Source: Escherichia phage Killian
Sequence record: OQ446694.1
Direction: 5' to 3' (one strand)
DNA length: 64,000 nucleotides
Part shown: positions 1 to 64,000 of the stretch, piece by piece
Layout: each line of letters begins with the position of its first letter
Numbering within the stretch: the first letter of the stretch is position 1
Program-made: the position numbers and the translations under genes
Notes under the pieces: model-generated
Databases searched by the model: none
The model's input: the letters and a program-made list of their open reading frames with translations, nothing else
What the model was told of the DNA's origin: nothing

Positions 1-1
1 G

Positions 2-469
2 TCTGGTTTAAGAGCGAATGTTTCGTGGTTAAATCAAATTGTTGGAACTGACTCCAGCGGAGGACAACCGTCTCCTTCTGGATCTCTATTAAATAAAGTT
101 TCAGTGCTTGAAGGAGAAGTTTCAGTTTTAAACAATAATGTTCAAAATATACAAGTTGAAATAGGAAATAATAGAACAGGAATTAAAGGTCAAGTTATTG
201 AACTTACTTCACTTATAAATGGAAATAATCCTGACGGATCAACTGTTGAAGAACGAGGATTAACTAATTCTGTAAAAACGAATGAAACCAACATTGCGGC
301 AGTTACACATGAAGTAAATACAGCTAAAGACAATATATCCTCTTTACAGAGCAGCGTTCAAGCTCTACAAGAAGCAGGTTATATTCCTGAAGCTCCAAAA
401 GATGGCCAAGCTTACGTTCGTAAAGACGGCGAATGGGTACTACTTTCTACCTTTTTATCACCAGCATAA
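2..469 (+). CDS. wac: Fibritin (whisker) C-terminal part, 5'-truncated at window edge; ends with foldon
   Basis: Open frame runs to position 2 with no stop; C-terminus [27 protein letters not shown] matches the T4 fibritin foldon. Track start at 104 is an internal GTG. Confidence 0.9.
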
Positions 470-472
470 CAT

Positions 473-488
473 GGGGCCGCAAGGCCCC
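473..488 (+). terminator. GC hairpin GGGGCC-GCAA-GGCCCC between wac and gene 13
   Basis: Perfect 6-bp GC stem with tetraloop; weak T-tract, so may be an RNA-stability hairpin rather than an efficient terminator. Confidence 0.4.
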
Positions 489-500
489 AAAGGATTTTAA

Positions 501-2202
<1,702 letters not shown>

Positions 2203-2243
2203 TAAATATTATAAACTAATTAAAGCCCAGATTAGGAGAAATC

Positions 2244-5384
<3,141 letters not shown>

Positions 5385-5412
5385 TATTAAAGCATATTAA
5401 AGAGGATTAAAA

Positions 5413-7392
5413 ATGACTTTATTATCTCCGGGCATTGAGCTCAAAGAAACTACGGTTCAAAGCACCGTGGTTAATAACTCTACTGGTACAGCAGCTTTGG
5501 CCGGTAAATTCCAGTGGGGTCCTGCTTTTCAAATTAAACAGGTTACAAATGAAGTAGATTTAGTTAATACTTTTGGTCAACCTACAGCTGAAACTGCTGA
5601 CTATTTTATGTCTGCAATGAATTTCTTACAATATGGAAATGATTTGCGAGTCGTGCGTGCTGTCGATAGAGATACCGCTAAAAACTCATCTCCGATTGCC
5701 GGTAATATTGAATACACTATTTCTACCCCAGGTAGTAACTACGCGGTTGGAGATAAAATCACGGTTAAGTATGTTTCAGAAGATGTTGAAACAGAATGTA
5801 AAGTTACCGAAGTAGATGCTGATGGAAAAATTAAGAAAATTAATATTCCTACCGCAAAAATTATCGCTAAAGCAAAAGAAGTAGGCGAATATCCAGCATT
5901 AGGTTCTAATTGGACCGCGGAAATTTCTTCGTCTTCCTCTGGTTTAGCTGCAGTAATAACTCTTGGAAAAATTATTACTGATTCTGGTATTTTATTAGCT
6001 GAAATTGAAAATGCCGAAGCTGCTATGACAGCGGTTGAATTTCAGGCAAATCTCGAAAAATATGGAATTCCAGGAGTAGTAGCTCTTTATCCAGGTGAGT
6101 TGGGCGATAAAATTGAAATTGAAATCGTATCTAAAGCTGACTACGCAAAAGGGGCTTCTGCATTACTCCCAATTTATCCAGGTGGCGGAACACGCGCATC
6201 TACTGCCAAAGCAGTGTTTGGATATGGACCACAAACTGACTCGCAATACGCTATTATAGTTCGTCGCAATGATGCTATTGTTCAAAGCGTTGTTCTTTCA
6301 ACAAAGCGTGGCGAAAAAGATATTTACGATAGTAACATCTATATTGATGACTTTTTCGCAAAAGGTGGTTCAGAATATATTTTCGCAACTGCACAAAACT
6401 GGCCAGAAGGCTTCTCTGGAATTTTAACTCTGTCTGGTGGATTATCATCAAATGCTGAAGTAACAGCAGGAGATTTGATGGAAGCTTGGGACTTCTTTGC
6501 TGACCGTGAATCTGTTGATGTTCAGTTGTTTATTGCGGGTTCTTGTGCCGGTGAATCTTTAGAAACAGCATCTACTGTCCAAAAACACGTCGTTTCAATT
6601 GGAGATGCTCGCCAAGATTGCTTAGTATTGTGCTCACCACCGCGTGAAACTGTTGTTGGAATTCCTGTAACTCGCGCTGTTGATAACTTAGTCAATTGGA
6701 GAACCGCAGCAGGTTCATACACTGATAATAACTTTAATATCAGTTCAACCTATGCAGCAATCGATGGTAACTACAAGTATCAGTATGACAAATATAATGA
6801 TGTAAATCGTTGGGTTCCATTAGCAGCTGACATTGCTGGTTTATGCGCGAGAACTGATAACGTTTCTCAGACTTGGATGTCTCCAGCTGGTTATAATCGT
6901 GGCCAGATTCTTAACGTTATTAAACTTGCTATTGAAACTCGCCAAGCTCAGCGCGACCGTTTATATCAAGAAGCTATCAACCCAGTAACTGGTACAGGTG
7001 GTGATGGTTACGTATTATATGGTGATAAAACAGCTACTTCTGTTCCTTCTCCATTTGATCGTATTAACGTTCGTCGTCTGTTTAATATGTTGAAAACGAA
7101 TATCGGACGTAGTTCAAAATATCGTTTGTTCGAATTAAACAACGCGTTTACTCGTTCATCGTTCCGCACAGAAACTGCCCAATACTTACAGGGAATTAAA
7201 GCTCTCGGTGGAATTTATGAATATCGTGTAGTTTGCGATACAACAAATAACACTCCGTCAGTAATTGATAGAAATGAGTTTGTTGCAACATTCTACATTC
7301 AACCGGCTAGAAGCATTAACTACATTACCTTAAACTTCGTAGCAACTGCTACTGGTGCAGATTTCGATGAGTTAACTGGTCTTGCAGGTTAA
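5413..7392 (+). CDS. 18: Tail sheath protein gp18
   Basis: 659 aa, same as T4 gp18; follows 17. Confidence 0.95.
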   Translation: MTLLSPGIELKETTVQSTVVNNSTGTAALAGKFQWGPAFQIKQVTNEVDLVNTFGQPTAETADYFMSAMNFLQYGNDLRVVRAVDRDTAKNSSPIAGNIEYTISTPGSNYAVGDKITVKYVSEDVETECKVTEVDADGKIKKINIPTAKIIAKAKEVGEYPALGSNWTAEISSSSSGLAAVITLGKIITDSGILLAEIENAEAAMTAVEFQANLEKYGIPGVVALYPGELGDKIEIEIVSKADYAKGASALLPIYPGGGTRASTAKAVFGYGPQTDSQYAIIVRRNDAIVQSVVLSTKRGEKDIYDSNIYIDDFFAKGGSEYIFATAQNWPEGFSGILTLSGGLSSNAEVTAGDLMEAWDFFADRESVDVQLFIAGSCAGESLETASTVQKHVVSIGDARQDCLVLCSPPRETVVGIPVTRAVDNLVNWRTAAGSYTDNNFNISSTYAAIDGNYKYQYDKYNDVNRWVPLAADIAGLCARTDNVSQTWMSPAGYNRGQILNVIKLAIETRQAQRDRLYQEAINPVTGTGGDGYVLYGDKTATSVPSPFDRINVRRLFNMLKTNIGRSSKYRLFELNNAFTRSSFRTETAQYLQGIKALGGIYEYRVVCDTTNNTPSVIDRNEFVATFYIQPARSINYITLNFVATATGADFDELTGLAG

Positions 7393-7408
7393 TACGGTGC
7401 ATTCTAAA

Positions 7409-7426
7409 GGCCTGTTTCGGCAGGCC
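7409..7426 (+). terminator. Hairpin GGCCTG-TTTCGG-CAGGCC after gene 18
   Basis: 6-bp GC stem immediately downstream of the gene 18 stop. Confidence 0.45.
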
Positions 7427-7427
7427 A

Positions 7428-7435
7428 TATAAATA
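7428..7435 (+). promoter_or_regulatory. Late promoter TATAAATA (first of two upstream of gene 19)
   Basis: Exact TATAAATA. Confidence 0.5.
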
Positions 7436-7486
7436 CACTATATCCTTAATTCTTTAATTCTATATGCCCTAGGTTAAACATAGGGA

Positions 7487-7494
7487 TATAAATA
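7487..7494 (+). promoter_or_regulatory. Late promoter TATAAATA proximal to gene 19
   Basis: Exact TATAAATA 15 nt upstream of the ATG region. Confidence 0.6.
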
Positions 7495-7508
7495 CTACAG
7501 AGGCTAAT

Positions 7509-8000
7509 ATGTTTGTAGATGATGTAACACGAGCGTTTGAATCTGGTGATTTTGCTCGACCTAACTTATTCCAAGTAGAAATTTCTTATCTTGGACAAAA
7601 TTTTACGTTTCAATGTAAAGCCACTGCTTTACCAGCTGGTATTGTAGAAAAAATTCCAGTCGGTTTTATGAACCGTAAAATTAACGTAGCAGGCGATCGT
7701 ACATTCGATGACTGGACTGTTACAGTAATGAACGATGAGGCGCATGATGCTCGCCAGAAGTTTGTTGATTGGCAAAGCATTGCTGCTGGGCAAGGGAATG
7801 AAATTACTGGTGGAAAACCAGCAGAGTATAAAAAGAGTGCTGTTGTTCGCCAATATGCTCGTGACGCTAAAACTGTAACAAAAGAAGTTGAAATTAAAGG
7901 CCTGTGGCCTACTAACGTGGGTGAACTTCAATTAGATTGGGATTCAAACAATGAAATCCAAACCTTTGAAGTAACTCTTGCTCTCGATTATTGGGAATAA
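7509..8000 (+). CDS. 19: Tail tube protein gp19
   Basis: 163 aa; synteny 18-19-20. Confidence 0.95.
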   Translation: MFVDDVTRAFESGDFARPNLFQVEISYLGQNFTFQCKATALPAGIVEKIPVGFMNRKINVAGDRTFDDWTVTVMNDEAHDARQKFVDWQSIAAGQGNEITGGKPAEYKKSAVVRQYARDAKTVTKEVEIKGLWPTNVGELQLDWDSNNEIQTFEVTLALDYWE

Positions 8001-8006
8001 AATGAA

Positions 8007-8022
8007 TGGGGAGAAATCCCCA
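8007..8022 (+). terminator. Short hairpin TGGGG-AGAAAT-CCCCA after gene 19
   Basis: 5-bp stem; weak. Confidence 0.3.
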
Positions 8023-8032
8023 TCCTGCTTAA

Positions 8033-9657
<1,625 letters not shown>

Positions 9658-9658
<1 letters not shown>

Positions 9659-9897
9659 TGGAAGGTTTAATTGAAGCTATTAAATCAAACGACCTCGTAG
9701 CCGCTCGTAAATTATTTGCTGAAGCCATGGCTGCAAGAACGATTGATTTAATTAAAGAAGAAAAAATCGCTATCGCTCGTAATTTCTTAATCGAAGGTGA
9801 AGAACCTGACGATGAAGATGACGAAGATAGCGATGATAAAGACGACAAAAAAGACAAAGACTCTGATGAAGATGACGAAGACGAGGATGATGAATAA
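9658..9897 (+). CDS. 67: Prohead core protein gp67 with poly-acidic C-terminal tail
   Basis: 79 aa; C-terminal D/E-rich tail; position between 20 and 68. Confidence 0.85.
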
Positions 9898-10322
9898 TGC
9901 TTCTGATCCCTGAAACTCATGAATTAGTTCTCGAGAATGTCGAAGCACTTATTCCTGAAGCACAGGGTCGCTTTGACGAATTGTCTTCTGCTTTAAATAA
10001 AGACGATATAAATACAATTGTCGAGAATATGCTTGATGATGAAACTGATTTAGCGGTTGCATTAGCTTCTATTAATGAAGATATGCCGCTAAATGAATTC
10101 ATCGTTAAACATGTTTCTGCTCGTGGTGAAATTACACGTACCAAAGACCGCAAAACGCGTGAACGTAATGCATTTCAAACCACCGGGCTGTCTAAAGCAA
10201 AACGTAGACAAATTGCTCGCAAAGCTACCAAAACGAAGATTGCCAATCCAGCAGGTCAATCTCGTGCTCAGCGTAAGCGTAAAAAAGCTCTTAAACGCCG
10301 TAAAGCATTAGGATTAAGCTAA
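9897..10322 (+). CDS. 68: Prohead core protein gp68
   Basis: 141 aa; basic C-terminus; synteny. Confidence 0.85.
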
Positions 10323-10960
10323 TGAATGAACCCCAATTACTAATTGAAACTTGGGGTCAACCTGGCGAAATTATTGATGGCGTGCCAATGCTTGAATCTC
10401 ATGATGGAAAAGACCTAGGTTTAAAACCCGGTTTATACATCGAAGGAATATTCATGCAAGCGGAAGTCGTCAATAGAAATAAACGTCTTTATCCAAAACG
10501 CATATTAGAAAAAGCGGTAAAAGACTATATCAATGAGCAAGTTTTAACTAAACAAGCTCTCGGAGAATTAAATCATCCTCCACGCGCTAATGTTGACCCG
10601 ATGCAAGCCGCTATCATTATAGAAGATATGTGGTGGAAAGGAAATGACGTATACGGACGAGCTCGTGTTATTGAAGGTGACCATGGTCCTGGAGATAAAT
10701 TAGCAGCTAATATTCGTGCCGGATGGATTCCAGGAGTTTCTTCTCGTGGATTAGGTTCATTGACTGACACAAATAAAGGTTATCGTATCGTAAACGAAGG
10801 ATTCAAATTAACTGTAGGTGTTGATGCAGTATGGGGTCCAAGTGCTCCAGATGCATGGGTAACTCCTAAGGAAATTACCGAATCACAGACGGCGGAAGCC
10901 GATACAAGTGCCGATGACGCCTATATGGCTCTCGCAGAGGCCATGAAAAAAGCGTTATAA
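10322..10960 (+). CDS. 21: Prohead core protease gp21
   Basis: 212 aa, same as T4 gp21. Confidence 0.95.
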   Translation: MNEPQLLIETWGQPGEIIDGVPMLESHDGKDLGLKPGLYIEGIFMQAEVVNRNKRLYPKRILEKAVKDYINEQVLTKQALGELNHPPRANVDPMQAAIIIEDMWWKGNDVYGRARVIEGDHGPGDKLAANIRAGWIPGVSSRGLGSLTDTNKGYRIVNEGFKLTVGVDAVWGPSAPDAWVTPKEITESQTAEADTSADDAYMALAEAMKKAL

Positions 10961-10990
10961 ATATTATTATCTAAACAACAGGACTACAAA

Positions 10991-11800
10991 ATGCTTAAAG
11001 AACAACTGATTGCTGAAGCGCAAAAAATTGATGCTTCCGTTGCTCTTGATAGTATTTTCGAATCAGTTAATATTTCTCCGGAAGCAAAAGAAACTTTCGG
11101 CACTGTATTCGAAGCTACCGTCAAGCAGCACGCCGTTAAATTAGCTGAATCTCATATCGCTAAAATTGCTGAAAAAGCAGAAGAAGAAGTAGAAAAAAAT
11201 AAAGAAGAAGCCGAAGAAAAAGCTGAGAAGAAAATCGCTGAGCAAGCTTCTAAATTCATCGACCATCTTGCGAAAGAATGGCTCGCTGAAAATAAATTAG
11301 CAGTTGATAAAGGCATCAAAGCCGAACTGTTTGAATCCATGCTTGGTGGATTAAAAGAGCTCTTTGTTGAACACAACGTTGTTGTTCCAGAAGAATCAGT
11401 TGATGTTGTAGCTGAAATGGAAGAAGAGCTGCAAGAACATAAAGAAGAATCAGCTCGTCTGTTCGAAGAACTCAATAAGCGTGACGCATATATCAATTAT
11501 GTGCAGCGTGAAGTGGCATTGAGCGAAAGTACTAAAGATCTGACTGAGTCTCAAAAAGAAAAAGTCTCTGCTCTGGTCGAAGGTATGGATTATTCAGATG
11601 CATTCTCAAGTAAATTGAGTGCCATCGTAGAAATGGTGAAGAAGTCTAATAAAGATGAAAGCACTATTACTGAGGGTATAAATACTCCTGATACTGAAGC
11701 AGCCGGACTGAATTTCGTCACTGAAGCTGTAGAAGATAAAGCTGCACCTGGTGCAGAAGATATTGTAAGTGTATATGCGAAAGTCGCATCTCGTTTCTAA
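10991..11800 (+). CDS. 22: Prohead core scaffold protein gp22
   Basis: 269 aa, E/K-rich coiled-coil-like; synteny. Confidence 0.95.
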   Translation: MLKEQLIAEAQKIDASVALDSIFESVNISPEAKETFGTVFEATVKQHAVKLAESHIAKIAEKAEEEVEKNKEEAEEKAEKKIAEQASKFIDHLAKEWLAENKLAVDKGIKAELFESMLGGLKELFVEHNVVVPEESVDVVAEMEEELQEHKEESARLFEELNKRDAYINYVQREVALSESTKDLTESQKEKVSALVEGMDYSDAFSSKLSAIVEMVKKSNKDESTITEGINTPDTEAAGLNFVTEAVEDKAAPGAEDIVSVYAKVASRF

Positions 11801-11818
11801 TTTTAAAGGTTAACACAA

Positions 11819-13384
11819 ATGACTATCAAAACTAAAGCTGAACTTTTGAACAAATGGAAGCCATTACTGGAAGGTGAAGGTTTACCGGAAATTGCTAATA
11901 GCAAACAAGCGATTATCGCTAAAATCTTTGAAAACCAGGAAAAAGATTTCCAGACAGCTCCAGAGTACAAAGACGAAAAAATCGCTCAGGCGTTCGGTTC
12001 TTTCTTAACAGAAGCTGAAATCGGTGGTGACCACGGTTACAACGCTACTAACATTGCTGCTGGTCAGACTTCTGGCGCAGTAACTCAGATTGGCCCAGCT
12101 GTTATGGGTATGGTACGTCGTGCTATTCCTAACCTGATTGCTTTCGATATTTGTGGTGTTCAGCCGATGAACAGCCCGACTGGTCAGGTATTCGCACTGC
12201 GCGCAGTATATGGTAAAGACCCAATCGCTGCTGATGCTAAAGAAGCATTCCACCCAATGTATGGTCCAGATGCAATGTTCTCTGGTCAGGGTGCTGCTAA
12301 GAAATTCCCAGCTCTGGCTGCTAGCACACAAACCAAAGTAGGTGATATCTATACTCACTTCTTCCAGGAAACTGGTACTGTATATCTGCAAGCTTCTGCT
12401 CAAGTAACAATTAGTTCTACTGCAGATGATGCAGCTAAATTAGATGCTGAAATTAAGAAACAAATGGAAGCTGGCGCATTGGTAGAAATCGCTGAAGGTA
12501 TGGCTACTTCTATCGCTGAACTTCAGGAAGGTTTCAACGGTTCTACCGATAACCCATGGAATGAAATGGGCTTCCGTATCGATAAACAAGTTATCGAAGC
12601 TAAATCTCGTCAGCTGAAAGCTGCTTACTCTATCGAATTAGCACAAGACCTCCGCGCTGTTCACGGTATGGATGCTGATGCTGAACTGTCTGGTATTCTG
12701 GCTACCGAAATCATGTTGGAAATCAACCGTGAAGTTGTTGATTGGATTAACTACTCAGCTCAGGTTGGTAAATCTGGTATGACCCTGACTCCGGGTTCTA
12801 AAGCTGGTGTATTTGACTTCCAGGATCCGATTGATATTCGTGGTGCTCGCTGGGCGGGTGAATCCTTTAAAGCTCTGTTGTTCCAGATTGACAAAGAAGC
12901 AGTTGAAATTGCTCGTCAGACCGGTCGTGGTGAAGGTAACTTCATTATCGCTTCCCGTAACGTAGTTAACGTTCTGGCTTCAGTTGATACTGGCATTTCT
13001 TATGCTGCACAGGGTCTGGCTACCGGCTTTAACACTGATACTACCAAGTCAGTATTTGCTGGTGTTCTGGGTGGTAAATACCGTGTATATATCGACCAGT
13101 ATGCTAAACAGGATTATTTCACTGTAGGTTATAAAGGTCCGAACGAAATGGATGCTGGTATTTACTACGCTCCATATGTAGCTCTGACTCCGCTGCGTGG
13201 TTCCGATCCGAAGAACTTCCAACCGGTAATGGGATTCAAAACTCGTTACGGTATCGGTATCAACCCATTTGCAGAATCCGCTGCTCAGGCTCCGGCTTCT
13301 CGCATCCAGAGCGGTATGCCTTCTATTCTGAATAGCCTTGGTAAAAACGCTTACTTCCGCCGTGTATATGTTAAAGGTATCTAA
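11819..13384 (+). CDS. 23: Major capsid protein gp23
   Basis: 521 aa; sequence essentially identical to T4 gp23 as I recall it. Confidence 0.98.
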   Translation: MTIKTKAELLNKWKPLLEGEGLPEIANSKQAIIAKIFENQEKDFQTAPEYKDEKIAQAFGSFLTEAEIGGDHGYNATNIAAGQTSGAVTQIGPAVMGMVRRAIPNLIAFDICGVQPMNSPTGQVFALRAVYGKDPIAADAKEAFHPMYGPDAMFSGQGAAKKFPALAASTQTKVGDIYTHFFQETGTVYLQASAQVTISSTADDAAKLDAEIKKQMEAGALVEIAEGMATSIAELQEGFNGSTDNPWNEMGFRIDKQVIEAKSRQLKAAYSIELAQDLRAVHGMDADAELSGILATEIMLEINREVVDWINYSAQVGKSGMTLTPGSKAGVFDFQDPIDIRGARWAGESFKALLFQIDKEAVEIARQTGRGEGNFIIASRNVVNVLASVDTGISYAAQGLATGFNTDTTKSVFAGVLGGKYRVYIDQYAKQDYFTVGYKGPNEMDAGIYYAPYVALTPLRGSDPKNFQPVMGFKTRYGIGINPFAESAAQAPASRIQSGMPSILNSLGKNAYFRRVYVKGI

Positions 13385-13399
13385 TCTTTGACGATTTAA

Positions 13400-13428
13400 G
13401 GGACCTTCGGGTCCCTTTAGTTGTTTTT
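13400..13428 (+). terminator. Hairpin GGGACC-TTCG-GGTCCC plus T-tract after gene 23
   Basis: 6-bp GC stem, TTCG loop, followed by TTTAGTTGTTTTTAT. Confidence 0.6.
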
Positions 13429-13432
13429 ATGG

Positions 13433-13440
13433 TATAAATA
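13433..13440 (+). promoter_or_regulatory. Late promoter TATAAATA upstream of gene 24
   Basis: Exact TATAAATA about 28 nt upstream of the ATG. Confidence 0.6.
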
Positions 13441-13467
13441 AATCATATAAACCAAAAGGAAAGCGCA

Positions 13468-14751
13468 ATGGCTAAAATCAACGAACTTCTGCGCGAATCA
13501 ACCACAACGAATAGCAACTCAATCGGTCGCCCAAATCTCGTTGCTTTGACTCGCGCTACCACTAAATTAATATATTCTGACATTGTAGCAACGCAAAGAA
13601 CTAATCAACCTGTTGCTGCTTTTTATGGTATCAAATACCTTAACCCAGATAACGAATTTACATTTAAAACTGGTGCTACTTACGCCGGCGAAGCTGGGTA
13701 TGTAGACCGAGAACAAATCACAGAATTAACAGAAGAGTCTAAATTAACTCTCAATAAAGGCGATTTATTCAAATATAATAATATCGTTTATAAAGTATTA
13801 GAAGATACACCATTTGCTGATATTGAAGAAAGCGATTTAGAATTAGCTCTTCAGATTGCAATTGTTCTTTTAAAGGTTCGTCTATTTTCTGATGCTGCAG
13901 TAACAAGCAAATTTGAAAGCTCTGATAGTGAAATTGCGGATGCTAGATTCCAGATTAATAAATGGCAAACCGCAGTTAAATCTCGTAAACTTAAAACTGG
14001 CATCACAGTCGAATTAGCACAAGATTTAGAAGCAAATGGATTCGATGCTCCTAATTTCTTGGAAGATTTGCTTGCAACTGAAATGGCGGATGAAATCAAT
14101 AAAGATATTCTACAGTCTTTGATTACAGTATCAAAACGCTATAAAGTTACAGGAATTACTGATACTGGATTCATTGATTTGAGTTATGCATCTGCACCTG
14201 AAGCTGGTCGTTCATTATACCGAATGGTGTGTGAAATGGTTTCACATATTCAGAAAGAATCAACTTATACAGCAACGTTCTGTGTTGCTTCAGCTCGTGC
14301 CGCTGCGATTCTTGCTGCATCAGGTTGGTTAAAACATAAACCAGAAGATGACAAATATCTTTCACAAAATGCCTACGGGTTCTTAGCTAATGGTTTACCG
14401 CTTTATTGCGATACCAACAGTCCATTAGATTATGTAATCGTTGGCGTAGTAGAAAATATTGGTGAAAAAGAAATTGTTGGATCAATTTTCTATGCTCCGT
14501 ATACAGAAGGTCTTGACTTAGATGACCCTGAACATGTAGGTGCATTTAAAGTTGTAGTTGATCCAGAAAGTTTGCAGCCATCTATCGGTTTATTAGTTAG
14601 ATATGCTTTATCTGCAAATCCTTACACTGTAGCAAAAGATGAAAAAGAAGCAAGAGTAATTGATGGTGGAGACATGGATAAAATGGCGGGTCGTTCAGAT
14701 TTGTCTGTTTTATTAGGTGTTAAGTTACCAAAAATTATCATTGATGAATAA
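13468..14751 (+). CDS. 24: Capsid vertex protein gp24
   Basis: 427 aa, same as T4 gp24; paralog of gp23. Confidence 0.95.
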   Translation: MAKINELLRESTTTNSNSIGRPNLVALTRATTKLIYSDIVATQRTNQPVAAFYGIKYLNPDNEFTFKTGATYAGEAGYVDREQITELTEESKLTLNKGDLFKYNNIVYKVLEDTPFADIEESDLELALQIAIVLLKVRLFSDAAVTSKFESSDSEIADARFQINKWQTAVKSRKLKTGITVELAQDLEANGFDAPNFLEDLLATEMADEINKDILQSLITVSKRYKVTGITDTGFIDLSYASAPEAGRSLYRMVCEMVSHIQKESTYTATFCVASARAAAILAASGWLKHKPEDDKYLSQNAYGFLANGLPLYCDTNSPLDYVIVGVVENIGEKEIVGSIFYAPYTEGLDLDDPEHVGAFKVVVDPESLQPSIGLLVRYALSANPYTVAKDEKEARVIDGGDMDKMAGRSDLSVLLGVKLPKIIIDE

Positions 14752-14757
14752 AACAAA

Positions 14758-14779
14758 GGGACCGAAAGGTCCCTTTTTA
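14758..14779. terminator. Bidirectional terminator hairpin GGGACC-GAAA-GGTCCC between 24 (+) and rnlB (-)
   Basis: Stem flanked by A-run upstream and T-run downstream; sits between convergent genes. Confidence 0.65.
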
Positions 14780-14780
14780 T

Positions 14781-15785
14781 TTAACTTACCAATTCAATCC
14801 AAGCCGGACGAAGTACATCTTGTACCATTTTAACTAATTCCTTCTTAATCAAAGAAGGATTATCCGCTTGAGTTAGAGTAATACCTTCACGAGAAGTTTC
14901 TTCCAAAATATCTTGAACCGTTAGTCCCATCACCTTTCCAAAATCTTTTGGACCGATTTCGCCAATTTTAGAAATAACGTTATTTACTCGGTTCAGTGTA
15001 ACGTAACAAGCTAAAATTCCAACCAATTTGTTATCAGCTTCTGACAGTTCAACTTTAGCTTTAATAGGCTTATCAGACTTTTTCTTTTCACTAAATTTAG
15101 AGTTCTTGCATTTGATAGCTACGCGATTGCCATTAGGCATCCAAGAAGGATAACAAGGTTTCAATACATATCCTTCAGCGGTAAATACTTCGCCTTTTAC
15201 TTCAGCATTCCAAACGCATTTATTCGCATCAACTAATCCAGCATGGTCTACTGTAAAATTATAATCTTGGACGACAGAATCTAAATCATTTGGCAATTTA
15301 ATAAGCTCTTCAAATTTACCGCGACCTAAAAGTGGAGCCATTTTAAATTTAAATGTATTACAGAATGATTCCATCATATAATCATCGACATAAGTCACAT
15401 CACCACTTTCTGTAGTAACAATAATGTCAAATACATAAAAATCTTTATCGCCATAATCGACATTCTTCTGAATGCCAGGTCCGGCAAATTCACCGAAGAC
15501 TTGATAAGATACAACCGCTGAAGTTTCCATAATATCTTGTACTGCTTTAATGGAATCAGCGTAATTCTTCAAAATAATTTCATACCCAAAGAAATCTTCA
15601 GCAGGAAGAATAGGACCAGTTCGTTTAGCACAAGTTACTTTATCACGCTCAATAATCAATGAGAAATTTGTGCCATGAATCTTTTCACGAGCTACCCATT
15701 CGCCACCAGTCAATCCTAAACTATAAAGTTTTTCAATGAATTTAGAATTGTAATGATTTTCAAGACTGCTATACTTTTTAAACAT
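14781..15785 (-). CDS. rnlB: RNA ligase 2
   Basis: 334 aa, same as T4 Rnl2; nucleotidyltransferase-like KIHGTN; convergent with 24 as in T4. Confidence 0.9.
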
Positions 15786-15794
15786 AATTAATCC

Positions 15795-16073
15795 TCAAAA
15801 TGTAATTTCTAACCAATCACCATCACGCTGATCACTATTGACTTTAAAGCTAAATCCTTCTTTTCTCAGCCAATCACCAATTTCTTCAGTAATCAATTTA
15901 TCGCGAGCAGTACAATAATAACTAAAATATGTTTTACCTTGTTCAGCTGCTTTATTAGCAAGTTCCGAAAAATCTTTAATAAAACACTCTAACTTAAACT
16001 GTTTACTTTTAAGTGCTTTTTCACGTAATTGATTAGCAAAAGATTCATTTTCATAAAGATCATACTGTTCCAT
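15795..16073 (-). CDS. Hypothetical protein (T4 24.2 position)
   Basis: 92-aa ORF in the expected position; no recognised motif. Confidence 0.6.
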   Translation of the reverse strand: MEQYDLYENESFANQLREKALKSKQFKLECFIKDFSELANKAAEQGKTYFSYYCTARDKLITEEIGDWLRKEGFSFKVNSDQRDGDWLEITF

Positions 16074-16076
16074 TTT

Positions 16077-16262
16077 TCACCTTTTATTAATATGTCTTTT
16101 TCTATAGACAACTTTTTCTCGAGTTTCAAATTTATTCTTAGCAGTCATAGCTCGAGCCCATAATACAGCCACTTCTTTCGCCTGTAAGTTTAATTCACGA
16201 GCAATTTCAATGAATGACTTTCCAGACTCATGAAGAGTAAACACCACAACCTCAGTTCTCAT
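16077..16262 (-). CDS. Hypothetical small protein (T4 24.3 position)
   Basis: 61-aa ORF tightly packed downstream of the hoc hairpin. Confidence 0.55.
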   Translation of the reverse strand: MRTEVVVFTLHESGKSFIEIARELNLQAKEVAVLWARAMTAKNKFETREKVVYRKRHINKR

Positions 16263-16340
16263 ATCAATCTCACGTTATCGAGTTGATGCCATTATATACA
16301 TCATTTTCTGAGTATGTTTTGTGTGCTTTCAAAATGAAGA

Positions 16341-16358
16341 AAGGGGCCGAAGCCCCTT
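16341..16358 (-). terminator. Hairpin GGGGC-CGAA-GCCCC immediately after hoc stop
   Basis: 5-bp GC stem with tetraloop downstream of hoc on the minus strand. Confidence 0.45.
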
Positions 16359-16368
16359 ATGATTATGA

Positions 16369-17787
16369 TTATGGATAGGTATAGATGATACCAGTTTCTA
16401 AAGCAGTTTTATGAATGATGTATCCATTACGTGATTCTTGAACATCAACTTCTGGATAGTCTTTCATCATCTTCTGAAGAGTGTAACGATGCAGGTAGTA
16501 TTTACTGTCTGGATCTTCAGTTTTCCAATCTTTACCTTCTTCGGTCATTTTTTGGATTTCATCCATAACCCACCAACCGCACCAGATATAAGCTGAAGTA
16601 CGATGTGGAAGAGGATGAACATAAGGCAATTCACCTTCTGGTTCCGGAGCAACTTTATCAGTTACCTGAACTTGGCCTGTTGCTTTAACTGTTTTACTAT
16701 CATAGTCGGTTGCTGTAACGACAGCAGTAACTTCAATAGTTTGACTTCCAATAGATGAGGTGTCAACGGTGTATACGTTAGTTGACCCTTCTACAGGAGA
16801 AGAATCTTTCTTCCATGAGTATTCGATTTGTGCTTCTTCTGGAGCATCAGTGACATTAGCCGTAAATGTAGCCGAAGCATCTTGCTGAACGTTAATAGAA
16901 GGAGGAGTCAATGTAACCTGCGGATTCATTGTCTTCTTATTAACTGTCAATGATACTTCATTAGAAGTAACTTCCTTTTCATTGTAATTTTCAGCCGTTA
17001 CTTGGGCTACACACTTAACTGTTTTAGCTCCAACTGTGGTAGGAGTATAGTTAAATGTAGTAGTAGTTTCTCCATCGACCAGAGAACCGTCAACATACCA
17101 CTGATACGTAGCAGACGCTCCTGGTGGCTGTGAATCCAAGGCAGCAGTAAATTGAACTGGGGTTCCAATTACTCCGGCAGCAGGATTAGCAGGAGTTACG
17201 GCTAACGTAGTTGTCTGTGTTTTCTTATTAACTGTTAATGATACTTCATTAGAAGTAACTGTTTTTGCGTCATAATCTGTTGCTGTTACTTGAGCTACAC
17301 ACTTGATTTTTTTAACTCCGCTTGTGTCAGGAGTGTAATTGAATGTAGCGTCAGTTGCTTCGTCTACAGGAGAACCGTCAACGTGCCATTGATACGTAGC
17401 GTTTGCACCTGATGGCTGTGAAGCTAAGGCAGCGGTAAATTCAATTGGAGTTCCAATCACTCCAGCATCAGGGCTACCAGGAGTTACAGCTAAAGTAGTT
17501 GTTTGTGTTTTATTTTTGACTGTGATAGTTGTCGTAGTTTCTGCTGTTTCAGGATCAGCTTCTGGAACTGTATTTGTTGCAACCACCTTAATAGTCTTTT
17601 GACCTGCAGGTCCTTTTAGTACATAGCTAAAAGTTGCTTCAGCTCCATCCTGTGGAACATTATCTACACTCCAAGCATAGGTAATAGTTCCACCTTCAGT
17701 TTGACCACTGGGTGTAGCAGTAAACTGCTTGGTTTCATCAATAACTCCTGTTGGGGTTTTAGGAGTTATATCAACTGTAAAAGTCAT
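16369..17787 (-). CDS. hoc: Highly immunogenic outer capsid protein Hoc, with an extra Ig-like domain
   Basis: 472 aa against 376 aa in T4; N- and C-termini match T4 Hoc; contains two about 96-aa near-identical Ig-like repeats. Confidence 0.9.
   Translation of the reverse strand: MTFTVDITPKTPTGVIDETKQFTATPSGQTEGGTITYAWSVDNVPQDGAEATFSYVLKGPAGQKTIKVVATNTVPEADPETAETTTTITVKNKTQTTTLAVTPGSPDAGVIGTPIEFTAALASQPSGANATYQWHVDGSPVDEATDATFNYTPDTSGVKKIKCVAQVTATDYDAKTVTSNEVSLTVNKKTQTTTLAVTPANPAAGVIGTPVQFTAALDSQPPGASATYQWYVDGSLVDGETTTTFNYTPTTVGAKTVKCVAQVTAENYNEKEVTSNEVSLTVNKKTMNPQVTLTPPSINVQQDASATFTANVTDAPEEAQIEYSWKKDSSPVEGSTNVYTVDTSSIGSQTIEVTAVVTATDYDSKTVKATGQVQVTDKVAPEPEGELPYVHPLPHRTSAYIWCGWWVMDEIQKMTEEGKDWKTEDPDSKYYLHRYTLQKMMKDYPEVDVQESRNGYIIHKTALETGIIYTYP
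16942..17517 (-). repeat. Tandem duplication of a 288-bp Ig-like domain unit inside hoc
   Basis: Protein repeats KNKTQTTTLAVTP...SNEVSLTV occur twice back to back; DNA shows the same about 40-nt string near 16930 and 17220. Confidence 0.85.
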
Positions 17788-17796
17788 AAGTTATCC

Positions 17797-18477
17797 TTAT
17801 TTTAATGTTACGAAAGAAGAATTGCGTGTTTCACGAATTAGAACTGATCCGTCACGATTAATGTAGTAAATTAAGCTAAATAAAGTTTGATGCGCAGACG
17901 CATGTTCAAAACTGGTTGGGCGAGATTTCCAATCTGGAGTTTCAGCAATCCATTGGTAAATCCACCAAGGAACAGTGCAGAATCCTGGATTTTTTCCAAT
18001 CAGCTGAAGATTTGGGCTAAAGTTTTCCGGAAGAGTAAATACAGACGGCTTTTCAGATTCAATAATCTCAGCTACAGCCTGTTCGAATTTTTCTTCAACA
18101 AAAGGAGTATCTTCAATCAAAACATCGGTATTTTCAGGAATTTTATCCGTTTCTACTACTTCAATTTTAATGTCAGATTTAACCGGAGAATCAATCAGAA
18201 GTGCTGCCTCTGGATTGACTTCTTCATCGTCATATTTTAATCCGTCTGCGGCATCAGCAGCATCGATTAAGTCTTTAATAGATAACCCATCAGTCTCTGG
18301 CATAGGTTCACTAGCGAGCTTCTGGAGGGCTTCTTCAATATCATTAACGATATTATCAAAAGATTTATTCTTTTTGACCTTTATACCAAACTGTTCAGCA
18401 TATTCAGCTAATTTAGCTTTAGCTTCTTTATTATCATCAAGAGCCTTCAGCTTTGCAATATAATCTTTATCTATCAT
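17797..18477 (-). CDS. inh: Inhibitor of prohead protease
   Basis: 226 aa, same length and position as T4 inh. Confidence 0.85.
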   Translation of the reverse strand: MIDKDYIAKLKALDDNKEAKAKLAEYAEQFGIKVKKNKSFDNIVNDIEEALQKLASEPMPETDGLSIKDLIDAADAADGLKYDDEEVNPEAALLIDSPVKSDIKIEVVETDKIPENTDVLIEDTPFVEEKFEQAVAEIIESEKPSVFTLPENFSPNLQLIGKNPGFCTVPWWIYQWIAETPDWKSRPTSFEHASAHQTLFSLIYYINRDGSVLIRETRNSSFVTLK

Positions 18478-18527
18478 AATATTTCCTCAGTATAAATATA
18501 GATATATTTATTACATGGTATTTAAAC

Positions 18528-20039
18528 ATGACTGACATTAAAGTACATTTTTATGATTTTAGTCACGTGAGAATTGATTGCGAAGAAAGTACATTTCATG
18601 AACTCCGTGATTTCTTTAGCTTTGAAGCTGATGGGTATCGTTTTAATCCGAAATACAAATATGGCCACTGGGATGGACGAATTCGTCTTTTAGATTATAA
18701 TCGCCTTCTTCCATTCGGTTTAGTCGGGCAAATTAAAAAGTTCTGTGATAACTTTGGCTATAAAGCCTGGATTGACCCGCAAATTAACGAAAAAGAAGAA
18801 TTATCAAGAAAAGATTTTGATGAATGGCTTTCTAAATTAGAAATCTATTCAGGAAATAAAAGAATTGAACCGCATTGGTATCAAAAAGATGCAGTGTTCG
18901 AAGGATTAGTTAATCGTCGTAGAATTCTTAATCTTCCAACATCCGCAGGTAAATCTTTAATTCAAGCTTTGCTCGCTCGGTATTATTTGGAAAATTATGA
19001 AGGCAAAATTCTTATCATTGTTCCAACAACTGCTCTGACAACTCAGATGGCTGATGACTTTGTTGACTATCGTTTATTCAGTCATGCAATGATAAAGAAA
19101 ATCGGCGGTGGAGCATCAAAAGATGATAAATATAAAAATGATGCACCGGTCGTTGTTGGTACATGGCAAACTGTAGTAAAACAACCAAAAGAATGGTTCT
19201 CACAGTTTGGAATGATGATGAATGATGAATGTCATCTTGCTACAGGAAAAAGTATTTCATCTATCATATCAGGTTTAAATAACTGTATGTTTAAATTTGG
19301 TTTGTCTGGTTCATTGCGCGATGGCAAAGCTAATATCATGCAGTATGTTGGAATGTTCGGTGAAATATTTAAGCCAGTAACGACCTCTAAATTAATGGAA
19401 GATGGACAAGTAACTGAGTTAAAAATTAATAGTATTTTTCTTCGCTATCCCGATGAGTTCACTACTAAATTAAAGGGAAAAACTTACCAAGAAGAAATAA
19501 AAATTATTACTGGGCTCAGTAAAAGAAATAAATGGATCGCTAAATTAGCTATTAAGCTTGCGCAAAAAGATGAAAATGCTTTTGTCATGTTTAAACACGT
19601 ATCGCACGGTAAAGCTATTTTCGATTTAATTAAAAATGAATACGATAAAGTTTATTACGTATCAGGGGAAGTTGATACCGAAACCCGCAATATAATGAAA
19701 ACCTTAGCTGAAAACGGTAAAGGAATAATTATAGTAGCTAGTTATGGTGTATTTTCTACCGGTATTTCAGTTAAAAATCTGCATCACGTTGTTTTAGCAC
19801 ACGGTGTTAAATCTAAAATTATTGTATTGCAAACAATAGGTCGCGTATTACGTAAGCATGGTTCTAAAACAATCGCAACAGTCTGGGACCTCATAGATGA
19901 CGCGGGCGTAGTTTCTAAATCAAAAACATCTTCTAAAAAATACTCGCATTTAAACTATCTTTTAAAACATGGACTTGATCGTATTCAGCGTTATGCTGAT
20001 GAGAAGTTTAATTATGTGATGAAAGAGGTTAAACTTTGA
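18528..20039 (+). CDS. uvsW: UvsW RNA-DNA / DNA helicase
   Basis: 503 aa; helicase motifs (DECH box, TSAGKS Walker A-like). Confidence 0.9.
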   Translation: MTDIKVHFYDFSHVRIDCEESTFHELRDFFSFEADGYRFNPKYKYGHWDGRIRLLDYNRLLPFGLVGQIKKFCDNFGYKAWIDPQINEKEELSRKDFDEWLSKLEIYSGNKRIEPHWYQKDAVFEGLVNRRRILNLPTSAGKSLIQALLARYYLENYEGKILIIVPTTALTTQMADDFVDYRLFSHAMIKKIGGGASKDDKYKNDAPVVVGTWQTVVKQPKEWFSQFGMMMNDECHLATGKSISSIISGLNNCMFKFGLSGSLRDGKANIMQYVGMFGEIFKPVTTSKLMEDGQVTELKINSIFLRYPDEFTTKLKGKTYQEEIKIITGLSKRNKWIAKLAIKLAQKDENAFVMFKHVSHGKAIFDLIKNEYDKVYYVSGEVDTETRNIMKTLAENGKGIIIVASYGVFSTGISVKNLHHVVLAHGVKSKIIVLQTIGRVLRKHGSKTIATVWDLIDDAGVVSKSKTSSKKYSHLNYLLKHGLDRIQRYADEKFNYVMKEVKL

Positions 20040-20728
20040 ATTATAAATTAATATATGATAATTTAATTAATAGAGCCCAGAATCGGGCTCGCCTTAATGG
20101 ATACACTGAAACTCATCATATAATTCCTAGATGTATGGGTGGTACAGATGATAAGTGTAATTTGGTAGAACTAACAGCTGAAGAGCATTTTATAGCTCAT
20201 AAACTTTTAGCTAAAATTCATCCAAACCATTACGGTATAATTAAAGCCGTTATATGTATGGGAATGAATTCAAATACTCATGAAAGACACGTTAATAAAT
20301 CTTACGCCTGGGAACGTCGTAAAATGGCAAAACTTCAATCAGGTGAAGGTAATCCATTTTACGGAAAACACCATACGGAAGAACATAAACAATATATGTC
20401 AAAACTCATGAAAAATCGTCCAATTACGTGGGGAAGTAAAATTAGTAAAACTAAAAGAATGAACCCAACAAAATGGACTGAAGAAGCTAAAAGATTGCAT
20501 TCTATCAATCAATCAGGTAAAAATAATGGCATGTATGGAAGGAAACATTCCGCTAAATCTATTCAGAAAATTAAAGATAACATGCCAGATAATTCAGGAG
20601 CTAATAACCCAGCTGCTAAACCTATAGAAGTAAATGGTGTTAAGTATAAATGCATGAAAGATGCTTCTAAAGCTACTGGATTATCAATGTACAAACTAAG
20701 AATACTTAGAAAAACAGTTAATTTATAA
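20036..20728 (+). CDS. HNH homing endonuclease, MobE-like, with NUMOD-like repeats
   Basis: N-terminus ...YTETHHIIPRCMGGTDDKCNLVELTAEEHFIAH closely parallels the mobE product at 47946-48587; apparent TTG start overlapping the uvsW stop with AGAGG about 8 nt upstream. Confidence 0.8.
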   Translation: MNYKLIYDNLINRAQNRARLNGYTETHHIIPRCMGGTDDKCNLVELTAEEHFIAHKLLAKIHPNHYGIIKAVICMGMNSNTHERHVNKSYAWERRKMAKLQSGEGNPFYGKHHTEEHKQYMSKLMKNRPITWGSKISKTKRMNPTKWTEEAKRLHSINQSGKNNGMYGRKHSAKSIQKIKDNMPDNSGANNPAAKPIEVNGVKYKCMKDASKATGLSMYKLRILRKTVNL

Positions 20729-20740
20729 GGGCTTCGGCCC
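20729..20740 (+). terminator. Small hairpin GGGC-TTCG-GCCC after the HNH gene
   Basis: 4-bp GC stem with tetraloop; weak; directly abuts the uvsW.1 ribosome-binding site. Confidence 0.3.
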
Positions 20741-20753
20741 TTTGGAGAAAAAG

Positions 20754-20984
20754 ATGTTACTAGAATTTAAACAATTTCTTTATGAAGCTTCTATTGATGA
20801 ATTTATGGGTAAAATTGCCTCTTGTCAAACAATAGAAGGTCTAGAAGAACTTGAAGCTTATTATAAGAAAAGAGTTAAAGAAACTGAATTAAAAGATACT
20901 GATGACATCTCAGTCAGAGATGCTTTGGCAGGAAAAAGAGCTGAATTAGAAGATTCAGACGATGAAGTAGAAGAAAACTTTTAA
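20754..20984 (+). CDS. uvsW.1: UvsW.1 small acidic helical protein
   Basis: 76 aa from the ATG at 20754 (track start 20742 is TTG), preceded by GGAG; acidic; T4 UvsW.1 is 76 aa. Confidence 0.7.
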   Translation: MLLEFKQFLYEASIDEFMGKIASCQTIEGLEELEAYYKKRVKETELKDTDDISVRDALAGKRAELEDSDDEVEENF

Positions 20985-21039
20985 ATTAAAAAAGGCCCAA
21001 CCAAAAAGGAAGGGCCAAAACTATAGACTAAAGGTCACA

Positions 21040-21207
21040 CTATAGCAAAAGTTGAGTTTCATTTAATTGTTCTTCCGAACTTTCTGAAACTGGTAGTTCT
21101 TTAATGTAATTATAACAAGGCCCAGGATGTACAGGACCTTTGTCTGTTTCAACAACCAATGCAGAATCGATTGGAGTTTTACAGACAACGCAAATCTTAT
21201 CTGACAT
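21040..21207 (-). CDS. Small Cys-containing protein (uvsY.-2 position), not in the ORF track
   Basis: 55-aa ORF MSDKICVVCKTPIDS... with GAGGAG 6 nt upstream of the ATG; fills the gap between uvsW.1 and uvsY.-1. Confidence 0.6.
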   Translation of the reverse strand: MSDKICVVCKTPIDSALVVETDKGPVHPGPCYNYIKELPVSESSEEQLNETQLLL

Positions 21208-21235
21208 GATTGTCTCCTCTAAATTATATATCTAT

Positions 21236-21460
21236 TTATATAACTCTCATATGCATATCAATGCCCATATCTTTAGAATAAAAATATTCATCAAGATATC
21301 CGGCAAATTTTCCTTTAACATAAAGTACATCTTCACCACATGGATGATCGGCCAGGATACGAATATCCTGACGCTTGAGATTATACTTTTTCATTAAGAA
21401 TTGAATTTCCGTTTCGAATTCTTCTTCATAATTAAAAGCATCATCAATGCTATATTTCAT
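21236..21460 (-). CDS. Hypothetical protein (uvsY.-1 position)
   Basis: 74-aa ORF immediately upstream of uvsY. Confidence 0.65.
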   Translation of the reverse strand: MKYSIDDAFNYEEEFETEIQFLMKKYNLKRQDIRILADHPCGEDVLYVKGKFAGYLDEYFYSKDMGIDMHMRVI

Positions 21461-21873
21461 TATTTTCCAGCCTCAAATGCTCGCATGTCTTGAATATGCT
21501 TAATAGCAAATCCGCGTGATTTAATAGCATCAAGAGCTCCGCTACAGAAATCCAATAAAATTCCCCAATACTGCAATGAAGTATCAACTTTTAAAACATC
21601 CTTATCAGCTGATAGAACTGTCTTCATTTCTGATTTCTCATAACGGTCCATACTAAATTCATCACCATCTCCTCGTCCCGAGTAGTAGTCTAATTTAGCT
21701 TTAAGAGCAACTTTTTTCTGTGCTTCAATTCTAAGCATTTCCTTTTTAATACTTGAATGCTTATTGAGCCATTTACTATATAACATCACATTATTAGCTG
21801 CTTCATACTGTAATTTAGTCGAATCTATAAACACATCTTTCTTCAATTCTTCTTGAAGATCTTCTAATTTCAT
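21460..21873 (-). CDS. uvsY: Recombination mediator UvsY
   Basis: 137 aa, same as T4 UvsY; synteny with 25/26. Confidence 0.9.
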   Translation of the reverse strand: MKLEDLQEELKKDVFIDSTKLQYEAANNVMLYSKWLNKHSSIKKEMLRIEAQKKVALKAKLDYYSGRGDGDEFSMDRYEKSEMKTVLSADKDVLKVDTSLQYWGILLDFCSGALDAIKSRGFAIKHIQDMRAFEAGK

Positions 21874-21939
21874 ATTGTTCTCTATTCAATTGTTATTGGA
21901 TGGACTTAGATTCATTATACCACGTTTATACGTGAAGCA

Positions 21940-22338
21940 TTATACTCTGTTACTGGAAGCCAGTTGTAGTTTTATCTGCTCAATATCATCAGGGTTATCA
22001 ATGACTGAAAAGCGTATTTCTACTATCAGAGTATAATCATCATAAACCGGTATTACATTAACTGCTAATTTATCAATACGTGGCTCGTAGTTTCTTACTG
22101 CGCTTTCAATGTTACGCTCAACAGTATCAGCAGTAAGAGGAGTCATATTCTCAAAAAGCTGATCAGATAAATCGCATCCAAATTCTGGGTCAAATGGCCT
22201 TGACCCTTTCCTGGTTGTAATAATTCCTAAAAGGCTATTTTTAATTGACCTTAATCCAAGGGATCTAGAAACATCTTTATCCCAATCCATTTTCATTTCT
22301 GGGTCAATGTCAGAATAAAGCTTATTAATATTTGCCAT
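21940..22338 (-). CDS. 25: Baseplate wedge protein gp25
   Basis: 132 aa; synteny. Confidence 0.9.
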   Translation of the reverse strand: MANINKLYSDIDPEMKMDWDKDVSRSLGLRSIKNSLLGIITTRKGSRPFDPEFGCDLSDQLFENMTPLTADTVERNIESAVRNYEPRIDKLAVNVIPVYDDYTLIVEIRFSVIDNPDDIEQIKLQLASSNRV

Positions 22339-22964
22339 TACAATAGCTCAAAGAATTCTTTGAGTCCTCTTATTACATGAGCGTGAGTTTTTCCACACTC
22401 TGGACACTTAATTGGAACAGCCAAATAAACAGTAGGCTTTAAAAGCATATCTTTTATAGCTACAATATCTGACTCTGTGATGATAGAATATAAATCTTCC
22501 AGTTCTTTTTCATTTAAGTCTTCAACTGGAATGCTTTCACCGTTAGCATGAATCGTTTCTATACATGATACTATCATGTGGGCTATATTTTTATCATCAA
22601 AAATTTTAGGGTAATGGAACTTAATTTTAATGTCACCCAGTGTATACCAGAGGTCTTCTGGTGCATCTATTTGTGTATGTAATAGATTTATATGGGTTGG
22701 TATTTCAGCTCCACAGGTGCACTTCCAGGAGTTTTCATGATTAACTTCTCCAAGAGAATGCGCCCATAAATGAATCAGCAGTAGTTCTGATTCTTGACGG
22801 TTTAAATCTTTTGCATTTGTGCATTCTTTGATTAGCTTTTTAACGATCTCTTCTACTGAACCGTTCTTTTTAGCAGTAATAAGCTCTAGATATTCTTTAA
22901 GAGTAAATGCGCGACAGTTGATTATTTTAGAACCAACTCTCACATCAAATTTGTATTCATACAT
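22338..22964 (-). CDS. 26: Baseplate hub protein gp26
   Basis: 208 aa; synteny; divergent from gene 51. Confidence 0.85.
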
Positions 22965-22985
22965 ATTTAGCTCCTTTATTTATCA

Positions 22986-22997
22986 TATTTATAAATA
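22986..22997. promoter_or_regulatory. Overlapping divergent late promoters between genes 26 (-) and 51 (+)
   Basis: TATTTATAAATA: TATAAATA reads on the plus strand at 22990-22997 and on the minus strand at 22986-22993. Confidence 0.6.
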
Positions 22998-23014
22998 GAA
23001 TAAAAGGAGCATCT

Positions 23015-23767
23015 ATGGCAAACATTATTCGTTGTAAATTACCAGATGGTGTTCATCGTTTTAAACCATTTACGGTAGAAGATTATCGAGATTTTTTGTT
23101 AGTTCGAAACGATATAGAACATCGGTCACCACAAGAACAAAAAGAAATAATTGCTGATTTAATTGCCGATTATTTTGGAGACTATCCGAAGACTTGGCAA
23201 CCATTTATATTTTTGCAGGTATTTGTAGGGTCAATAGGTAAAACTAAAGTACCGGTCACATTTGCATGTCCAAAATGCAAAAAAGAAAAGACAGTTCCAT
23301 TTGAAATATATCAAAAAGAATTAAAGGAACCTGTTTTTGATGTAGCTAATGTTAAAATTAAATTAAAGTTTCCTTCTGAGTTTTATGAAAATAAAGCAAA
23401 GATGATTACTGAAAATATTCATTCCGTTCAAGTAGATGAAATGTGGTATGATTGGAAGGAAATTAGCGAATCGAGTCAAATAGAACTTGTTGATGCCATC
23501 GAGATAGAAACATTAGAAAAAATTCTCGATGCAATGAATCCTATTAATTTAACATTGCATATGTCGTGTTGTAATAAGTATGTAAAAAAATACACTGATA
23601 TAGTAGATGTGTTTAAGCTATTAGTTAATCCAGATGAGATATTTACTTTTTATCAAATTAATCACACACTTGTAAAAAGTAATTATAGCTTAAATTCAAT
23701 AATGAAAATGATTCCTGCTGAGCGCGGATTCGTATTAAAACTGATTGAGAAGGATAAACAACAATGA
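23015..23767 (+). CDS. 51: Baseplate hub assembly catalyst gp51
   Basis: 250 aa; synteny 26-51-27. Confidence 0.85.
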
Positions 23768-24939
23768 GTATGTTGCAACGCCCCGGATATCCAAATCTCA
23801 GCGTTAAATTATTTGAGAGTTATGACGCTTGGAGTAATAATAGATTTGTTGAATTAGCTGCTACTATTACCACATTAACTATGCGGGATTCTCTTTATGG
23901 TCGAAATGAAGGAATGCTGCAGTTTTATGATTCTAAAAATATCCATACAAAAATGGATGGAAATGAAATAATTCAGATTTCTGTAGCTAATGCAAACGAT
24001 ATTAATAATGTTAAAACACGAATTTATGGATGTAAGCACTTTTCCGTATCGGTAGATTCAAAGGGTGATAACATCATTGCTATTGAATTGGGAACTATTC
24101 ATTCTATAGAAAATCTTAAATTTGGCAGACCGTTTTTCTCTGATGCAGGTGAATCTATAAAGGAAATGCTTGGTGTCATTTATCAGGATCGCACGTTATT
24201 AACTCCAGCAATAAATGCCATAAATGCCTATGTTCCTGATATTCCATGGACTAGCACATTTGAAAACTATTTGTCGTATGTCAGAGAAGTTGCTCTAGCT
24301 GTAGGAAGTGACAAATTTGTATTTGTATGGCAAGACATCATGGGAGTTAACATGATGGACTATGATATGATGATAAATCAAGAACCATATCCAATGATTG
24401 TCGGTGAGCCATCTTTAATAGGTCAATTCATCCAAGAATTAAAATATCCATTAGCATATGATTTCGTTTGGTTGACTAAATCGAATCCTCATAAACGCGA
24501 CCCAATGAAAAATGCTACTATTTATGCTCATTCATTTTTAGATTCTTCATTGCCAATGATTACTACAGGAAAGGGCGAAAACTCTATTGTAGTGTCAAGG
24601 TCAGGTGCTTATTCTGAAATGACTTATAGGAATGGCTATGAAGAAGCTATTCGTCTTCAAACTATGGCACAATACGATGGCTATGCTAAATGTTCTACTG
24701 TCGGTAATTTTAACTTGACTCCTGGCGTTAAAATTATTTTTAATGATAGTAAAAACCAATTTAAAACAGAATTTTACGTTGATGAAGTTATCCATGAATT
24801 ATCCAATAATAATTCAGTAACTCATCTATATATGTTCACTAATGCAACGAAACTGGAAACAATAGACCCAGTTAAGGTTAAAAATGAATTTAAATCTGAT
24901 ACTACCACTGAAGAAAGTAGTTCTTCCAATAAGCAATAA
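23764..24939 (+). CDS. 27: Baseplate hub protein gp27
   Basis: 391 aa, same as T4 gp27. Confidence 0.9.
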
Positions 24940-25417
24940 AGAAGTTTCTATTCCTAAAATGGGTCTTAAACATTATAACATTTTAAAAGATGTTAAAGGT
25001 CCTGATGAAAATTTAAAACTTCTTATTGATTCTATTTGTCCGAATTTATCACCGGCAGAAGTTGATTTCGTTTCTATTCATTTATTGGAATTTAATGGAA
25101 AGATTAAATCTCGTAAAGAAATAGATGGTTATACTTATGACATTAATGATGTTTATGTATGCCAAAGATTAGAATTTCAATACCAAGGAAATACATTTTA
25201 TTTTAGACCTCCTGGAAAATTTGAGCAATTTTTGACAGTAAGCGATATGTTATCTAAATGCTTGCTTAAGGTCAATGATGAAGTTAAAGAAATTAATTTT
25301 CTTGAGATGCCAGCATTTGTATTAAAATGGGCAAATGATATTTCTACAACTTTAGCAATTCCTGGCCCTAATGGTCCAATAACTGGAATTGGCAATATTA
25401 TTGGATTATTTGAATGA
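24884..25417 (+). CDS. 28: Baseplate hub distal subunit gp28
   Basis: 177 aa; overlaps the 3' end of gene 27. Confidence 0.85.
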
Positions 25418-27186
25418 AAAAGCCACAAGAAATGCAAACGATGCGTAGAAAAGTTATTTCAGATAATAAACCAGTTCAGGAAGCGGCTAAATCCGCTTCT
25501 AACACTTTATCTGGGCTTAATGACATTTCTACAAAATTGGATGATGCTCAAGCTGCTTCTGAATTAATAGCTCAAACCGTTGAAGAAAAATCGAATGAAA
25601 TAATTGGAGCAATTGACAATGTAGAAAGCGCAGTGAGTGATACTACTGCTGGTTCTGAGTTAATTGCTGAAACTGTAGAAATTGGCAACAATATTAATAA
25701 AGAAATCGGTGAATCACTCGGAAGTAAATTAGATAAATTAACGAGTTTACTAGAACAAAAAATTCAAACAGCTGGAATTCAACAGACAGGAACCAGCTTA
25801 GCTGTAGTCGAAAGTGCTATTCCCGTTAAAGTTGTCGAGGATGATACAGCTGAATTTGTTGGTCCATTATTACCAGCTCCTGAAGCAGTTAATAATGATC
25901 CTGACGCTGATTTTTTCCCTGCCCCTCAACCAGTTGAACCTAAGCGAGAGTCACCGGAAGAAAAACAGAAAAAAGAAGCATTTAATTTAAAATTATCTCA
26001 AGCTTTAGATAAATTAACAAAGACTGTTGATTTTGGATTTAAAAAATCCATTTCAATTACTGATAAAATATCAAGCATGCTATTTAAGTATACTGTCAGT
26101 GCTGCTATTGAAGCTGCTAAAATGGTTGCATTAATAATGGCTGTTGTTATTGGAATAGACCTACTGATGGTTCATTTTAAATATTGGTCAGATAAATTTT
26201 CAAAAGCCTGGGATTTGTTTAGCACTGATTTTAAAACTTTTTCAAGCGAAACCGGAACTTGGGGTCCTTTATTACAGAGCATCTTTGAATCTATTGATGA
26301 AATTAAAAAGTTCTGGGAAGCGGGAGATTGGGGCGGTTTGACGGTAGCTATTGTAGAAGGGCTTGGAAAGGTTCTTTATAATTTAGGAGAACTTATTCAG
26401 CTTGGAATGGCTAAATTATCAGCAGCAATTCTTCGAGTTATTCCTGGTATGAAAGATACTGCTGACGAAGTAGAAGGAAGAGCACTAGAAAATTTCCAAA
26501 ATTCTACTGGAGCATCTCTCAATAAAGAAGACCAGGAAAAAGTTGCAAATTATCAAGATAAACGAATGAACGGAGACCTTGGTCCGATAGCAAAAGGATT
26601 AGATAAAATTGCTAATTGGAAAACTCGTGCATCTAACTGGATTCGTGGCGTTGATAATAAAGAAGCACTAACTACCGATGAAGAACGCGCAGCAGAAGAA
26701 GAAAAATTAAAGCAACTTTCACCTGAAGAAAGAAAAAATGCTTTAATGAAGGCTAATGAAGCGCGCGCCGCGATGATTCGCTTTGAAAAATATGCTGATT
26801 CGGCTGATATGAGTAAAGACTCAACAGTTAAATCAGTTGAAGCTGCCTATGAAGACCTTAAAAAACGGATGGATGACCCGGATTTAAATAATTCACCGGC
26901 AGTTAAAAAAGAACTTGCTGCTAGATTTTCTAAAATTGATGCTACTTATCAAGAGCTCAAGAAAAATCAGCCTAATGCCAAACCTGAAACTTCTGCTAAA
27001 TCGCCAGAAGCAAAACAAGTCCAGGTAATAGAAAAGAACAAAGCACAGCAAGCTCCTGTTCAACAAGCATCTCCTTCAATCAATAATACTAATAATGTTA
27101 TTAAGAAAAATACTGTCGTTCATAATATGACACCCGTAACGAGCACAACTGCTCCTGGTGTATTTGGCGCGACTGGAGTTAATTAA
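25414..27186 (+). CDS. 29: Baseplate hub / tail length tape-measure protein gp29
   Basis: 590 aa, same as T4 gp29; low-complexity A/E/K-rich. Confidence 0.9.
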   Translation: MKKPQEMQTMRRKVISDNKPVQEAAKSASNTLSGLNDISTKLDDAQAASELIAQTVEEKSNEIIGAIDNVESAVSDTTAGSELIAETVEIGNNINKEIGESLGSKLDKLTSLLEQKIQTAGIQQTGTSLAVVESAIPVKVVEDDTAEFVGPLLPAPEAVNNDPDADFFPAPQPVEPKRESPEEKQKKEAFNLKLSQALDKLTKTVDFGFKKSISITDKISSMLFKYTVSAAIEAAKMVALIMAVVIGIDLLMVHFKYWSDKFSKAWDLFSTDFKTFSSETGTWGPLLQSIFESIDEIKKFWEAGDWGGLTVAIVEGLGKVLYNLGELIQLGMAKLSAAILRVIPGMKDTADEVEGRALENFQNSTGASLNKEDQEKVANYQDKRMNGDLGPIAKGLDKIANWKTRASNWIRGVDNKEALTTDEERAAEEEKLKQLSPEERKNALMKANEARAAMIRFEKYADSADMSKDSTVKSVEAAYEDLKKRMDDPDLNNSPAVKKELAARFSKIDATYQELKKNQPNAKPETSAKSPEAKQVQVIEKNKAQQAPVQQASPSINNTNNVIKKNTVVHNMTPVTSTTAPGVFGATGVN

Positions 27187-27194
27187 GGAATAAT

Positions 27195-28289
27195 ATGGCA
27201 ATTGTTAAAGAAATAACTGCTGATTTAATTAAAAAGTCCGGTGAGAAAATTTCAGCCGGACAGAGTACTAAATCAGAAGTAGGAACTAAAACATACACAG
27301 CCCAGTTTCCAACTGGGCGTGCTAGTGGTAATGACACTACAGGGGACTTCCAGGTAACAGATCTATATAAGAATGGATTATTATTTACTGCATACAATAT
27401 GTCATCTAGGGATTCTGGAAGTCTTAGATCGATGAGATCTAACTACTCTTCTTCATCTTCGAGTATTTTAAGTACAGCTAGAAACACTATTAGTAGTACA
27501 GTATCAAAACTATCAAATGGATTAATATCAAACAATAATTCAGGAACAATAAGTAAAGCTCCTGTCGCAAACATTCTTTTACCGAGATCTAAATCTGATG
27601 TTGATACATCATCACATAGATTTAATGATGTTCAAGAAAGTCTTATCAGCAGAGGCGGAGGTACTGCTACTGGTGTGTTAAGTAATATTGCTTCAACTGC
27701 AGTATTTGGGGCACTGGAAAGTATAACACAAGGTATAATGGCTGATAATAATGAACAGATTTATACGACAGCCAGAAGTATGTATGGCGGTGCTGAGAAT
27801 AGAACTAAAGTGTTTACATGGGATTTGACGCCACGTTCAACAGAAGATTTGATGGCTATTATTAATATCTATCAATATTTTAACTATTTTTCTTATGGTG
27901 AAACGGGCAAATCTCAATATGCTGCTGAAATAAAGGGGTATTTAGATGATTGGTATCGTTCTACGTTAATTGAACCTTTATCTCCGGAAGACGCAGCTAA
28001 AAATAAAACACTATTTGAGAAAATGACATCGAGTTTAACTAACGTTCTAGTAGTTTCAAACCCGACAATTTGGATGGTGAAAAACTTTGGTGCAACATCT
28101 AAGTTTGATGGAAAAACGGAAATATTTGGCCCATGCCAAATACAAAGCATCAGATTTGATAAAACACCTAATGGTAACTTTAACGGATTAGCTATTGCTC
28201 CAAACCTCCCTAGTACATTTACTCTCGAGATTACTATGAGAGAAATTATCACGTTAAACCGTGCTTCTTTATATGCGGGGACTTTTTAA
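27195..28289 (+). CDS. 48: Baseplate tail-tube cap gp48
   Basis: 364 aa; synteny. Confidence 0.9.
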   Translation: MAIVKEITADLIKKSGEKISAGQSTKSEVGTKTYTAQFPTGRASGNDTTGDFQVTDLYKNGLLFTAYNMSSRDSGSLRSMRSNYSSSSSSILSTARNTISSTVSKLSNGLISNNNSGTISKAPVANILLPRSKSDVDTSSHRFNDVQESLISRGGGTATGVLSNIASTAVFGALESITQGIMADNNEQIYTTARSMYGGAENRTKVFTWDLTPRSTEDLMAIINIYQYFNYFSYGETGKSQYAAEIKGYLDDWYRSTLIEPLSPEDAAKNKTLFEKMTSSLTNVLVVSNPTIWMVKNFGATSKFDGKTEIFGPCQIQSIRFDKTPNGNFNGLAIAPNLPSTFTLEITMREIITLNRASLYAGTF

Positions 28290-29254
28290 TGTATTCTTTA
28301 GAGGAATTTAATAATCAAGCAATAAACGCAGATTTTCAACGTAATAATATGTTTAGCTGCGTTTTTGCGACAACTCCATCAACTAAAAGCTCTTCGTTGA
28401 TAAGTTCAATTAGCAACTTTTCTTATAATAATTTGGGTCTAAATTCAGACTGGTTAGGATTGTCTCAAGGCGATATTAATCAGGGAATTACCACGCTAAT
28501 TACTGCTGGCACACAAAAACTGATAAGAAAATCAGGGGTTAGTAAATATCTTATTGGTGCCATGAGTCAACGTACAGTTCAAAGTTTATTGGGCTCATTT
28601 ACAGTTGGTACATATTTAATTGACTTCTTTAACATGGCATATAACTCGTCTGGATTGATGATATATTCTGTAAAAATGCCAGAGAATAGATTATCCTATG
28701 AAACTGACTGGAACTATAACTCTCCTAATATTCGTATAACTGGGAGAGAATTAGACCCTTTGGTTATTTCATTTAGAATGGATTCAGAAGCTTGTAACTA
28801 TCGTGCAATGCAAGACTGGGTTAACGCTGTTCAAGACCCAGTAACTGGACTGCGTGCTTTGCCACAAGATGTCGAGGCAGATATTCAGGTTAATCTTCAT
28901 GCTCGTAATGGATTACCTCATACTGCAGTGATGTTCACCGGATGCATTCCAGTGTCAGTGAGCGCTCCTGAGTTATCATATGATGGAGATAACCAAATAA
29001 CTACATTTGATGTTACTTTTGCGTATAGAGTCATGCAGGCTGGAGCAGTTGATAGACAAGCTGCCCTTGAATGGCTTGAATCTGCTGCTATAAACGGTAT
29101 TCAAAGCGTTCTCGGAAATAGTGGAGGTGTCACTGGATTATCTAATTCGCTTTCACGACTTAGTAGATTAGGGGGAACTGCTGGAAGCATTTCAAACATT
29201 AATACTATGACGGGAATTATCAACTCGCAAAGTAAAATATTAGGAGCAATATAA
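28289..29254 (+). CDS. 54: Baseplate tail-tube initiator gp54
   Basis: 321 aa; synteny. Confidence 0.9.
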   Translation: MYSLEEFNNQAINADFQRNNMFSCVFATTPSTKSSSLISSISNFSYNNLGLNSDWLGLSQGDINQGITTLITAGTQKLIRKSGVSKYLIGAMSQRTVQSLLGSFTVGTYLIDFFNMAYNSSGLMIYSVKMPENRLSYETDWNYNSPNIRITGRELDPLVISFRMDSEACNYRAMQDWVNAVQDPVTGLRALPQDVEADIQVNLHARNGLPHTAVMFTGCIPVSVSAPELSYDGDNQITTFDVTFAYRVMQAGAVDRQAALEWLESAAINGIQSVLGNSGGVTGLSNSLSRLSRLGGTAGSISNINTMTGIINSQSKILGAI

Positions 29255-29256
29255 CA

Positions 29257-29288
29257 ATGGGGACCTTTCGGTCCCCATGTTTTTATTT
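29257..29288. terminator. Bidirectional terminator GGGGACC-TTTC-GGTCCCC between 54 (+) and the alt operon (-)
   Basis: 7-bp GC stem followed by TTTTTATTT; convergent genes on both sides. Confidence 0.65.
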
Positions 29289-29573
29289 ACGGAATGAAAT
29301 AAAAGCAGCAACTGAAGCAACTAAACTGTCTTCAATATAAACTTCAATTTTTACCGGAGCTTCTGATTCAAATTTACCTGTTACTACACCCTGGAAAATG
29401 CTTTCAGTCTGTTCTGGCTTTGAAAAATTTTCAGAAGGAAAAATTCCGAACTTTTTATCTGTTCCAAAAATTTTGATAAATTCATCATAAACTGCTTCAT
29501 TAAAAGCGTTATCAGCAGGAATAACGCCTTCAACTACAAGTTCTTGACCTAAAAAGCGTAAAGAAGATTTCAT
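29283..29573 (-). CDS. Hypothetical protein downstream of the alt paralogs
   Basis: 96-aa ORF; no recognised motif. Confidence 0.55.
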   Translation of the reverse strand: MKSSLRFLGQELVVEGVIPADNAFNEAVYDEFIKIFGTDKKFGIFPSENFSKPEQTESIFQGVVTGKFESEAPVKIEVYIEDSLVASVAAFISFRK

Positions 29574-29633
29574 TTTGTGTTCCTCATGTTATGTCAGTAA
29601 GATTATTATAACACAGCACGAGGGACTTGTAAA

Positions 29634-31691
29634 CTACATCTTGAACTTTTTAGACATTCCGTTGATGTTAACCAAAGAAGCCAAGATTTGAGAAACTTCG
29701 TTTTCCTCTTCTTTTGATTCTTCTACAAGGAATTGATTAAATCCAGCCATTGGACGAACTTCACCAGTTTCCATCAGATGATCGCCATCATATACCGATT
29801 CTTCTAATTGTTCAGAAGGAGGAACGATTGTACCTTCGATTAAATACTTGTTATAAGCAGTTTCTTTCATCATGTACGTGCTCACTTTATTAATCTTCAG
29901 CAAAATTCCACGTGGTAAAATAACTTCAGCTTCTGACGGAAATCCTGATAAATGACCCGGAACGATAACTTTGATTCGCTCAGCTCCTTTTATTACCATA
30001 CCTACGCTAGTTTCAGCATCTTCATTCGCATAAGCAGAGTGACTGCCCATATGCATCAAATCTTCTGCGTCAACAGAACCTTCTCCTTCACCAGAAAATA
30101 CTGCACTGGAATCATCTAGAGCCATATAGTTTTTACCATACTCACCGAAGATATTTGGTTTAAGCGATGTGGATACGAAGTTCTTAAAATAGAACATTTT
30201 ATTTTCAATATTATGACGTAAAGTTTTAAAGGTAACTTCTTGGCCACGGTAAAGCGTAGTTCCTGGAGGAAGAACTGATCCTTTGGCAAAAGCAGAATCC
30301 ATCGTCTCGATGTGTTTAATAGCTCGTTCCATATATTCTTCACGAGTAGAATCCGGTTTACCTAAAAGGAACGAGTTCATTTCAACATATGAATCCGCGC
30401 AATAATCTTCAATTACATCAGACTCAGCCTGAGTTAATCCTTTTGGGGGTACTTCAGTACTTGCATATTCATACGCTTGAGAAGCAGACTCATTAATCAA
30501 TTTATAAATGCCATTCATGACAAATTGAACAATAGCTACCTTTTCGTCTGGCGTGGCTTTAGAACCTTTAACTAAATCATTGATAATTTTCTTAATAACA
30601 TCAAAGCTATTAGAAATATTAATGTCAGCGAGATCGCTCAAAATTTTATCGGTTTTATAATCAAAGAATTCTTTATTCTTTAAATATTCTTGAGAACCTT
30701 GATATGTTATATCGCTCTGCAGTCTGATAGACGGATCACGTAAACGTGCATGGGCCAATGCAATATGATTTCGGAAGCTTTCTAGTTCATAATCGTTAGA
30801 TTTAAAACGAGAAGCACTTCTCATACCACCGATAGCTCCTTTGCTGAAGTTTGAACCAATCTGAATAACGCCAGAGTTCATTGGTCCTTCTGCTTTATAT
30901 ACCGGAACTTTAGATTCAAACTCTTGATATTTCTTGGCAGCGAAGCTATCACCCTGTAGCGAAGCATCGACAGTAGAATATTGAGCTTGTGCTGCTAATC
31001 GACGACTAATTTTAGTTTTCTGAATAACAGCTTGATCCGTGCGCTTATCATTTTCTAAAGCAATAGAAGCAGCAACAGCAACAGCTTTAGGAACAGCATT
31101 ACCTGTTTTAACATCTACATAAACATCACCAACCTTTGATTCAACTTTTGTGAATAACTCAGTTGAAATAGGAGGTACACCTGGAATGTCTTCTAAATTG
31201 GCATTTTTACGGTAAACCATAATATATGCATACTTTTTATCATAGTCCCAGATTTCCTTTAAAAGAACATATCGACCTGCTCCTTTAGTACGTACTAAAC
31301 GGTCAGCAATAACTTGCATTTGACGAGCAGCGCCATTTGTTTTACTTTTTAGTACGCGGAATAGGCATGCGTCAATTTTATACTGTTTCATTGTTTGAAG
31401 AGCAGTATCAAAAACCGCATTAATGACACCAATTGGATTTCCACCCAAGTTTTTAAGTTTAACTAATGATAGTTTCTCATTGACACCTATCATTACGATA
31501 TGCATCATTTTATCGCCTGGCTTAACGTTTTTATTTGTATCACCACCGGAGGTGTATGTACAAAATCTAAATCCAGGAAGCACGCTTTCTTCACCGGCTT
31601 GAATAGCAAAAATTTGAGGTATTTTATGCTTAGGATTTAAGTTAACAACCGGCGCCGAAGCGCCGTCAAATAATTCTGTAATAAGTTCCAT
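29634..31691 (-). CDS. alt: Alt-like ADP-ribosyltransferase, paralog 1 (head-packaged)
   Basis: 685 aa; N-terminal MELITELFD propeptide-like; C-terminal R-S-E ART motifs YRGQ, FVSTSL, EAEVILPRG. Confidence 0.85.
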   Translation of the reverse strand: MELITELFDGASAPVVNLNPKHKIPQIFAIQAGEESVLPGFRFCTYTSGGDTNKNVKPGDKMMHIVMIGVNEKLSLVKLKNLGGNPIGVINAVFDTALQTMKQYKIDACLFRVLKSKTNGAARQMQVIADRLVRTKGAGRYVLLKEIWDYDKKYAYIMVYRKNANLEDIPGVPPISTELFTKVESKVGDVYVDVKTGNAVPKAVAVAASIALENDKRTDQAVIQKTKISRRLAAQAQYSTVDASLQGDSFAAKKYQEFESKVPVYKAEGPMNSGVIQIGSNFSKGAIGGMRSASRFKSNDYELESFRNHIALAHARLRDPSIRLQSDITYQGSQEYLKNKEFFDYKTDKILSDLADINISNSFDVIKKIINDLVKGSKATPDEKVAIVQFVMNGIYKLINESASQAYEYASTEVPPKGLTQAESDVIEDYCADSYVEMNSFLLGKPDSTREEYMERAIKHIETMDSAFAKGSVLPPGTTLYRGQEVTFKTLRHNIENKMFYFKNFVSTSLKPNIFGEYGKNYMALDDSSAVFSGEGEGSVDAEDLMHMGSHSAYANEDAETSVGMVIKGAERIKVIVPGHLSGFPSEAEVILPRGILLKINKVSTYMMKETAYNKYLIEGTIVPPSEQLEESVYDGDHLMETGEVRPMAGFNQFLVEESKEEENEVSQILASLVNINGMSKKFKM

Positions 31692-31694
31692 GAT

Positions 31695-33791
31695 TTATCC
31701 TTGAATGAACTTGTAAGGCATGTTTGCAATATCTATGCAAGATGCAATAATTCCAAGAGATGATTCTACTTTTTGTTTAACATTTGATGAAACAAATGAT
31801 GCAAAGTCAACTCTGTCTTCTATTTCAATATCACCTGCCATTGCAACTACTTCACCAGTTTCCATTAGACGGTCACCGTCATAAATTACTGATTCAGTGA
31901 GTTCTTCCGTAGTCATAACTTCAGCTTGAATGAGTTTTGTATTATTAGATGTTGTTCCGTCATTATTAGAAGCATCAGTTATTTTATTAACTTTGACCAT
32001 CAATCCGCGTGGTAGAATAACTTCAGCTTCTGTTGCTATTCCGAGGCTTCCTGGATATACAACATTAACTTTATGAGCTCCATCAATTGCCCATCCTATT
32101 TGAACTTTAACGTATTCGGGATTTTCTTTATACGCTCTTATTTCGTTTGAATTAATAGTTATTCCTTCTTCATTTTTATCAACTGTCAATTCATTACGAG
32201 CTTCTGGTTCTAAAAGACCAATACCAGCATGTGTAATTCCAAAACGTCCAAAAATGATAGGAGTTAAAGAAGTAGATACAAAATTTCTGAAATAGAACAC
32301 TTTATTTTTAACTAGTGCTTCGTATATAGGAGCAGTCATGCTTTGAGCACGATAAACTGTAATGCCTTCTGGTATACGGTCACCATTTTCAAAGGCTGAA
32401 TCTAAATTATTTATCGCAGATTCAATTTCTTTTTCACTCATTACCTCATATCGTTCTGGATTGTAGCGACCTAAAAGAAGATTATTGATGTCAGTATATC
32501 CTGAACCACAATACTCTCTAATGCCGCGCTTTTGTGATGGAGTATATTTAGAACCATCACGAGCAATAGTAATATCAATCATTGGACCTGCACCAATTCC
32601 AGAAAAACTATAAATCATTCTTTTGAGGAATTTAGTTTTTGCTGCGTTCCAGGAATTTTTAGTTATTTCTTCCCAGACTTCATCTGGCTGTCCTTTACGG
32701 GTTTTATTATGTTTATCAAGCCAATTATCTTTATATTCTTCAAATAATTGATTAACAGCTGCTGCGTATTTCTCTAAACATTTTATTGAAGTAGTTGGTT
32801 CATTTTTAATCGCATTAAGAATTACATCTTTAATTTTTTCAGAAACTTCATTAACCTCACTTTTTGAAAAGAATTTATAGTCATAATGAAGTTCATCTGC
32901 AGTTCCTTCAGCAATAATTTTTGCTGCCTTAGTTTTAGAAGCTAATGAATTAATTCCAAGCTTCATTTCTTCCGCTTCGGGAATTAAAGGAGCGGTAGCA
33001 GGTTTATTGAAATTAGCTGCGGTAGATTCATACTTCTGGAATAATTCACTTTCAAATCTAGAAGATTCTAATGACTGACTTTGCGCAATTGCTCTACGGG
33101 AAATTTTAACTTTAACGATTACAGCTTGGTCAGAACGTTTATCATTTTCTTGTGCAATAGATGCTGCAATTGCCTCATTTTTAGTTACTTGAGCTCCAGT
33201 ATCTTTATTGATATAAACATCACCGACTTTCGATTCAACTTTAGTAAAGAGCTCGGTACTAATTTCTGGAACTCCTGGAATGTCTTCTAATGATACATTT
33301 TTGCGATGTATAAGAATATATGCGTACTTTTTATCGTAATCCCAGAGTTCCTTAAGAAGGACGTATCTGCCACCTGAACGACTGCGGATAAGTCTATCAG
33401 CAATAAGTTGAATTTGTCGAGCTTGACCAGCAGTTTTAGACTTAAGAATACGGAGCATGCAGGCATCAATTTTATACTGACGCATCGTTTGCATTGCAAC
33501 TGTAAAAACTGAATTGATATAATTAATTGGGCTTGGACCGAGACCTTTTAATTTAGCAATTGAACCTTTAGCAGTTAATGTAAAAGGAACAATATGCATC
33601 ATTTTATCGCCCATCTTTAAATCGCGATTAGTATCACCTCCAGATGTATAGGTACATAAACGAAAGCCTGGTTGTTCAATTGCGTCATCAACGTGAACTG
33701 AAAAAATTTGCGGTATTTTCTTCTTTGGATTTAAGTTTGTAATCGGAAGAGTAGTATCTTCGTCAAATAATTCTGTAATGAGTTCCATCAT
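31695..33791 (-). CDS. Alt-like ADP-ribosyltransferase, paralog 2
   Basis: 698 aa; same N-terminal MELITELFD and C-terminal motifs YRAQ, FVSTSL, EAEVILPRG; central region divergent from paralog 1; start may be the second Met (33788). Confidence 0.85.
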   Translation of the reverse strand: MMELITELFDEDTTLPITNLNPKKKIPQIFSVHVDDAIEQPGFRLCTYTSGGDTNRDLKMGDKMMHIVPFTLTAKGSIAKLKGLGPSPINYINSVFTVAMQTMRQYKIDACMLRILKSKTAGQARQIQLIADRLIRSRSGGRYVLLKELWDYDKKYAYILIHRKNVSLEDIPGVPEISTELFTKVESKVGDVYINKDTGAQVTKNEAIAASIAQENDKRSDQAVIVKVKISRRAIAQSQSLESSRFESELFQKYESTAANFNKPATAPLIPEAEEMKLGINSLASKTKAAKIIAEGTADELHYDYKFFSKSEVNEVSEKIKDVILNAIKNEPTTSIKCLEKYAAAVNQLFEEYKDNWLDKHNKTRKGQPDEVWEEITKNSWNAAKTKFLKRMIYSFSGIGAGPMIDITIARDGSKYTPSQKRGIREYCGSGYTDINNLLLGRYNPERYEVMSEKEIESAINNLDSAFENGDRIPEGITVYRAQSMTAPIYEALVKNKVFYFRNFVSTSLTPIIFGRFGITHAGIGLLEPEARNELTVDKNEEGITINSNEIRAYKENPEYVKVQIGWAIDGAHKVNVVYPGSLGIATEAEVILPRGLMVKVNKITDASNNDGTTSNNTKLIQAEVMTTEELTESVIYDGDRLMETGEVVAMAGDIEIEDRVDFASFVSSNVKQKVESSLGIIASCIDIANMPYKFIQG

Positions 33792-33811
33792 ATCCTCTCT
33801 AGTGTTTATTC

Positions 33812-33819
33812 TATTTATA
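33812..33819 (-). promoter_or_regulatory. Late promoter TATAAATA (minus strand) upstream of the alt paralog pair
   Basis: Plus-strand TATTTATA, about 20 nt upstream of the ATG at 33791. Confidence 0.5.
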
Positions 33820-33825
33820 AAATTA

Positions 33826-33843
33826 AAGGCCCGAAGGCCTTTA
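33826..33843 (-). terminator. Hairpin AAAGGCC-CGAA-GGCCTTT between the 62-aa ORF and alt
   Basis: Perfect palindromic stem with tetraloop. Confidence 0.4.
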
Positions 33844-34029
33844 ATAATCTATTGGTAAGAGAGTACGATATATTTCAAACTTTGGGCCTTTTTCATAGGC
33901 ATCAAATGTTTCTGTGAATTTATTATAAGCATATGCATCTATAAATTCAATCATAATTTGTGATACAGAAGTAGAAACATCTCCACCTTCTTTTTGAGCC
34001 ACGACAATTGTTTCTAAGTAAGCTTTCAT
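33841..34029 (-). CDS. Hypothetical small protein between ligase and alt
   Basis: 62-aa ORF whose start overlaps the ligase stop. Confidence 0.5.
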   Translation of the reverse strand: MKAYLETIVVAQKEGGDVSTSVSQIMIEFIDAYAYNKFTETFDAYEKGPKFEIYRTLLPIDY

Positions 34030-35486
34030 AGACCAGTTACCTCATGAAAATCACCAAATACATCCTCGAATGTATTAGCTTTAGTTTTATCTTCACGCAA
34101 ACGAATCGCAATCGGAAGAAATAATTTAACGTAATCAGTGCGGCCATCAGATTTTAACCAACCATTACATTCGCACTCTAGAATTTTTCCAATATAATAA
34201 TTTTGGTTTTCCATAATGCGAGTACGGTCAAGTTCATGCGATTTTACACCGGCTTTATCTTTTAAGCCTGAACCAGCATTTACTTTAATTTTTCCACATT
34301 CTGATTCAAGAATAAATCCACCCGCTTTAGTAGGGTCTTTACGGTGAGGATAAATTCCTACAATTTTTAAATCAACATCAATTACTTCTTTAAATTTATA
34401 GAGATTTTTTGAACGAGCATTTTCCCATAATCCATCGATATTTTTGAGAATAATACCTTCAAGACCTTGGTCAATATACTTTTTATAAATTACCTTAGCT
34501 TCATCTAGGTTATTTACTATCTGGTTTTCAATTAAAATTACTTTATCATATCCTGATGTCATTTGTTCTAGTTTAGAAAAACGTACATCATATTTTAAAC
34601 GAAATGCTGGAAGACCGTATATTTCTACCAACGGGACATAATCCCAGACCTGAAACTTCATGCATTTGGCTTCTTTTTCTGAAATAGTTCCCTTTAAAGA
34701 TTTATTGGCGATTCCATTAGAAGCAGTACGCGATTCAGCTACTTCGGAAAACTCTTTAGCTTTACTGATTTCAGGAGCATCAAAAAGAAAATCTAGGCCT
34801 TCTGGCTCCTTTTCAACTTGCTCATGGTATACCAATTCGCCATCAATTAACACGCCTTCTGGATGAATCTGGCGAGCTTCAGCAGTCATTTTGATTAACT
34901 CTTCCTTAAGAAGATCTAATCCTAGATATTCATTACCAGCTCGTGATAAAAGACGAACATCATCTAATTCATCGCCTCGGACTTCAGCAAAACACCGAGC
35001 TCCATCTGCTTTTAACTGTGCAAAAGCTGGAAATTTGATATTCTTACTAATGCCTTTTTCATCATAAGAACTTGCCAGCATTTGAGGTTGTTCAGGAATT
35101 AAACCTGGCCAAACTTTATTTGCGATAGATACTGAAGCACCGCATTCAAGATCTCGCATCATAACTCGACGCAAAACTTCAACATCATCCTTTTTACCAT
35201 CAGTGATATATCCAGTTAATTCCTCAATTGCAGCATTTCCAGTCAATTTCCGAGTAGCTAACGTGAATTCAATGAAGTCAAGCATATCGGTAATAGTCAG
35301 CATTCCAAAACTCTGGGTAGCAATACCAGGTTTAGGCCATTTCTTGATATAATACTGTAACCCACGAGAATAAGTCAGACGATATACTCGTTTAAGCAAT
35401 TCATTATCTTTATTCTTTTCAAGAATTGCTTGCTTCTGCTTAGTTGATCCAATAGATGCTATTTCATTCAGAATTTTAAGAATCAT
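34026..35486 (-). CDS. 30: ATP-dependent DNA ligase gp30
   Basis: 486 aa (T4 ligase 487 aa); adenylation-site lysine motif KADGAR. Confidence 0.95.
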   Translation of the reverse strand: MILKILNEIASIGSTKQKQAILEKNKDNELLKRVYRLTYSRGLQYYIKKWPKPGIATQSFGMLTITDMLDFIEFTLATRKLTGNAAIEELTGYITDGKKDDVEVLRRVMMRDLECGASVSIANKVWPGLIPEQPQMLASSYDEKGISKNIKFPAFAQLKADGARCFAEVRGDELDDVRLLSRAGNEYLGLDLLKEELIKMTAEARQIHPEGVLIDGELVYHEQVEKEPEGLDFLFDAPEISKAKEFSEVAESRTASNGIANKSLKGTISEKEAKCMKFQVWDYVPLVEIYGLPAFRLKYDVRFSKLEQMTSGYDKVILIENQIVNNLDEAKVIYKKYIDQGLEGIILKNIDGLWENARSKNLYKFKEVIDVDLKIVGIYPHRKDPTKAGGFILESECGKIKVNAGSGLKDKAGVKSHELDRTRIMENQNYYIGKILECECNGWLKSDGRTDYVKLFLPIAIRLREDKTKANTFEDVFGDFHEVTGL

Positions 35487-35752
35487 TGCTCATCCTTCAA
35501 GGTTTGGTTTACAGCTCTATTATAAATCAATTCATCATTAAGCTCAGGCAAAGACCTATGATATGTAGTTCTAACTTTATTTCCTTGCATCCAGTGCTTA
35601 ACGTAAATGAAACCTTGCTCTACACATTTTTTAAAAATTCGTTCGTCTTTTTGAGCTCGGAATTTTGGATTACATCTAAAAAATTGATTTACGTGACCGT
35701 AATCACGTGTAGTATTACCTTCATTTTCATAAATAGTGTGAACGACAAACAT
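35483..35752 (-). CDS. Hypothetical protein (30.1 position)
   Basis: 89-aa ORF, start overlaps ligase. Confidence 0.55.
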   Translation of the reverse strand: MFVVHTIYENEGNTTRDYGHVNQFFRCNPKFRAQKDERIFKKCVEQGFIYVKHWMQGNKVRTTYHRSLPELNDELIYNRAVNQTLKDEQ

Positions 35753-36591
35753 TAGAATGCTCCTTGGAAAATATTATCACCGCTAGTAGGTCTATTATAC
35801 AAATACTCTATGCCACCAGGTTTAATATAGTTCCATGTCTGAAATGGATGTGTCTGATATGGATGATATAGATGATTATAAGGATTAAATCCAGGCGTTC
35901 TCCAGGTAGTGTTCCAAGGAAAAGAATCGTTTTTAACCATCTTCTCAATTAAATCTTTTACAGCTTTTTCACTATCAAAACTTTCTTTATTTTCCTTCGG
36001 CGAAAAAAGCTTATTTTCTACATCATTCCATGTATAAACTCGCTGAGCAGTTTTTGGAATATTGTCACGCTCTCCTCGAGCCATCCAATAAACAGGAACA
36101 TTTAATATTTCACTCGCATGATCGCAGTGATGAGCGAGATCGTCAATATAACAAATTACGTTATATTTCTCTTTTGCCTTTTTAAACAACTCTTCTTTTG
36201 AAGAATCATGACCACACATCATTACTTCTGAGAAGGCACCAGGAAAAAGAGCATTCAAATTAAATTGACGATTCAACAGAGCGTCAATAGAATCACCCAA
36301 TGCTGTGACAGCTACAAAATTATAATCTTCTTTTAATTTGTTAATTACACACAGTGCATCTTTATATGGAGACAAGTAACGAATAAAATCTGATCGATTA
36401 TATTTTTCAATTAGCTTGACACCGAGTTCTTCATCACAATTAAAGAGTTTACCTGGAGAAATAAATTTCTCATCTTGGATCATTTTTAAAATATGTTCTA
36501 ACGGAAGATTATATTTCTGAGCAAAATAAGGAAGACCTGATTGCCAGCTTAAACATACTCCATCAATATCAGTTAAAATAGTAGGCTTCAT
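35752..36591 (-). CDS. HAD-superfamily phosphatase-like protein (30.2 position)
   Basis: 279 aa; N-terminal ILTDIDGV (HAD motif I, DxDG) and later YIDD motif. Confidence 0.65.
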   Translation of the reverse strand: MKPTILTDIDGVCLSWQSGLPYFAQKYNLPLEHILKMIQDEKFISPGKLFNCDEELGVKLIEKYNRSDFIRYLSPYKDALCVINKLKEDYNFVAVTALGDSIDALLNRQFNLNALFPGAFSEVMMCGHDSSKEELFKKAKEKYNVICYIDDLAHHCDHASEILNVPVYWMARGERDNIPKTAQRVYTWNDVENKLFSPKENKESFDSEKAVKDLIEKMVKNDSFPWNTTWRTPGFNPYNHLYHPYQTHPFQTWNYIKPGGIEYLYNRPTSGDNIFQGAF

Positions 36592-37052
36592 AGAGAGTCT
36601 CTTAATAGGTTTAACACATCAATAAATTCAGCTTCGGTTAGTATTGTATCATCTTTTGTTAGACCACTAGCCATGCTGTGCTTCAAAACTTTTCCTTTCG
36701 AGGCTTGTAATGCATCACGAAAGCCCCTGTTTTGGAACGCTGCTTCAAAATATGCATTTGTGTATAATTCTTTCCACGCTGGAGAGTATCTTGAAAACTG
36801 AACTCCAAGCCAGAAGAGGGTCCCACGGTCCTGAGCTCTAGCATAAGCTCGTCCAGCTTGTTGGGCGGCAAGCCCGGATAACCCAAATATACGATGTTGC
36901 TGTTCAACATTTTTCACCTTGCATCCTTGGAGGAATCCTTCGAGACCTCCAAATTGGATACCATCCATAACAAAAGGCCATTGGGCGAAATTACTTAATG
37001 CACATGATGGCCATCTAAAATTGCTTCTAATCTCTAACTCAGACATTTTCAA
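36588..37052 (-). CDS. NADAR / YbiA-family protein (30.3 position)
   Basis: 154 aa; LSNFAQWPFVMDG...EGFLQGCK parallels the E. coli YbiA signature FSNFAAWPIKVDG...EHYFQAQK. Confidence 0.7.
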   Translation of the reverse strand: MKMSELEIRSNFRWPSCALSNFAQWPFVMDGIQFGGLEGFLQGCKVKNVEQQHRIFGLSGLAAQQAGRAYARAQDRGTLFWLGVQFSRYSPAWKELYTNAYFEAAFQNRGFRDALQASKGKVLKHSMASGLTKDDTILTEAEFIDVLNLLRDSL

Positions 37053-37254
37053 TACTTATAATTTCAACATCAGCCCAATGACCGTAACTTGGTAAACGGT
37101 CTTCAATAGATAATCCGCCATCATATTTAAGCATTTTAATTGTCATAATATATGGCTCTAAATGGTCTTCAGTGAGCGGAGAGACATCAGTCACACGATA
37201 AGTAACTTCGACCATTTCCGTGCCCAGTAATTTCTTGATTAATTTCTTAAACAT
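37039..37254 (-). CDS. Hypothetical protein (30.4 position)
   Basis: 71-aa ORF in the operon. Confidence 0.5.
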   Translation of the reverse strand: MFKKLIKKLLGTEMVEVTYRVTDVSPLTEDHLEPYIMTIKMLKYDGGLSIEDRLPSYGHWADVEIISIENV

Positions 37255-37258
37255 TTTA

Positions 37259-37546
37259 TTAGAACCTCATCTGAAAACCGTGCGATTTAACACTACCGCC
37301 GCCAATATCAGAAATATTAATTTCACGCGCAATTGAAGGGTCAATGTCAATTTCACGATTGAGTTTAGTGATAGCTAAAGTATCGCGGCCATTTACAGTA
37401 CGGAACTCTAAAGGGCAGACTACATTAACATAGTTTTTAATCGATTCACTGGTAGGTTGCAAATGAGCAGGAAGGTCTTTAGGCGCCTTAGAGAAAACCA
37501 CTTCACAGAAATTTTTGCGGGTATCAAAATAAGTAGTCATAAACAT
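37259..37546 (-). CDS. Hypothetical protein (30.5 position)
   Basis: 95-aa ORF. Confidence 0.5.
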   Translation of the reverse strand: MFMTTYFDTRKNFCEVVFSKAPKDLPAHLQPTSESIKNYVNVVCPLEFRTVNGRDTLAITKLNREIDIDPSIAREINISDIGGGSVKSHGFQMRF

Positions 37547-37587
37547 AGTATTTTCCTCAGTAAGGGGCCGAAGCCCCTCATTTTATT

Positions 37588-37953
37588 TTAAATATCAAAT
37601 TCGTTAAGAACTACATCAAAGATTGCTTCAAGATGCTCAGGTTTAGCTCTGTTACTCAGAATATGACGAATCCAAGTTTTAACCAGAAGCTTGCGATTAA
37701 CACCATTCCAGCAAGGATGAGTCCCTAAATCGCGTTGACGAAAATCATCATCCAAAGCGATTTTGAAGTTGGAACCTTCCATTGTGATTGAAACCGTGAT
37801 GCCATTTTCAAATCGCATATAAACGTAGTTAGGAGTCATATACTGTTCAATTTCGCATACTGATCCATTTTGATGTTTCCAAAGGCAAATAGTATCAATA
37901 GAACCTGCAATACCATTAGAAACATATTTACGTTCAAAGTTGATGTAGTTCAT
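37588..37953 (-). CDS. Hypothetical protein (30.7-like)
   Basis: 121-aa ORF. Confidence 0.5.
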   Translation of the reverse strand: MNYINFERKYVSNGIAGSIDTICLWKHQNGSVCEIEQYMTPNYVYMRFENGITVSITMEGSNFKIALDDDFRQRDLGTHPCWNGVNRKLLVKTWIRHILSNRAKPEHLEAIFDVVLNEFDI

Positions 37954-38021
37954 TTTTATTCTCCGAGCTGTTTAATTGCGGTACAGGTATATAATATCAT
38001 ATCCTGTACCAAAGTAAACAA

Positions 38022-38354
38022 TTATTTTACTACTTTCCAGTGCTGCATGTCAAGTTTACCAACTTTTTTCATCTTCTCAATTAAGCGTTCGGCGCGTTGG
38101 CGAGCTGTAACATAATACCATTCACCCAATTCATTTTGTTCAATTTTTCCAACGATTACTGTATTCAATTCATAAATCCAACCAGTAAAGAAATTATGAA
38201 CTTGAATTGTAAAGGTGAAATCTGTTCCCATACCTTCTGTTGTTTCTACTTCAATAATATCACCTTCAACTGCCATTAAGAACCACATAGTTTCATCATA
38301 TTTACCATTGAAGCATTTAGTTTTAACTGCAGCGTTCAGATTAATCGTTTTCAT
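38022..38354 (-). CDS. Hypothetical protein (30.8-like)
   Basis: 110-aa ORF. Confidence 0.5.
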   Translation of the reverse strand: MKTINLNAAVKTKCFNGKYDETMWFLMAVEGDIIEVETTEGMGTDFTFTIQVHNFFTGWIYELNTVIVGKIEQNELGEWYYVTARQRAERLIEKMKKVGKLDMQHWKVVK

Positions 38355-38430
38355 TTTATTCTCCTTTGTTTGTGTAAGATAATACTATCACAAAGGAACC
38401 ATACTGTAAACAACTTTGTGCAGTCTTTGG

Positions 38431-38460
38431 AAAATAAAAAAGGACTCCCGAAGGAGTCCT
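38431..38460 (-). terminator. Rho-independent terminator AGGACTCC-CGAA-GGAGTCCT plus U-tract after the small basic protein gene
   Basis: 8-bp stem; plus-strand AAAATAAAAA gives a U-run after the hairpin on the minus-strand transcript. Confidence 0.65.
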
Positions 38461-38464
38461 CAAC

Positions 38465-38641
38465 TTATGCTTTCTGCTTACCAAAACGAGAAGCATCATC
38501 TCGAAGAACCGCACGTGCTCGGCGCATGATCTTCTCAACAGTTTGATTGATACGAGAGTTCGACCCACGCTTGTAACCAGCGCGTTTAGAATCACCAACT
38601 TTCTTTTCAACTGCTTTCTTTGCTTTAGCTTGTTTTGCCAT
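38465..38641 (-). CDS. Small highly basic protein (30.9 position)
   Basis: 58 aa from the internal ATG (MAKQAKAKK...), K/R-rich; the longer track start at 38683 would run through the rIII-distal hairpin. Confidence 0.55.
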   Translation of the reverse strand: MAKQAKAKKAVEKKVGDSKRAGYKRGSNSRINQTVEKIMRRARAVLRDDASRFGKQKA

Positions 38642-38761
38642 TATAAATTCTCTTTTAAATGAAAATGCAGGACTTATTGGCATTGCCTGCGCAAGCCCTC
38701 AAGGGGAACATAGGTTTTTGAATATTTAACGACCAGGATAACCATAAACCCGTCATCATAC

Positions 38762-39010
38762 TTACTTCAGTGTTACCACAAAATGACGAACTGCTTTTCG
38801 TGCAGCAGAAGCCAGTGGCTTAGCATATTTAAGTTCATCTTTTTCCTGAAGCTCAGCAGCTAATGCAGTTTGAGCAGGATTTAGATGTTTGAAATAACGC
38901 AGGATTTCAAGAGCTTCGGCTTCAACATCAATAGATGCGCCATAGTTTTCGTGACCATTATTCCATGCGTTTCGTTGCAGTTCAAGAGCGTGTTGTAATT
39001 GTTTAATCAT
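38762..39010 (-). CDS. rIII: Lysis-inhibition accessory protein rIII
   Basis: 82 aa (T4 rIII is 82 aa), directly downstream of gene 31 on the minus strand. Confidence 0.75.
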   Translation of the reverse strand: MIKQLQHALELQRNAWNNGHENYGASIDVEAEALEILRYFKHLNPAQTALAAELQEKDELKYAKPLASAARKAVRHFVVTLK

Positions 39011-39157
39011 TTAAAAATTCTCGTTAGAGATTAAAACTCGGTAGTCACGTTCTTCTGAATTTCATCTTCTTTCGACAGATCTCTCAGTTGTAGACTACCA
39101 CATAGAATTGTTCGGTTAACTTATTATTCCGACACCCAATTCATATTATTATTTATA

Positions 39158-39493
39158 TCACTTATAAAGACACGGAATAGCTTTATAGTGACAGGTAACG
39201 AATTTTTGTTTAATTTCTTTTGGCTGCTTAAGACCCAGAGCTACAAAAGGATGCGGAACGTTTCGAATTTGACCAACTGGAAGAGAAGTCAAATCACCAA
39301 CTTCACAGAAACCTTCAGGAACATCAGGACCAACAGAGTGAACTACACACAGTTCAGGAACTTCACCTTGAACACGTTTACCGATAATAAGTCCTGATTC
39401 TGTAACTTCTTCATCACCGGCTTGTGCAGGTTCAGAAACTAAAATAACATATTCACCGACAGCACGAATTGGTAGCTGTTGTACTTCAGACAT
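39158..39493 (-). CDS. 31: Co-chaperonin gp31 (GroES analogue)
   Basis: 111 aa, same as T4 gp31; synteny with rIII and cd. Confidence 0.9.
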
Positions 39494-39549
39494 CGTTTTT
39501 CCTTTTTGTTAACAGATGAATTAATAATAACAAATAATTCTTAAAGCAT

Positions 39550-39858
39550 TTATTTACCAATAAATTGAAGCAAATGCTCAGCTTTCATACCATTAACGGA
39601 AATCAATTTGTCAATAGAAAAACCTCGCCATGCACCAAGCTCAACATCAAATACTGGAATCATATCAGTAGATTCTTTCCGAGCAGATTCAGTCAATTTA
39701 CCAGTTTGCATGGTTGGCATAAAGTCCGCATCACGAGTGCCTTTCATAGTACGAATAGTACCATCAGACTTTTCAAAAACTACGTTTGAAATCCCCATGG
39801 ACAATTTAGTTTTCAAAATTTCACGAATTGCTACTTTTTGTTCAGTCGTTAGTTTCAT
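39550..39858 (-). CDS. Hypothetical protein (31.1 position)
   Basis: 102-aa ORF. Confidence 0.55.
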   Translation of the reverse strand: MKLTTEQKVAIREILKTKLSMGISNVVFEKSDGTIRTMKGTRDADFMPTMQTGKLTESARKESTDMIPVFDVELGAWRGFSIDKLISVNGMKAEHLLQFIGK

Positions 39859-40095
39859 TTATTTACCTATTACAGTTTTAATATGGGTTGTTCCACGTTC
39901 TTTAAGAGTGGAAAGCAATTTTTGGCATTTTTCTAAATCAGATTTCCAACTATACGGCCTATCAATACAAACCCATTCTGACTTATAATACTGCTTCCAT
40001 TTAGAGAAAAAATATTTCTTATACTCTACAGCAAATGAAATGTTCTCGTTAGAATAAGAACTAATTGCTGTGAGCTGTACCAAACGAAATTTCAT
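39859..40095 (-). CDS. Hypothetical protein (31.2 position)
   Basis: 78-aa ORF. Confidence 0.5.
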   Translation of the reverse strand: MKFRLVQLTAISSYSNENISFAVEYKKYFFSKWKQYYKSEWVCIDRPYSWKSDLEKCQKLLSTLKERGTTHIKTVIGK

Positions 40096-40676
40096 TATTC
40101 ACCACAGAATTCGTTGATGTTTTCCCAGTTTAACTTATTCAAGTTTTTCTTAGGAACATTAAACACTTCAATACCTGCATTTCGCAGAATATCATCCCAG
40201 CCAGGTTTATTTTTATCGTATGTTTCGCAATAAACCAGCTTTTTAATACCAGATTGAGCTATCGCTTTTGCGCAATCTGGGCAAGGAGAAAGTGTTACAT
40301 ACATAGTAGCACCTTCAATTGAAGAACCATTTCGTGCAGCAAACAAAATCGCATTTAGTTCAGCATGAATTTCATTTTTAGACGACCATTCAGAGTGAGC
40401 ACTACGGTGTTCTTTCGCTAAGACAAAACGATCAGTTGAACCAAACGATACACATTCAGGCTTATGGCCTTGAATGATAGTATGTTTAGGCTTATTCAGC
40501 AACCAACCTTGCTCAGCAGCATAATCACAACAGTTCACACCCCCGGCAGGTGAACCATTATATCCGGTAGAAATAATACGTCCATTCTTTTCAATTACTG
40601 CTCCTACCTTCCAGGAGCAACATTTTGATTCTTGCGATACTAAATATGCAATTTGAAGTACTGTACTCGCTTTCAT
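40095..40676 (-). CDS. cd: dCMP deaminase
   Basis: 193 aa; zinc-binding deaminase motifs HAELNAI and PCPDC. Confidence 0.95.
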   Translation of the reverse strand: MKASTVLQIAYLVSQESKCCSWKVGAVIEKNGRIISTGYNGSPAGGVNCCDYAAEQGWLLNKPKHTIIQGHKPECVSFGSTDRFVLAKEHRSAHSEWSSKNEIHAELNAILFAARNGSSIEGATMYVTLSPCPDCAKAIAQSGIKKLVYCETYDKNKPGWDDILRNAGIEVFNVPKKNLNKLNWENINEFCGE

Positions 40677-41011
40677 TTCATAATCACCAGATAAGCAGAT
40701 TTAGCAGTTTCAACACGATAAATTTCGTGACGAAGTTTAGTTATACTTTTAATAACAGAACTAATTATATTCTGCCCATCTTTAAAGCGGTTTTTCTTAT
40801 CAATAAAAATTGCGCCAACAATCTTTTTGTGAAGCTCAACTGGATACTTCGTCACAATAATAGCATCATACACAGAAGGATGAATACTATTCACTAGAGT
40901 GTCATTCATTAAAGTTATTCTAATGAACTGTGCTGTTTCAGAATCAAGCGCTCTATGATCGCCAGTATCATTTTCAAGACAATTATCAATTATATCAGTT
41001 AAATTCATCAT
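40673..41011 (-). CDS. Hypothetical protein (cd.1 position)
   Basis: 112-aa ORF. Confidence 0.5.
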   Translation of the reverse strand: MMNLTDIIDNCLENDTGDHRALDSETAQFIRITLMNDTLVNSIHPSVYDAIIVTKYPVELHKKIVGAIFIDKKNRFKDGQNIISSVIKSITKLRHEIYRVETAKSAYLVIMK

Positions 41012-41244
41012 AGTACGCCATACACCCTTTGTGCTTCAACTAATCCATCAAAATCCAGTTTAAGATGTGTTATTTGGTCACCATCACCTGGATTCACAAT
41101 TACTAATACTGAACGAGGAGTTTCGGTAATAACACGAACCGATGTTTCAGGAAATCGTTCAGAAACCTTATTTACCAATTCCTGAGCAAATAGTTTAACT
41201 TTTTCTTGGAATTCTTTAACAGTAATTGGTTTTTCACTTAGCAT
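41008..41244 (-). CDS. Hypothetical protein (cd.2 position)
   Basis: 78-aa ORF. Confidence 0.5.
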   Translation of the reverse strand: MLSEKPITVKEFQEKVKLFAQELVNKVSERFPETSVRVITETPRSVLVIVNPGDGDQITHLKLDFDGLVEAQRVYGVL

Positions 41245-41768
41245 GTTGATCCCAGCTCCTTACTTTCAACGTTTTTAACTAATTTGACAGAAACTAATTC
41301 AGCATCTTGTGTAATCATTACCGGGCCTTCTTCATACTCTTCAAGATATTCTAGAGCTTTCTTTTTAGCTTCTTCCTTCGTATCAGTTTGAGCATAGATA
41401 TAAAACATGCAACCACCAGTAATACCTACTACTTTCCACTTAATTTCTTTATCAGTTTTAATTTCAAATTTACTGACAGAATCATCTTTTTGAACTTCTT
41501 CGAAAAAAGAATATTCTAACATATAAGCAATTGAAAATAGCGGGCTAACTTTATAGGATTCGCCCATTACATCAACAGCTTTATACCAGCGGTCATCAAT
41601 TTCGCGTTTAATGCTAATAACATTTTTCGCAGGATCTATTTTTACTTTAAATGAATTTTCCCCAATAAACTGGGCAATTCGTTTATTAGCCCCGCAAGTT
41701 TCATTAAAAATATCTTTATATCCAGCTTTAAAGCGATAAACCTTATCTTCTTCAAACCATTCGCTCAT
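41238..41768 (-). CDS. Hypothetical protein (cd.3 position)
   Basis: 176-aa ORF. Confidence 0.55.
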   Translation of the reverse strand: MSEWFEEDKVYRFKAGYKDIFNETCGANKRIAQFIGENSFKVKIDPAKNVISIKREIDDRWYKAVDVMGESYKVSPLFSIAYMLEYSFFEEVQKDDSVSKFEIKTDKEIKWKVVGITGGCMFYIYAQTDTKEEAKKKALEYLEEYEEGPVMITQDAELVSVKLVKNVESKELGSTC

Positions 41769-41830
41769 TTCAATTTCCTCATTTGTTTTGGTAGAGCTAT
41801 AATATCACAACTCTACCATAAAGTAAACTA

Positions 41831-42106
41831 TTAAATTGCTTTGAATTCTGATGTCTGCGATTCAAAACGAATATCACCTTTGATGACTAGCTCAGCGTCA
41901 AGACCGAATACGACAATGATATGCGCGGAACCTGGATACAGCGTAATGGCAATAGAATCCACCTGGTCTGGAAGCAAAGTGTTCAATACATGAGTCACTT
42001 GAGCATGAATTCGAAGCTCGGCAGCGTTATCAAGCTTTTCAAACATATTATTAGCAATAATTTGGCTAAACACTACTTCTACGATTTTAGAATAAGTCGG
42101 AAACAT
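41831..42106 (-). CDS. Hypothetical protein (cd.4 position)
   Basis: 91-aa ORF. Confidence 0.5.
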   Translation of the reverse strand: MFPTYSKIVEVVFSQIIANNMFEKLDNAAELRIHAQVTHVLNTLLPDQVDSIAITLYPGSAHIIVVFGLDAELVIKGDIRFESQTSEFKAI

Positions 42107-42108
42107 AT

Positions 42109-42309
42109 TTACCTCACATAATTTTCTTCAAGCCAATCAATAACATCCAATGCATTATCAAAAGTTGAACCATCTACTTTATCTTCTGTTTCATAATCAA
42201 GAACATCTAAGCCTACTCTTCCATCAACAATAGGCCATAAACAAAATAGATATTTCTTTTCTTTTTCAATTTTATCACAAAGTCGATAAATCTTTTCTAT
42301 GTTATTCAT
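42109..42309 (-). CDS. Hypothetical protein (cd.5 position)
   Basis: 66-aa ORF. Confidence 0.5.
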   Translation of the reverse strand: MNNIEKIYRLCDKIEKEKKYLFCLWPIVDGRVGLDVLDYETEDKVDGSTFDNALDVIDWLEENYVR

Positions 42310-42498
42310 AAGTTTTCCATGGTAAAGGCAGTTTAGTTTTCTTTACTGTTAGTTCAATATCAGGATTCTTTTCTCTTAATTTAAGGCATTCCTCCCAAGC
42401 TCTGATTTCACTAGTGAATACACAAAACTGCCCATTACTAGTACCAACTAAACCACTATTTACAATAACAATAGACCAAGTTTCATGATGCCACGCCA

Positions 42499-42499
<1 letters not shown>
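42302..42499 (-). CDS. Hypothetical small protein downstream of pseT
   Basis: 65 aa from the ATG overlapping the pseT stop (TAATG); the longer track start would overlap pseT by 31 nt. Confidence 0.45.
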
Positions 42500-43720
<1,221 letters not shown>

Positions 43721-43724
<4 letters not shown>

Positions 43725-43957
43725 TTATTTTTCTCAACCAATGATTGAATATAATCATGCAGGTCTTTAGATGCTTTACCCCACTTATTTTGGTATTCAT
43801 TTTTAAGATTAGCACGTGATTGAGCTAATAAAACATCATTAGTTGGAGGTAAAGATTCTAATCGTTGAATCTGGCGTCCATAAATCATTGCAGCCATCTC
43901 AGATTCATAAATCAATCCTTTGAGATGTTCAAATTGATGCCATGAAATCATTTGCAT
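43721..43957 (-). CDS. Hypothetical protein
   Basis: 78-aa ORF. Confidence 0.5.
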
Positions 43958-44247
43958 TTATCCTCTTTTAGCTCTTGACGATAATAACATATCATAGTTT
44001 TCTGATCATGTACATATCGTTTTACATCATTAAGCCAAATACGAAATTCCTGGGAATCTTCAAATGGCATACCGACCCAAGCTTTACCATCAATAACTTT
44101 AACTTGCCAAGATAGTTTAGCTTCATCGTATGACTTTATTTGTACTGGCCAATTAGGATGAACTGTTTCTTTCTTTACTTCTAGAGGCTTTGTCGAACAA
44201 CCAACTAGAAGACCAATAGATAATATTACTGCTGATAGTTTAATCAT
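43948..44247 (-). CDS. Outer-membrane spanin (o-spanin) lipoprotein
   Basis: 99 aa; signal peptide with lipobox LLVGC; overlaps the upstream i-spanin-like gene. Confidence 0.7.
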   Translation of the reverse strand: MIKLSAVILSIGLLVGCSTKPLEVKKETVHPNWPVQIKSYDEAKLSWQVKVIDGKAWVGMPFEDSQEFRIWLNDVKRYVHDQKTMICYYRQELKEDKCK

Positions 44248-44597
44248 TTAGAAAGGTCCTGGATGTCTTCTGCGAACTTATTGAAGGAGTTGTTGATTTG
44301 TTTTTCAACCAATCCTGGCTTATGAGCCACCACATCCGCCTTCTTTGCGTCTTTGCGCAGTTTTTCATTTTCACGCTCAATAGCAGCAATTGCCTCACGA
44401 TTTTTATTATTCATCGCATCAATATAATTATACTGAATTCGCAAATTATTTAATGCTAAAGCGTTTTCATTGGCCGTTTTTGTAATTTCAGTAACCGATG
44501 TTTCTAATCTTTCTACCTTATTTTTTAAAATAATAGATGTTCCGCCAAATGCTATTACAAGTAATAGCAATCCAGCTGTAAAATTACTTACATGCAT
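44244..44597 (-). CDS. Inner-membrane spanin (i-spanin)
   Basis: 117 aa; N-terminal transmembrane helix then coiled-coil-like region; adjacent to the lipoprotein gene. Confidence 0.7.
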   Translation of the reverse strand: MHVSNFTAGLLLLVIAFGGTSIILKNKVERLETSVTEITKTANENALALNNLRIQYNYIDAMNNKNREAIAAIERENEKLRKDAKKADVVAHKPGLVEKQINNSFNKFAEDIQDLSK

Positions 44598-45091
44598 AAA
44601 GTTTTAATAACCTCTACAATATCGTCTTGAGAAAGACCGTTAATTAAAATGTGATGTTCAGCCGGAGATTTAGAAATTTTAAAGCATGCCTCAACATCTT
44701 CTGCCATATCTGACGCGTTACGATTTGGATTACTAATTCCAAGACGATGTTTTCCAGTTAAAGGATTAACGATGATATAGCATTTACAGTTGTTAATATG
44801 AACATTAGGTTGAGTCTGATTAATGAATACATCACAATCATATTTCGCAAGCTGATTTTCTAAAAAGACTTTCATCTCCTCAACTGCATCAGGAAGCATA
44901 TCACGGGCTTGCTCAAGACGACGATTTCGATATTCTTTAATGGTCGTTTTCCGCTTGACTTGCTTAGCTAAATCTTTCTTAAGATCGGTGATATATCCAA
45001 CTCGACGATTTCCTTTAAATACAGAAATCCCATCTGTAGTATCACCGTATGCTTCAACGACCATTTCAGTAGTAATAAGCTGTAAATCCAT
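44588..45091 (-). CDS. alc: Alc, inhibitor of host transcription
   Basis: 167 aa from the second Met; position between spanins/pseT and rnlA as in T4. Confidence 0.8.
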   Translation of the reverse strand: MDLQLITTEMVVEAYGDTTDGISVFKGNRRVGYITDLKKDLAKQVKRKTTIKEYRNRRLEQARDMLPDAVEEMKVFLENQLAKYDCDVFINQTQPNVHINNCKCYIIVNPLTGKHRLGISNPNRNASDMAEDVEACFKISKSPAEHHILINGLSQDDIVEVIKTLCM

Positions 45092-45155
45092 CATAAAGTC
45101 CTCATGTTATGTCAGTAAGTCTACTGTAACACAACATGAGGGACTTGTAAACAGC

Positions 45156-46743
<1,588 letters not shown>

Positions 46744-46750
46744 AATAAAA

Positions 46751-46766
46751 TGGGCCTTGCGGCCCA
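46751..46766 (-). other. Intercistronic hairpin TGGGCC-TTGC-GGCCCA between nrdB and denA
   Basis: 6-bp GC stem in the 27-nt spacer. Confidence 0.4.
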
Positions 46767-46770
46767 CTCC

Positions 46771-47949
46771 TTAAAAATATTTTTTAAAACTCATCATAAC
46801 TTTATCATCAACATCATTATCAATCTGTGCAACAAGGTAAGATGACAGTTCTACTTCTTGTGGCGCGGATTGAACATTATCAGAATTAAGATATTCACGA
46901 ATCCAAGGATATGGATGTTTAACCGGAGCATCGGTAATTGGGCATGGAAGACCGCACTGTTTCATACGAGATACAGTTAAGTAATCAATAAAGCTCCGCA
47001 TGCTATTTGTATTTAATCCAGGAACATCACCATCTTTAAATAAATGAACTGCCCAGTCTTTTTCTTGACGGTTAACTTCCATGAAAATATCAACTGCTTC
47101 TTGTTCACACTCTTGAGCAATTTTAACCCATTCATCGCCATCAGTACCGGATTGAAGTTGACGAATAATATATTGGGTGCCTTTAAGGTGAAGCTGCTCA
47201 TCACGTGCAATGAACTTCATAATCTTGGCATTACCTTCCATGATTTCCATGTTCTTATGGAAGTTAAAGGTACATGCAAAAGATACATAAAAACGAATAG
47301 CTTCTAAGGCATTAATAACGTGCAAACAGAGGTAAAGAGATTTCATTAGTGCTCGTTTAGCTTCGGCTTCTTGTTTAATAGCTCGATTTAAACGAAAAAC
47401 AGCATCAGGAGATTCTTTAGCTAGTTCTGTAAATTCTTTAGCATTTTCCCATTCACGGGTTTTAGTCAGAACATCATCATAATAGCGACCGATAGATTCA
47501 GCACGTTTCATGATAGCTTCATCTAGTACAATCTCATCAAATACCTTCGATGGATCAGTATAAAGATTTCGCATGATATGAGTATATGAACGACTGTGAA
47601 TAGTTTCACTAAAAGTCCATGTAGCAACCCATGTATCAAGACTTGGGTCTGAAATTAATGACATAAGTACAGCAGATGGCGCACGACCCTGAATGCTATC
47701 TAGAAGTGATTGATACTTCAGGTTATTAGTAAAAATATCTTGCTGATACTGAGGAAGCTTGTTAAATTGTGCAGCATCCATCATCAAGTTTACTTCTTCA
47801 GGACGCCAAAAAAATGATAAAGATTTCTCAATAAGTTCTTCAAATACTCTATGCCGTTGAATATCATATCGAGCTAAACCCAATCCAGAACCAAAAAACA
47901 TCGGCTCAGTTAAAATATTAACAGGGGATGTATTAAAAACTGTACTCAT
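46771..47949 (-). CDS. nrdB: Ribonucleotide reductase small subunit, intron-less
   Basis: 392 aa continuous ORF with di-iron ligand-type motifs; no interruption. Confidence 0.95.
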   Translation of the reverse strand: MSTVFNTSPVNILTEPMFFGSGLGLARYDIQRHRVFEELIEKSLSFFWRPEEVNLMMDAAQFNKLPQYQQDIFTNNLKYQSLLDSIQGRAPSAVLMSLISDPSLDTWVATWTFSETIHSRSYTHIMRNLYTDPSKVFDEIVLDEAIMKRAESIGRYYDDVLTKTREWENAKEFTELAKESPDAVFRLNRAIKQEAEAKRALMKSLYLCLHVINALEAIRFYVSFACTFNFHKNMEIMEGNAKIMKFIARDEQLHLKGTQYIIRQLQSGTDGDEWVKIAQECEQEAVDIFMEVNRQEKDWAVHLFKDGDVPGLNTNSMRSFIDYLTVSRMKQCGLPCPITDAPVKHPYPWIREYLNSDNVQSAPQEVELSSYLVAQIDNDVDDKVMMSFKKYF

Positions 47950-48587
47950 TTAGAATCCTTAAATTTACATTTATCATAATGCCATCTTAAAGCATTGCCT
48001 TTATTAACTTTCTTGCCACAATGCGGACAAGGCGGATACTCTGTACCTTGCTTAGTTCTCAAAGAGATCAAATCACGAGTTTCTTTAGTATGAGGAACAT
48101 CTCTTGTCGGAGAGATTGTACCATACATCGGATTAAGCACGCCGACTTTAGCAGCAGCTATATTCTTTTTAGCTTCTTCGGTTTTAGGTTTTCTCATGCG
48201 AGCTAAATGCTCTTTGGTAAATTTCCTTCCTTTAAGAGCTCTACTTATCTTTTCTCTGGTTTCTATAGAAACTTCACGTCCTATAGCAGCTTCAGATAAA
48301 CGTCGTCTACCTAATTCGTATAGTTGAGAAGAAATTTTATATGAGCGATTTTTACCAGTCAAGCACATTAAACCAAAAGCTTTCTTTAATCCTGGCGTGT
48401 CATATATTTTACATAAAAGCCAATGAGCTATAAAATGCTCTCTACCTGTTAATTCAACTAAATTTTCTTTATCATCAGAACCTCCCATACATCTAGGGAT
48501 TATATGATGAGTCTCTTTATATCCTAATAAAGGTTCCCGGGTTTTAGCCCGGGAAATTAAACTATTATATACGTTTTGATAATTCAT
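47946..48587 (-). CDS. mobE: HNH homing endonuclease MobE
   Basis: 213 aa; HNH motif ETHHIIPRCMGGSDDKENLVELTGREHFIAH; located between nrdA and nrdB as T4 mobE. Confidence 0.85.
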   Translation of the reverse strand: MNYQNVYNSLISRAKTREPLLGYKETHHIIPRCMGGSDDKENLVELTGREHFIAHWLLCKIYDTPGLKKAFGLMCLTGKNRSYKISSQLYELGRRRLSEAAIGREVSIETREKISRALKGRKFTKEHLARMRKPKTEEAKKNIAAAKVGVLNPMYGTISPTRDVPHTKETRDLISLRTKQGTEYPPCPHCGKKVNKGNALRWHYDKCKFKDSK

Positions 48588-50851
48588 TACAATTTACACG
48601 CTGCGCAATCTTCAGCTTTTGGAGTTTCTATTTCATAATCATCAGTACCAGAACCATCGCGGGTATTATGATAATAGAAATTTTTTCCGCCAAAATACCA
48701 AAAGTACAAAAGGTCATCAATCATTACAGACATTGGAACCTTTCCTTTTGGAAAAATCTGCGGGTCATAATATGTATTCGCTGAAGCTGATTGACATACC
48801 CATTTCAGCATAATAGCTACCTGCGTAAGATAAGGTTTATTACCTTTCTTAGCTAATTTCCACGTATAATCATAGAGGTCTATGTTATGTTCAATATTGG
48901 GCACGACTTGATTAAAGGAACCCTCTTTTGATTCTTTAACCGAGACTGGTCCACGTGGAGGCTCGATACCGTTTGTGCTGTTAGAAACTTGGGAAGATGA
49001 CTCACATGGCATAAGTGCTGATAATGTGCTATTACGGATGCCAAAGAGCTTAAGGTCTTCCCGCAGCGACGACCAGTCACAAACGTATTTTGGAGCTGCG
49101 ATTTGGTCAATCTTTTTATTGTACCAGTCGATAGGTAATTCGCCTCGAGACCAACGAGTGTCTGAATAATATTCGCAAGGTCCTTTTTCTTTGGCGAGCT
49201 TAATGGATGCTTTAATGAGTCCATACTGCAATCTCTCAAATAGTTCATGTGTTAAATCGTTAGCATCTTCATAAGAAGCAAAGTTACTTGCCAGCCAAGC
49301 TGCATAGTTAGTAACACCTACGCCAAGGTTTCGACGCTTTTTAGCTTTTTCTGCTTCAGGAACTGGATATCCTTGGTAATCCAACAGATTATCAAGAGCG
49401 CGAACTTGAACTTCTGCCAATTCATTAATTTTATCTTGGTCTTGCCAATCGAAGTTATCCAACACAAATGCAGATAACGTGCACAATCCAATTTCAGCAT
49501 CAGGACTATTCACATCATTTGTTGGAATAGCAATTTCACAACACAAGTTACTCTGACGAATAGGTGCCTTTTCACGAATAAACGGAGTATAGTTATTCGT
49601 ATTATCAATGAACTGTACATAAATCCTTGCTGTTCCTGATCGTTCAGTCATGAGCAATTCAAATAGTTCACGGGCTTTAATACGCTTTTTACGAATATTA
49701 GGATCTTTTTCTGCTGCTTCGTATAATTCACGGAAACGGTCTTGGTCTTTAAAATAAGAATAATAAAGTTCGCCACCCATTTCATGCGGACTAAACAAAG
49801 TAATGTAATCGTTCTTTCCGAATCGTTCCATCATTAGGTCATTCAGCTGAACACCATAATCCATATGACGGATACGGTTTTCTTCTACGCCTTTGTTATT
49901 TTTCAAAACGAGAAGATTTTCAACTTCCAAATGCCAAATAGGATAATAAGCAGTAGCAGCGCCGCCACGAATTCCGCCCTGTGAACATGATTTAACAGCA
50001 GTCTGAAAATGTTTCCAAAAAGGAATAACACCAGTATGACGCACTTCACCTGTGCCAATCTTAGAACCTTCGGCACGAATCATACCAACGTTAATACCAG
50101 TTCCAGCGCGTTTGGAGATATATTCAACAATTGAAGCAGAAGCTTTGTTAATAGACTTCAGCGAATCACCTGCTTCAATAACAACGCATGAACTAAACTG
50201 CCGAGTTGGAGTACGGCAACCAGCCATAATAGGAGTTGGTAATGAAATCTGTCGAGTAGATACTGCTTCATAAAAACGAATAACATGTTTTAATCTATCA
50301 ACAGGTTCATCTTGATGCAGTGCCATTCCAATAGTCATAAATGCAAACTGCGGAGTTTCATAAATTTGACCAGTGGTTTTATCTTTAACTAGATATTTTT
50401 CTTTTAATTGCATTGCCCCGGAATAAGTAAATTCCATATCCCGCTCATGCTTAATTTTTGATTCTAAAAATGTAATTTCTTCGGCAGAATATTTTGACAA
50501 CAATTCAGGGTCGTATTTACCTTCATTTACACAGTAAGAAATATGGTCAATAAATGAACGGGGCTCATACTGCCCGTAAACATGCTTACGAAGAGCGAAC
50601 ATTAAACAGCGTGCAGCTACATATTGATAATCAGGCTCTTCAACTGAAATAGAATTCGCGGCAGCCTTAATTACAATAGTTTGAATGTCATCAGTGGTCA
50701 TTCCATCACGGAGATATGATTTAATATTTTCATATAATTCATAAGGATCTACAGATGTTCCTTCAGCTGCCCAAGATAAAACTTTAATAATTTTTTGCGG
50801 GTCAAAGCTCTGAGAAACACCACTACTTTTGATAACATTAATTAATTGCAT
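48587..50851 (-). CDS. nrdA: Ribonucleotide reductase large subunit
   Basis: 754 aa, same as T4 NrdA; class I RNR motifs. Confidence 0.95.
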   Translation of the reverse strand: MQLINVIKSSGVSQSFDPQKIIKVLSWAAEGTSVDPYELYENIKSYLRDGMTTDDIQTIVIKAAANSISVEEPDYQYVAARCLMFALRKHVYGQYEPRSFIDHISYCVNEGKYDPELLSKYSAEEITFLESKIKHERDMEFTYSGAMQLKEKYLVKDKTTGQIYETPQFAFMTIGMALHQDEPVDRLKHVIRFYEAVSTRQISLPTPIMAGCRTPTRQFSSCVVIEAGDSLKSINKASASIVEYISKRAGTGINVGMIRAEGSKIGTGEVRHTGVIPFWKHFQTAVKSCSQGGIRGGAATAYYPIWHLEVENLLVLKNNKGVEENRIRHMDYGVQLNDLMMERFGKNDYITLFSPHEMGGELYYSYFKDQDRFRELYEAAEKDPNIRKKRIKARELFELLMTERSGTARIYVQFIDNTNNYTPFIREKAPIRQSNLCCEIAIPTNDVNSPDAEIGLCTLSAFVLDNFDWQDQDKINELAEVQVRALDNLLDYQGYPVPEAEKAKKRRNLGVGVTNYAAWLASNFASYEDANDLTHELFERLQYGLIKASIKLAKEKGPCEYYSDTRWSRGELPIDWYNKKIDQIAAPKYVCDWSSLREDLKLFGIRNSTLSALMPCESSSQVSNSTNGIEPPRGPVSVKESKEGSFNQVVPNIEHNIDLYDYTWKLAKKGNKPYLTQVAIMLKWVCQSASANTYYDPQIFPKGKVPMSVMIDDLLYFWYFGGKNFYYHNTRDGSGTDDYEIETPKAEDCAACKL

Positions 50852-51168
50852 AAGTCCTCAACTTGAAAATCGTCTTTAAACAATCGGTTAACTATATGAG
50901 CTATTATATCACCATGACACGGCTTTGGTTTACATGTGCATCCTAGCCTCATTCCACGTAAAGGCTCTAAATGTGCTTTAGTTATTTCTCCGGATTTAAT
51001 TCGACGTATAAAATCTTTTTTGAATAATTCAATGGCAGCCTCCCGGCTGCCAGCATCTTTACCGACGTAATTTCCCCAAAATGTACCACGGTGAATATTA
51101 ACATCAAAGTCGGATTTATATTTATTCACTACCTGGCATAGACGGCCCGCGCGGTGATAATTCGTCAT
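50842..51168 (-). CDS. Hypothetical protein (nrdA.1 position)
   Basis: 108-aa ORF with C-terminal [11 protein letters not shown]. Confidence 0.6.
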
Positions 51169-51385
51169 ATTGTTTTTCCGTTAAAACAGTAATATCATAG
51201 TAACAATCTGAAGAAGTTTTAACTGTAGAAATTTTATTATCAAAATACTCACGAGTCATTTTATGAGTATAATATTTTTTGCCGTAAATGATAATAGGCT
51301 GATTTGGTCCTGGAACTTCTAACTCACTTGGGTTAGGAAGTGTAAAAAGAACTGCACCAGAAGTATCTTTAAATCGTAAAATCAT
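51122..51385 (-). CDS. Hypothetical protein (nrdA.2 position)
   Basis: 87-aa ORF. Confidence 0.5.
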
Positions 51386-51408
51386 ATATCCTCACAATTG
51401 ATAATTAA

Positions 51409-52269
51409 TTACACCGCCATTTTTCCTTTAATAGGAGGGTGTGATTCGTAACCTTTAAGAACGAAATCTTTAGGCCTGAGTTTAAGAACATATTCCAATT
51501 GTTCTTTAGTAGAAAGATAGCGGAATTTATAAGGCAATCCGCCTATTACCAGTTCACAAAGCTCTTTAGGTTCACGACGTAAAATTTCTTTACATTGTTC
51601 TACGTGATTCATATAGATATGAGTATTACCACCAGAAAATATCAAATCTCCTGGAATAAGATTACACATCTTAGCTACAATATGAACTAACGCAGCATAT
51701 GATGCAATATTAAATGGAAGACCGAGGAAAACATCTACTGATCGTTGATACCACTGCAAATCCAAATAGCCATTACGCACATTAAACTGATAGAACATAT
51801 GACAAGGCGGTAATGCCATATATTTAAGTTCAGCTGGATTCCATGCTGAAACAATTTGACGTCTATCATTTGGCAGTTTTTTAATACGATTAACAACTTC
51901 TACAATTTGGTCTACACCGCCAAAATCACGCCATTGTTTTCCATAAATTGGACCAAGTTCACCGCTATGATATCCTAAATCTTTTGCTTGATTTTCGTAA
52001 TTTTCGTCCCAGACTGTTTTGCCTTGAATTAATGAATCATGCTGAATTAATCGTAAATCATTGACATTTGTGCTTCCTGATAAAAACCAAAGTAGCTCAG
52101 CAATGCAAGCTTTCCAGGCGAGCTTCTTAGTTGTTACTGCAGGAAAACCTTTACTTAAATCCCAACGTAATTTAGTACCGAACAAAGCAATTGTTCCTGT
52201 GCCTGTTCGGTCATCAGTTTCATAGCCATTTTCAAAAATGTCTTTAATTAAATCTTGGTATTGTTTCAT
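51409..52269 (-). CDS. td: Thymidylate synthase, intron-less
   Basis: 286 aa continuous ORF, equal to the spliced T4 Td length; no group I intron. Confidence 0.95.
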   Translation of the reverse strand: MKQYQDLIKDIFENGYETDDRTGTGTIALFGTKLRWDLSKGFPAVTTKKLAWKACIAELLWFLSGSTNVNDLRLIQHDSLIQGKTVWDENYENQAKDLGYHSGELGPIYGKQWRDFGGVDQIVEVVNRIKKLPNDRRQIVSAWNPAELKYMALPPCHMFYQFNVRNGYLDLQWYQRSVDVFLGLPFNIASYAALVHIVAKMCNLIPGDLIFSGGNTHIYMNHVEQCKEILRREPKELCELVIGGLPYKFRYLSTKEQLEYVLKLRPKDFVLKGYESHPPIKGKMAV

Positions 52270-52314
52270 TTAGTACCTTATATAAATTATAATACATTTT
52301 ATGAAGCTAAATAA

Positions 52315-52665
52315 TCAATACGGTTTAGCGTCAAATTTTCTTTCAATTTCAGGCGTAAAATACAATTCTTTACCACGCTTGGAAAAGCGACCAATAATAT
52401 GATAATTATTCTCATCAAACGTGATATTGCCAATATCCATAGCTTTCAACCAAATATCGATATTTCTATCCAGCTTTATATCAAAATTCCAATACGGAGA
52501 ACTATTACCAAAAATACTGCAAGCGGATTCAGTGCAATAACTGCTGCTATAAATCTTGTCTTTGGGAACTACTAATTGATAGACGCCTTTAATAAACTGA
52601 GGACCCTGCCATTTTGGTTGTTTCGCGTCTTTTTCTAATAGAATAGGGTAATAATTAAAGTTCAT
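52315..52665 (-). CDS. Hypothetical protein between frd and td (absent from this position in T4)
   Basis: 116 aa from the ATG (120 aa from upstream GTG); no recognised motif. Confidence 0.55.
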   Translation of the reverse strand: MNFNYYPILLEKDAKQPKWQGPQFIKGVYQLVVPKDKIYSSSYCTESACSIFGNSSPYWNFDIKLDRNIDIWLKAMDIGNITFDENNYHIIGRFSKRGKELYFTPEIERKFDAKPY

Positions 52666-52685
52666 ATTTTCCGCCACGCGTTATT

Positions 52686-53270
<585 letters not shown>

Positions 53271-53513
53271 TCAAAACCCCCTTTCAATAAACCATTCAGT
53301 GGCTTTATTAGCATCAAAGAATAATTCTTCATATGTCTTTTCTTTGTTTTCAAAGACTGTCACACAAACGCGTTGACATTCTCCGCAGTATTCTTCTGAC
53401 ATACTCAAAGCGTCAGAAAACATTTCATTAAATTCATTTAAATCAGGATTATACAAAGCGTTAAAAATTGCATAATCGAATTCATCATTCATAAATTCAA
53501 ATACAAAAATCAT
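53271..53513 (-). CDS. Hypothetical protein (frd.1 position)
   Basis: 80-aa ORF. Confidence 0.5.
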   Translation of the reverse strand: MIFVFEFMNDEFDYAIFNALYNPDLNEFNEMFSDALSMSEEYCGECQRVCVTVFENKEKTYEELFFDANKATEWFIERGF

Positions 53514-53521
53514 ATTATCTC

Positions 53522-53857
53522 CTAATATAAAGGATCGGGAACATATCCACTGGCTTTAATCATTTTAATTAACGTTAACATTCCTTTATTAACTGCTCGT
53601 GAGATTTCATCAAAAACTTCATCACTAAAAAGTTCTAACACACCCTTCTGAACTTTTAATTTACATCCAACAATTTCGTCATCACCTATAGTAAATTCGT
53701 TTCCGCCAATTCCACCGAAAAACTTAATTACGCCAGTTAACTGTCTTCCACGAGAATATGGGTCGTGTGATAAAGTAATATGAGTCACCCCAGGTACAGT
53801 TTTAAATTGGCAGCGGATATTTACTTGGGCAATTCCAGTTACGTGAATGTCAGACAT
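53522..53857 (-). CDS. Hypothetical protein (frd.2 position)
   Basis: 111-aa ORF. Confidence 0.5.
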   Translation of the reverse strand: MSDIHVTGIAQVNIRCQFKTVPGVTHITLSHDPYSRGRQLTGVIKFFGGIGGNEFTIGDDEIVGCKLKVQKGVLELFSDEVFDEISRAVNKGMLTLIKMIKASGYVPDPLY

Positions 53858-53867
53858 AATATTTTCC

Positions 53868-54110
53868 TCAAACAGACTTTTTCACAATTTTCCAATCAGC
53901 TTTAAACTGATTGACGTCAGAATGGTAAATCCAGAATCCTGCGCTTTCTCCATCCTCATAAAGAGGGCATCCATCGCATTCATCTTCCCATCCCATATCA
54001 CGTAAAAGTTGTTCAGCTTTTTCAACAAGTTCAGAATCTTTACCGATGATATTAAAATACCACTTACCTCTAACTTCTGAATCTTTAATGCTCTGACGTT
54101 GTAATCTCAT
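53868..54110 (-). CDS. Hypothetical protein (frd.3 position)
   Basis: 80-aa ORF. Confidence 0.5.
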   Translation of the reverse strand: MRLQRQSIKDSEVRGKWYFNIIGKDSELVEKAEQLLRDMGWEDECDGCPLYEDGESAGFWIYHSDVNQFKADWKIVKKSV

Positions 54111-54164
54111 TTTATTCTCCTTAGTTGATAGGGTAATAGTATCACACTACTACCCTGCTGTAAA

Positions 54165-54545
54165 CTACTTTTTGAAAGTTTTTCGCAAAAGTTCAATGAT
54201 TTCATCTACATTGTTTTCGTCTACAATGCAGTGAATTTTTGTTACGCCAGAAATCTTGTCTTCGACTTCATCTTCTTCAGAAGTCGGTTCTTTATACTCA
54301 CGAAAACAATGAAATTCGTCTTCGCAAATTTCTAAAAGTCTATCTTTGAGATAAAAATGCTTTCCATTTGCGCATTCAATGTGTTTTACTGCTTTGTATC
54401 CATTGGCGACGGAAACTTCTTTAACTTCAAACCATCCGCCATTATCTCGAATAGCTTTAACTATTGATGAATTAGAACGTGGACTATAATCAATAAATGT
54501 ATCAATAAGTCTTGGAACAAGTTCATACTTTCTACCAGTATACAT
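54165..54545 (-). CDS. Hypothetical protein
   Basis: 126-aa ORF with acidic patch. Confidence 0.5.
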   Translation of the reverse strand: MYTGRKYELVPRLIDTFIDYSPRSNSSIVKAIRDNGGWFEVKEVSVANGYKAVKHIECANGKHFYLKDRLLEICEDEFHCFREYKEPTSEEDEVEDKISGVTKIHCIVDENNVDEIIELLRKTFKK

Positions 54546-54588
54546 TACGTTTTCCTCATTTTAACGGGGCTTGATAGCCCCTTAATAA

Positions 54589-54816
54589 TTATTGTTCGAT
54601 CAGTCCCATATAAAATTCTGCATCTTCAGAATCCATGCCATCACAGTATTCATTAGCCATAAAGCGGGTGAGGTCTTCAAGAGGACCTTCAATAACGATT
54701 TGAATACTCCAAAACTTAGAATCTTGTACATTTGTGATTATAAGTTCAGGATAACGATTACGAATAATTTCTTCAATATATTCAAAATCAACGATGTCAA
54801 TATCAACTTTAGCCAT
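54589..54816 (-). CDS. Hypothetical small acidic protein
   Basis: 75 aa from the internal ATG preceded by AAGAGGAAA; the longer track start (54942) would include the gene 32 terminator. Confidence 0.5.
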
Positions 54817-54910
54817 GTTATTTTCCTCTTTAATCATCAGCAGTATTGCCGATAGTTGTATAGTACCATAGAAGAACAGAGATGTAAACAGTTTTGTGAA
54901 AAAAATTTTG

Positions 54911-54940
54911 AAATAAAAAAAGGGGACCTCTAGGGTCCCC
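54911..54940 (-). terminator. Rho-independent terminator GGGGACC-TCTA-GGGTCCCC plus U-tract after gene 32
   Basis: 7 to 8-bp GC stem; plus-strand AAATAAAAAA gives a U-run after the hairpin on the minus strand. Confidence 0.7.
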
Positions 54941-54962
54941 AATTAATTAGTAATATAATCTA

Positions 54963-55871
54963 TTAAAGGTCATTCAAAAGGTCATCCAGGTCCGTGTCAT
55001 CAGCACTAGATGAACTGCCAGAGCTTGAGCTCATAAAATCATCTTCAGTTTTTGTTTTGAAGTCATCAACATTGAATGCATCCAAATCATCAGCAACTTT
55101 ATCAGCTTTCTTAGCAGCAGTTGCAGCGGCACCACCCATAGCAGCAGTTCCCATAACTTGACTGAACTTAGTGCTCAGTTCTTCAAACGATTTGAATTTA
55201 TCTTTAGAAGTCATTTCAGAAAGGTCAACCATTTGTTCGAACAGTTCTTTCTGGAAAGATTCATCATCAATGTTTGGAATCGCAGATTGATTCAGGAATT
55301 TAGATTCGTCGTAGTTACTAAAACCAGAAACTTGTTTAACTTTCAGTACAAAGTTAGCACCTTCCCACGGACAAGTTACATCAACCGGAGTTTCACCCAT
55401 TTCAACATCAACTGCAATCATTGCATTGATTTTATCCCAGATTTTCTTACCGAAACGGTATTTAAATACTTTACCTTCATTTTCTGGAGCAGCTGGGTCT
55501 TTTACTACAAGAATGTTAGCCCAGTAAGAAGTTTTACGTTTAACAAGACCATACTCTTTATTGTCAGTGTTGTACAAATCATTTTTACTGATGTACTGAC
55601 ATACTGGGCAAGAATCGTAATCACCGTGGGTAGATGAACAGTTTTCAATATACCATTTACCATTTTTCTTGAAACCGTGATTTACAAGAATTGCGAATGG
55701 TGCTTGTTCATCATTTTTAGACGGAAGAAAACGAATTACTGCTTGACCGTTACCCGCATTATCGAGTTTCAGTTTCCACTCGCCTTTATCTTCAGAAGAA
55801 AAACCACCTTTATTTCCAGCCAGTTTAGCCATTTGTGCAGCGAGTTCAGCAGTAGATTTACGTTTAAACAT
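54963..55871 (-). CDS. 32: Single-stranded DNA-binding protein gp32
   Basis: 302 aa; matches T4 gp32 including zinc-binding region and acidic C-terminal tail. Confidence 0.97.
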
Positions 55872-55950
55872 TTTTATTTCCTTTTTAATTTAATTAACAG
55901 TTGGTGCTATGACGATGTATGACCTCATAGCTGGTCAGTGAGATAATTAT
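55872..55950 (-). promoter_or_regulatory. Gene 32 mRNA leader with autoregulatory translational operator
   Basis: Minus-strand leader ends ...UUAAUUAAAUUAAAAAGGAAAUAAAAAUG, preceded by a GC-containing structured segment, as in the T4 gene 32 leader. Confidence 0.5.
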
Positions 55951-55954
55951 AATC

Positions 55955-55962
55955 TATTTATA
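55955..55962 (-). promoter_or_regulatory. Late promoter TATAAATA (minus strand) upstream of gene 32
   Basis: Plus-strand TATTTATA between the gene 59 stop and gene 32. Confidence 0.45.
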
Positions 55963-55970
55963 ATAAGCAA

Positions 55971-56624
55971 TTAGTACTTACAAGATTTCACAGTTTCAAT
56001 AAAAACATTTTTAGCTTTCTGTGAATCAATATTTAAAATTTTTCTATAAGCCTTTAACTTTATAGAATAATTATTCCAGACTAAATTATCAGTCTGTTCA
56101 TCATGTTTATCGATTATATTTAAAAACGAATCAAGCAAGATAAACGTCTCAAACGAAATTATATTCGATTGAAGTAGTTTAAAAATATAACTTGATTGAA
56201 CTTTTGGATTATATTCAAAAATTTCTTTAAAAGCAGAAACTTCAACTTTTTTACTAAAATAGTAAATATTGCGAATATCTTCTTCAAACTTAAATTTAAT
56301 TTGCTTTAAGCGTCCGATATATTCACGATAAAACACAAGTGCATCAGCGTCAGAAATGTCACCAATCCAAGCATCCTGGTTAGCAACAAGATTGCTTATA
56401 AAGATTAAAGCAAGTTCCTTTAATTTATATTTTTCTGATAACTTCTGGAAAAAATACTTATCCCTTCGCTTTTGATAAGCGGCATCAGACACCCGCATGC
56501 ACCAATTATACTTAATTACATCATACTTTCCATTCATATGTTGTTTTATCATTAAGTATAATTTATAAACTGATTTACCATCAATATATCTTTCACCACC
56601 AGCAGGCATGCGGAGTTTAATCAT
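55971..56624 (-). CDS. 59: Helicase loader gp59
   Basis: 217 aa, same as T4 gp59. Confidence 0.9.
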   Translation of the reverse strand: MIKLRMPAGGERYIDGKSVYKLYLMIKQHMNGKYDVIKYNWCMRVSDAAYQKRRDKYFFQKLSEKYKLKELALIFISNLVANQDAWIGDISDADALVFYREYIGRLKQIKFKFEEDIRNIYYFSKKVEVSAFKEIFEYNPKVQSSYIFKLLQSNIISFETFILLDSFLNIIDKHDEQTDNLVWNNYSIKLKAYRKILNIDSQKAKNVFIETVKSCKY

Positions 56625-56959
56625 AGTAGAAAATCTAATGTATTAGTTTTTTCACAGCGAACAACAGAAGGACGTAAAAGATTTTCGTCAATAGCTTCTG
56701 ACTGAATTTTTTCAATTATACCCGAAGGAATAAATTTAGCAAATTGAGTTTCAGGAATAGAATTTTCTTCCAAGAATGCTGTTGTAGCTTCAAGATAACT
56801 CATTCCAAACTCTTCTACCATTTTTTCGATAATAAATCCATTTTCTTGGCGGTCAAGAAGCTTTGCTATTTCATCCTTTTCTTTCTTAATTGAAAGTTCT
56901 TTTTCTGAAAGACCGGTCTCATCGACCGGACGAATATCATTTAGAGAAAACTGTGTCAT
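56621..56959 (-). CDS. 33: Late transcription co-activator gp33
   Basis: 112 aa from the Met that matches the T4 gp33 N-terminus MTQFSLNDIRP. Confidence 0.9.
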   Translation of the reverse strand: MTQFSLNDIRPVDETGLSEKELSIKKEKDEIAKLLDRQENGFIIEKMVEEFGMSYLEATTAFLEENSIPETQFAKFIPSGIIEKIQSEAIDENLLRPSVVRCEKTNTLDFLL

Positions 56960-57206
56960 AAAGTTCAACTACCTCTTCAGTTTCAGCTTCAAACACATCA
57001 CGGTTATCTTTATGATACAAAGCTAAAAGACGATTAAACATCTTACCATCAACGCCAAGTTCATCTTTAGCGCGAATTCGAATATCTTTAATCAATTCAT
57101 TATAACCAGAAATTTTCAGTTTATGATCAGATGCTTCTTTGATAAATTTGGCCAAGTCTTCGCCATGGATAGCTTCATCAAATTCAACCATTTCTTTTTT
57201 AGCCAT
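56937..57206 (-). CDS. dsbA: dsDNA-binding protein DsbA
   Basis: 89 aa; position between 33 and rnh. Confidence 0.85.
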   Translation of the reverse strand: MAKKEMVEFDEAIHGEDLAKFIKEASDHKLKISGYNELIKDIRIRAKDELGVDGKMFNRLLALYHKDNRDVFEAETEEVVELYDTVFSK

Positions 57207-57214
57207 TATTCACC

Positions 57215-58132
57215 TCAAAATTCATTAATGCTATTAGTTAATTTAGAAAGACCCGCTTTTACAAAATATGAATAAATTTTGCCACGCGGTGGTAATTTAT
57301 ATGAATTATAGTAATTCACAATGTTTGAAGCAATATTATCAGGAATATAATCAAAATCAATTAGAACTAAATTTTCCTTATATCGATTATATTCAGATTC
57401 AGTGAGAAGCACCTTAGCTTGCTCACGGTCATTAGCAATAGCTTCAACAATAGAAGTTTTCATTGAAGGAGTTCGTTCACCTTCAACTCTGGTAAACCAA
57501 AAGTCAGATCGTACTTTAACTGAAGCGACGTTATCCTTTTTATCACCTTTAAGAATTTTAGTCATACAGTCAATTTCAGCAGAACCGCTTTTAATTTTAA
57601 CCCATTTCTTGTGCATCGGTGACCATTGCTTAACATTTGGGTATTTGTGAAGTTGAGTAAAGTCACCATCCGATGAAATGATTAAAATCTTGTGTCCTTC
57701 TAAAGAGAACTTTTTAACAAGAACAGCAATGTGGTCATCTGCTTCATACTTATCAATATCCATAACAATGTATGGCATATAAGCTTTCAATTCATCTATA
57801 ACTTTATGGCTAGATTCAAAATAACCTTCCCAATCCCAAGTAGATTCTTCTCGTGCTTTTCCACGGTTTTTCTTATAGTAATAAGCGAAATCACGACGCC
57901 AGTATCCAGATTTCGCGTTATCGATACACAGTACAATTTTAGTGTATCCAAGAGTTTTCGCTTTTTTGACATTAAACTTAATTGAGTTCAATATCAAATG
58001 ACGAACCATTGATAAATTAATTTTTTCTTTATCTGGGAAGTTTACCAAAGCAGTTGAAAGCGCAATTTGACTAAAGTCAATTAAGCAGATTCCTTCTTTG
58101 TAATCTTCATCCAGCATCATTTCTAAATCCAT
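57215..58132 (-). CDS. rnh: RNase H (5'-3' exonuclease, FEN-1 family)
   Basis: 305 aa from internal Met MDLEMMLDEDYKEG, matching T4 RNase H. Confidence 0.95.
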   Translation of the reverse strand: MDLEMMLDEDYKEGICLIDFSQIALSTALVNFPDKEKINLSMVRHLILNSIKFNVKKAKTLGYTKIVLCIDNAKSGYWRRDFAYYYKKNRGKAREESTWDWEGYFESSHKVIDELKAYMPYIVMDIDKYEADDHIAVLVKKFSLEGHKILIISSDGDFTQLHKYPNVKQWSPMHKKWVKIKSGSAEIDCMTKILKGDKKDNVASVKVRSDFWFTRVEGERTPSMKTSIVEAIANDREQAKVLLTESEYNRYKENLVLIDFDYIPDNIASNIVNYYNSYKLPPRGKIYSYFVKAGLSKLTNSINEF

Positions 58133-58194
58133 ATGAACCTCGTTCAATTAGTGAGATTTCTATTATATACTATCCAAATCTTAAAGTAAACAAG

Positions 58195-58202
58195 TATAAA
58201 TA
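58195..58202 (+). promoter_or_regulatory. Late promoter TATAAATA upstream of gene 34
   Basis: Exact TATAAATA about 35 nt upstream of the ATG, followed by AGGAG. Confidence 0.6.
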
Positions 58203-58236
58203 CTTATTATTGAAAACACAATAGGAGCCCGGGAGA

Positions 58237-61200
58237 ATGGCCGAGATTAAAAGAAAGTTCAGAGCAGAAGACGGTCTGGACGCAGGTGGCGATAAAATAA
58301 TCAACGTAGCTTTAGCTGATCGTACCGTAGGAACTGACGGTGTTAACGTTGATTACTTAATTCAAGAAAACACAGTTCAACAATATGATCCAACTCGTGG
58401 ATATTTAAAAGATTTTGTAATCATTTATAATAATCGTTTTTGGGCAGCAACGGATAATATTCCAAAACCTGCTGGAAGTTTTAACAGAATTCGTTGGAAA
58501 GCATTACGTACTGATGCCGTATATACAACCGTATCATCTGGACCATATCAATTAAAATCCGGAGAAGCAATTTCAGTAGATACATCAGTTGGTAATGACA
58601 TTGAGTTTAATTTACCACCTTCTCCGCTTGATGGAGAAACCGTAATAATTCAAGATATTGGTGGAAAACCTGGTATAAATCAGGTTAAAATAAATTCTTC
58701 AAATCAGAGTATTGTTAATTTTAGAGGTGAACAAGTACGTTCAGTTCTAATGACTCATCCAAAGTCACAGATGATATTCATTTTTAATAATCGTTTGTGG
58801 CAAATGTATGTTGCTGATTATAGCAGAGAAGCTGCGATTGTTACTCCATCGACTGCATATCAAGCACAATCTAATGATTTTATCGTGCGTAGATTTACTT
58901 CCGCTGCGCCGATTAATATTAAACTTCCGAGATTTGCTAATCATGGCGATATTATTAATTTCGTTGATTTAGATAAATTAAATCCACTTTATCATACAAT
59001 TGTCACAACATATGATGAAACAACTTCAGTACAAGAAGTTGGAACTCATTCTATTGAAGGCCGTACATCAATTGACGGTTTCTTGATGTTTGATGATAAT
59101 GAAAAATTATGGAGACTGTTTGACGGGGATAGTAAAGCACGTTTACGCATTATAACAACTAATTCTAATATTCGTCCAAATGAAGAAGTTATGGTATTTG
59201 GCGCGAATAACGGAACAGCCCAAACAATTGAACTTCAACTTCCAACCGATATTTCCATTGGTGATACTGTTAAAATTTCCATGAATTACATGAGAAAAGG
59301 ACAAACAGTTAAAATCAAAGCTGCAGGTGAAGATAAAATTGCTTCTTCAGTTCAATTGCTGCAATTCCCAAAACGCTCAGAATATCCACCTGAAGCTGAA
59401 TGGGTGACTGTCCAAGAATTAGTTTTCAATGGTGAAACTAATTATGTTCCGGTTTTACAACTTGCTTATATAGAAGATTCTGACGGAAAATACTGGGTTG
59501 TACAACAAAACGTTCCAACGGTTGAAAGAGTCGATTCTTTAAATAATTCTACTAGAGCAAGATTAGGCGTAATAGCTTTAGCTACACAAGCTCAAGCTAA
59601 CGTCGATTTAGAAAATTCTCCGCAAAAAGAATTAGCAATTACACCAGAAACATTAGCTAACCGTACTGCTACAGAAACTCGTAGAGGTATCGCAAGAATA
59701 GCAACTACTGCTCAAGTGAATCAGAACACTACATTCTCTTTTGCTGATGACCTTATCATCACTCCTAAAAAGCTGAATGAAAGAACTGCTACAGAAACTC
59801 GCAGAGGTGTTGCTGAAATTGCTACGCAGCAGGAAACTAATACAGGTACTGATGATACTACAATCATCACTCCTAAAAAGCTTCAAGCTCGTCAAGGTTC
59901 TGAATCATTATCTGGTATTGTAACCTTTGTATCTACTGCAGGAGCTACTCCAGCTTCTAGTCGTGAATTAAATGGTACAAATGTTTATAATAAAAACACT
60001 AATAATTTAGTTGTTTCGCCTAAAGCTTTGGATCAGTATAAAGCTACTCCAACACAACAAGGTGCAGTAATTTTAGCAGTTGAAAGTGAAGTAATTGCTG
60101 GACAAAGCCAAGAAGGATGGGCAAATGCGGTTGTAACGCCAGAAACGTTACATAAAAAGACATCAACTGATGCAAGAATTGGTTTAATTGAAATTGCTAC
60201 ACAAAGCGAAGTTAATACAGGAACTGATTATACTCGTGCAGTCACTCCTAAAACTTTAAATGACCGTAAAGCAACTGAAAGTTTAACTGGTATAGCTGAA
60301 ATTGCTACACAAGTTGAATTCGACGCAGGCGTCGACGATACTCGTATCTCTACACCATTAAAAATTAAAACCAGATTTAATAGTACTGATCGTACTTCTG
60401 TTGTTGCTCTATCTGGATTAGTTGAATCAGGAACTCTCTGGGACCATTATACCCTTAATATTCTTGAAGCAAATGAGACACAGCGTGGTACACTTCGTGT
60501 AGCTACACAAGTTGAAGCTGCTGCAGGAACATTGGATAATGTTCTAATAACTCCTAAAAAGCTTTTAGGTACTAAATCTACTGAAGCGCAGGAAGGTGTT
60601 ATTAAAGTTGCAACTCGGTCTGAAACTGTAGCTGGAACGTCAGCAAATACTGCTGTATCTCCAAAAAATTTAAAATGGATTGTGCAGAGTGAACCTACTT
60701 GGGCAGCTACTACTGCGATAAGAGGTTTTGTTAAAACCTCATCTGGTTCAATTACGTTCGTTGGTAATGATACAGCGGGTTCTACGCAGGACTTAGAACT
60801 ATATGAGAAAAATAACTATGCAGTATCACCATATGAATTAAACCGCGTATTAGCAAATTATTTGCCGTTAAAAGCAAAAGCTGTAGATAGTAATTTATTA
60901 GATGGTTTAGATTCACTCCAGTTCATTCGTAGGGATATTGCGCAGACGGTTAATGGTTCACTAACCTTAACACAACAAACGAATCTGAGTGCCCCTCTTG
61001 TATCATCTAGTACTGCTACGTTTGGTGGATCAGTTTCGGCAAATAGTACATTAACTATTTCTAATACTGGAACGGCAACTCGTCTGATTTTTGAGAAAGG
61101 ACCTCAAACTGGAACTAACCCGGTACAGACGATGACAGTCAGAGTGTGGGGAAATCAATTCAGCGGTGAATCGGACACAACACGTTCTACTGTATTTGAA

Positions 61201-62106
61201 GTTAGTGATGAAACTTCTAGTCATTTTTATTCTCAGCGTAATAAAGCTGGTAATATAACATTTAATATCAATGGTACAGTAACACCGATAAATGTGAATG
61301 CTTCAGGCACATTGAATGTGAATGGCGTAGCAACATTCGGCAGTTCGGTTACTGCTAATGGCGAATTTATCAGTAAATCATCGAATGCTTTTAGAGCGAT
61401 AAACGGTGATTATGGATTCTTTATTCGTAATGATGGCGCTAACACCTATTTTATGCTTACTGCATCTGGTGATCAGACCGGTGGATTTAATGGATTACGT
61501 CCTTTAACTATTAATAATGCATCTTGTCAAGTAACGATTGGTGAAAGCTTAATCATTGCCAAAGGTGCTACTATAAGTTCAGGTGGTTTAACTGTTAACT
61601 CGAGAATTCGTTCTCAGGGTACTAAAACCTCTGATTTATATACCCGTGCGCCAACATCTGATACTGTAGGATTCTGGTCAATCGATATTAATGATTCAGC
61701 CACTTATAACCAGTTCCCGGGTTATTTTAAGATGGTTGAAAAAACTAATGAAGTGACTGGGCTTCCATACTTAGAACGTGGCGAAGAAGTTAAATCTCCT
61801 GGTACATTGACTCAGTTTGGTAACACACTTGATTCGCTTTACCAAGATTGGATTACTTATCCAACGACTCCAGAAGCACGTACCACTCGCTGGACACGTA
61901 CATGGCAGAAAACCAAAAACTCTTGGTCAAGTTTTGTTCAGGTATTTGACGGAGGTAACCCTCCTCAACCTTCAGATATAGGAGCGATCCCATCTGATAA
62001 TGGAATAATAGGTAATCTTACTATTCGCGATTTCTTGCGAATTGGTAATGTTCGCATTATTCCTGACCCAGTGAATAAAACTGTTAAATTTGAGTGGATT
62101 GAATAA
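58237..62106 (+). CDS. 34: Long tail fibre proximal subunit gp34
   Basis: 1289 aa, same as T4 gp34; internal about 40-aa repeats. Confidence 0.95.
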   Translation: MAEIKRKFRAEDGLDAGGDKIINVALADRTVGTDGVNVDYLIQENTVQQYDPTRGYLKDFVIIYNNRFWAATDNIPKPAGSFNRIRWKALRTDAVYTTVSSGPYQLKSGEAISVDTSVGNDIEFNLPPSPLDGETVIIQDIGGKPGINQVKINSSNQSIVNFRGEQVRSVLMTHPKSQMIFIFNNRLWQMYVADYSREAAIVTPSTAYQAQSNDFIVRRFTSAAPINIKLPRFANHGDIINFVDLDKLNPLYHTIVTTYDETTSVQEVGTHSIEGRTSIDGFLMFDDNEKLWRLFDGDSKARLRIITTNSNIRPNEEVMVFGANNGTAQTIELQLPTDISIGDTVKISMNYMRKGQTVKIKAAGEDKIASSVQLLQFPKRSEYPPEAEWVTVQELVFNGETNYVPVLQLAYIEDSDGKYWVVQQNVPTVERVDSLNNSTRARLGVIALATQAQANVDLENSPQKELAITPETLANRTATETRRGIARIATTAQVNQNTTFSFADDLIITPKKLNERTATETRRGVAEIATQQETNTGTDDTTIITPKKLQARQGSESLSGIVTFVSTAGATPASSRELNGTNVYNKNTNNLVVSPKALDQYKATPTQQGAVILAVESEVIAGQSQEGWANAVVTPETLHKKTSTDARIGLIEIATQSEVNTGTDYTRAVTPKTLNDRKATESLTGIAEIATQVEFDAGVDDTRISTPLKIKTRFNSTDRTSVVALSGLVESGTLWDHYTLNILEANETQRGTLRVATQVEAAAGTLDNVLITPKKLLGTKSTEAQEGVIKVATRSETVAGTSANTAVSPKNLKWIVQSEPTWAATTAIRGFVKTSSGSITFVGNDTAGSTQDLELYEKNNYAVSPYELNRVLANYLPLKAKAVDSNLLDGLDSLQFIRRDIAQTVNGSLTLTQQTNLSAPLVSSSTATFGGSVSANSTLTISNTGTATRLIFEKGPQTGTNPVQTMTVRVWGNQFSGESDTTRSTVFEVSDETSSHFYSQRNKAGNITFNINGTVTPINVNASGTLNVNGVATFGSSVTANGEFISKSSNAFRAINGDYGFFIRNDGANTYFMLTASGDQTGGFNGLRPLTINNASCQVTIGESLIIAKGATISSGGLTVNSRIRSQGTKTSDLYTRAPTSDTVGFWSIDINDSATYNQFPGYFKMVEKTNEVTGLPYLERGEEVKSPGTLTQFGNTLDSLYQDWITYPTTPEARTTRWTRTWQKTKNSWSSFVQVFDGGNPPQPSDIGAIPSDNGIIGNLTIRDFLRIGNVRIIPDPVNKTVKFEWIE
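59629..60700 (+). repeat. Degenerate in-frame repeats inside gene 34 (approximate bounds)
   Basis: At least seven copies of a motif like ITPKKL/TPETL ... TETRRG/ATESLTG ... IATQ in the protein. Confidence 0.6.
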
Positions 62107-62115
62107 GAGGTATTT

Positions 62116-63231
62116 ATGGAAAAATTTATGGCAGAGTTTGGACAAGGATATGTCCAAACGCCATTTTTATCGGAAAGTAATTCAGTAAGATACAAAATAA
62201 GCATAGCGGGTTCTTGCCCGCTTTCTACAGCAGGACCATATGTTAAATTTCAGGATAACCCTGTCGGAAATCAAACATTTAGTGCAGGTCTTCATTTAAG
62301 AGTTTTTGACCCTTCAACAGGAGCATTAGTTGATAGTAAGTCATATTCTTTTTCTACTTCAAATAATACTACATCAGCTGCTTTTGTTAGTTTCATGAAT
62401 TCTTTGTCAAACAATAGACTTGTTGCTATATTAACTAGCGGAAAGGTTAATTTTCCTCCTGAAGTGGTATCTTGGTTAAGGGGAGCAGGAACTTCAGTTT
62501 TTCCATCAGATTCAGTATTGTCAAGATTTGACGTATCATATGCTGCTTTTTATACTTCTTCTAAAAGAGCTATTGCATTAGAGCATGTTAAACTAAGTAA
62601 TAGAAAAAGCACAGATGATTATCAAACTATTTTAGATGTTGTATTTGATAGTTTAGAAGACGTCGGAGCTACGGGATTTCCTAAAAGAACATATGAAAGT
62701 GTCGAGCAATTTATGTCAGCGGTTGGTGGAACTAATAACGAAATTGCGCGATTGCCAACTTCAGCTGCTATAAGTAAACTTTCTGACTATAATTTAATTC
62801 CTGGTGATGTTCTTTATCTTAAAGCACAGTTATATGCTGATGCTGATTTACTTGATCTTGGAACTACAAACATATCCATTCGTTTTTATGATGCATCAAA
62901 TGGTTATATTTCCTCTACCCAAGCTGAATTTACTGGGCAAGCTGGGTCTTGGGAATTAAAGGAAGATTATGTAGTTGTTCCTGAAAATGCAGTCGGATTT
63001 ACTATATATGCGCAGAGAACTGCTCAAGCTGGTCAAGGCGGAATGAGGAATTTAAGCTTTTCTGAAGTATCAAGAAATGGCGGCATTTCAAAACCTGCCG
63101 AATTTGGCGTCAACGGTATTCGCGTTAATTATGTCTGTGAATCGGCTTCACCTCCAGATATAATGGTACTTCCTACACAAGCCTCTTCTAAAACTGGCAA
63201 AGTGTTTGGGCAAGAATTTAGAGAAGTTTAA
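62116..63231 (+). CDS. 35: Long tail fibre hinge connector gp35
   Basis: 371 aa; synteny 34-35-36-37. Confidence 0.9.
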   Translation: MEKFMAEFGQGYVQTPFLSESNSVRYKISIAGSCPLSTAGPYVKFQDNPVGNQTFSAGLHLRVFDPSTGALVDSKSYSFSTSNNTTSAAFVSFMNSLSNNRLVAILTSGKVNFPPEVVSWLRGAGTSVFPSDSVLSRFDVSYAAFYTSSKRAIALEHVKLSNRKSTDDYQTILDVVFDSLEDVGATGFPKRTYESVEQFMSAVGGTNNEIARLPTSAAISKLSDYNLIPGDVLYLKAQLYADADLLDLGTTNISIRFYDASNGYISSTQAEFTGQAGSWELKEDYVVVPENAVGFTIYAQRTAQAGQGGMRNLSFSEVSRNGGISKPAEFGVNGIRVNYVCESASPPDIMVLPTQASSKTGKVFGQEFREV

Positions 63232-63236
63232 ACTGA

Positions 63237-63262
63237 GGGAGCCTTTGGGTTCCCTTTTTCTT
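63237..63262 (+). terminator. Hairpin GGGAGCC-TTTGG-GTTCCC plus T-tract after gene 35
   Basis: Stem followed by TTTTTCTTT. Confidence 0.55.
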
Positions 63263-63270
63263 TATAAATA
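63263..63270 (+). promoter_or_regulatory. Late promoter TATAAATA upstream of gene 36
   Basis: Exact TATAAATA about 24 nt upstream of the ATG. Confidence 0.6.
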
Positions 63271-63293
63271 ATATTAAAATAAAGGGGCATATA

Positions 63294-63944
63294 ATGGCTG
63301 ATTTAAAAGTAGGTTCAACTGTGGGTGGATCTGTCATTTGGCATCAAGGAAATTTTCCATTGAATTCAGCCGGTGACGATGTACTCTACAAATCATTTAA
63401 AATATATTCAGAATATAATAAACCGCAGGCAGCTGATAACGATTTCGTTTCTAAAGCTAATGGTGGTACTTACACCGGTCCAATTACTATTAATTACGGG
63501 GTAAATAGTTATCTTCAATTAAGTAATAATGAAACCCCTATCCGAATTCGTTCTGGTGGCGGCACCGGTAATACTCTTGTAATCGGTGGCTCTTCTGGTG
63601 GTATTAGTTTTAGACCTGCAGGTAGTGAAATCACTACTGGGCAAATTACTATTACGCCAGAAGGTTTGACAACATTTACCAGGGCTGTAACGGCTCCATC
63701 TGTAACTGTTACATCTACTCCTTCAGCAGCATCTGATGTTACTCGTAAAGATTATGTCGATGGAGCAATAAATACTGTTACGGCAAATGCGAATTCTAGA
63801 GTTTTGCGTAAAGGTGACACCATGACAGGTAATTTAACAGCGCCAAACTTTTTCTCGCAGAATCCTGCATCTCAACCCTCGCATGTTCCACGATTTGACC
63901 AAATCGTGATTAAGGATTCTGTTCAAGATTTCGGCTATTATTAA
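63294..63944 (+). CDS. 36: Long tail fibre distal connector gp36
   Basis: 216 aa; synteny. Confidence 0.9.
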   Translation: MADLKVGSTVGGSVIWHQGNFPLNSAGDDVLYKSFKIYSEYNKPQAADNDFVSKANGGTYTGPITINYGVNSYLQLSNNETPIRIRSGGGTGNTLVIGGSSGGISFRPAGSEITTGQITITPEGLTTFTRAVTAPSVTVTSTPSAASDVTRKDYVDGAINTVTANANSRVLRKGDTMTGNLTAPNFFSQNPASQPSHVPRFDQIVIKDSVQDFGYY

Positions 63945-63952
63945 GAGGACTT

Positions 63953-64000
63953 ATGGCTACTTTAAAACAAATACAATTTAAAAGAAGCAAAACTGCAGGT
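63953..64000 (+). CDS. 37: Long tail fibre distal subunit gp37, 5' end only (3'-truncated at window edge)
   Basis: MATLKQIQFKRSKTAG matches the T4 gp37 N-terminus; ORF runs off the window. Confidence 0.85.
   Translation, partial: MATLKQIQFKRSKTAG

Follow-up and report, generated by a model that had tools for sequence, protein, structure and literature searches.

The decoration protein Hoc of Escherichia phage Killian (sequence record OQ446694.1) is 472 aa long, against 376 aa in phage T4, which raises the question of how, and how long ago, a T4-type hoc gene came to encode an additional domain. The initial annotation of this locus answered that a recent 288-bp in-frame tandem duplication had created an extra Ig-like domain. 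Having analysed a stretch of 64,000 nucleotides of the phage DNA around the gene (hereafter the window), we find that this answer is supported in part: the extra Ig-like domain did originate as a tandem repeat, but this repeat is not recent and not specific to the lineage. The explanation that we favour as a whole, with a probability of roughly 0.7, is that a T4-type hoc gene encodes a four-Ig fibre here, that the repeated domain belongs to an old, reshuffled array, and that the allele of the window arose from a three-unit allele through the loss of one unit.

A T4-type Hoc is expected to sit as one copy at the centre of each gp23 hexamer of the mature capsid, and to be dispensable for growth. 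By homology and by position, the gene at 16369..17787 is the hoc of a T4-type (Tequatrovirus-like) phage. The product of the 472-aa open reading frame matches T4 Hoc (5vf3_Z, 376 aa) in phmmer with an E-value of 2e-215, in an alignment that falls into two blocks: residues 1–190 correspond to T4 residues 1–190, and residues 273–472 to T4 residues 177–376. The protein is T4 Hoc with exactly 96 extra residues, which bears out the length difference reported initially, and the domains on either side of the repeat, N-terminal and C-terminal (capsid-binding), match those of T4 Hoc, as had also been noted. It is acidic, with a pI of 4.6, and has a calculated mass of about 50.8 kDa, against about 40 kDa for T4 Hoc. 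The gene order in the window (rnlB, 24.2, 24.3 (DUF2774), hoc, inh, uvsW) is identical to that of T4, and hoc occupies the place expected of it in a T4-type head gene region, between 24.3 and inh. We rejected the alternative of coding on the opposite strand, as the plus strand has no open reading frame of at least 60 aa that overlaps the repeat.

The 20 kb around hoc are 96–98% identical to many Tequatrovirus genomes, the best being that of Shigella phage vB_SsoM_113 at 97.9%. The hoc gene itself (16369–17787) is clearly more divergent from database phages than its flanks (8000–28000), with a best match of 95.3% versus 97.9%. The exact Hoc protein of the window was not found in a collection of 15 billion protein sequences; the window hoc is a new allele, while the four-Ig Hoc as such is known and common.

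The neighbourhood also differs from that of T4 in its homing endonuclease genes. A 230-aa open reading frame on the plus strand (20036–20728), with a TTG start and overlapping the uvsW stop, is likely to encode a homing endonuclease, since its product has two NUMOD3 motifs and a weak HNH match. The matching position in vB_SsoM_113 is annotated as “homing endonuclease” (L008, 11751–12443), and T4 has no gene there. Two genes of this kind found in relatives are absent from the window: segD, whose place in T4 is between genes 23 and 24, a gap of less than 90 nt in the window (13385–13467), and segE, which in T4, RB14 and Elenatom lies between inh and uvsW, where the gap is again less than 90 nt (18478–18527).

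Within hoc, Tandem Repeats Finder reports a period of 288 at 16930–17523 (2.1 copies, 79% matches, no indels, score 745), and a second repeat search returned two 288-nt copies at a spacing of 288 nt. Codon register places two in-frame units, aa 91–186 and 187–282, at 16942–17517, exactly where the initial annotation had put them (Table 1). Unit 1 starts with KNKTQTTTLAVTP and unit 2 with NKKTQTTTLAVTP, and both do end in SNEVSLTV as described. Hoc domain 2 is thus present a second time in the 96 additional residues, as a tandem repeat, in frame, of one Ig-like domain. The protein identity between the copies, put at about 80%, was an overestimate: the units share 70 of 96 residues (73%) and 226 of 288 nucleotides (78.5%), and are identical at 64 of 96 third codon positions. 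Apart from this 73% pair, the four Ig-like domains are mutually 29–45% identical, and for this reason Hoc as a whole seems to have arisen through serial duplication of domains.

Table 1. Positions in the window of hoc, its domains and its docking partner.
Feature	Coordinates	Strand	Remarks
hoc CDS	16369..17787	minus	472 aa + stop; head outer capsid (decoration) protein
Ig-like domain 1 (D1, aa 1–90)	17518..17787	minus	aligns with T4 Hoc 1–90; 97.8% nt identity to UGKSEcP1; all-beta in AlphaFold2 model, block pLDDT 86–94
Domain-2 unit 1 (aa 91–186), chimera	17230..17517	minus	alpha type at unit nt 1–225; beta type at nt 234–288
Putative crossover interval, unit positions 226–233	17285..17292	minus	in-silico deletion breakpoint 225–233; informative sites flank it at 225 and 234
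Domain-2 unit 2 (aa 187–282), gamma type	16942..17229	minus	orthologue of the third unit of five-Ig Hocs
Ig-like domain 3 (D3, aa 283–376)	16660..16941	minus	aligns with T4 Hoc 187–280; block pLDDT 85–95
C-terminal capsid-binding domain (aa 377–472)	16372..16659	minus	aligns with T4 Hoc 281–376
Gene 23, major capsid protein, Hoc docking partner	11819..13384	plus	open reading frame, 521 aa; D336 and P337 present

Pfam, AlphaFold2 and Foldseek agree that the protein begins with the linear string of Ig-like (PKD/I-set-like) domains that is expected of a Hoc. PKD scores above its Pfam cut-off, and matches to Ig_2, Ig_3 and I-set fall below theirs, with Ig_3 and I-set lying over residues 289–374. 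In the AlphaFold2 model, for which 30 aligned sequences were used, four domains are all-beta, with pLDDT mostly at or above 90, and the C-terminal domain is poorly modelled (pLDDT 28–64). Foldseek matches the model to four-Ig fragments of Sidekick, Dscam and ICAM-5, and also to the Hoc of RB49 (3shs); the global superposition TM-scores of 0.15–0.3 reflect flexible inter-domain angles and are usable for the fold class only.

The C-terminal part of the protein corresponds to the capsid-binding region of T4 Hoc, residues 273–472 aligning with T4 residues 177–376 at 404 bits. T4 Hoc contacts the capsid through H299, R300, W306 and W310, with D336 and P337 on the gp23 side (PMC10385173). The Hoc residues are H395, R396, W402 and W406 in the window and are invariant in 30 four-Ig Hocs, and the gp23 of the window retains D336 and P337; judged on these contacts, the capsid-binding domain is intact. 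By homology with T4, it would plug into the centre of each gp23 hexamer, and the protein should decorate the capsid much as T4 Hoc does. The four-domain fibre of T4 Hoc is about 180 Å long (PMC10385173), and that of the window should project one Ig domain further, roughly 4–5 nm; the initial reading of a displayed fibre longer by one domain can be accepted in this form. Capsid adhesins of the mucus-adherence (BAM) kind are defined by the binding of mucin glycans through the Ig-like domains of Hoc. In PNJ-9 Hoc, binding to MUC2 reportedly needs an SLT motif formed by S183, L184 and T185 of domain 2 (PMC11853027). This motif occurs twice in the window protein, at aa 183–185 and 279–281, and by analogy the domain-2 surface that includes it, a putative mucin contact, should be presented twice.

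The origin of the repeat is best approached through the units found in other phages. Clustered by average linkage, the 153 units of the 376-, 472- and 568-aa Hocs fall into two deep clades. First units predominate in one of them: it contains those of every three-unit array and those of 29 of the 30 two-unit arrays, along with 11 single units. Second and third units are all in the other, as are the unit of T4 and 60 other single units. We call units 1, 2 and 3 of phage UGKSEcP1 alpha, beta and gamma, and typed the remainder, cut from the three length classes by fixed 96-aa slicing, by their middle segments. The window has the make-up of the four-Ig class, namely two tandem 96-aa units, the first of the alpha clade and the second of the beta/gamma clade. 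With the reservation that the types are defined from a single reference phage and that many mosaic units cannot be assigned clearly, two-unit arrays are alpha-beta in 16 cases, alpha-gamma in 7, beta-gamma in 3 and beta-beta in 1, with 3 more having an ambiguous second unit, and reversed unit order is not seen among the typed arrays. Single-unit Hocs are mostly beta-like (50), with 8 alpha-like and 9 gamma-like. Typed segment by segment, the window reads aab-ggg, an alpha unit with a beta tail followed by a gamma unit, a pattern shared with only P0010 among the 29 four-Ig representatives typed.

Painting of residues and nucleotides by type reveals many chimeric units with differing breakpoints, among them the second units of Kelasse, P0015 and P0020 (beta/gamma) and the single unit of Elenatom (alpha/gamma). 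Since the chimeric units of other alleles have their breakpoints elsewhere, exchange events appear to be recurrent. Arrays that are heterotypic yet ordered, alongside single units of each of the three types, may be seen as the outcome of repeated unequal crossovers in an old multi-unit array, a picture that is well supported, though not proven, by these sequences.

The allele of the window can be placed within this picture by comparison with the three-unit gene of UGKSEcP1. Between the two, D1 is 97.8% and D3 with the C-terminus 97.9% identical at the nucleotide level, and unit 2 of the window is 99.3% identical to unit 3 of UGKSEcP1 and 98.3% to unit 3 of YUEEL01, versus 77% to their units 1 and 2. 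Unit 1 of the window is composite. Seventy-two sites separate unit 1 from unit 2 of UGKSEcP1, and the window agrees with unit 1 at 60 of the first 62 (positions up to 225) and, over positions 234–285, with unit 2 at each of the remaining 10, which is a clean single switch of the kind that marks an unequal crossover (Fisher P = 1.2e-10); the beta-type tail is the tail of unit 2 in five-Ig alleles. When one unit is removed in silico from the UGKSEcP1 hoc, with the breakpoint at 225–233, the product is 98.4% identical to the window gene, and a one-unit deletion from the YUEEL01 hoc has the same breakpoint. Among the actual four-Ig genes of the phage collection, that of sb1 comes closest, at 95.3%. 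After the in-silico deletion, 23 of 1419 sites still differ from UGKSEcP1, and because these are clustered in D1 and D3 (hoc nt 201–279 and 936–969), the patchy differences point to further recombination since.

In the Tequatrovirus and Mosigvirus population, domain 2 forms an array of one, two or three 288-nt units, yielding Hocs of 376, 472 and 568 aa respectively. We propose that the units are old, position-specific paralogues, alpha, then beta, then gamma, which purifying selection has maintained and homologous recombination has rearranged. The ancestor of the window allele was most likely a three-unit alpha-beta-gamma hoc like that of UGKSEcP1, in which units 1 and 2 would have recombined out of register within unit positions 226–233, with the loss of exactly one 288-nt unit, and left a chimeric first unit with an intact gamma unit after it. 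The fibre that results would consist of D1, D2-alpha/beta, D2-gamma, D3 and the conserved C-terminal domain.

The direction of this event was probably loss and not gain. The same junction would be expected from the reciprocal event, an out-of-register exchange between a window-like allele and an alpha-beta allele that produced a five-Ig gene, or from gene conversion of the unit-1 tail. It is conceivable that the window carries an old alpha-gamma allele that never had a beta unit, and that either a short gene conversion from another unit or phage supplied its beta tail, or the five-Ig alleles were themselves built from window-like alleles by reciprocal unequal crossover. Patchy mosaicism is indeed common in the units (T4, LF73P3, and the second units of sb1 and Kelasse), an unchimeric alpha-gamma protein exists (P0009), and the tail motif ATDYDAKTV is found on the gamma-type single unit of LF73P3 as well. 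However, such a history calls for two or more events, or else for two parents that differ, whereas one deletion suffices to explain the junction and also why the sequence on either side of it is nearly identical to UGKSEcP1, and we consider this history unlikely.

Loss of a unit from an old array differs from the explanation first given, in which domain 2 was recently duplicated in the window lineage, as a 288-bp in-frame tandem copy, in a T4-like three-Ig hoc. The form of the repeat, perfectly in frame, one domain long and without indels, is what such an event would leave, and T4 does have a single unit. A recent duplication should, however, yield near-identical copies with negligible synonymous divergence, while 21.5% of nucleotides differ between the two copies and the Nei-Gojobori estimates are 0.61 for dS and 0.165 for dN (dN/dS 0.27). 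Outside the repeat, the dS of the window hoc is 0.35–0.40 to T4 hoc (Nei-Gojobori) and 0.05–0.33 to other relatives; as the dS between the units exceeds these values, the units predate the split among the hoc genes sampled. By their codon substitutions, both are maintained under purifying selection. Each copy also has its own orthologues in other phages: unit 1 is 95–98% identical in nucleotides to unit 1 of sb1, ime09, Kelasse, UGKSEcP1 and YUEEL01, and unit 2 has its counterparts, at 96–99% identity, in unit 2 of ime09 and in unit 3 of both UGKSEcP1 and YUEEL01, against about 77% between the window units and the non-corresponding units of those phages, or between a copy and its neighbour. 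Homotypic arrays, the expected product of a fresh duplication, make up only 1 of the 27 typed two-unit arrays, and their near-absence likewise disfavours it.

Nor is the architecture restricted to the window genome or its closest relatives. For our census, the 680 matching phage records were sampled at even spacing, and the 50 full-length rows of this sample were classed by span and number of pieces, because coverage figures are unfit for counting four-Ig genes (single-unit genes are also 100% covered, in two pieces). Twenty-three of these records have hoc in one piece of 1419–1425 nt and the remaining 27 span 1131–1137 nt, which puts the four-Ig fraction at about 46% (Wilson interval 33–60%), although the sampled proteins and records are related and the counts are not phylogenetically independent. 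Cluster representatives of 376, 472 and 567–570 aa occur in the protein collection, the 568-aa, three-unit form is found in at least 20 cultured phages, and 472-aa Hocs are present in hundreds of GenBank records. In IMG/VR, junction-specific degenerate patterns detected the D2–D3 junction in 4 contigs, 1 of them also with the unit–unit junction, which is too few for an estimate. Unit number does not track genome relatedness, as the nearest genome by flanks, that of vB_SsoM_113 (97.9%), has a 376-aa Hoc. With the four-Ig form in about half of the relatives and in a phage filed under Mosigvirus, and with a window allele that looks like a five-Ig gene minus one unit, neither the recent date of the duplication nor the implied direction, a T4-like three-Ig gene gaining a domain in the window lineage, holds up, and we regard this history, which the divergence of the copies and the separate orthologues of each already contradict, as very improbable.

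Least credible of all is an assembly artefact, whether a single-copy domain that was expanded or two alleles of a mixed sample that were merged: misassembly at tandem repeats is well known, but the units differ at 62 of 288 sites, their longest identical run, 24 nt, falls short of what would mislead standard assemblers, the open reading frame is unbroken, 30 cluster representatives of 472 aa align without one gap, and the same layout recurs in many independent complete genomes, dozens of independently sequenced phages sharing the 1419-nt architecture.

Two database entries deserve separate mention. The phage filed under Mosigvirus is moskry (MN850651), for whose 472-aa Hoc the depositor had already annotated a repeat_region. 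Its hoc (L004, 1501–2919) is 88.9% identical in nucleotides to that of the window with a non-repeat dS of about 0.27, and is as distant as Tequatrovirus alleles are; because it is only as distant as these, it suggests either exchange across genus boundaries or a questionable classification. The other, Escherichia phage T4_ev151 (LR597660; H125, 107091–108794), is named as a T4 derivative, yet has a 568-aa five-Ig Hoc where T4 Hoc has 376 aa.

Among known Hocs, that of T4 (PDB 5vf3, 8t1x; 376 aa) resembles the window protein in gene position, in its colinear D1, D3 and capsid-binding domain and in its H/R/W contacts, but it has one domain-2 unit of the beta/gamma clade in place of an alpha/beta chimera and a gamma unit. 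The 472-aa Hocs of sb1, ime09, HP3, pSs-1 and Kelasse, and also of moskry, have the same length and domain layout at 85–94% amino acid and 89–95% nucleotide identity. The 568-aa five-Ig Hocs of Escherichia phages (UGKSEcP1, UGKSEcP2, YUEEL01, EC101 and others) are the closest relatives overall after removal of one unit, UGKSEcP1 foremost; they differ in having an alpha unit and a beta unit, each complete, in place of the one alpha/beta chimera of the window, and have one Ig-like domain more. Beyond these, the PNJ-9 Hoc without domain 3, the RB49 Hoc (3shs) and the Muldoon Hoc with its 10 Ig-like domains likewise combine a conserved capsid-binding domain with a variable Ig-like string (PMC10385173, PMC11853027). 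In those cases other domains vary or the genera are distant, whereas in the window it is the copy number of one domain that varies among very close genomes.

The window had initially been presented as a natural example of domain-number variation in a decoration protein. It is no special case, since such variation in Hoc was already documented: 650 Hoc homologues have from one to ten Ig-like domains (PMC10385173), a Hoc without domain 3 is known (PMC11853027), and variation in domain number is also described in PMC11150434. The literature that we searched contains general statements on varying domain number only, and does not describe the 472- or 568-aa Hocs of Tequatrovirus, the array of domain-2 units or its contraction. 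The dynamics of the array are the only part of our results that goes beyond the existing record.

For the window itself, the result is mainly corrective: the feature is real but ordinary, being neither recent nor unique. T4 nanoparticle vaccines use Hoc as their display scaffold, and T4-like therapeutic phages have been proposed to adhere to mucus by means of it; natural alleles with one, two or three copies of domain 2 offer a ready-made isogenic series in which fibre length and valency can be set against mucin binding, immunogenicity and gut retention. A broader idea, which we put forward tentatively and hold to be possible more than probable, is that domain 2 may be a recombination-driven cassette array (alpha-beta-gamma, one to three units, order kept) that has been repeatedly contracted, and perhaps expanded and shuffled, and that would tune fibre length, antigenicity and glycan binding in the manner of a contingency locus; the three-Ig Hoc of T4 might then be a reduced derivative of a longer ancestral fibre. 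For the family, closely related genomes differ in the copy number of domain 2, probably through simple unequal crossovers, and the Hoc of T4 is not the typical form of Hoc.

Follow-up and report, generated by a model that had tools for sequence, protein, structure and literature searches.

A probable Mob-type HNH homing endonuclease gene inserted near the end of uvsW in Escherichia phage Killian

What lies at the boundary of uvsW and uvsW.1 in Escherichia phage Killian, and does it have the characteristics of a mobile gene? In phage T4, uvsW runs directly into uvsW.1. In the stretch of DNA analyzed here (64,000 nucleotides of sequence record OQ446694.1, hereafter the window), the listing of open reading frames (ORFs) includes a frame of 230 codons on the plus strand that is situated at this boundary. 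An earlier note, prepared from the sequence alone, proposed that the ORF codes for an HNH homing endonuclease that is initiated at a TTG codon, that it is absent from T4, and that it marks a new homing site. The comparison with T4 bears out the stated absence, and the other proposals are considered below. The coordinates of the features are collected in Table 1.

Table 1. Features of the uvsW region and the mobE paralogue, with positions in the window.
Feature	Position	Strand	Basis or remark
T4 late-promoter consensus TATAAATA, perfect match	18491..18498	+	30 nt 5' of uvsW; pattern scan
uvsW, 503 aa helicase	18528..20039	+	Pfam UvsW_N 3.9e-43, ResIII, DEAD, Helicase_C; alignments to T4 and T6
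Block A, 37 nt of uvsW	19910..19946	+	about 23 mostly non-synonymous differences, carriers vs most non-carriers
Block B, 73 nt, end of the resident-type uvsW coding sequence	19952..20024	+	allele tabulation and alignments
Shine-Dalgarno-like AGAGG (contains GAGG)	20023..20027	+	8 nt 5' of the TTG, within the final uvsW codons
Inserted segment, 689 nt	20025..20713	+	alignments to non-carrier alleles such as T4
HNH homing-endonuclease ORF, 230 aa	20036..20728	+	homology, motif residues, domain profiles, AlphaFold, dN/dS
GC-rich hairpin GAGCCC-AGAATC-GGGCTC	20073..20090	+	inside the endonuclease ORF, codons 13-19
Displaced native uvsW tail ACAGTTAATTTATAA (T-V-N-L-stop)	20714..20728	+	now forms the 3' end of the endonuclease ORF (four codons and stop)
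Native hairpin GGGC-TTCG-GCCC, uvsW/uvsW.1 intergenic	20729..20741	+	unaltered by the insertion
uvsW.1, 76 aa from ATG with GGAG upstream	20754..20984	+	Pfam UvsW-1 PF11637, 7.3e-30
mobE paralogue, 169 aa	48078..48587	-	TAATGA overlap with the preceding gene, as published; internal hairpin 48555-48534

The predicted protein belongs to phrog_655, a family annotated as 'homing endonuclease', with a match that covers residues 1-217 (E 4e-61). It carries an HNH beta-beta-alpha motif at approximately residues 23-60, and the residues H28, N42, H51, and H55 of this motif do not vary among 69 aligned homologues. Loss of the catalytic residues on alignment had been named in the earlier note as an outcome that would count against its reading, and all four are retained. 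The motif can be aligned residue for residue with those of a group II intron maturase, McrA, and Cas8-HNH, and a search with the family profile matches the HNH domain of McrA (E 2.8e-4). When scored as a single sequence, the protein falls short of the Pfam thresholds for HNH PF01844 (16.7 bits versus a gathering score of 21.4, E 0.008) and for the I-TevI-type DNA-binding domain PF20987 (14.7 bits versus a cut-off of 27). The AlphaFold model (pLDDT 85.6) includes a beta-hairpin followed by a helix at residues 24-60, which is the beta-beta-alpha arrangement.

The portion of the protein that follows the HNH motif includes two NUMOD3 modules, at approximately residues 94-122 and 157-185 (Pfam PF07460, 1.3e-13), and a helix-turn-helix resembling that of I-TevI at approximately residues 190-226. 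NUMOD-like repeats and a likely C-terminal helix-turn-helix had both been proposed from the letters of the sequence, and profile searches now give these assignments a firmer footing. Specifically, the last 90 or so positions of the family profile match the I-TevI DNA-binding domain (PDB 1i3j) at E 1.1e-9, and the same domain is the top Foldseek match of the model (probability 1.00, E 0.07). Searches with the whole model returned weak matches only, and I-HmuI was not retrieved.

Among copies of the gene in Tequatrovirus, dN/dS is 0.05-0.06 with dS of approximately 0.15 (window and L004 versus T6 and L007), and values of 0.12-0.36 are obtained when the window copy is compared with copies in other genera. 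The reading frame keeps its full length in the window copy and in each of six further carrier records that were examined individually (T6, L004, L007, HY03, KMB39, and pSe_SNUABM_01). Judged by these comparisons, the gene is intact and under purifying selection. A chance ORF or a pseudogene is ruled out by the homology, the invariant motif residues, and the dN/dS values.

The ORF was originally described as sitting between uvsW and uvsW.1. It is real, and its location can be refined because alignments place the insertion point inside uvsW, on the 3' side of codon K499 and four codons before the end of the gene. The insert opens with GAGGTTAAACTTTGA, which gives uvsW a new tail (E-V-K-L-stop) and also carries the GAGG ribosome-binding site and the TTG start codon of the endonuclease ORF. 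The final four codons of uvsW and its stop (20025-20039) therefore come from the insert. The displaced native tail at the other end is identical to the end of uvsW in the non-carriers T4, L005, L006, LH2, OES_C-2, and SP21535. An identical architecture is observed when phage PSD2002 is compared with its non-carrier relative L010, and thus the displaced tail is present in two lineages. Orthologues that do not carry a displaced tail terminate in ...LRNL-stop, ...LLK, or ...LRKLR. The start codon of uvsW.1 is most likely the ATG at 20754, as annotated in relatives, rather than the TTG at 20742 that was listed mechanically.

The absence of an ATG near the 5' end had already been remarked on, and the earliest in-frame ATG is indeed codon 34, which lies within the HNH motif. 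A TAA is present in the same frame at 20030-20032. Thus, the TTG at 20036 is the only start that would yield the conserved N-terminus, NY(K/Q/E)..., which in orthologues comes directly after the start codon. The TTG (20036-20038) and the uvsW stop codon TGA (20037-20039) form a TTGA overlap that is preceded by the AGAGG sequence, both where the earlier note had placed them. An xTGA overlap at this position provides the start codon of every orthologue, which is ATG in three lineages and TTG accompanied by GAGG in two. The GAGG sequence is also kept in PSD2002, which represents the other TTG-type lineage, and is missing from the ATG-type orthologues. Initiation at TTG and the proposed coupling of endonuclease translation to that of uvsW are supported by this common overlap among orthologues and by the RefSeq annotation of T6, which uses the same TTG start.

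The perfect late-promoter consensus ahead of uvsW is the sole such site upstream of the endonuclease gene, and so it probably drives a transcript that spans uvsW, the endonuclease gene, and uvsW.1. A scan of the 3' part of uvsW with two T4 patterns revealed neither an exact TATAAATA site nor a MotA box. We also considered a promoter dedicated to the endonuclease gene, but the only candidates are two late-promoter look-alikes that match at 7 of 8 positions (20042 and 20645), the first of which is downstream of the start codon, and this possibility was rejected.

Early in the ORF there is a GC-rich hairpin (Table 1). Hairpins of differing sequence occupy the equivalent place in all four of the further orthologue lineages that were examined, as well as in the mobE gene of the window, and the counterpart in mobE has been described as a weak intrinsic terminator (PMC2988022). 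A hairpin common to the entire family was rejected after the equivalent 60 nucleotides were folded for 69 distinct IMG/VR homologues, which gave a mean dG of -7.1 kcal/mol compared to -7.8 kcal/mol for controls (median z -0.26). Given that these homologues exhibit no excess of hairpins, the structure is specific to the clade at the uvsW site and to mobE rather than a trait of the family.

A non-ATG start codon, the lack of a dedicated promoter, and an intragenic hairpin close to the start are also features that might be expected if the gene were a silent remnant that is not usefully translated and is decaying. We consider this explanation very unlikely. The ORF is full length in every carrier examined individually, dN/dS is about 0.06 at a dS of 0.15, the catalytic residues are invariant, and a good ribosome-binding site accompanies the TTG in both lineages that use this codon.

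The relationship of the gene to known mob genes also must be considered. A likeness between the N-terminus of the protein and that of the mobE product of the same window was part of the original proposal, and it proves to be more extensive than claimed, with 38% identity over 183 amino acids. The mobE product also matches phrog_655 (7.9e-56). Moreover, the labels attached to the uvsW-site gene in several deposited records include 'homing endonuclease', 'mobD' (PST), and 'mobile endonuclease E' (W143). The latter two labels and the PHROG held in common with mobE could indicate that the gene is a relocated mobE or mobD, which would make it orthologous to one of the mob genes of T4. However, the window carries its own mobE at the canonical site, and the two proteins are 38% identical and differ in their C-terminal regions, so we rejected the gene as an orthologue of mobE. 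In addition, the closest relatives (55-70% identity) whose position was checked are all located at the uvsW site, as expected of a separate site-specific lineage. In this comparison, which was made with mobE, these observations leave a relocated mob gene with very little probability.

The gene is carried by 48 of 740 matching phage records (approximately 6%), including T6, and is always located at the uvsW site. These counts rest on the GenBank phage collection because a scan of IMG/VR for UvsW.1 yielded only 14 loci. Comparison of the junction across T4-like genomes, as recommended in the earlier note, therefore recovers both carrier and non-carrier alleles. Universal presence among T4-like phages, which the note had said would weigh against its reading, is not what is observed, as the gene is polymorphic and is absent from the six non-carriers named above. 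Its placement is of the Mob type in that the gene is free-standing, lies in the same orientation between conserved genes, and is patchy among related genomes. Orthologues with 55-70% identity occupy the same site in T4-like phages of Klebsiella, Morganella, and other Escherichia phages, and fidelity to the site across genera is evident from Roth16, PSD2002, Rgz1, and the metagenome locus L025. The Tequatrovirus copies are 97-99% identical, which is similar to the genomic background, and thus recent horizontal spread is inseparable from vertical descent with loss.

The suggestion of a new homing site does not hold. The same gene is present at the same place in the deposited records of T6, PST, ACG-C40, HY03, W143, and others, orthologues exist in other genera, and uvsW is a published target of SegE (PMC2988022). 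The gene is therefore already known from deposited records and is a mobile element of an ordinary kind, if a neatly constructed one. Our search of the literature found no paper that describes or tests an endonuclease at uvsW/uvsW.1. The window lacks segE. All four combinations of segE and the uvsW-site gene exist, and the two elements assort independently, which indicates that the cassette sits on different backgrounds.

The sequence adjoining the insert differs between carriers and non-carriers. Identity is 77-84% in the last 200 nucleotides of uvsW and 95-100% elsewhere in the identity profile, and the first 100 nucleotides of the right flank, on the uvsW.1 side, are 98-100% identical to every carrier and non-carrier allele compared. 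Flanking divergence of the Mob type is thus present and one-sided, and it represents a population signature that is distinct from measured co-conversion. Two blocks can be distinguished within the divergent tract (Table 1). Block A is loosely linked to the endonuclease gene, as the non-carriers LH2 and OES_C-2 have the carrier type of this block, and OES_C-1 and OES_C-3 are assumed to have it as well on the basis of identical search matches. Block B and the gene remain linked throughout the alleles examined. It carries nine fixed synonymous differences (19952-20018) relative to five tabulated non-carrier alleles, which are identical to one another in this block and with which T4 agrees.

A carrier-type tract with at least 95% identity is found in 48 records, which is the same as the number of carriers. 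Four non-carrier records are the sole intermediates, and the two of them that were examined, LH2 and OES_C-2, are recombinants with a break at 19947-19952. These characteristics make Block B a candidate co-conversion or immunity tract and a candidate target region. Alternatively, the tract could accompany the gene simply because the two lie close together on a segment that was imported once from a divergent phage, rather than through repeated homing or immunity. No local divergent tract is visible in the PSD2002 and Roth16 lineages because their available non-carrier relatives are approximately 70-76% identical throughout.

We consider it probable that the ORF represents an intact, selectively maintained, and free-standing HNH homing endonuclease gene of the T4 'Mob' kind, carried as a compact mobile cassette four codons before the end of uvsW, and we infer that its product is active and promotes homing. 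The gene, which would have no promoter of its own, would be transcribed late together with uvsW. Ribosomes that terminate on uvsW would re-initiate at the UUG codon and yield small amounts of the protein. The hairpin located 37 nucleotides into the ORF possibly damps expression further. During a mixed infection, the enzyme would bind the 3' end of uvsW in phages that lack the gene, at a site that is long and asymmetric, and would nick or cut the DNA there. MobA, MobE, and I-HmuI are nickases. Recombinational repair would then copy the cassette, always with the adjoining 70-90 nucleotides and often with the next 40 nucleotides as well, whereas the allele of the carrier would be shielded by the insertion itself and by silent substitutions.

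The gene might instead be a domesticated or stranded endonuclease that is made and under selection but no longer homes. It could be kept for another role, such as excluding competing phages or stimulating recombination around uvsW-uvsY, or because a clean deletion would damage the end of uvsW and the expression of uvsW.1. Strong purifying selection shows that the gene has a function, but not which function, and a long stay at a single site in several genera is as compatible with persistence as with mobility. Furthermore, the cassette now provides the stop codon and tail of uvsW, and thus its imprecise loss would be harmful. The same argument has been made for other T4 endonucleases (PMC2988022), and a benefit other than homing was recently shown for SegB (PMC13096335), which we count in favor of domestication. 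Even so, the patchy 6% distribution, the occurrence on both segE+ and segE- backgrounds, and the sharp one-sided tract are all predictions of homing, and there is no pointer to any specific alternative role. Domestication therefore seems improbable to us, and we favor a gene that still homes.

We advance more tentatively, and with slightly more doubt than belief, a fuller model in which the mobile element is a self-contained 'gene-end replacement' cassette that inserts into the coding region of an important repair helicase. Its first 15 nucleotides would serve as a surrogate uvsW C-terminus and stop while also providing its own ribosome-binding site and a weak UUG start, and the displaced host tail would become its own C-terminus. 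The early RNA hairpin would have been kept through changes that vary its sequence and would throttle expression. With SegE at the opposite end, uvsW would then have a homing element on either side, each assorting independently of the other, and the mosaic ends of the gene would owe their form to the co-conversion tracts of the two.

If correctly interpreted, the gene extends the T-even catalogue by one Mob-type endonuclease, for which T6 offers a ready experimental system in which the predicted target is the last 90 or so nucleotides of uvsW in phages such as T4. The locus also provides a tidy example of a selfish gene that resides inside a host coding region without harming the host gene. The general picture is unchanged, as this type of element, overlap coupling, and the population signature have been established for MobE, SegE, SegG, and others.

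Mob and Seg endonucleases have been described as promoterless cassettes that exhibit overlap coupling, nicking, and co-conversion (PMC2988022). T4 MobE resembles the uvsW-site endonuclease in belonging to the same PHROG, with the HNH motif and one NUMOD3 region located within the 38%-identity alignment. Both genes are promoterless cassettes with a start codon that overlaps the stop codon of the upstream gene, and both carry a GC-rich hairpin approximately 40 nucleotides into the ORF (PMC2988022). However, T4 MobE is encoded between nrdA and nrdB, which is another locus and presumably offers another target. The uvsW-site protein has a longer C-terminus that includes a second NUMOD3 and the I-TevI-like helix-turn-helix. 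Its gene uses TTG rather than ATG, has a hairpin that is not followed by a run of U nucleotides, and sits inside the end of the upstream gene, for which it supplies the last codons.

T4 SegE is likewise the product of a free-standing endonuclease gene that flanks uvsW and is associated with a diverged adjoining tract of uvsW (PMC2988022), and segE+ and segE- alleles share 74-86% identity over the first 200 nucleotides of uvsW. In contrast to the uvsW-site protein, SegE is a member of the GIY-YIG family, and its gene is located between inh and uvsW, at the opposite end of uvsW. The C-terminal 80 or so residues of the uvsW-site endonuclease match the minor-groove helix and helix-turn-helix of I-TevI, but its nuclease domain is HNH rather than GIY-YIG. 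Another HNH cassette within a host coding region, that of T4 mobA and the gene 60 bypass, is said to have been described by Bonocora et al. in 2011 (PNAS 108:16351, as cited in PMC10236363), where extra sequence reportedly allows the host product to be made. The cassette in uvsW achieves this much more simply, by replacing four codons and the stop; the host gene is not split, and no ribosomal bypass is involved.

The 230-codon ORF found in the ORF listing of the window is genuine and, as judged from its sequence, forms an intact HNH homing-endonuclease cassette of the Mob type, and its activity, target, and homing are predicted. Pfam identifies UvsW upstream and UvsW.1 downstream, and T4 carries no gene between the two, which bears out the arrangement described in an earlier note. 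The product matches PHROG 655 'homing endonuclease' (4e-61), as does that of mobE, a separate HNH paralogue in the window, and the two share 38% identity over 183 residues, so the proposed MobE likeness holds. Identification of the gene as mobE itself was rejected, because it represents a distinct site-specific lineage at this level of identity and the window has its own mobE.

Two NUMOD3 modules (Pfam, 1.3e-13) account for the NUMOD-like repeats that had been noticed. The Pfam HNH match is sub-threshold (16.7 bits vs a cut-off of 21.4). However, H28, N42, H51, and H55 are among the invariant positions in an alignment of 69 homologues, and thus no HNH catalytic residue has been lost. The family profile reaches the McrA HNH domain (2.8e-4) and the I-TevI DNA-binding domain (1.1e-9). 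An AlphaFold model (pLDDT 85.6) includes a strand-strand-helix at residues 24-60 and ends in a beta-hairpin and two helices, and whole-chain structure searches gave weak matches and did not recover I-HmuI. The ORF is, by its substitution ratios, under purifying selection, with dN/dS values of 0.05-0.06 between Tequatrovirus copies (dS ~0.15) and 0.12-0.36 between the window copy and those of other genera.

The start codon proposed earlier, a TTG that overlaps the uvsW stop and has AGAGG 8 nt upstream, agrees with the window sequence. Because a TAA precedes it in frame and no ATG occurs in this frame before codon 34, which falls midway through the nuclease motif, this TTG is the sole start that gives the conserved N-terminus. 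The RefSeq annotation of the T6 gene uses the identical TTG. For uvsW.1, the mechanical ORF list gives a TTG start, and relatives are annotated with an ATG preceded by GGAG.

Coordinates of the cassette and associated features (window numbering unless stated)
Feature	Position	Strand	Detail
HNH endonuclease ORF	20036-20728	+	
Insert	20025-20713		689 nt
TAA in ORF frame	20030-20032		
HNH-gene TTG	20036-20038		
uvsW TGA	20037-20039		
uvsW.1 starts	20742-20756		TTG 20742; ATG 20754
HNH-gene hairpin	20073-20090	+	37 nt into ORF
Perfect late promoter	18491		TATAAATA, just upstream of uvsW
Late-promoter near-match	20042-20049	+	TATAAATT
Late-promoter near-match	20645-20652	+	TATAAATG, ~100 nt upstream of uvsW.1
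Block A of uvsW tract	19910-19946		~23 differences, mostly non-synonymous
Block B of uvsW tract	19952-20018		nine differences, all synonymous
LH2 and OES_C-2 block types	19900-20024		window equivalent
LH2 and OES_C-2 breakpoint	between 19947 and 19952		
inh/uvsW intergenic region and first ~200 nt of uvsW	18478-18730		
mobE	48078-48587	-	
mobE hairpin	48555-48534	-	
Hoc-like ORF	16369-17787	-	472 aa
Extra DNA in HY03	2008-2132 of its locus (L106)		~98 bp
T4 RefSeq junction	4170-4200 of its locus (L002)		

Alignment with alleles lacking the gene defines both ends of the insert. The native uvsW gene ends ATG AAA / ACA GTT AAT TTA TAA (K-T-V-N-L-stop), with a GGGC-TTCG-GCCC hairpin just downstream. 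The window version of uvsW ends ATG AAA / GAG GTT AAA CTT TGA, where the final four codons and the stop are insert-derived, and these 15 nt also supply GAGG, the ribosome-binding site, along with the TTG. The HNH ORF runs past the insert into the unaltered native ACA GTT AAT TTA TAA and stops there. Escherichia phage PSD2002 has a matching arrangement: GAGG and TTG are again present at its uvsW end, which reads K-E-V-Q-I-stop, and its endonuclease ends M-K-Q-V-D-L-stop, which matches the uvsW tail of the non-carrier relative L010. Orthologues without a displaced tail end shortly past a conserved [YH]K[LI]R.L motif. All orthologues begin with an xTGA overlap with uvsW: three have an ATG start that lacks a good ribosome-binding site, and two have a TTG start paired with GAGG. 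The predicted TTG start and termination-reinitiation coupling draw their strongest available support from this comparison.

The T4 RefSeq record (NC_000866) retains an outdated reading, AATTTA-ATAAGCTTCGG, in which uvsW and uvsW.1 are joined as a single 587-aa CDS, whereas every other allele examined has AATTTATAAGGGCTTCGG at the junction. The fusion is a known sequencing error (PMC1524935).

A 1.8-kb locus query matched 740 phage records, only 48 of which cover it fully, and thus the gene is polymorphic. A protein search likewise found 48 records at 95% identity or above. Carriers include T6, PST, ACG-C40, HY03, W143, and UFV-AREG1, and several carrier records label the ORF 'homing endonuclease', 'mobD', or 'mobile endonuclease E'. 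Orthologues with 55-70% identity occupy exactly this junction in four other lineages: Klebsiella phage Roth16, PSD2002, Morganella phage Rgz1, and a metagenomic contig. Moreover, SegE, which is encoded at the opposite uvsW end in T4, has been published as an endonuclease that targets uvsW (PMC2988022). Therefore, the suggestion of a new homing site is unsupported. The uvsW-site endonuclease is already annotated in many genomes, and literature searches returned no paper describing or testing it.

The non-carriers T4, L005, and L006 are 95-100% identical to the window through most of uvsW, except in T4 over the first 200 nt, which are segE-linked, and 98-100% identical over the first 100 nt right of the insert. 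Over the last 200 nt of uvsW their identity drops to 77-84%, whereas the carriers T6, L004, and L007 keep 94-100%. Base-by-base comparison divides this tract into two blocks. The block B differences are fixed between all carriers and five tabulated non-carriers, which are mutually identical here, and T4 agrees with the latter in a separate alignment. In the phage collection, 48 records match the 236-nt tract at 95% identity or more, which equals the carrier count. Only four records are intermediate, all of them non-carriers: LH2 and OES_C-1, -2, and -3. Block types were read in LH2 and OES_C-2, which combine a carrier-type block A with a non-carrier block B, and OES_C-1 and -3 are known from identical search matches. 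The LH2 and OES_C-2 alleles could be recombinants, gene-loss products, or the allele type that the cassette first entered.

We infer that such a tract, tightly linked and lying on one side only, is the pattern that a free-standing homing endonuclease with a target in the neighbouring conserved gene should leave in a population. On this reading, block B would be a segment that is always co-converted, one that confers carrier immunity, or both. A similar picture would arise from plain linkage if the segment had entered in a single import from a divergent phage.

The segE gene is present between inh and uvsW in T4, T6, and LH2 and absent from the window, L004-L007, OES_C-2, and SP21535, and thus segE and the HNH gene are found in each of the four possible presence/absence combinations. 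Between alleles with and without segE, identity over the first 200 nt of uvsW is 74-86%, and among those without it 99-100%. This region, with the adjoining intergenic sequence, is a second endonuclease-linked tract, at the opposite end of uvsW from the first.

A Hoc-like head decoration ORF exceeds the 376 aa (1131 nt) annotated in T4, and it probably has one extra domain because its translation contains repeated Ig-like blocks. Relative to the window, HY03 and SYGD1 carry extra DNA between the uvsY.-2 and uvsY.-1 homologues, where LH2 has a shortened ORF, and this interval near uvsY is a further small site of variation.

In pattern scans, the sole perfect match to a T4 late promoter in the vicinity precedes uvsW, and the 3' part of uvsW has no exact late-promoter or MotA-box match. 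Thus, the HNH gene appears to be a cassette that lacks its own promoter and is transcribed together with uvsW. Hairpins of different sequence occur at the position matching that of the GC-rich HNH-gene hairpin in Roth16, PSD2002, Rgz1, the metagenomic contig, and the window mobE (nt ~35-60 of the uvsW-site orthologous ORFs), with unrelated stems and, in three cases, GAAA loops. The hairpin is not general in the wider family, given a mean dG of -7.1 kcal/mol for 69 IMG/VR homologues vs -7.8 kcal/mol for control windows. Hairpins at these common codon positions may serve as expression attenuators.

For a well-known kind of element, the analysis adds modest new details: the replacement of the gene end, the linked tract of silent sites, and the hairpin specific to the clade. 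The T4 mobE hairpin has been published as a weak terminator (PMC2988022), whereas the HNH-gene hairpin lacks a following U-run. The HNH ORF also contains two 7-of-8 matches to the late-promoter consensus, and the downstream one could in principle feed uvsW.1, much as promoters embedded in segG feed gene 32. Finally, the overlap between uvsW and the HNH gene resembles the UAAUGA arrangement of MobE (PMC2988022), which is also seen for the window mobE.

Follow-up and report, generated by a model that had tools for sequence, protein, structure and literature searches.

A tandem pair of Alt-family ADP-ribosyltransferase genes in a T2-like Tequatrovirus, including the intact form of a gene lost from T4

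Results

Two adjacent alt genes in a predicted late operon

Each head of phage T4 contains about 40 copies of Alt, which is injected into the host (PMC9958956, PMC9026906). The stretch of Escherichia phage Killian analysed here (64,000 nucleotides of sequence record OQ446694.1; hereafter the window) encodes two proteins of this type side by side, which raises the question of what the second one is and whether it too is delivered from the virion. As the initial annotation had described, two adjacent minus-strand ORFs are separated by 3 nt, and both products share the start (M)MELITELFD. We term the genes altA and altB; their products are identical to the GenBank entries WEU67970.1 (AltA) and WEU67969.1 (AltB) of phage Killian.

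31695-33791, minus strand: altA ORF, 698 aa when counted from the first ATG and 697 aa when counted from the second (33788), which is the one annotated as start in T4
29634-31691, minus strand: altB ORF, 685 aa
31692-31702, minus strand: altA-altB junction, with AAGGA, the TAA stop and the 3-nt spacer, followed by ATG
33812-33819, minus strand: T4-type late promoter TATAAATA, upstream of altA and the only one in the two-gene unit
33825-33842, minus strand: G+C-rich, terminator-like hairpin aaaggccttcgggccttt, located where alt.1 ends and close upstream of the late promoter

The pair lies between gene 54/alt.-3 and alt.1/gene 30. At the junction, a Shine-Dalgarno-like AAGGA (31698-31702) precedes the altA TAA (31695-31697), the spacer atc (31692-31694) and the altB ATG (31689-31691), a layout that suggests co-transcription and translational coupling of the two genes. 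The same 3-nt spacing recurs in the alt pair of phage JS10 and between the three alt genes of MX01. The sequence context of TATAAATA upstream of altA is identical in T4. From 22994 to 39149 the minus strand has no further TATAAATA, and a late promoter belonging to altB was rejected on this basis. A single late promoter thus likely drives both genes, and we infer late expression of altB from its co-transcription with altA. The hairpin aaaggccttcgggccttt, also identical in T4, was read directly from the letters and was not called by the scan tool.

Both proteins carry the complete catalytic set

Pfam family PF03496 (ADPrib_exo_Tox) was matched by AltA (E 3e-37, 128.2 bits) and by AltB (E 3e-20, 72.9 bits), in both cases above the curated cut-off of 23.4 bits; PF26846 is also listed for the two proteins in a precomputed table. 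Each protein aligned end to end with phrog_802 (E 7e-272 for AltA and 5e-255 for AltB), and both display the full-length T4 Alt architecture of that family (PHROG 802), namely an N-domain, a helical middle, an ADP-ribosyltransferase (ART) domain of the C3/VIP2-type fold and a C-tail. AltA is numbered here from the second ATG.

33102-33770, minus strand: AltA N-terminal domain (aa 7-229), 99% identical to T4 Alt
32559-33077, minus strand: AltA helical middle (aa 238-410)
31893-32558, minus strand: AltA ADP-ribosyltransferase domain (aa 411-632)
32349-32351, 32274-32276, 32028-32030 and 32022-32024, minus strand: AltA catalytic codons R480, S505, E587 and E589
31008-31673, minus strand: AltB N-terminal alpha/beta domain (aa 7-228), conserved and lineage-specific
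30456-30986, minus strand: AltB all-helical middle (aa 236-412), hypervariable across the family
29799-30455, minus strand: AltB ADP-ribosyltransferase domain (aa 413-631)
30246-30248, 30171-30173, 29931-29933 and 29925-29927, minus strand: AltB catalytic codons R482, S507, E587 and E589
29637-29798, minus strand: predicted AltB C-terminal propeptide (aa 632-685), after LEE-631

R480/S505/E587/E589 of AltA correspond to R482/S507/E587/E589 of AltB, and all are invariant in a 53-sequence family alignment. The E-x-E motif is the signature of arginine-specific ADP-ribosyltransferases. An earlier reading had credited both proteins with a complete R-S-E signature and with the motifs YRGQ/YRAQ, FVSTSL and EAEVILPRG; every one of these was found, and its refuting case, a copy devoid of catalytic residues, is contradicted by the alignment. 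From their sequences, both proteins would be Alt-family arginine-specific mono-ADP-ribosyltransferases with a complete R / S-T-S / E-x-E set, and we hold it probable that the locus as a whole is a two-gene late operon of such enzymes in a T2-like Tequatrovirus.

The AltB catalytic domain was modelled with high confidence and the N-domain with a pLDDT of about 80-94, while pLDDT is low from residue 629 onward. Compared with T2, dN/dS is 0.05 for altB and 0.06 for altA, with purifying selection in every domain. Both genes are, on this sequence evidence, intact and under strong purifying selection.

AltA corresponds to T4 Alt and AltB to a gene that T4 has lost

AltA is 70% identical overall to T4 Alt (NP_049811, a head-packaged NAD+--arginine ADP-ribosyltransferase) and occupies the same position, between alt.1 and alt.-3 and next to ligase gene 30, with the same late promoter context, R/STS/ExE residues and ITE/LTE protease motifs. 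The two proteins hardly differ over the first 245 and the last ~100 residues; by region, identity is 99% in the N-domain, 32% in the middle, 64-66% in the catalytic domain and 91-92% in the C-tail. Against the a-type genes of Dhakavirus, by contrast, the AltA middle is 65-67% identical and the catalytic domain 92-95%; here AltA and T4 Alt represent different alleles, AltA being closer to the Dhakavirus a-type. AltA is 98% identical to T2 Alt, and about 316 records contain its middle at >90% DNA identity. By sequence comparison altA is the ortholog of T4 alt in its T2-type allele, and the middle and catalytic region of T4 Alt is a minority allele.

AltB is a separate paralog of the same architecture and motifs, of which T4 has no functional form. 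It is 41-42% identical to AltA and T4 Alt (BLASTP of AltA against AltB: 41% identity, E 5e-163), 98% identical to the unnamed second Alt-like gene of T2 and 48% identical to JS10 altb. The T4 genes alt.-1 and alt.-2 (NP_049810, NP_049809), which the T4 record itself attributes to an old duplication involving the first part of alt, run colinear with altB over its first ~350 nt and its last ~15 nt, where DNA identity is about 95%. Their PHROGs match AltB residues 1-56 and 62-117 (E 2e-40 and 3e-38, versus 1e-21 and 2e-19 for AltA). The end points of the deletion in T4 fall at two copies of a 9-nt direct repeat:

31344-31352, minus strand: upstream copy of CTAAAAAGT, one T4 deletion end point
29645-29653, minus strand: downstream copy of CTAAAAAGT, the other T4 deletion end point

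Removing the 1,699 bp between the CTAAAAAGT copies reproduces the end of T4 alt.-2, and the T4 remnant also bears a 1-nt frameshift. As judged from this colinearity, altB is the intact version of a gene whose loss in T4 came about by a 1.7-kb deletion together with a frameshift. In all, 91 phage records (T4 and 90 others) have the T4-type junction, which indicates that AltB is dispensable, at least on laboratory hosts.

Both alt genes are found in about 400 phage records, T2 and T6 included, and about four in five of the sequenced Tequatroviruses holding the region carry the second intact Alt gene; 401 phage records contain the AltB middle itself, at a DNA identity of 92-98%. The T2 pair (YP_010073851, annotated alt, and YP_010073850) has the same tandem order, 3-nt spacer and flanking genes and, at 98% identity, shows no substantive difference. 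In JS10, whose genes were named alta and altb in 2008 (ACL78420, ACL78419), the order, spacer and flanks are shared and the middle, the catalytic domain and the tail are orthologous, whereas the N-domains belong to the Dhakavirus type. Whether the pair had been annotated in relatives of T4, a point left undecided at the outset, can thus be answered: it is annotated in T2, T6 and JS10 and its relic is noted in the T4 record. The tandem pair is already known, being deposited, annotated and widespread, and brings no genomic novelty.

The alt locus is modular

Between AltA and AltB, identity is 67% over the N-terminal region (1-235), 17-19% over the middle (236-412), about 35-36% over the catalytic region (413-625) and 43% over the tail. 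The N-domains share the same fold elements in the predicted models. Profile-profile comparison of the two middle types with hhalign returned no homology (probability 0.3%). Both middles are nonetheless all-helical in the models, with a similar order of helices, and may be one fast-evolving helical domain rather than unrelated modules. In addition, both models align to that of SP18 Alt over 665-674 columns with a target-normalised TM-score of 0.74-0.76; this full-length alignment, an indirect comparison through a third model, weakens the idea of different modules. The proposal of homologous ends around an unrelated centre therefore holds for the ends and for the missing profile homology, though the middles possibly have one fold in common. 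The catalytic domains differ in the residues before E-x-E and in an insertion between S-T-S and E-x-E.

Recent gene conversion of the N-region was considered and rejected, as the repeats shared by the two genes reach no more than 70-82% DNA identity outside the first 31 nt (94%). Between the window and T2 the middle showed no diversifying selection (dN/dS 0.09-0.12), leaving an arms-race reading unsupported at this time scale.

Across the family, the N-domain is conserved, and ~1,200 Straboviridae records contain an Alt N-domain. Co-resident N-domains are 67% identical in Tequatrovirus, 65-90% in Dhakavirus and 49% in an Aeromonas Biquartavirus, versus at most 45% across lineages; that of AltB is 67% identical to its AltA counterpart versus 43-44% to its Dhakavirus orthologs. 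The middle and catalytic domain co-vary as one cassette, the A and B types are distinct and orthologous across Tequatrovirus and Dhakavirus, alt copy number ranges from 1 to 3, and in MX01 the middle gene joins a b-type N-domain to a third cassette and an a-type tail. These patterns suggest that the N-domain is the phage-specific part, lineage-locked as expected of a module fitting the phage's own head core, and that the middle plus catalytic domain is an exchangeable effector cassette that has probably moved between phage genera. The initial annotation had envisaged a shared packaging module, a shared catalytic domain and middles that might recognise different targets, a role that would be putative. 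The first of these agrees with an N-domain that is lineage-specific and similar between the paralogs; the second does not fit a catalytic domain that is only ~35% identical and co-varies with the middle. Nor is a divergent middle the mark of this pair: the middle varies throughout the Alt family.

Predicted packaging, processing and action

The cleavage sites of T4 Alt were mapped experimentally to ITE-6 and LTE-619 (PMC5694885). At the homologous positions AltA has ITE and LTE and AltB has ITE-6 and LEE-631, motif matches at which cleavage is predicted only. The [LI]xE motif is kept in 47 (N-terminal) and 46 (C-terminal) of the 53 family representatives, with the two P1 glutamates forming nearly invariant alignment columns. 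Since both proteins retain [LI]xE at the T4 cut positions, packaging into the head, trimming at the two ends and injection are probable for each of them.

We infer the following course of events. [quoted passage not shown] Both would be injected with the DNA and would ADP-ribosylate arginines of host proteins at a stage when no phage gene is yet expressed. Like T4 Alt, AltA probably modifies RNA polymerase alpha along with further proteins. Since AltB differs in its middle-plus-catalytic cassette, its range of substrates is probably different or shifted. The packaging, processing, injection, activity and targets proposed for AltB are all extrapolated from T4 Alt, because the searchable literature (subscription-only papers being outside its scope) returned no experiment on AltB, its only matches being a 2006 note on the alt duplication (PMC1524935) and general T4 Alt reviews; likewise, no virion proteomics separating AltA from AltB was found in the literature.

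Discussion

What AltB contributes can be read in several ways. It is possible, though somewhat less likely than not, that the alt locus is a small polymorphic array of injected effectors, in which a lineage-locked delivery domain is joined to cassettes exchanged between genera in one to three copies, and that AltB has targets unlike the classic Alt ones, possibly defence or toxin-antitoxin components. A redundant backup, packaged and injected like AltA and modifying essentially the same host targets (RNA polymerase alpha and others) for extra dose or robustness, appears rather unlikely. It would accord with the common architecture and catalytic residues and with the tolerated absence of AltB from T4 and 90 further records; moreover, Depping 2005, as cited in PMC5512222 and PMC9026906, reportedly found many targets for T4 Alt, making overlap plausible. 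However, catalytic domains that are only about 35% identical and differ before E-x-E and in the insertion following S-T-S are poorly matched to such a role, as are A and B types that stay distinct and orthologous in two genera, and strong purifying selection on both genes is unusual for a simple spare copy.

That AltB is active but unpackaged, acting late in the producing cell as a late-expressed equivalent of ModA/ModB, is improbable. Although altB has no promoter of its own and is merely read through from altA, its product keeps the N-domain of the packaged enzyme and both protease-site motifs, all conserved family-wide, and late expression beside baseplate genes is the context of packaged Alt homologs (PMC5512222, PMC9503650). 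Least credible by far is a decaying or non-catalytic duplicate: T4 does hold only a deleted, frameshifted remnant, but the full-length ORF persists in about 400 records with every invariant catalytic residue, a confident catalytic model and a catalytic-domain dN/dS of 0.04 relative to T2.

Such a polymorphic array would have parallels elsewhere. Alt proteins have the catalytic fold of the C3-like/VIP2/iota-toxin R-S-E clade (PF03496) and its R, S-T-S and E-x-E residues, to which they add an N-terminal alpha/beta domain of ~230 aa, a helical region of ~180 aa and terminal propeptides; Alt is delivered from the phage head, whereas the toxins are secreted. Polymorphic toxins and MuF-fused packaged effectors (PMC5512222, PMC9503650) likewise pair a constant delivery part with exchangeable effectors, in variable copy number at one locus. 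No MuF domain was detected in the Alt pair, the N-domain having no Pfam match and no MuF-like structure among its top matches, and the AltB N-domain has no sequence match in Pfam or PDB. Unlike polymorphic toxin loci, the alt locus has no evident immunity gene, and T4 Alt is not counted among the genuine polyvalent proteins by Iyer et al. 2017 (PMC5512222) and Iyer et al. 2022 (PMC9503650).

Our comparison suggests that textbook T4 is the exception, and that most sequenced Tequatroviruses with the region have a second intact, strongly conserved Alt that is probably injected like T4 Alt. This calls for caution when T4 serves as the model for the injected ADP-ribosylation programme of T2, T6 or therapeutic T4-like phages. 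If the array reading is true, decades of work on T4 would have missed the effects of AltB, T4 itself being a natural deletion mutant for altB. The pattern of a fixed N-domain and a mobile cassette may also offer a testable handle on the part of Alt that directs head packaging.

Tandem alt genes with conserved ends and divergent middles

The window is a segment of a T4-like (Tequatrovirus) phage, with genes 29, 48 and 54 on the plus strand and the alt locus on the minus strand; the gene order is identical in T4. Following the usage in JS10, the upstream gene was named altA and the downstream gene altB.

Features of the alt locus
29257-29278: bidirectional terminator, after the alt.-3 promoter
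29283-29573, minus strand: alt.-3, 96 aa, Pfam DUF5498
29634-31691, minus strand: altB, 685-aa ORF
31695-33791, minus strand: altA, 698-aa ORF
33841-34029, minus strand: alt.1, 62 aa, full-length match to Pfam PF24647 'Phage_blade' (E 7.5e-29)
34026-35486, minus strand: DNA ligase gene 30

The initial annotation described two adjacent minus-strand ORFs with conserved ends and a divergent middle, which proved correct in every detail. The proteins are 41% identical (BLASTP, E 5e-163), with 67% identity across residues 1 to 235, 36% in the catalytic domain and 43% in the tail versus 19% in residues 236 to 412, where profiles of the A-type (altA-like) and B-type (altB-like) middles displayed no detectable homology (hhalign probability 0.3%). 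Both match the Alt PHROG family over their whole length and Pfam PF03496 well above cut-off. In an alignment of 53 Alt-family representatives, the catalytic residues were invariant: the Arg, the S-T-S Ser and the two E-x-E Glu. AltA and AltB each carry all of these, confirming the complete R-S-E signature claimed for both. In precomputed Pfam annotation, PF03496 is accompanied in all full-length Alt homologs by PF26846.1, which probably represents the N-terminal region of Alt.

AltA is orthologous to T4 Alt. The first 245 and last ~100 residues of the two are nearly identical, with 32% identity in the middle and 64 to 66% in the catalytic domain; identity to T2 Alt is 98%. AltB shares 42% identity with T4 Alt and 98% with the product of the gene adjoining alt in T2. 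The small T4 ORFs alt.-1 and alt.-2 are considered to reflect an old alt duplication both in the T4 RefSeq record and by Nolan et al. 2006 (PMC1524935). The first ~350 nt of altB are colinear with these ORFs, except for a 1-nt frameshift, after which the T4 region runs straight into the final ~15 nt of altB. The join falls within a 9-nt direct repeat, CTAAAAAGT, whose copies in the window lie at 31344-31352 and 29645-29653; therefore, the 1,699 bp between the repeats have been lost in T4. AltB is missing from this model phage.

Expression of the locus

The T4 late-promoter motif TATAAATA at 33812-33819 (minus strand) is the only one on this strand near altA and altB. Exactly as in T4, it follows a G+C-rich hairpin where alt.1 ends and precedes the start of altA. 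The alt.1 stop codon sits inside the hairpin stem, and alt.1 overlaps the ligase stop by 4 nt. A search for the late-promoter motif on the same strand near the genes revealed no promoter belonging to altB itself. The altA/altB junction reads TAA-atc-ATG with AAGGA directly upstream, a 3-nt spacer plus Shine-Dalgarno sequence that suggests a single late bicistronic altA-altB message.

Immediately beyond the altB stop is a strong early-type promoter for alt.-3 (11 of 12 consensus positions plus TG), comprising a -35 element GTTTAC and a TG-extended -10 element TATAAT. The altB stop codon and the -35 element overlap; thus, an early gene, alt.-3 (29283-29633 with its promoter, minus strand), directly follows the late operon on the same strand. 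C-terminal extensions of T4 Alt.-3 allow escape from the CmdTAC defence system (PMC11618068).

Packaging and processing motifs

T4 Alt is a head-core protein present in about 40 copies and injected with the DNA (PMC9958956, PMC9026906). Mass spectrometry has placed gp21 cleavage after ITE-6 and LTE-619, removing 63 C-terminal residues (PMC5694885). The homologous positions read ITE and LTE in AltA, ITE-6 and LEE-631 in AltB, and LNE with LQE and LNE with LSE in the JS10 proteins. Among the 53 representatives, [LI]xE fits 47 sequences at the N-terminal cut and 46 at the C-terminal cut, the glutamates of both motifs forming nearly invariant columns. At the level of these motifs, AltA and AltB are both predicted to undergo processing, to mature proteins of 626 aa (70.1 kDa) and 625 aa (69.2 kDa).

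Two consecutive ATG codons open altA (MMELITE; 33786-33791, minus strand), as they do in T4 (L001 7501-7506, the second one annotated). Reviews give the T4 Alt N-terminal propeptide as six (PMC5694885) or seven residues (PMC9026906), figures that would match the two possible starts.

Predicted structure

AlphaFold2 modelling with the family alignment as input gave models of good quality (AltB, pLDDT 80.9, pTM 0.73; AltA, pLDDT 82.6, pTM 0.71). In each, an alpha/beta N-domain (about 1-225) is followed by a middle made up entirely of helices (about 230-410), then by the catalytic domain and a tail that is poorly ordered and starts near the C-terminal cleavage motif. Helix order and length are similar in the two middles. 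The models were compared through a shared BFVD model of SP18 Alt rather than by direct superposition, and each aligned to it full-length, with target-normalised TM-scores of 0.74 to 0.76 at about 30% identity. The similar helices and common match argue that both middles probably represent a single fast-evolving helical domain and not unrelated insertions.

In some Acinetobacter T4-like phages (ZZ1, Henu6), Alt is encoded by two separate genes as a 'split RNA polymerase ADP-ribosylase' (BFVD I3WW50, A0A410T5F4, A0A410T542), natural evidence that the N-terminal and catalytic parts can exist as separate polypeptides.

Modular evolution

Family-wide, residues 1 to 225 are conserved and 226 to 425 hypervariable, the stretch from S-T-S to E-x-E holds a variable insertion (about 526-550), and conservation returns around the C-terminal cleavage motif. 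Against many distant relatives, AltB gave two separate matching stretches, the N-domain and the catalytic domain, with nothing between.

We compared Tequatrovirus (the window, T4), Dhakavirus (JS10, MX01) and one Aeromonas Biquartavirus. Paralogs from one phage have N-domains that are 67%, 65 to 90% and 49% identical, respectively, always above the identity to any N-domain from another lineage (at most 45%). A-type/B-type orthology across genera holds for the remaining parts: middle, catalytic domain and tail alike. The catalytic domain of AltA is 92 to 95% identical to those of Dhakavirus a-type genes, whereas the N-domains of the same proteins are only 44% identical, and the catalytic domain of T4 Alt is 64% identical to that of AltA. 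This points to exchange of the effector cassette (middle plus catalytic domain; 31893-33077, minus strand, compared with L003 and L005) between genera, and shows that T4 carries a minority allele. In Escherichia phage MX01, three alt genes lie in tandem with 3-nt spacers (L005 3413-9673); the central gene is chimeric, joining a b-type N-domain (88 to 90%), a third, unrelated cassette (11 to 21% identical to all others in the middle, 35 to 42% in the catalytic domain) and an a-type tail (68%). Together, these patterns argue that the varying unit is the middle and catalytic domain together, on a lineage-locked N-domain.

The interpretation in the initial annotation is partly supported. Sequence-level support is good for a delivery part that both proteins share, along with conserved processing motifs. 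The catalytic domain, however, is not constant between them and varies with the middle as one unit. This arrangement would be consistent with an N-domain that fits each phage's own head core; target recognition by the middle is putative. Compared with T2, altA and altB of the window display strong purifying selection in every domain (dN/dS 0.05-0.06 for the whole genes, 0.09-0.12 in the middles). The paralogs show no sign of having undergone recent gene conversion with each other.

Distribution

No experimental work on the second enzyme, AltB, was found in the searchable literature. At least 80% of the two-gene region is covered in 342 phage records; many of these list alt_1/alt_2 or a pair of Alt-like ADP-ribosyltransferases. 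The exact AltA and AltB sequences are both in GenBank under Escherichia phage Killian, and the pair was named alta and altb in JS10 (Dhakavirus, deposited 2008). The tandem pair is therefore an already known, annotated and widespread feature, settling a point on which the initial annotation was undecided; among close T4 relatives, T2 has the gene neighbouring alt. The altB middle region occurs at 92 to 98% DNA identity in 401 records, including T2, and the T4-type deletion junction in 91; T6 lacks this junction.

What the first reader, a model, noticed from the sequence alone, without database searches (positions are those of the whole stretch)
35752..37052. NADAR/YbiA-family protein adjacent to a HAD-type phosphatase next to DNA ligase: candidate ADP-ribose or nucleotide-processing pair
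The 154-aa ORF has the YbiA/NADAR signature (LSNFAQWPFVMDG...EGFLQGCK against E. coli YbiA FSNFAAWPIKVDG...EHYFQAQK). Its start overlaps the stop of a 279-aa ORF with HAD motifs (ILTDIDGV, YIDD) and an unusual aromatic-rich C-terminal extension. NADAR domains are associated with ADP-ribose processing, including reported reversal of DNA ADP-ribosylation by DarT-type toxins. A pair like this could protect phage DNA or nucleotide pools from host ADP-ribosylating defenses. The function here is inference only.
Basis: partly seen in the sequence, partly recalled or inferred. Interest (0 to 1): 0.55.

Follow-up and report, generated by a model that had tools for sequence, protein, structure and literature searches.

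The report
Known anti-DarT enzyme AdfN plus phosphatase
The small gene is the T4-type phage enzyme AdfN (gp30.3), already shown by others to strip ADP-ribose off phage DNA and defeat the bacterial DarTG1 defence, and its downstream neighbour is an uncharacterised nucleotidase-like phosphatase that published genetics shows is not needed for that job.

Summary
The window is a T4-like (Tequatrovirus) phage. The two ORFs are genes 30.3 and 30.2 of the alt–30–30.x early cluster, on the minus strand. Gene 30.3 (36588–37046) is 96% identical to T4 gp30.3. Its model matches only the three solved NADAR structures. It keeps E36, K43, the phage-type His123 and the C-terminal helix. This protein is already published as AdfN, a DNA ADP-ribosylglycohydrolase that reverses DarT1 guanine ADP-ribosylation (Nat Commun 2025; Toxins 2024).

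Gene 30.2 (35752–36591) is a genuine HAD phosphatase with all four motifs and a helical cap. It is closest to 5'(3')-deoxyribonucleotidases (NT5C), and it has a disordered aromatic tail that ends in a conserved GIEYLxxxPT motif. Its substrate is unknown.

The "functional pair" reading is not supported:
- Transposon data for T4 show 30.3 is essential under DarTG1 (log2FC −7.25), whereas 30.2 is neutral (−0.12).
- Across T4-like phages, 30.2 stays next to DNA ligase (69 of 74 loci) far more often than next to the NADAR (35 of 72 loci).

Low interest. The main feature is already known, and only the role of gp30.2 remains open.

The parts
36588..37046 (-). [quoted passage not shown] The ORF listing TTG start at 37052 would add two residues.
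   Evidence: Pfam PF08010 at E=9.7e-68. It is 96.1% identical to T4 gp30.3. The AlphaFold model has pLDDT 82. Its only significant PDB fold matches are YbiA 2b3w, G. lovleyi NADAR 8bat and P. nicotianae NADAR 8bau. The function is published for the T4 orthologue.
36939..36941 (-). Codon GAA for the catalytic Glu36 of AdfN (E38 in the TTG-start numbering).
   Evidence: The sequence was read. The residue is invariant in alignment A1 and aligns with the Glu of the YbiA EHYFQ motif. An E36A mutant of T4 AdfN was catalytically inactive on ADP-ribosylated DNA in vitro and rescued RB69 under DarTG1 only partially (PMC11825919).
36918..36920 (-). Codon AAG for the catalytic Lys43 of AdfN.
   Evidence: The sequence was read. 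The residue is invariant in A1. A K43A mutant of T4 AdfN gives only partial rescue.
36678..36680 (-). Codon CAC for His123 in the last beta-strand (LKHS). This is the residue that distinguishes phage NADARs from YbiA (Glu) and from DarG1/BC4488 (Asp).
   Evidence: The residue is invariant in A1 (H125 in TTG numbering). The model places a strand at 122-125. The subfamily rule comes from PMC11125620 and PMC12945103.
36588..36591 (-). ATGA overlap, where the stop codon of 30.3 overlaps the start codon of 30.2. This arrangement is consistent with co-transcription and translational coupling.
   Evidence: Sequence read.
37039..37046 (-). An 8-nt overlap (ATGTCTGA) between the end of 30.4 and the start of 30.3.
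   Evidence: Sequence read. Transposon insertions in T4 30.4 give a partial DarTG1 phenotype (log2FC -1.79, adjusted p 0.014), which is consistent with a polar effect on adfN.
35992..36591 (-). Gene 30.2, residues 1-200. This is the HAD-superfamily phosphatase core with a helical C1 cap, and it is NT5C-like. Motif codons are D8 36568-36570, D10 36562-36564, T96 36304-36306, K132 36196-36198 and D150/D151 36139-36144.
35755..35991 (-). Gene 30.2, residues 201-279. This is a variable, aromatic- and proline-rich C-terminal tail that is largely predicted to be disordered.
   Evidence: pLDDT is 40-60 over most of this region, apart from one helix at 207-220. The tail is absent or unalignable in many homologues.
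35785..35814 (-). Conserved short motif GIEYLYNRPT near the C-terminus of gp30.2.
   Evidence: The motif G(T)G[IL]EY[LWY]xx[QR]PT is present in 16 of 100 gp30.2 cluster representatives, despite otherwise unalignable tails. It occurs only once in the six-frame translation of the window.
35483..35752 (-). Gene 30.1 (DUF3045), between 30.2 and the ligase. Context only.
   Evidence: Pfam PF11243 at E=7.5e-63. 96.6% identical to T4 gp30.1.
34026..35486 (-). Gene 30, the ATP-dependent DNA ligase. It is the conserved downstream neighbour of the 30.2 family.
   Evidence: Pfam PF01068 at E=3.9e-32. 98% identical to the T4 ligase. The ligase lies downstream of 30.2 in 69 of 74 loci.
31695..33791 (-). 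Gene alt, the packaged ADP-ribosyltransferase. Context only; it belongs to the same early gene cluster.
   Evidence: Pfam PF03496 at E=3.2e-37. T4 annotation.

Best explanation
These are two adjacent, co-transcribed early genes of a T4-like phage, and they have separate functions.

**Gene 30.3 (adfN).** It encodes a minimal NADAR-fold ADP-ribosylglycohydrolase. When a host DarT1 toxin ADP-ribosylates guanines in replicating phage DNA, AdfN hydrolyses the N-glycosidic bond between ADP-ribose and guanine, using Glu36, Lys43 and His123. It releases ADP-ribose and restores replicable DNA, so the phage escapes DarTG1 abortive defence. This is shown experimentally for the 96%-identical T4 protein and is inferred by orthology for this allele.

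**Gene 30.2.** It encodes a Mg2+-dependent HAD phosphatase with Asp8 as nucleophile and Asp10 as general acid/base. It has a helical cap of the type that encloses small substrates, and its nearest relatives are 5'(3')-deoxyribonucleotidases. Most likely it dephosphorylates a nucleoside monophosphate or a similar small phosphoester, as an accessory to phage DNA and nucleotide metabolism. That inference rests on its conserved position just upstream of DNA ligase. It is dispensable in the laboratory and is not part of the DarTG1 counter-defence. Its substrate and its physiological role are both inferences.
For: **Identity of the locus.** The region is 99.3% identical to Escherichia phage UGKSEcP2 and collinear with T4 alt-30-30.1-30.2-30.3.

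**AdfN.**
- Pfam Phage_30_3 at E=1e-67.
- The profile's top PDB hit is YbiA, aligned across the catalytic motif.
- The model's only confident fold matches are the three NADAR structures, at probability 0.99-1.00.
- E36, K43 and H123 are invariant, and the C-terminal helix that is lost in the DarTG1-sensitive phage RB69 is intact here.
- Published work covers genetics, mutants and in vitro de-ADP-ribosylation (PMC11825919), in vitro guanine-ADPr hydrolysis (PMC11125620; PMC12945103), and an independent transposon screen giving log2FC -7.25 under DarTG1.

**gp30.2.**
- Residues of all four HAD motifs are invariant (D8, D10, K132) or nearly invariant (T96, D150, D151) across 37 homologues.
- The core is modelled with high confidence, with a helical insertion between strands 1 and 2.
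- The only PDB sequence hit of the family profile is cdN, aligning DGVLxxWxSGL with DGVLADFESGL.
- 21 of 53 remote relatives hit Pfam NT5C, with hhalign probability 100% between the two sets.
- Some depositors already label homologues as 5' nucleotidase, phosphatase or HAD hydrolase.

**Separate functions.**
- 30.2 is neutral under DarTG1 and in the LB versus M9 comparison, and it is non-essential.
- Synteny with the ligase holds in 69 of 74 loci, against 35 of 72 for the NADAR.
- Even a 34%-identical homologue sits near a ligase with no NADAR beside it.
Against: - The window's own AdfN allele has not been assayed. It carries six substitutions relative to T4, including Gln at a position that is Pro in most close homologues.
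- gp30.2 itself does not reach any Pfam or NCBIfam threshold. The NT5C link is transitive and borderline: E=0.023 against cdN.
- A dNMP phosphatase seems counter-productive for a phage that salvages host dNMPs. No phenotype is known that would reveal its role.
- Tight ATGA coupling to adfN in Tequatroviruses leaves room for a conditional functional link that was not probed by the published screen.
Confidence: 0.8

Rival explanations
1. The two proteins form a functional pair. Under this reading gp30.2 works with AdfN in one of two ways. Either it is the unidentified T-even-specific factor that AdfN(T4) seems to need for full activity, or it processes the released ADP-ribose or a phosphorylated derivative of it.
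For: The stop and start codons overlap in an ATGA arrangement. The two genes are adjacent in 21 of 72 related loci, and both genes are present genome-wide in about 1,440-1,510 phage records with similar host ranges. Johannesman et al. report that AdfN(T4) cannot neutralise DarT1 in uninfected cells and only weakly rescues T5 and Bas25. They suggest that an additional T-even protein may be required.
Against: In T4 HIDEN-SEQ under DarTG1, insertions at 71 sites in 30.2 are neutral (log2FC -0.12, p 0.61), while 30.3 is lost (-7.25). In about half of the related loci the NADAR is not within 5-6 kb upstream of 30.2, whereas the ligase is almost always downstream. In phage EcS1, for example, the two genes are about 55 kb apart. 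ADP-ribose has no phosphomonoester for a HAD phosphatase to remove.
Confidence: 0.06
2. gp30.2 is a DNA-end 3'-phosphatase. It would clean nicks for the neighbouring DNA ligase, in the way the HAD phosphatase domain of polynucleotide kinase/phosphatase does.
For: Synteny with DNA ligase is strongly conserved (69 of 74 loci, 65 of them within 600 nt). There are weak profile matches to phage polynucleotide kinase (phrog_415 at E=0.0023; E=0.0005 for a relative). One remote relative hits Pfam HAD_PNKP. One relative is fused to a DNA-polymerase-like PHROG.
Against: The model has a roughly 70-residue helical cap between motifs I and II. From general knowledge of the HAD superfamily, such caps typify small-molecule HADs, whereas polynucleotide phosphatases are capless. 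NT5C matches are far more frequent among relatives than PNKP matches (21 against 1 of 53). T4-like phages already encode PseT, which has 3'-phosphatase activity.
Confidence: 0.1
3. AdfN's main physiological substrates in this phage are something other than DarT1-modified DNA. Candidates are soluble ADP-ribose derivatives used in host immune signalling, ADP-ribosylated RNA, or by-products of the phage's own ADP-ribosyltransferases (Alt, ModA, ModB). Under this reading anti-DarT1 activity is only one facet.
For: The gene lies in the same early cluster as alt. Iyer et al. [quoted passage not shown] NADARs, including the T4 enzyme, also hydrolyse guanine-ADPr on RNA in vitro. The family is near-universal in T4-like phages, whatever their host.
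Against: The only demonstrated phenotype is DarTG1-specific. adfN is neutral on K-12 without DarTG1 and in minimal medium. No activity on thymine-ADPr was found.
Confidence: 0.12

Closest known systems
T4 AdfN (gp30.3), anti-DarT factor NADAR (Johannesman et al., Nat Commun 2025, PMC11825919)
   Same: This is the orthologue. It has 146 of 152 identical residues, the same genomic position between 30.4 and 30.2, the same E36, K43 and H123, and a full-length C-terminal helix.
   Different: There are six substitutions: R51H, S67A, P83Q, I104F, K107R and I125M (T4 to window). None is at a known catalytic position. This allele has not been tested.
DarG1 antitoxin NADAR (for example Geobacter lovleyi, PDB 8bat) of DarT1-NADAR toxin-antitoxin systems
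   Same: It shares the fold (Foldseek probability 0.99) and the same reaction, removal of ADP-ribose from guanine in DNA.
   Different: The phage protein is an orphan with no cognate toxin. It consists of the core domain only, and it has His instead of Asp in the last strand. The T4 protein cannot replace DarG1 in uninfected cells.
E. coli YbiA (PDB 2b3w), a YbiA-type NADAR
   Same: It is the best fold match (E=1.8e-4, TM 0.60) and the best sequence-profile match. The xSNFAxWP...E.[FY][FL]Q..K motif is shared.
   Different: Identity is about 20%. YbiA has Glu where the phage family has His. YbiA is linked to detoxification of riboflavin intermediates and to a LexA-controlled operon, not to phage counter-defence.
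5'(3')-deoxyribonucleotidases cdN and mdN, and the bacterial NT5C family (Pfam PF06941; PDB 2jao, 2i7d, 1q92, 3bwv)
   Same: gp30.2 shares the capped HAD fold, the DxD nucleophile motif followed by an aromatic residue eight positions after the first Asp (W16 against F18 of cdN), and the S-G-L motif. These are its best structural and profile matches.
   Different: gp30.2 itself does not reach the Pfam NT5C threshold. Identity is 16-21%. It carries a roughly 80-residue disordered aromatic tail that NT5C enzymes lack. Its substrate is unknown.
Bacillus phage PBS1 Dtm, a dTMP phosphatase (PF06941 family; PMC12697855)
   Same: It is a precedent for a phage-encoded NT5C-family nucleotidase that reshapes the dNMP pool in a phage with non-canonical DNA.
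   Different: The phage, its DNA chemistry (dU-DNA) and its context are all different. No direct comparison was made here, and nothing shows that gp30.2 acts on dTMP.

Membership tests
NADAR superfamily (phage gp30.3 / AdfN subfamily) | The YbiA/NADAR alpha+beta fold, with core helices flanked by small beta-hairpins. | tested here: met
   The AlphaFold model has pLDDT 82 and pTM 0.81. The three top Foldseek PDB hits are the three NADAR structures 2b3w, 8bat and 8bau (probability 0.99-1.00, TM 0.53-0.60). The next hit has probability 0.06.
NADAR superfamily (phage gp30.3 / AdfN subfamily) | The conserved catalytic Glu and Lys (E36 and K43 in T4 AdfN). | tested here: met
   Both residues are present and invariant in the family alignment. 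They align with the Glu and Lys of YbiA EHYFQAQK.
NADAR superfamily (phage gp30.3 / AdfN subfamily) | His in the last beta-strand. This is the subfamily marker; YbiA has Glu and DarG1/BC4488 has Asp. | tested here: met
   His123 in LKHS is invariant in A1 and lies in the predicted strand 122-125. The rule comes from PMC11125620.
NADAR superfamily (phage gp30.3 / AdfN subfamily) | An intact C-terminal helix, which is truncated in the DarTG1-sensitive RB69 allele. | tested here: met
   The protein is full length at 152 aa, with helix 140-153 predicted. Its C-terminal 27 residues are identical to those of T4.
NADAR superfamily (phage gp30.3 / AdfN subfamily) | Hydrolysis of guanine-N2-ADP-ribose on DNA, and protection from DarTG1. 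| not testable with these tools
   This is shown for the 96%-identical T4 protein in the literature. It is inferred here by orthology.
HAD superfamily phosphatases | Motif I, hhhDxDx[TV], with the nucleophile Asp and the Asp+2 general acid/base. | tested here: met
   ILTDIDGV is present, and D8 and D10 are invariant in 37 homologues and in 53 remote relatives.
HAD superfamily phosphatases | Motif II (Ser/Thr), motif III (Lys) and motif IV (DD). | tested here: met
   T96 is nearly invariant (Ser in a few homologues) and K132 is invariant. D150 and D151 are nearly invariant, and the exceptions are truncated sequences.
HAD superfamily phosphatases | The Rossmannoid HAD core fold. | tested here: met
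NT5C / 5'(3')-deoxyribonucleotidase family (Pfam PF06941) | A match to the family profile above the curated threshold. | tested here: not met
   gp30.2 gives no Pfam hit at E<=0.1 and no NCBIfam hit. The link is only transitive. 21 of 53 remote relatives match NT5C, with a best E of 4e-10, and those relatives align with the gp30.2 family at hhalign probability 100%.
NT5C / 5'(3')-deoxyribonucleotidase family (Pfam PF06941) | Closest structural and sequence similarity to solved deoxyribonucleotidases, including the base-stacking aromatic residue after motif I. | tested here: inconclusive
NT5C / 5'(3')-deoxyribonucleotidase family (Pfam PF06941) | dNMP phosphatase activity. | not testable with these tools
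   No biochemical data on gp30.2 were found. A full-text search for gp30.2 returned 0 papers.
Polynucleotide 3'-phosphatase (PNKP/PseT HAD domain) | A capless (C0) HAD core that gives access to polynucleotide ends. | tested here: not met
   The model shows a helical insertion of about 70 residues (helices between residues 16 and 86) between the first and second core strands. Only weak PHROG matches to polynucleotide kinase were found.

The most novel reading that the evidence does not exclude
gp30.2 may be more than a generic housekeeping nucleotidase. It could be a ligase-linked accessory enzyme that is recruited to a partner through its conserved C-terminal GIEYLxxxPT peptide. Candidate partners are the replisome, the dNTP-synthetase complex and DNA ligase. 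Its job could be to remove a specific small phosphorylated product: for example a non-canonical or defence-derived nucleotide, or a by-product of nick sealing. That would be a new conditionally important function in T4-like phages, one that becomes visible only on hosts carrying an as yet untested defence or stress.
Probability: 0.1. Interest if true: 0.45.

Novelty: already known. Interest (0 to 1): 0.15.

Why it matters
The NADAR gene matters because it is a working example of a phage that has captured an antitoxin-like enzyme to undo DNA ADP-ribosylation by a host defence. That story is already published for T4, and this window simply carries another allele of it.

The useful result here is negative. 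The attractive idea that the neighbouring phosphatase is AdfN's partner does not hold, either in published transposon genetics or in comparative synteny. This also removes 30.2 as a candidate for the unidentified T-even factor that AdfN(T4) appears to need.

What remains open, at a modest level, is the role of gp30.2. It is a conserved but dispensable NT5C-like phosphatase found beside DNA ligase in well over a thousand T4-like phage genomes, and no substrate has been assigned to it.

Tried and rejected
- **Direct family scans.** The NADAR protein matches only the phage-specific Pfam family, not the general NADAR family. gp30.2 has no Pfam or NCBIfam hit at all. Single-sequence phmmer against the PDB found nothing for either protein. 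Profiles, structure prediction and transitive searches were needed instead.
- **Word-indexed homologue search for gp30.3.** It reached only 22 close relatives. It could not bridge to cellular NADARs by sequence.
- **Promoter and terminator scan of 33700-39200.** It found no more sites than shuffled sequence does (22 against 19.1; 4 against 2.9). It therefore says nothing about operon structure.
- **Hidden NADAR next to a distant gp30.2 homologue.** The 139-aa gene overlapping the start of a 34%-identical homologue (L079) has no Pfam match.
- **Domain fusions of gp30.2 relatives as clues to function.** Only one informative case was found, a DNA-polymerase-like PHROG fused N-terminally in P0172. 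A single case is too thin to use.
- **gp30.2 as AdfN cofactor, or as a handler of ADP-ribose.** Rejected on the HIDEN-SEQ data and on synteny.
- **A growth-medium phenotype for 30.2.** None was seen in LB against M9.
- **Literature on gp30.2.** The search returned 0 papers.
Full report
**What the window is.** The 1.9-kb region around the finding is 99.3% identical to Escherichia phage UGKSEcP2. It matches 688 T4-like phage records. Gene order and protein identities place it in the T4 early cluster alt – alt.1 – 30 (DNA ligase) – 30.1 – 30.2 – 30.3 – 30.4 – 30.6 – 30.7 – 30.8, all on the minus strand. The 154-aa ORF is gene 30.3 and the 279-aa ORF is gene 30.2.

**Checking the observation.**
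- Gene 30.3 hits Pfam PF08010 (Phage_30_3) at E=9.7e-68.
- The YbiA-like motif is reproduced by a profile alignment of the family to PDB 2b3w. LSNFAkWPFVMDG…EGFLQG.K aligns with FSNFAAWPIKVDG…EHYFQAQK, and 2b3w is the top hit at E=0.055.
- Gene 30.2 carries ILTDIDGV and YIDD. In a 37-sequence alignment of homologues, D8, D10 and K132 are invariant, and T96, D150 and D151 are nearly invariant. These are HAD motifs I to IV.

Three details need correcting:
- 30.3 is the upstream gene. Its TGA stop overlaps the ATG of 30.2 (ctATGAag, 36588–36591), not the other way round.
- The likely start of 30.3 is the ATG at 37046, giving 152 aa as annotated in T4 and overlapping the 30.4 stop by 8 nt. It is probably not the TTG at 37052.
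- Gene 30.1 lies between 30.2 and the ligase.

**Gene 30.3 is AdfN, and this is already published.** The protein is 96.1% identical (146 of 152 residues) to T4 gp30.3. An AlphaFold model (pLDDT 82, pTM 0.81) matches three PDB entries with confidence, and these are the three NADAR structures:
- E. coli YbiA 2b3w (E=1.8e-4, TM 0.60);
- Geobacter lovleyi NADAR 8bat;
- Phytophthora NADAR 8bau.

The next hit has probability 0.06.

Glu36, Lys43 and the phage-subfamily His123 in the last strand are present and invariant in the family. The C-terminal helix is intact.

The literature supports the function at several levels:
- Johannesman et al. (Nat Commun 2025, PMC11825919) mapped DarTG1 resistance of T-even phages to 30.3 and renamed it adfN.
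- The same paper showed that E36A and K43A mutants, and the RB69-type C-terminal truncation, impair it.
- It also showed that the purified protein removes ADP-ribose from DarT1-modified DNA.
- In vitro guanine-ADPr hydrolysis by T4 gp30.3 was reported in Toxins 2024 (PMC11125620) and again in 2026 (PMC12945103).
- An independent transposon screen (HIDEN-SEQ preprint 10.1101/2025.11.20.689424) found that 30.3 insertions were lost under DarTG1.
- The family had been flagged bioinformatically as a phage NADAR before that.

**Gene 30.2 is a HAD phosphatase closest to deoxyribonucleotidases.** The protein itself has no Pfam or NCBIfam hit. In PHROGs it hits only phrog_420, a family of unknown function. 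Several other lines of evidence define it:
- The model is very confident over residues 1–190 (pLDDT above 90). It shows a Rossmannoid core with a helical insertion of about 70 residues after the first strand. Residues ~200–279 are mostly disordered.
- Foldseek finds 102 PDB matches at E≤1e-3, and all of the 50 listed are HAD-fold structures. The best TM and rmsd values are for cytosolic and mitochondrial 5'(3')-deoxyribonucleotidases and for 3bwv.
- The family profile's only PDB sequence hit is mouse cdN (E=0.023). The alignment pairs DGVLxxWxSGL with DGVLADFESGL.
- An exhaustive profile search found 1,453 relatives. Of 53 remote ones, 21 match Pfam NT5C (best E 4e-10) and 13 match the generic HAD family. 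This set aligns with the gp30.2 family at hhalign probability 100% over 199 columns.

The DxD motif and the cap point to a small-molecule phosphatase, most plausibly a nucleoside monophosphatase. The substrate cannot be read from sequence. A phage precedent for an NT5C-family nucleotidase is the PBS1 dTMP phosphatase (PMC12697855). I found no paper mentioning gp30.2.

**Are the two genes a functional pair?** The evidence says no, at least for DarTG1.

First, the genetics. In the HIDEN-SEQ resampling table for control against DarTG1:

| T4 gene | Transposon sites | log2FC | Significance |
|---|---|---|---|
| 30.3 | 28 | −7.25 | adjusted p 0 |
| 30.2 | 71 | −0.12 | p 0.61 |
| 30.4 | 21 | −1.79 | adjusted p 0.014 |

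The effect on 30.4 is plausibly polar on adfN. Gene 30.2 is also non-essential on K-12, with 72 of 72 sites hit. It is neutral in LB against M9 as well.

Second, the synteny. I fetched 77 loci encoding gp30.2 relatives from viral contigs and scanned their flanks.
- A DNA ligase lies downstream on the same strand in 69 of 74 loci with enough flank, and within 600 nt in 65 of them.
- A gp30.3-type NADAR lies upstream in 35 of 72 loci and is adjacent in only 21.
- Both families occur in about 1,440–1,510 phage records with the same host spectrum. They are both near-core genes of T4-like phages, but they are often far apart. In phage EcS1, for example, they are about 55 kb apart.
- A 34%-identical homologue still sits two small genes from a ligase. 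It has endonuclease VII, PhoH and UvsY nearby and no recognisable NADAR.

The conserved partner of 30.2 is therefore the ligase and DNA-metabolism neighbourhood, not AdfN.

This also bears on an open point in the AdfN paper. AdfN(T4) works fully only in T-even infections, and the authors suggest another T-even protein may be required. On the transposon data, 30.2 is a poor candidate for that factor.

**Mechanism, and how much of it is shown.**
- For AdfN, the chemistry and the phenotype are shown for the T4 orthologue. The chemistry is hydrolysis of the guanine–ADP-ribose bond on DNA, releasing ADP-ribose. The phenotype is escape from DarTG1. Both are inferred here by 96% identity and conserved catalytic residues.
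- For gp30.2, the catalytic machinery and fold are shown computationally. This is an Asp8 phospho-enzyme mechanism that, from general knowledge of HAD phosphatases, depends on Mg2+.
- The nucleotide-monophosphate substrate class is an inference from the nearest relatives.
- A role in DNA and nucleotide metabolism is an inference from synteny.
- Rivals are a 3'-phosphatase that helps the ligase, and a conditional link to ADP-ribose metabolism. These are less likely and are listed with their tests.

**Verdict.** The main feature is an already characterised anti-defence enzyme. The HAD assignment is correct but describes an ordinary-looking accessory phosphatase. The proposed pairing is not supported. 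Interest is low. The only open thread is what gp30.2 and its conserved C-terminal peptide do.

Noticed in passing
window 35785-35814 (minus strand), gp30.2 residues 260-269: The otherwise hypervariable, disordered C-terminal tail of gp30.2 ends in a short conserved peptide, G(T)G[IL]EY[LWY]xx[QR]PT. It is found in 16 of 100 cluster representatives whose cores are only 47-98% identical to the window protein. It looks like a docking motif, but the partner is unknown.
   Followed up: partly
window 36683-36910 (minus strand), ORF 30.3' inside 30.3: T4 annotates an internal out-of-frame ORF, 30.3' (75 aa). Between this window and T4, the 30.3 frame shows 12 synonymous and 7 non-synonymous differences. 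Within its span, the 30.3' frame shows 1 synonymous and 11 non-synonymous. So 30.3' shows no sign of purifying selection and may not be a real gene.
   Followed up: partly
window 37039-37258: T4 gene 30.5 (65 aa) is absent here. A single 71-aa gene 30.4 fills the gap between 30.3 and 30.6. It is only 52% identical to T4 gp30.4 overall, but its C-terminal 18 residues are nearly identical (LP[SC]YGHWADVEIISIENV). That end overlaps the adfN start region.
   Followed up: partly
T4 gene 30.4 (published data); window equivalent 37039-37254: In the HIDEN-SEQ DarTG1 screen, 30.4 insertions are significantly depleted (log2FC -1.79, adjusted p 0.014). This is probably a polar effect on the overlapping adfN, but a genuine contribution from gp30.4 is not excluded.
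   Followed up: no
window 36798-36800 (AdfN residue 83): The window's AdfN has Gln at a position that is Pro in T4 and in six of the nine aligned homologues (G-x-P-F-S-R). The residue lies at the start of a predicted beta-strand. Its functional effect has not been tested.
   Followed up: no
window 37563-37578, intergenic region between 30.7 and 30.6: A perfect GC-rich hairpin, AGGGGC-CGAA-GCCCCT, sits in the only sizeable intergenic gap of the cluster. The scan flagged it as terminator-like on the plus strand. It may instead be an RNA structure or a processing site on the minus-strand transcript.
   Followed up: no
protein P0172 (591 aa, metagenomic relative of gp30.2): One remote relative carries the gp30.2-like HAD domain at residues 385-586, fused to an N-terminal region that matches a PHROG annotated as DNA polymerase (phrog_24943, E=1.7e-34). 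It is a single case and could be a gene-calling fusion.
   Followed up: no

Follow-up and report, generated by a model that had tools for sequence, protein, structure and literature searches.

The 58-codon reading frame on the minus strand of the analyzed DNA (64,000 nt of Escherichia phage Killian, OQ446694.1; hereafter the window) was identified as gene 30.9 of the T4-like phages, and both this identity and the protein-coding status of the frame are near certain. The reading favored here, to which a probability of about 0.5 is given, is that 30.9 is a real and conserved early gene, lying between a structured leader and a terminator, and that its basic product most likely binds nucleic acid. 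The features of the region are as follows (window coordinates):

38382–38410, minus strand: early-type promoter for 30.8, TTTACA-17-TAGTAT, with TG
38431–38461, minus strand: predicted intrinsic terminator at the end of the probable rIII-30.9 unit, with a 9-bp GC-rich stem, a UUCG loop and a U-tract
38465–38641, minus strand: gene 30.9, a 58-codon ORF from ATG to a TAA stop (38641 to 38465), encoding a K/R-rich protein
38647–38666, minus strand: putative helix P3, in which AUUUUC would pair with GAGAAU
38667–38690, minus strand: helix P2, the hairpin of the preliminary description, GCAGG/CCUGC with a conserved 14-nt loop CAAUGCCAAUAAGU, then a U-rich run
38692–38706, minus strand: leader box CCCCUUGAGGGCUUG, a small CCC/GGG helix nearly invariant across the Tevenvirinae genera
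38729–38756, minus strand: leader hairpin A, just past the rIII stop, with outer pairs GAC/GUC and a loop containing GGUUAUC, then CGUUAAAUA
38762–39010, minus strand: rIII, for the lysis-inhibition accessory protein, the upstream cistron of the probable rIII-30.9 unit

The encoded protein was 100% identical to T4 gp30.9 (NP_049823.1; UniProt P17310) and matched PHROG 1427 ('unknown function') over its residues 1–58 (E = 2.3e-31). The preliminary description had been unable to assign it to a known family; the gene is in fact already catalogued, as T4 gp30.9 and as a member of PHROG 1427, and is not new. The UniProt entry P17310 holds an older version of 97 aa, named 'uncharacterized 11.1 kDa protein in Gp30-rIII intergenic region'. 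The window region was 95–99% identical to hundreds of Tequatrovirus genomes, and the window is that of a T4-like phage (Tequatrovirus). The genes on its minus strand are arranged in the order cd, 31.2, 31.1, 31, rIII, 30.9, 30.8 and 30.7, as they are in T4. Gene 30.9 is located downstream of 31/rIII and upstream of the 30.x-ligase cluster, an order shared with ten other genera, and the synteny 31-rIII-30.9 is kept across the Tevenvirinae genera. A comparison with T4 30.9 and its neighbors had been proposed in the preliminary description, and it returned an identical protein, the same flanking genes (31 and rIII upstream, 30.8 downstream) and a shared terminator, with a spacer between rIII and 30.9 that measures 120 nt in the window, 244 nt in T4 and 398 nt in phage fPS-90.

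The product of 30.9 is a protein of 58 amino acid residues (6.5 kDa) with a pI of 11.4 and a net charge of about +13.5. Its translation agreed exactly with the one given earlier, and the K/R content, put there at more than a quarter, was computed as 33% (19 of 58 residues; 11 Lys and 8 Arg), the highest fraction, and an unmatched one, among the 139 ATG-ORFs of at least 50 aa in the 64-kb window. The length of the ORF by itself lies within chance, with many overlapping ORFs of similar size in this AT-rich window; length being insufficient, 30.9 was accepted as real because it is conserved. A 72-aa version starting at the ATG at 38683 was rejected, given that the extension is unconserved in other genera and that this ATG lies inside the P2 loop. 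The longer N-terminal extensions of 30.9 given by some annotators were likewise unconserved.

Homologs of 30.9 were found in 68 clusters by a single-sequence search, in 164 clusters by a profile search and in 1,005 phage records by tblastn. They occur in at least eleven genera of the Straboviridae (Tequatro-, Mosig-, Jiaoda-, Kanagawa-, Dhaka-, Gelderland-, Karam-, Roskilde-, Winkler-, Ceceduo- and Jiangsuvirus), Aeromonas and Pseudomonas phages that have no rIII among them. Outside the T4-like phages, homologs were found in Salmonella phage 7-11, an unrelated phage of 90 kb, and among large uncultured phages. Scans of 185,579 GTDB bacterial and archaeal species genomes (degenerate pattern, with confirmation by tblastn) gave only chance matches, and a search of plasmids gave no matches. 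Across members with less than 50% identity, M1, R20, Y23, K24 and R25 were invariant and G22, N28, R30 and R43 nearly so. The family motif, S-K-R-A-G-Y-K-R-x-S/T-N-x-R-I/V, leads into a basic amphipathic helix; the N-terminus, rich in Lys and Ala, is of variable length. In every lineage, a purine-rich ribosome-binding site was found 6–10 nt 5' of the conserved Met. Over a core of 30 codons, the window and Mosigvirus genes differed by 5 synonymous and 0 non-synonymous changes, the window and Jiaodavirus genes gave pS 0.32 and pN 0.04, and the median dN/dS over 403 pairs was 0.38. These sequence comparisons establish 30.9 as a true protein-coding gene subject to purifying selection, and they bear out the earlier claim of a genuine gene for a small, very basic protein.

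Some distant homologs were located on metagenome contigs (L005, L006 and L060–L063; 14–79 kb shown, the longest on record being 307 kb) that mix phage genes, namely a tail-collar fiber, a phage-type RNase H and an RNA ligase, with cellular-type genes for HMG-CoA reductase, UbiA prenyltransferase, LGT and a PEP-utilizing enzyme. A bacterial origin of the contigs was rejected on account of the phage genes; they are probably large phages, which may carry auxiliary genes of an unusual kind, for lipids or isoprenoids.

A time-resolved omics study of T4 classed the 30.9 transcript as 'early', as it did those of rIII, 31 and 30.8, and gp30.9 was undetected in its shotgun proteomics (class NA) (PMC9697503, Table S2). 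Digestion of gp30.9 with trypsin yields only one peptide of at least 7 residues, INQTVEK, a peptide content that explains why standard proteomics missed the protein, so its non-detection is weak evidence either way. In a genome-wide CRISPRi-ART (dCas13d) screen of T4, 30.9 scored 0.04 (p = 0.26, 'Not Fit'; PMC11879866, supplement), and knock-down therefore had no measurable cost in the laboratory host. A study dedicated to 30.9 expression (Driukas & Nivinskas, 2003) was seen as a citation in PMC9409239; our literature search for an assigned function of 30.9 found none.

Downstream of the gene, the terminator begins 3 nt past the 30.9 stop and consists of GAGGACUCC-UUCG-GGAGUCCUU followed by a UUUUUAUUUU tail. 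Its predicted energy was -16.4 kcal/mol (z = -3.7; equaled by 2 of 200 shuffles), in keeping with the strong rho-independent terminator that had been placed 3' of the ORF in the preliminary description. Of 54 distinct homologous loci, 52 had a terminator, a GC-rich stem-loop with a U-tract, starting 3–16 nt past the stop, and the stems differed in sequence (GAGGACUCC, GGGACUCC, GGGAGAC, GGGAACC, GGGGCUCC, AAGCCCC and GGGGUAUC), and phages fPS-90 and D5505 have an annotated terminator at the corresponding site. The annotation of fPS-90 also places an early promoter at the position of the 30.8 promoter of the window. The stem-loop terminator and promoter at 38382–38461 come close to the PeSL cassettes of T4-like phages (PMC2839356, PMC4122927), for which the PST/T4 promoter consensus is TTTACW-N17-TAYWAT (PMC4122927); here, however, the stem-loop precedes the promoter, and the likeness concerns the gene boundary, not the protein.

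Upstream of the gene, no sigma-70-type promoter was found in the 120-nt rIII-30.9 spacer (38642–38761), and neither a late TATAAATA nor a TGCTT box was seen when the same sequence was read through; only 25 nt separate the end of the P2 hairpin from the 30.9 ATG. Since the spacer has no promoter, transcription of 30.9 would have to start at promoters in or before rIII, which in the window makes 30.9 the probable final cistron of the rIII message rather than the independently controlled mini-cistron proposed earlier. Any separate control of 30.9 would act on read-through or on translation. The distant homologs, in contrast, form single-gene units, in which the gene is directly preceded by a sigma-70-type promoter (TTGACC-17-TATAAT in L007, TTGACT-17-TATACT in L005 and GTTTAC-17-TATTAT in L020) and followed by a terminator, a layout that fits a self-contained small effector gene.

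The spacer is prone to indels on its rIII-proximal side, whereas the 115 nt beside the ATG are almost identical in the window, T4 and fPS-90. The hairpin reported at 38667–38690 was recovered with exactly these coordinates as P2; its stability when standing alone was unremarkable (-6.9 kcal/mol, z = -0.9), but its arms co-vary across genera. In 14 distinct versions of the P2 arms, 70 of 70 cells were paired at the five outer positions, compared with 34–39 of 70 in slid controls, and pairs 2–5 each occurred as 3–4 pair types; this count was anchored on flanking conserved sequence and not on pairing, with anchors that were chosen by hand and hence not blind. The anchored count was used because a MAFFT alignment of the whole leader puts the P2 arms in the wrong place. 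Among the arm versions were GCAGG/CCUGC, GAACUGG/CCAGUUC, GGGAG/CUCCC, GGGAGC/GCUCCC, GGGAAC/GUUCCC and GGCGA/UCGCC, and RNAalifold recovered P2 from a subset of the leaders.

Within P3, the GAGAAU arm contains the ribosome-binding site GAGAA, located 8 nt 5' of the ATG. P3 was weak throughout: its energy was -2.4 kcal/mol in the window and ranged from 0 to -6 kcal/mol among Tevenvirinae leaders, and equivalent pairings in other genera are UUCUCC/GGAAGA and CCUC/GAGG. For hairpin A (-6.6 kcal/mol, z = -1.0), alignments gave outer pairs of GUC/GAC and GUG/CAC in other genera; the co-variation of both P3 and hairpin A rests on fewer variants than that of P2. The leader box follows the consensus CCCYUYGAGGGCUUG, and CCCCUUGAGGGCUUG occurs once in the 64-kb window. 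The entire 136-nt leader gave z = +0.29. Given that P2, P3 and hairpin A are no more stable in the window than shuffled sequence, the support for the leader is comparative; across lineages, the comparisons point to a structured leader whose helices are kept by compensatory changes. Rfam 15 covariance models run against the leader and the other conserved RNA blocks gave only sub-threshold matches, on the terminator. P2 with its U-rich tail is a possible leaky stop or stabilizer at the end of rIII, and P3 may partially mask the ribosome-binding site.

Further RNA elements were observed near 30.9. A three-tier hairpin of 60 nt (-16.6 kcal/mol, z = -2.2) is located in the gene 31-rIII spacer (39040–39099, minus strand) and reads GGUAGU-CUACAAC-CUGA-..-AUCU-GUCGAAAGA-AGAU-..-UCAG-AAGAACGUG-ACUACC. 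Other copies were found at L010:1371-1428, L015:1372-1429, L054:1373-1430 and L033:1414-1471. In T4-type phages the element stands upstream of rIII, and in Jiaoda-, Karam- and Moonvirus it serves as the P2 helix of the leader of 30.9; each locus has a single copy, never one at both sites. From 7 copies, RNAalifold gave 17 pairs, 7 of them with compensatory double changes; a covariance model found no second copy in the 64-kb window, and no Rfam match was obtained. The rIII start region (39011–39045, minus strand) is laid out like that of 30.9 (GAGAAUUUUUAAAUG and GAGAAUUUAUAAUG, respectively). In both, a hairpin is followed by a U-rich run and UCUC; then come a short loop, GAGAA and, beyond an AU-rich spacer, the AUG. 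The likeness hints at a regulatory cassette that is shared or was duplicated. A match to the late promoter TATAAATA lies near 39150, directly past the gene 31 stop.

The rIII-30.9 spacer of many relatives carries a multi-helix, RNA-like insert of ~135 nt (L001:1966-2109, minus strand; L010:1204-1347; L012:1243-1386; L015:1159-1302; and 13 further loci), which is patchy even within Tequatrovirus and is missing from T4 and from the window, where its expected place is between 38761 and 38762. The insert is constant in length, has a co-varying closing stem and gave no Rfam match; from 17 distinct copies, RNAalifold yielded a structure of -40.7 kcal/mol with 45 pairs, of which 11 showed compensatory double changes. 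The insert may be a structured non-coding RNA or a mobile element. The T4 spacer (L003:4542-4785; also L011, L013 and L014) holds a conserved block of ~120 nt, deleted in the window, that opens with UUGGAGAUUCACUGCCUUAGUGUGAGCUAAAUCGAGGAGCC and includes GGAG, which we take to be the cleavage motif of the RegB endoribonuclease; in Mosig- and Dhakavirus the block ends with an early-promoter-like TTTACG-17-TACTAT. Elsewhere in the window, gene 30.3 (36588–37052, minus strand) encodes a protein of 154 aa with the N-terminus MKMSELEIRSNFRWPSCALSNFAQWPF, presumably resembling a YbiA/NADAR-type domain, which reverses ADP-ribosylation.

The AlphaFold2 model of gp30.9 showed a single confident helix (residues 29–51, pLDDT ~85) with a hydrophobic stripe, the remainder being of low confidence (overall mean pLDDT 67), and the absence of a hydrophobic core asserted in the preliminary description is thus a fair statement. 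The helix has an amphipathic moment of 0.57, and its hydrophobic positions (I31, V35, I38, A42 and V45/L46) are conserved in kind throughout the family. When gp30.9 was searched against Pfam, 0 families were found at E ≤ 10, and there was no NCBIfam match. A profile search of PDB sequences returned only a chance segment of SlmA (E = 0.14). A Foldseek search with the model found 0 matches in PDB and BFVD, as is expected of a model that consists of a single helix. The family profile was also scored against small E. coli proteins, 11 of 12 of which gave no more than 1.3 bits. The ribosomal and ribosome-associated proteins bL34, bL35, bL36, bS21, Sra and RMF are like gp30.9 in size, charge and the lack of a globular core, but they scored at most 1.3 bits with the profile (E ≥ 96) and no Pfam ribosomal family was matched; homology to a bL34-like small ribosomal protein with a 'GF/YKR' motif was rejected on these scores.

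Several other explanations of the region were weighed. That it is a non-coding leader or the rIII 3' UTR with an accidental ORF could be argued from the absence of gp30.9 from shotgun proteomics, the weak T4-type ribosome-binding site (GAGAA) and the many chance ORFs of similar size. The comparative data leave this explanation effectively refuted: more synonymous than non-synonymous changes were counted, the frame and start are kept in ~1,000 genomes and between subfamilies at less than 50% identity together with an invariant peptide motif, and the distant homologs have their own promoter, ribosome-binding site and terminator. The strong positive charge would also suit a virion-packaged peptide that neutralizes DNA in the head, akin to an internal protein. 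The T4 internal proteins IPI–III carry a capsid-targeting leader; judged by eye, the N-terminus of gp30.9 has no such leader, the transcript is early and not late, and the late promoter TATAAATA is absent from the 30.9 leader, all of which make packaging very improbable.

The charge of +13.5 bears equally on the proposal that gp30.9 is a nucleoid protein of histone-H1-like or HU-tail-like type, which early in infection would coat or compact either the cytosine-containing DNA of the host or that of the phage. Its N-terminus, MAKQAKAKKAVEKK, resembles low-complexity DNA-binding tails, the K/A/P-rich C-terminal tails of the distant members P0074 and P0076 are likewise tail-like, and the neighborhood is full of DNA-metabolism genes (ligase, dCMP deaminase, RNase H). 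However, the tails are variable and sometimes missing (P0063, P0082), it is the GYKR-SN motif and the helix that are invariant, and HU, H-NS and H1 profiles gave no match, so that DNA coating appears unlikely. The conserved helix would instead be central if gp30.9 were an inhibitor, its hydrophobic stripe docking on an acidic host protein (a defense or housekeeping enzyme) and its basic residues giving electrostatic affinity. The stripe is conserved in kind, its moment is 0.57, and a small early gene that is dispensable in a defense-poor laboratory strain is typical of anti-defense genes; but none of 22 family members matched a PADLOC model of anti-defense or defense-associated families, inhibitors of this kind are more often acidic while the basicity of gp30.9 is extreme, and conservation over hosts from Aeromonas to Klebsiella indicates a universal target. 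We consider an inhibitor about as doubtful as DNA coating.

Under the favored reading of a nucleic-acid-binding product, which is the most natural one that the amino acid composition suggests, 30.9 would be the 3'-most cistron on the early rIII transcript, reached by way of the conserved 120-nt leader. P2 and its U-rich tail may attenuate read-through into 30.9, and the pyrimidine tract of the leader may mask the 30.9 ribosome-binding site, such that protein output would be set after the start of transcription. The protein would comprise three parts, namely the Lys/Ala-rich N-terminal tail, the motif S-K-R-A-G-Y-K-R-x-S-N-x-R and the amphipathic basic helix (29–51). From its composition and the model, gp30.9 is inferred to be an intrinsically disordered, highly basic peptide, which probably becomes ordered upon binding a polyanion. 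There is a weak preference for RNA over DNA as the target, whether host or phage RNA, the ribosome or its own leader, because the gene travels with conserved RNA structure, because hosts from Aeromonas to Klebsiella must all have the target and because small early T4 proteins that act on RNA are known. In such a role, gp30.9 would be a dispensable early accessory factor of host takeover or counter-defense. Several results count against this reading: none of the Pfam, NCBIfam, PADLOC, PDB or Foldseek searches linked gp30.9 to a characterized RNA- or DNA-binding family, the structure model is of low confidence, the leader helices of the window fold no better than shuffled sequence, and knock-down has no phenotype in the laboratory host.

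Two kinds of known system offer likenesses. Arginine-rich-motif peptides, such as lambda N with boxB and HIV Tat/Rev, fold on an RNA hairpin. Like them, gp30.9 is small, very basic and largely disordered, and it is early and adjoins conserved RNA hairpins, one with a C(GAAA)G loop in the gene region; it has no sequence similarity to them, however, and is Lys-rich rather than Arg-rich; the likeness is one of analogy. TifA (gp61.2) is a small, early RNA-binding T4 protein that blocks the ToxIN defense (PMC10853763). Both it and gp30.9 are small, early and dispensable proteins of the T4 family, and the action of TifA through RNA is a precedent for the kind of function proposed; TifA is nevertheless encoded by a different T4 gene (61.2) and is likened to gp30.9 by description, and gp30.9 has no ToxIN or defense match in PADLOC.

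A more specific proposal, which we regard as quite a long shot, is that gp30.9, as an arginine/lysine-rich peptide, represents a novel type of RNA-binding phage regulator: it would recognize the conserved hairpin modules of the 31-rIII-30.9 region and through them tune the read-through or translation of rIII and of its own message, or would dock by the same surface on host rRNA. The modules would be the CCCYUYGAGGGCUUG box with P2 in its own leader, plus the three-tier hairpin, which is met before rIII in T4-type phages and inside the 30.9 leader in the Klebsiella-type phages. The type of P2 was independent of the protein subtype, as T4-type gp30.9 occurs with both the simple and the three-tier P2, and this lack of co-variation argues against a tight recognition pair of protein and P2.

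With ~1,000 phages in several subfamilies, gp30.9 is among the most widely conserved proteins of the T4 family that have no assigned function. The present analysis provides handles on it, among them the GYKR-SN motif, which can be mutated, and a co-varying leader that points to post-transcriptional control. Should gp30.9 bind ribosomes or the neighboring hairpins, it would constitute a new small regulator in a classic model system.
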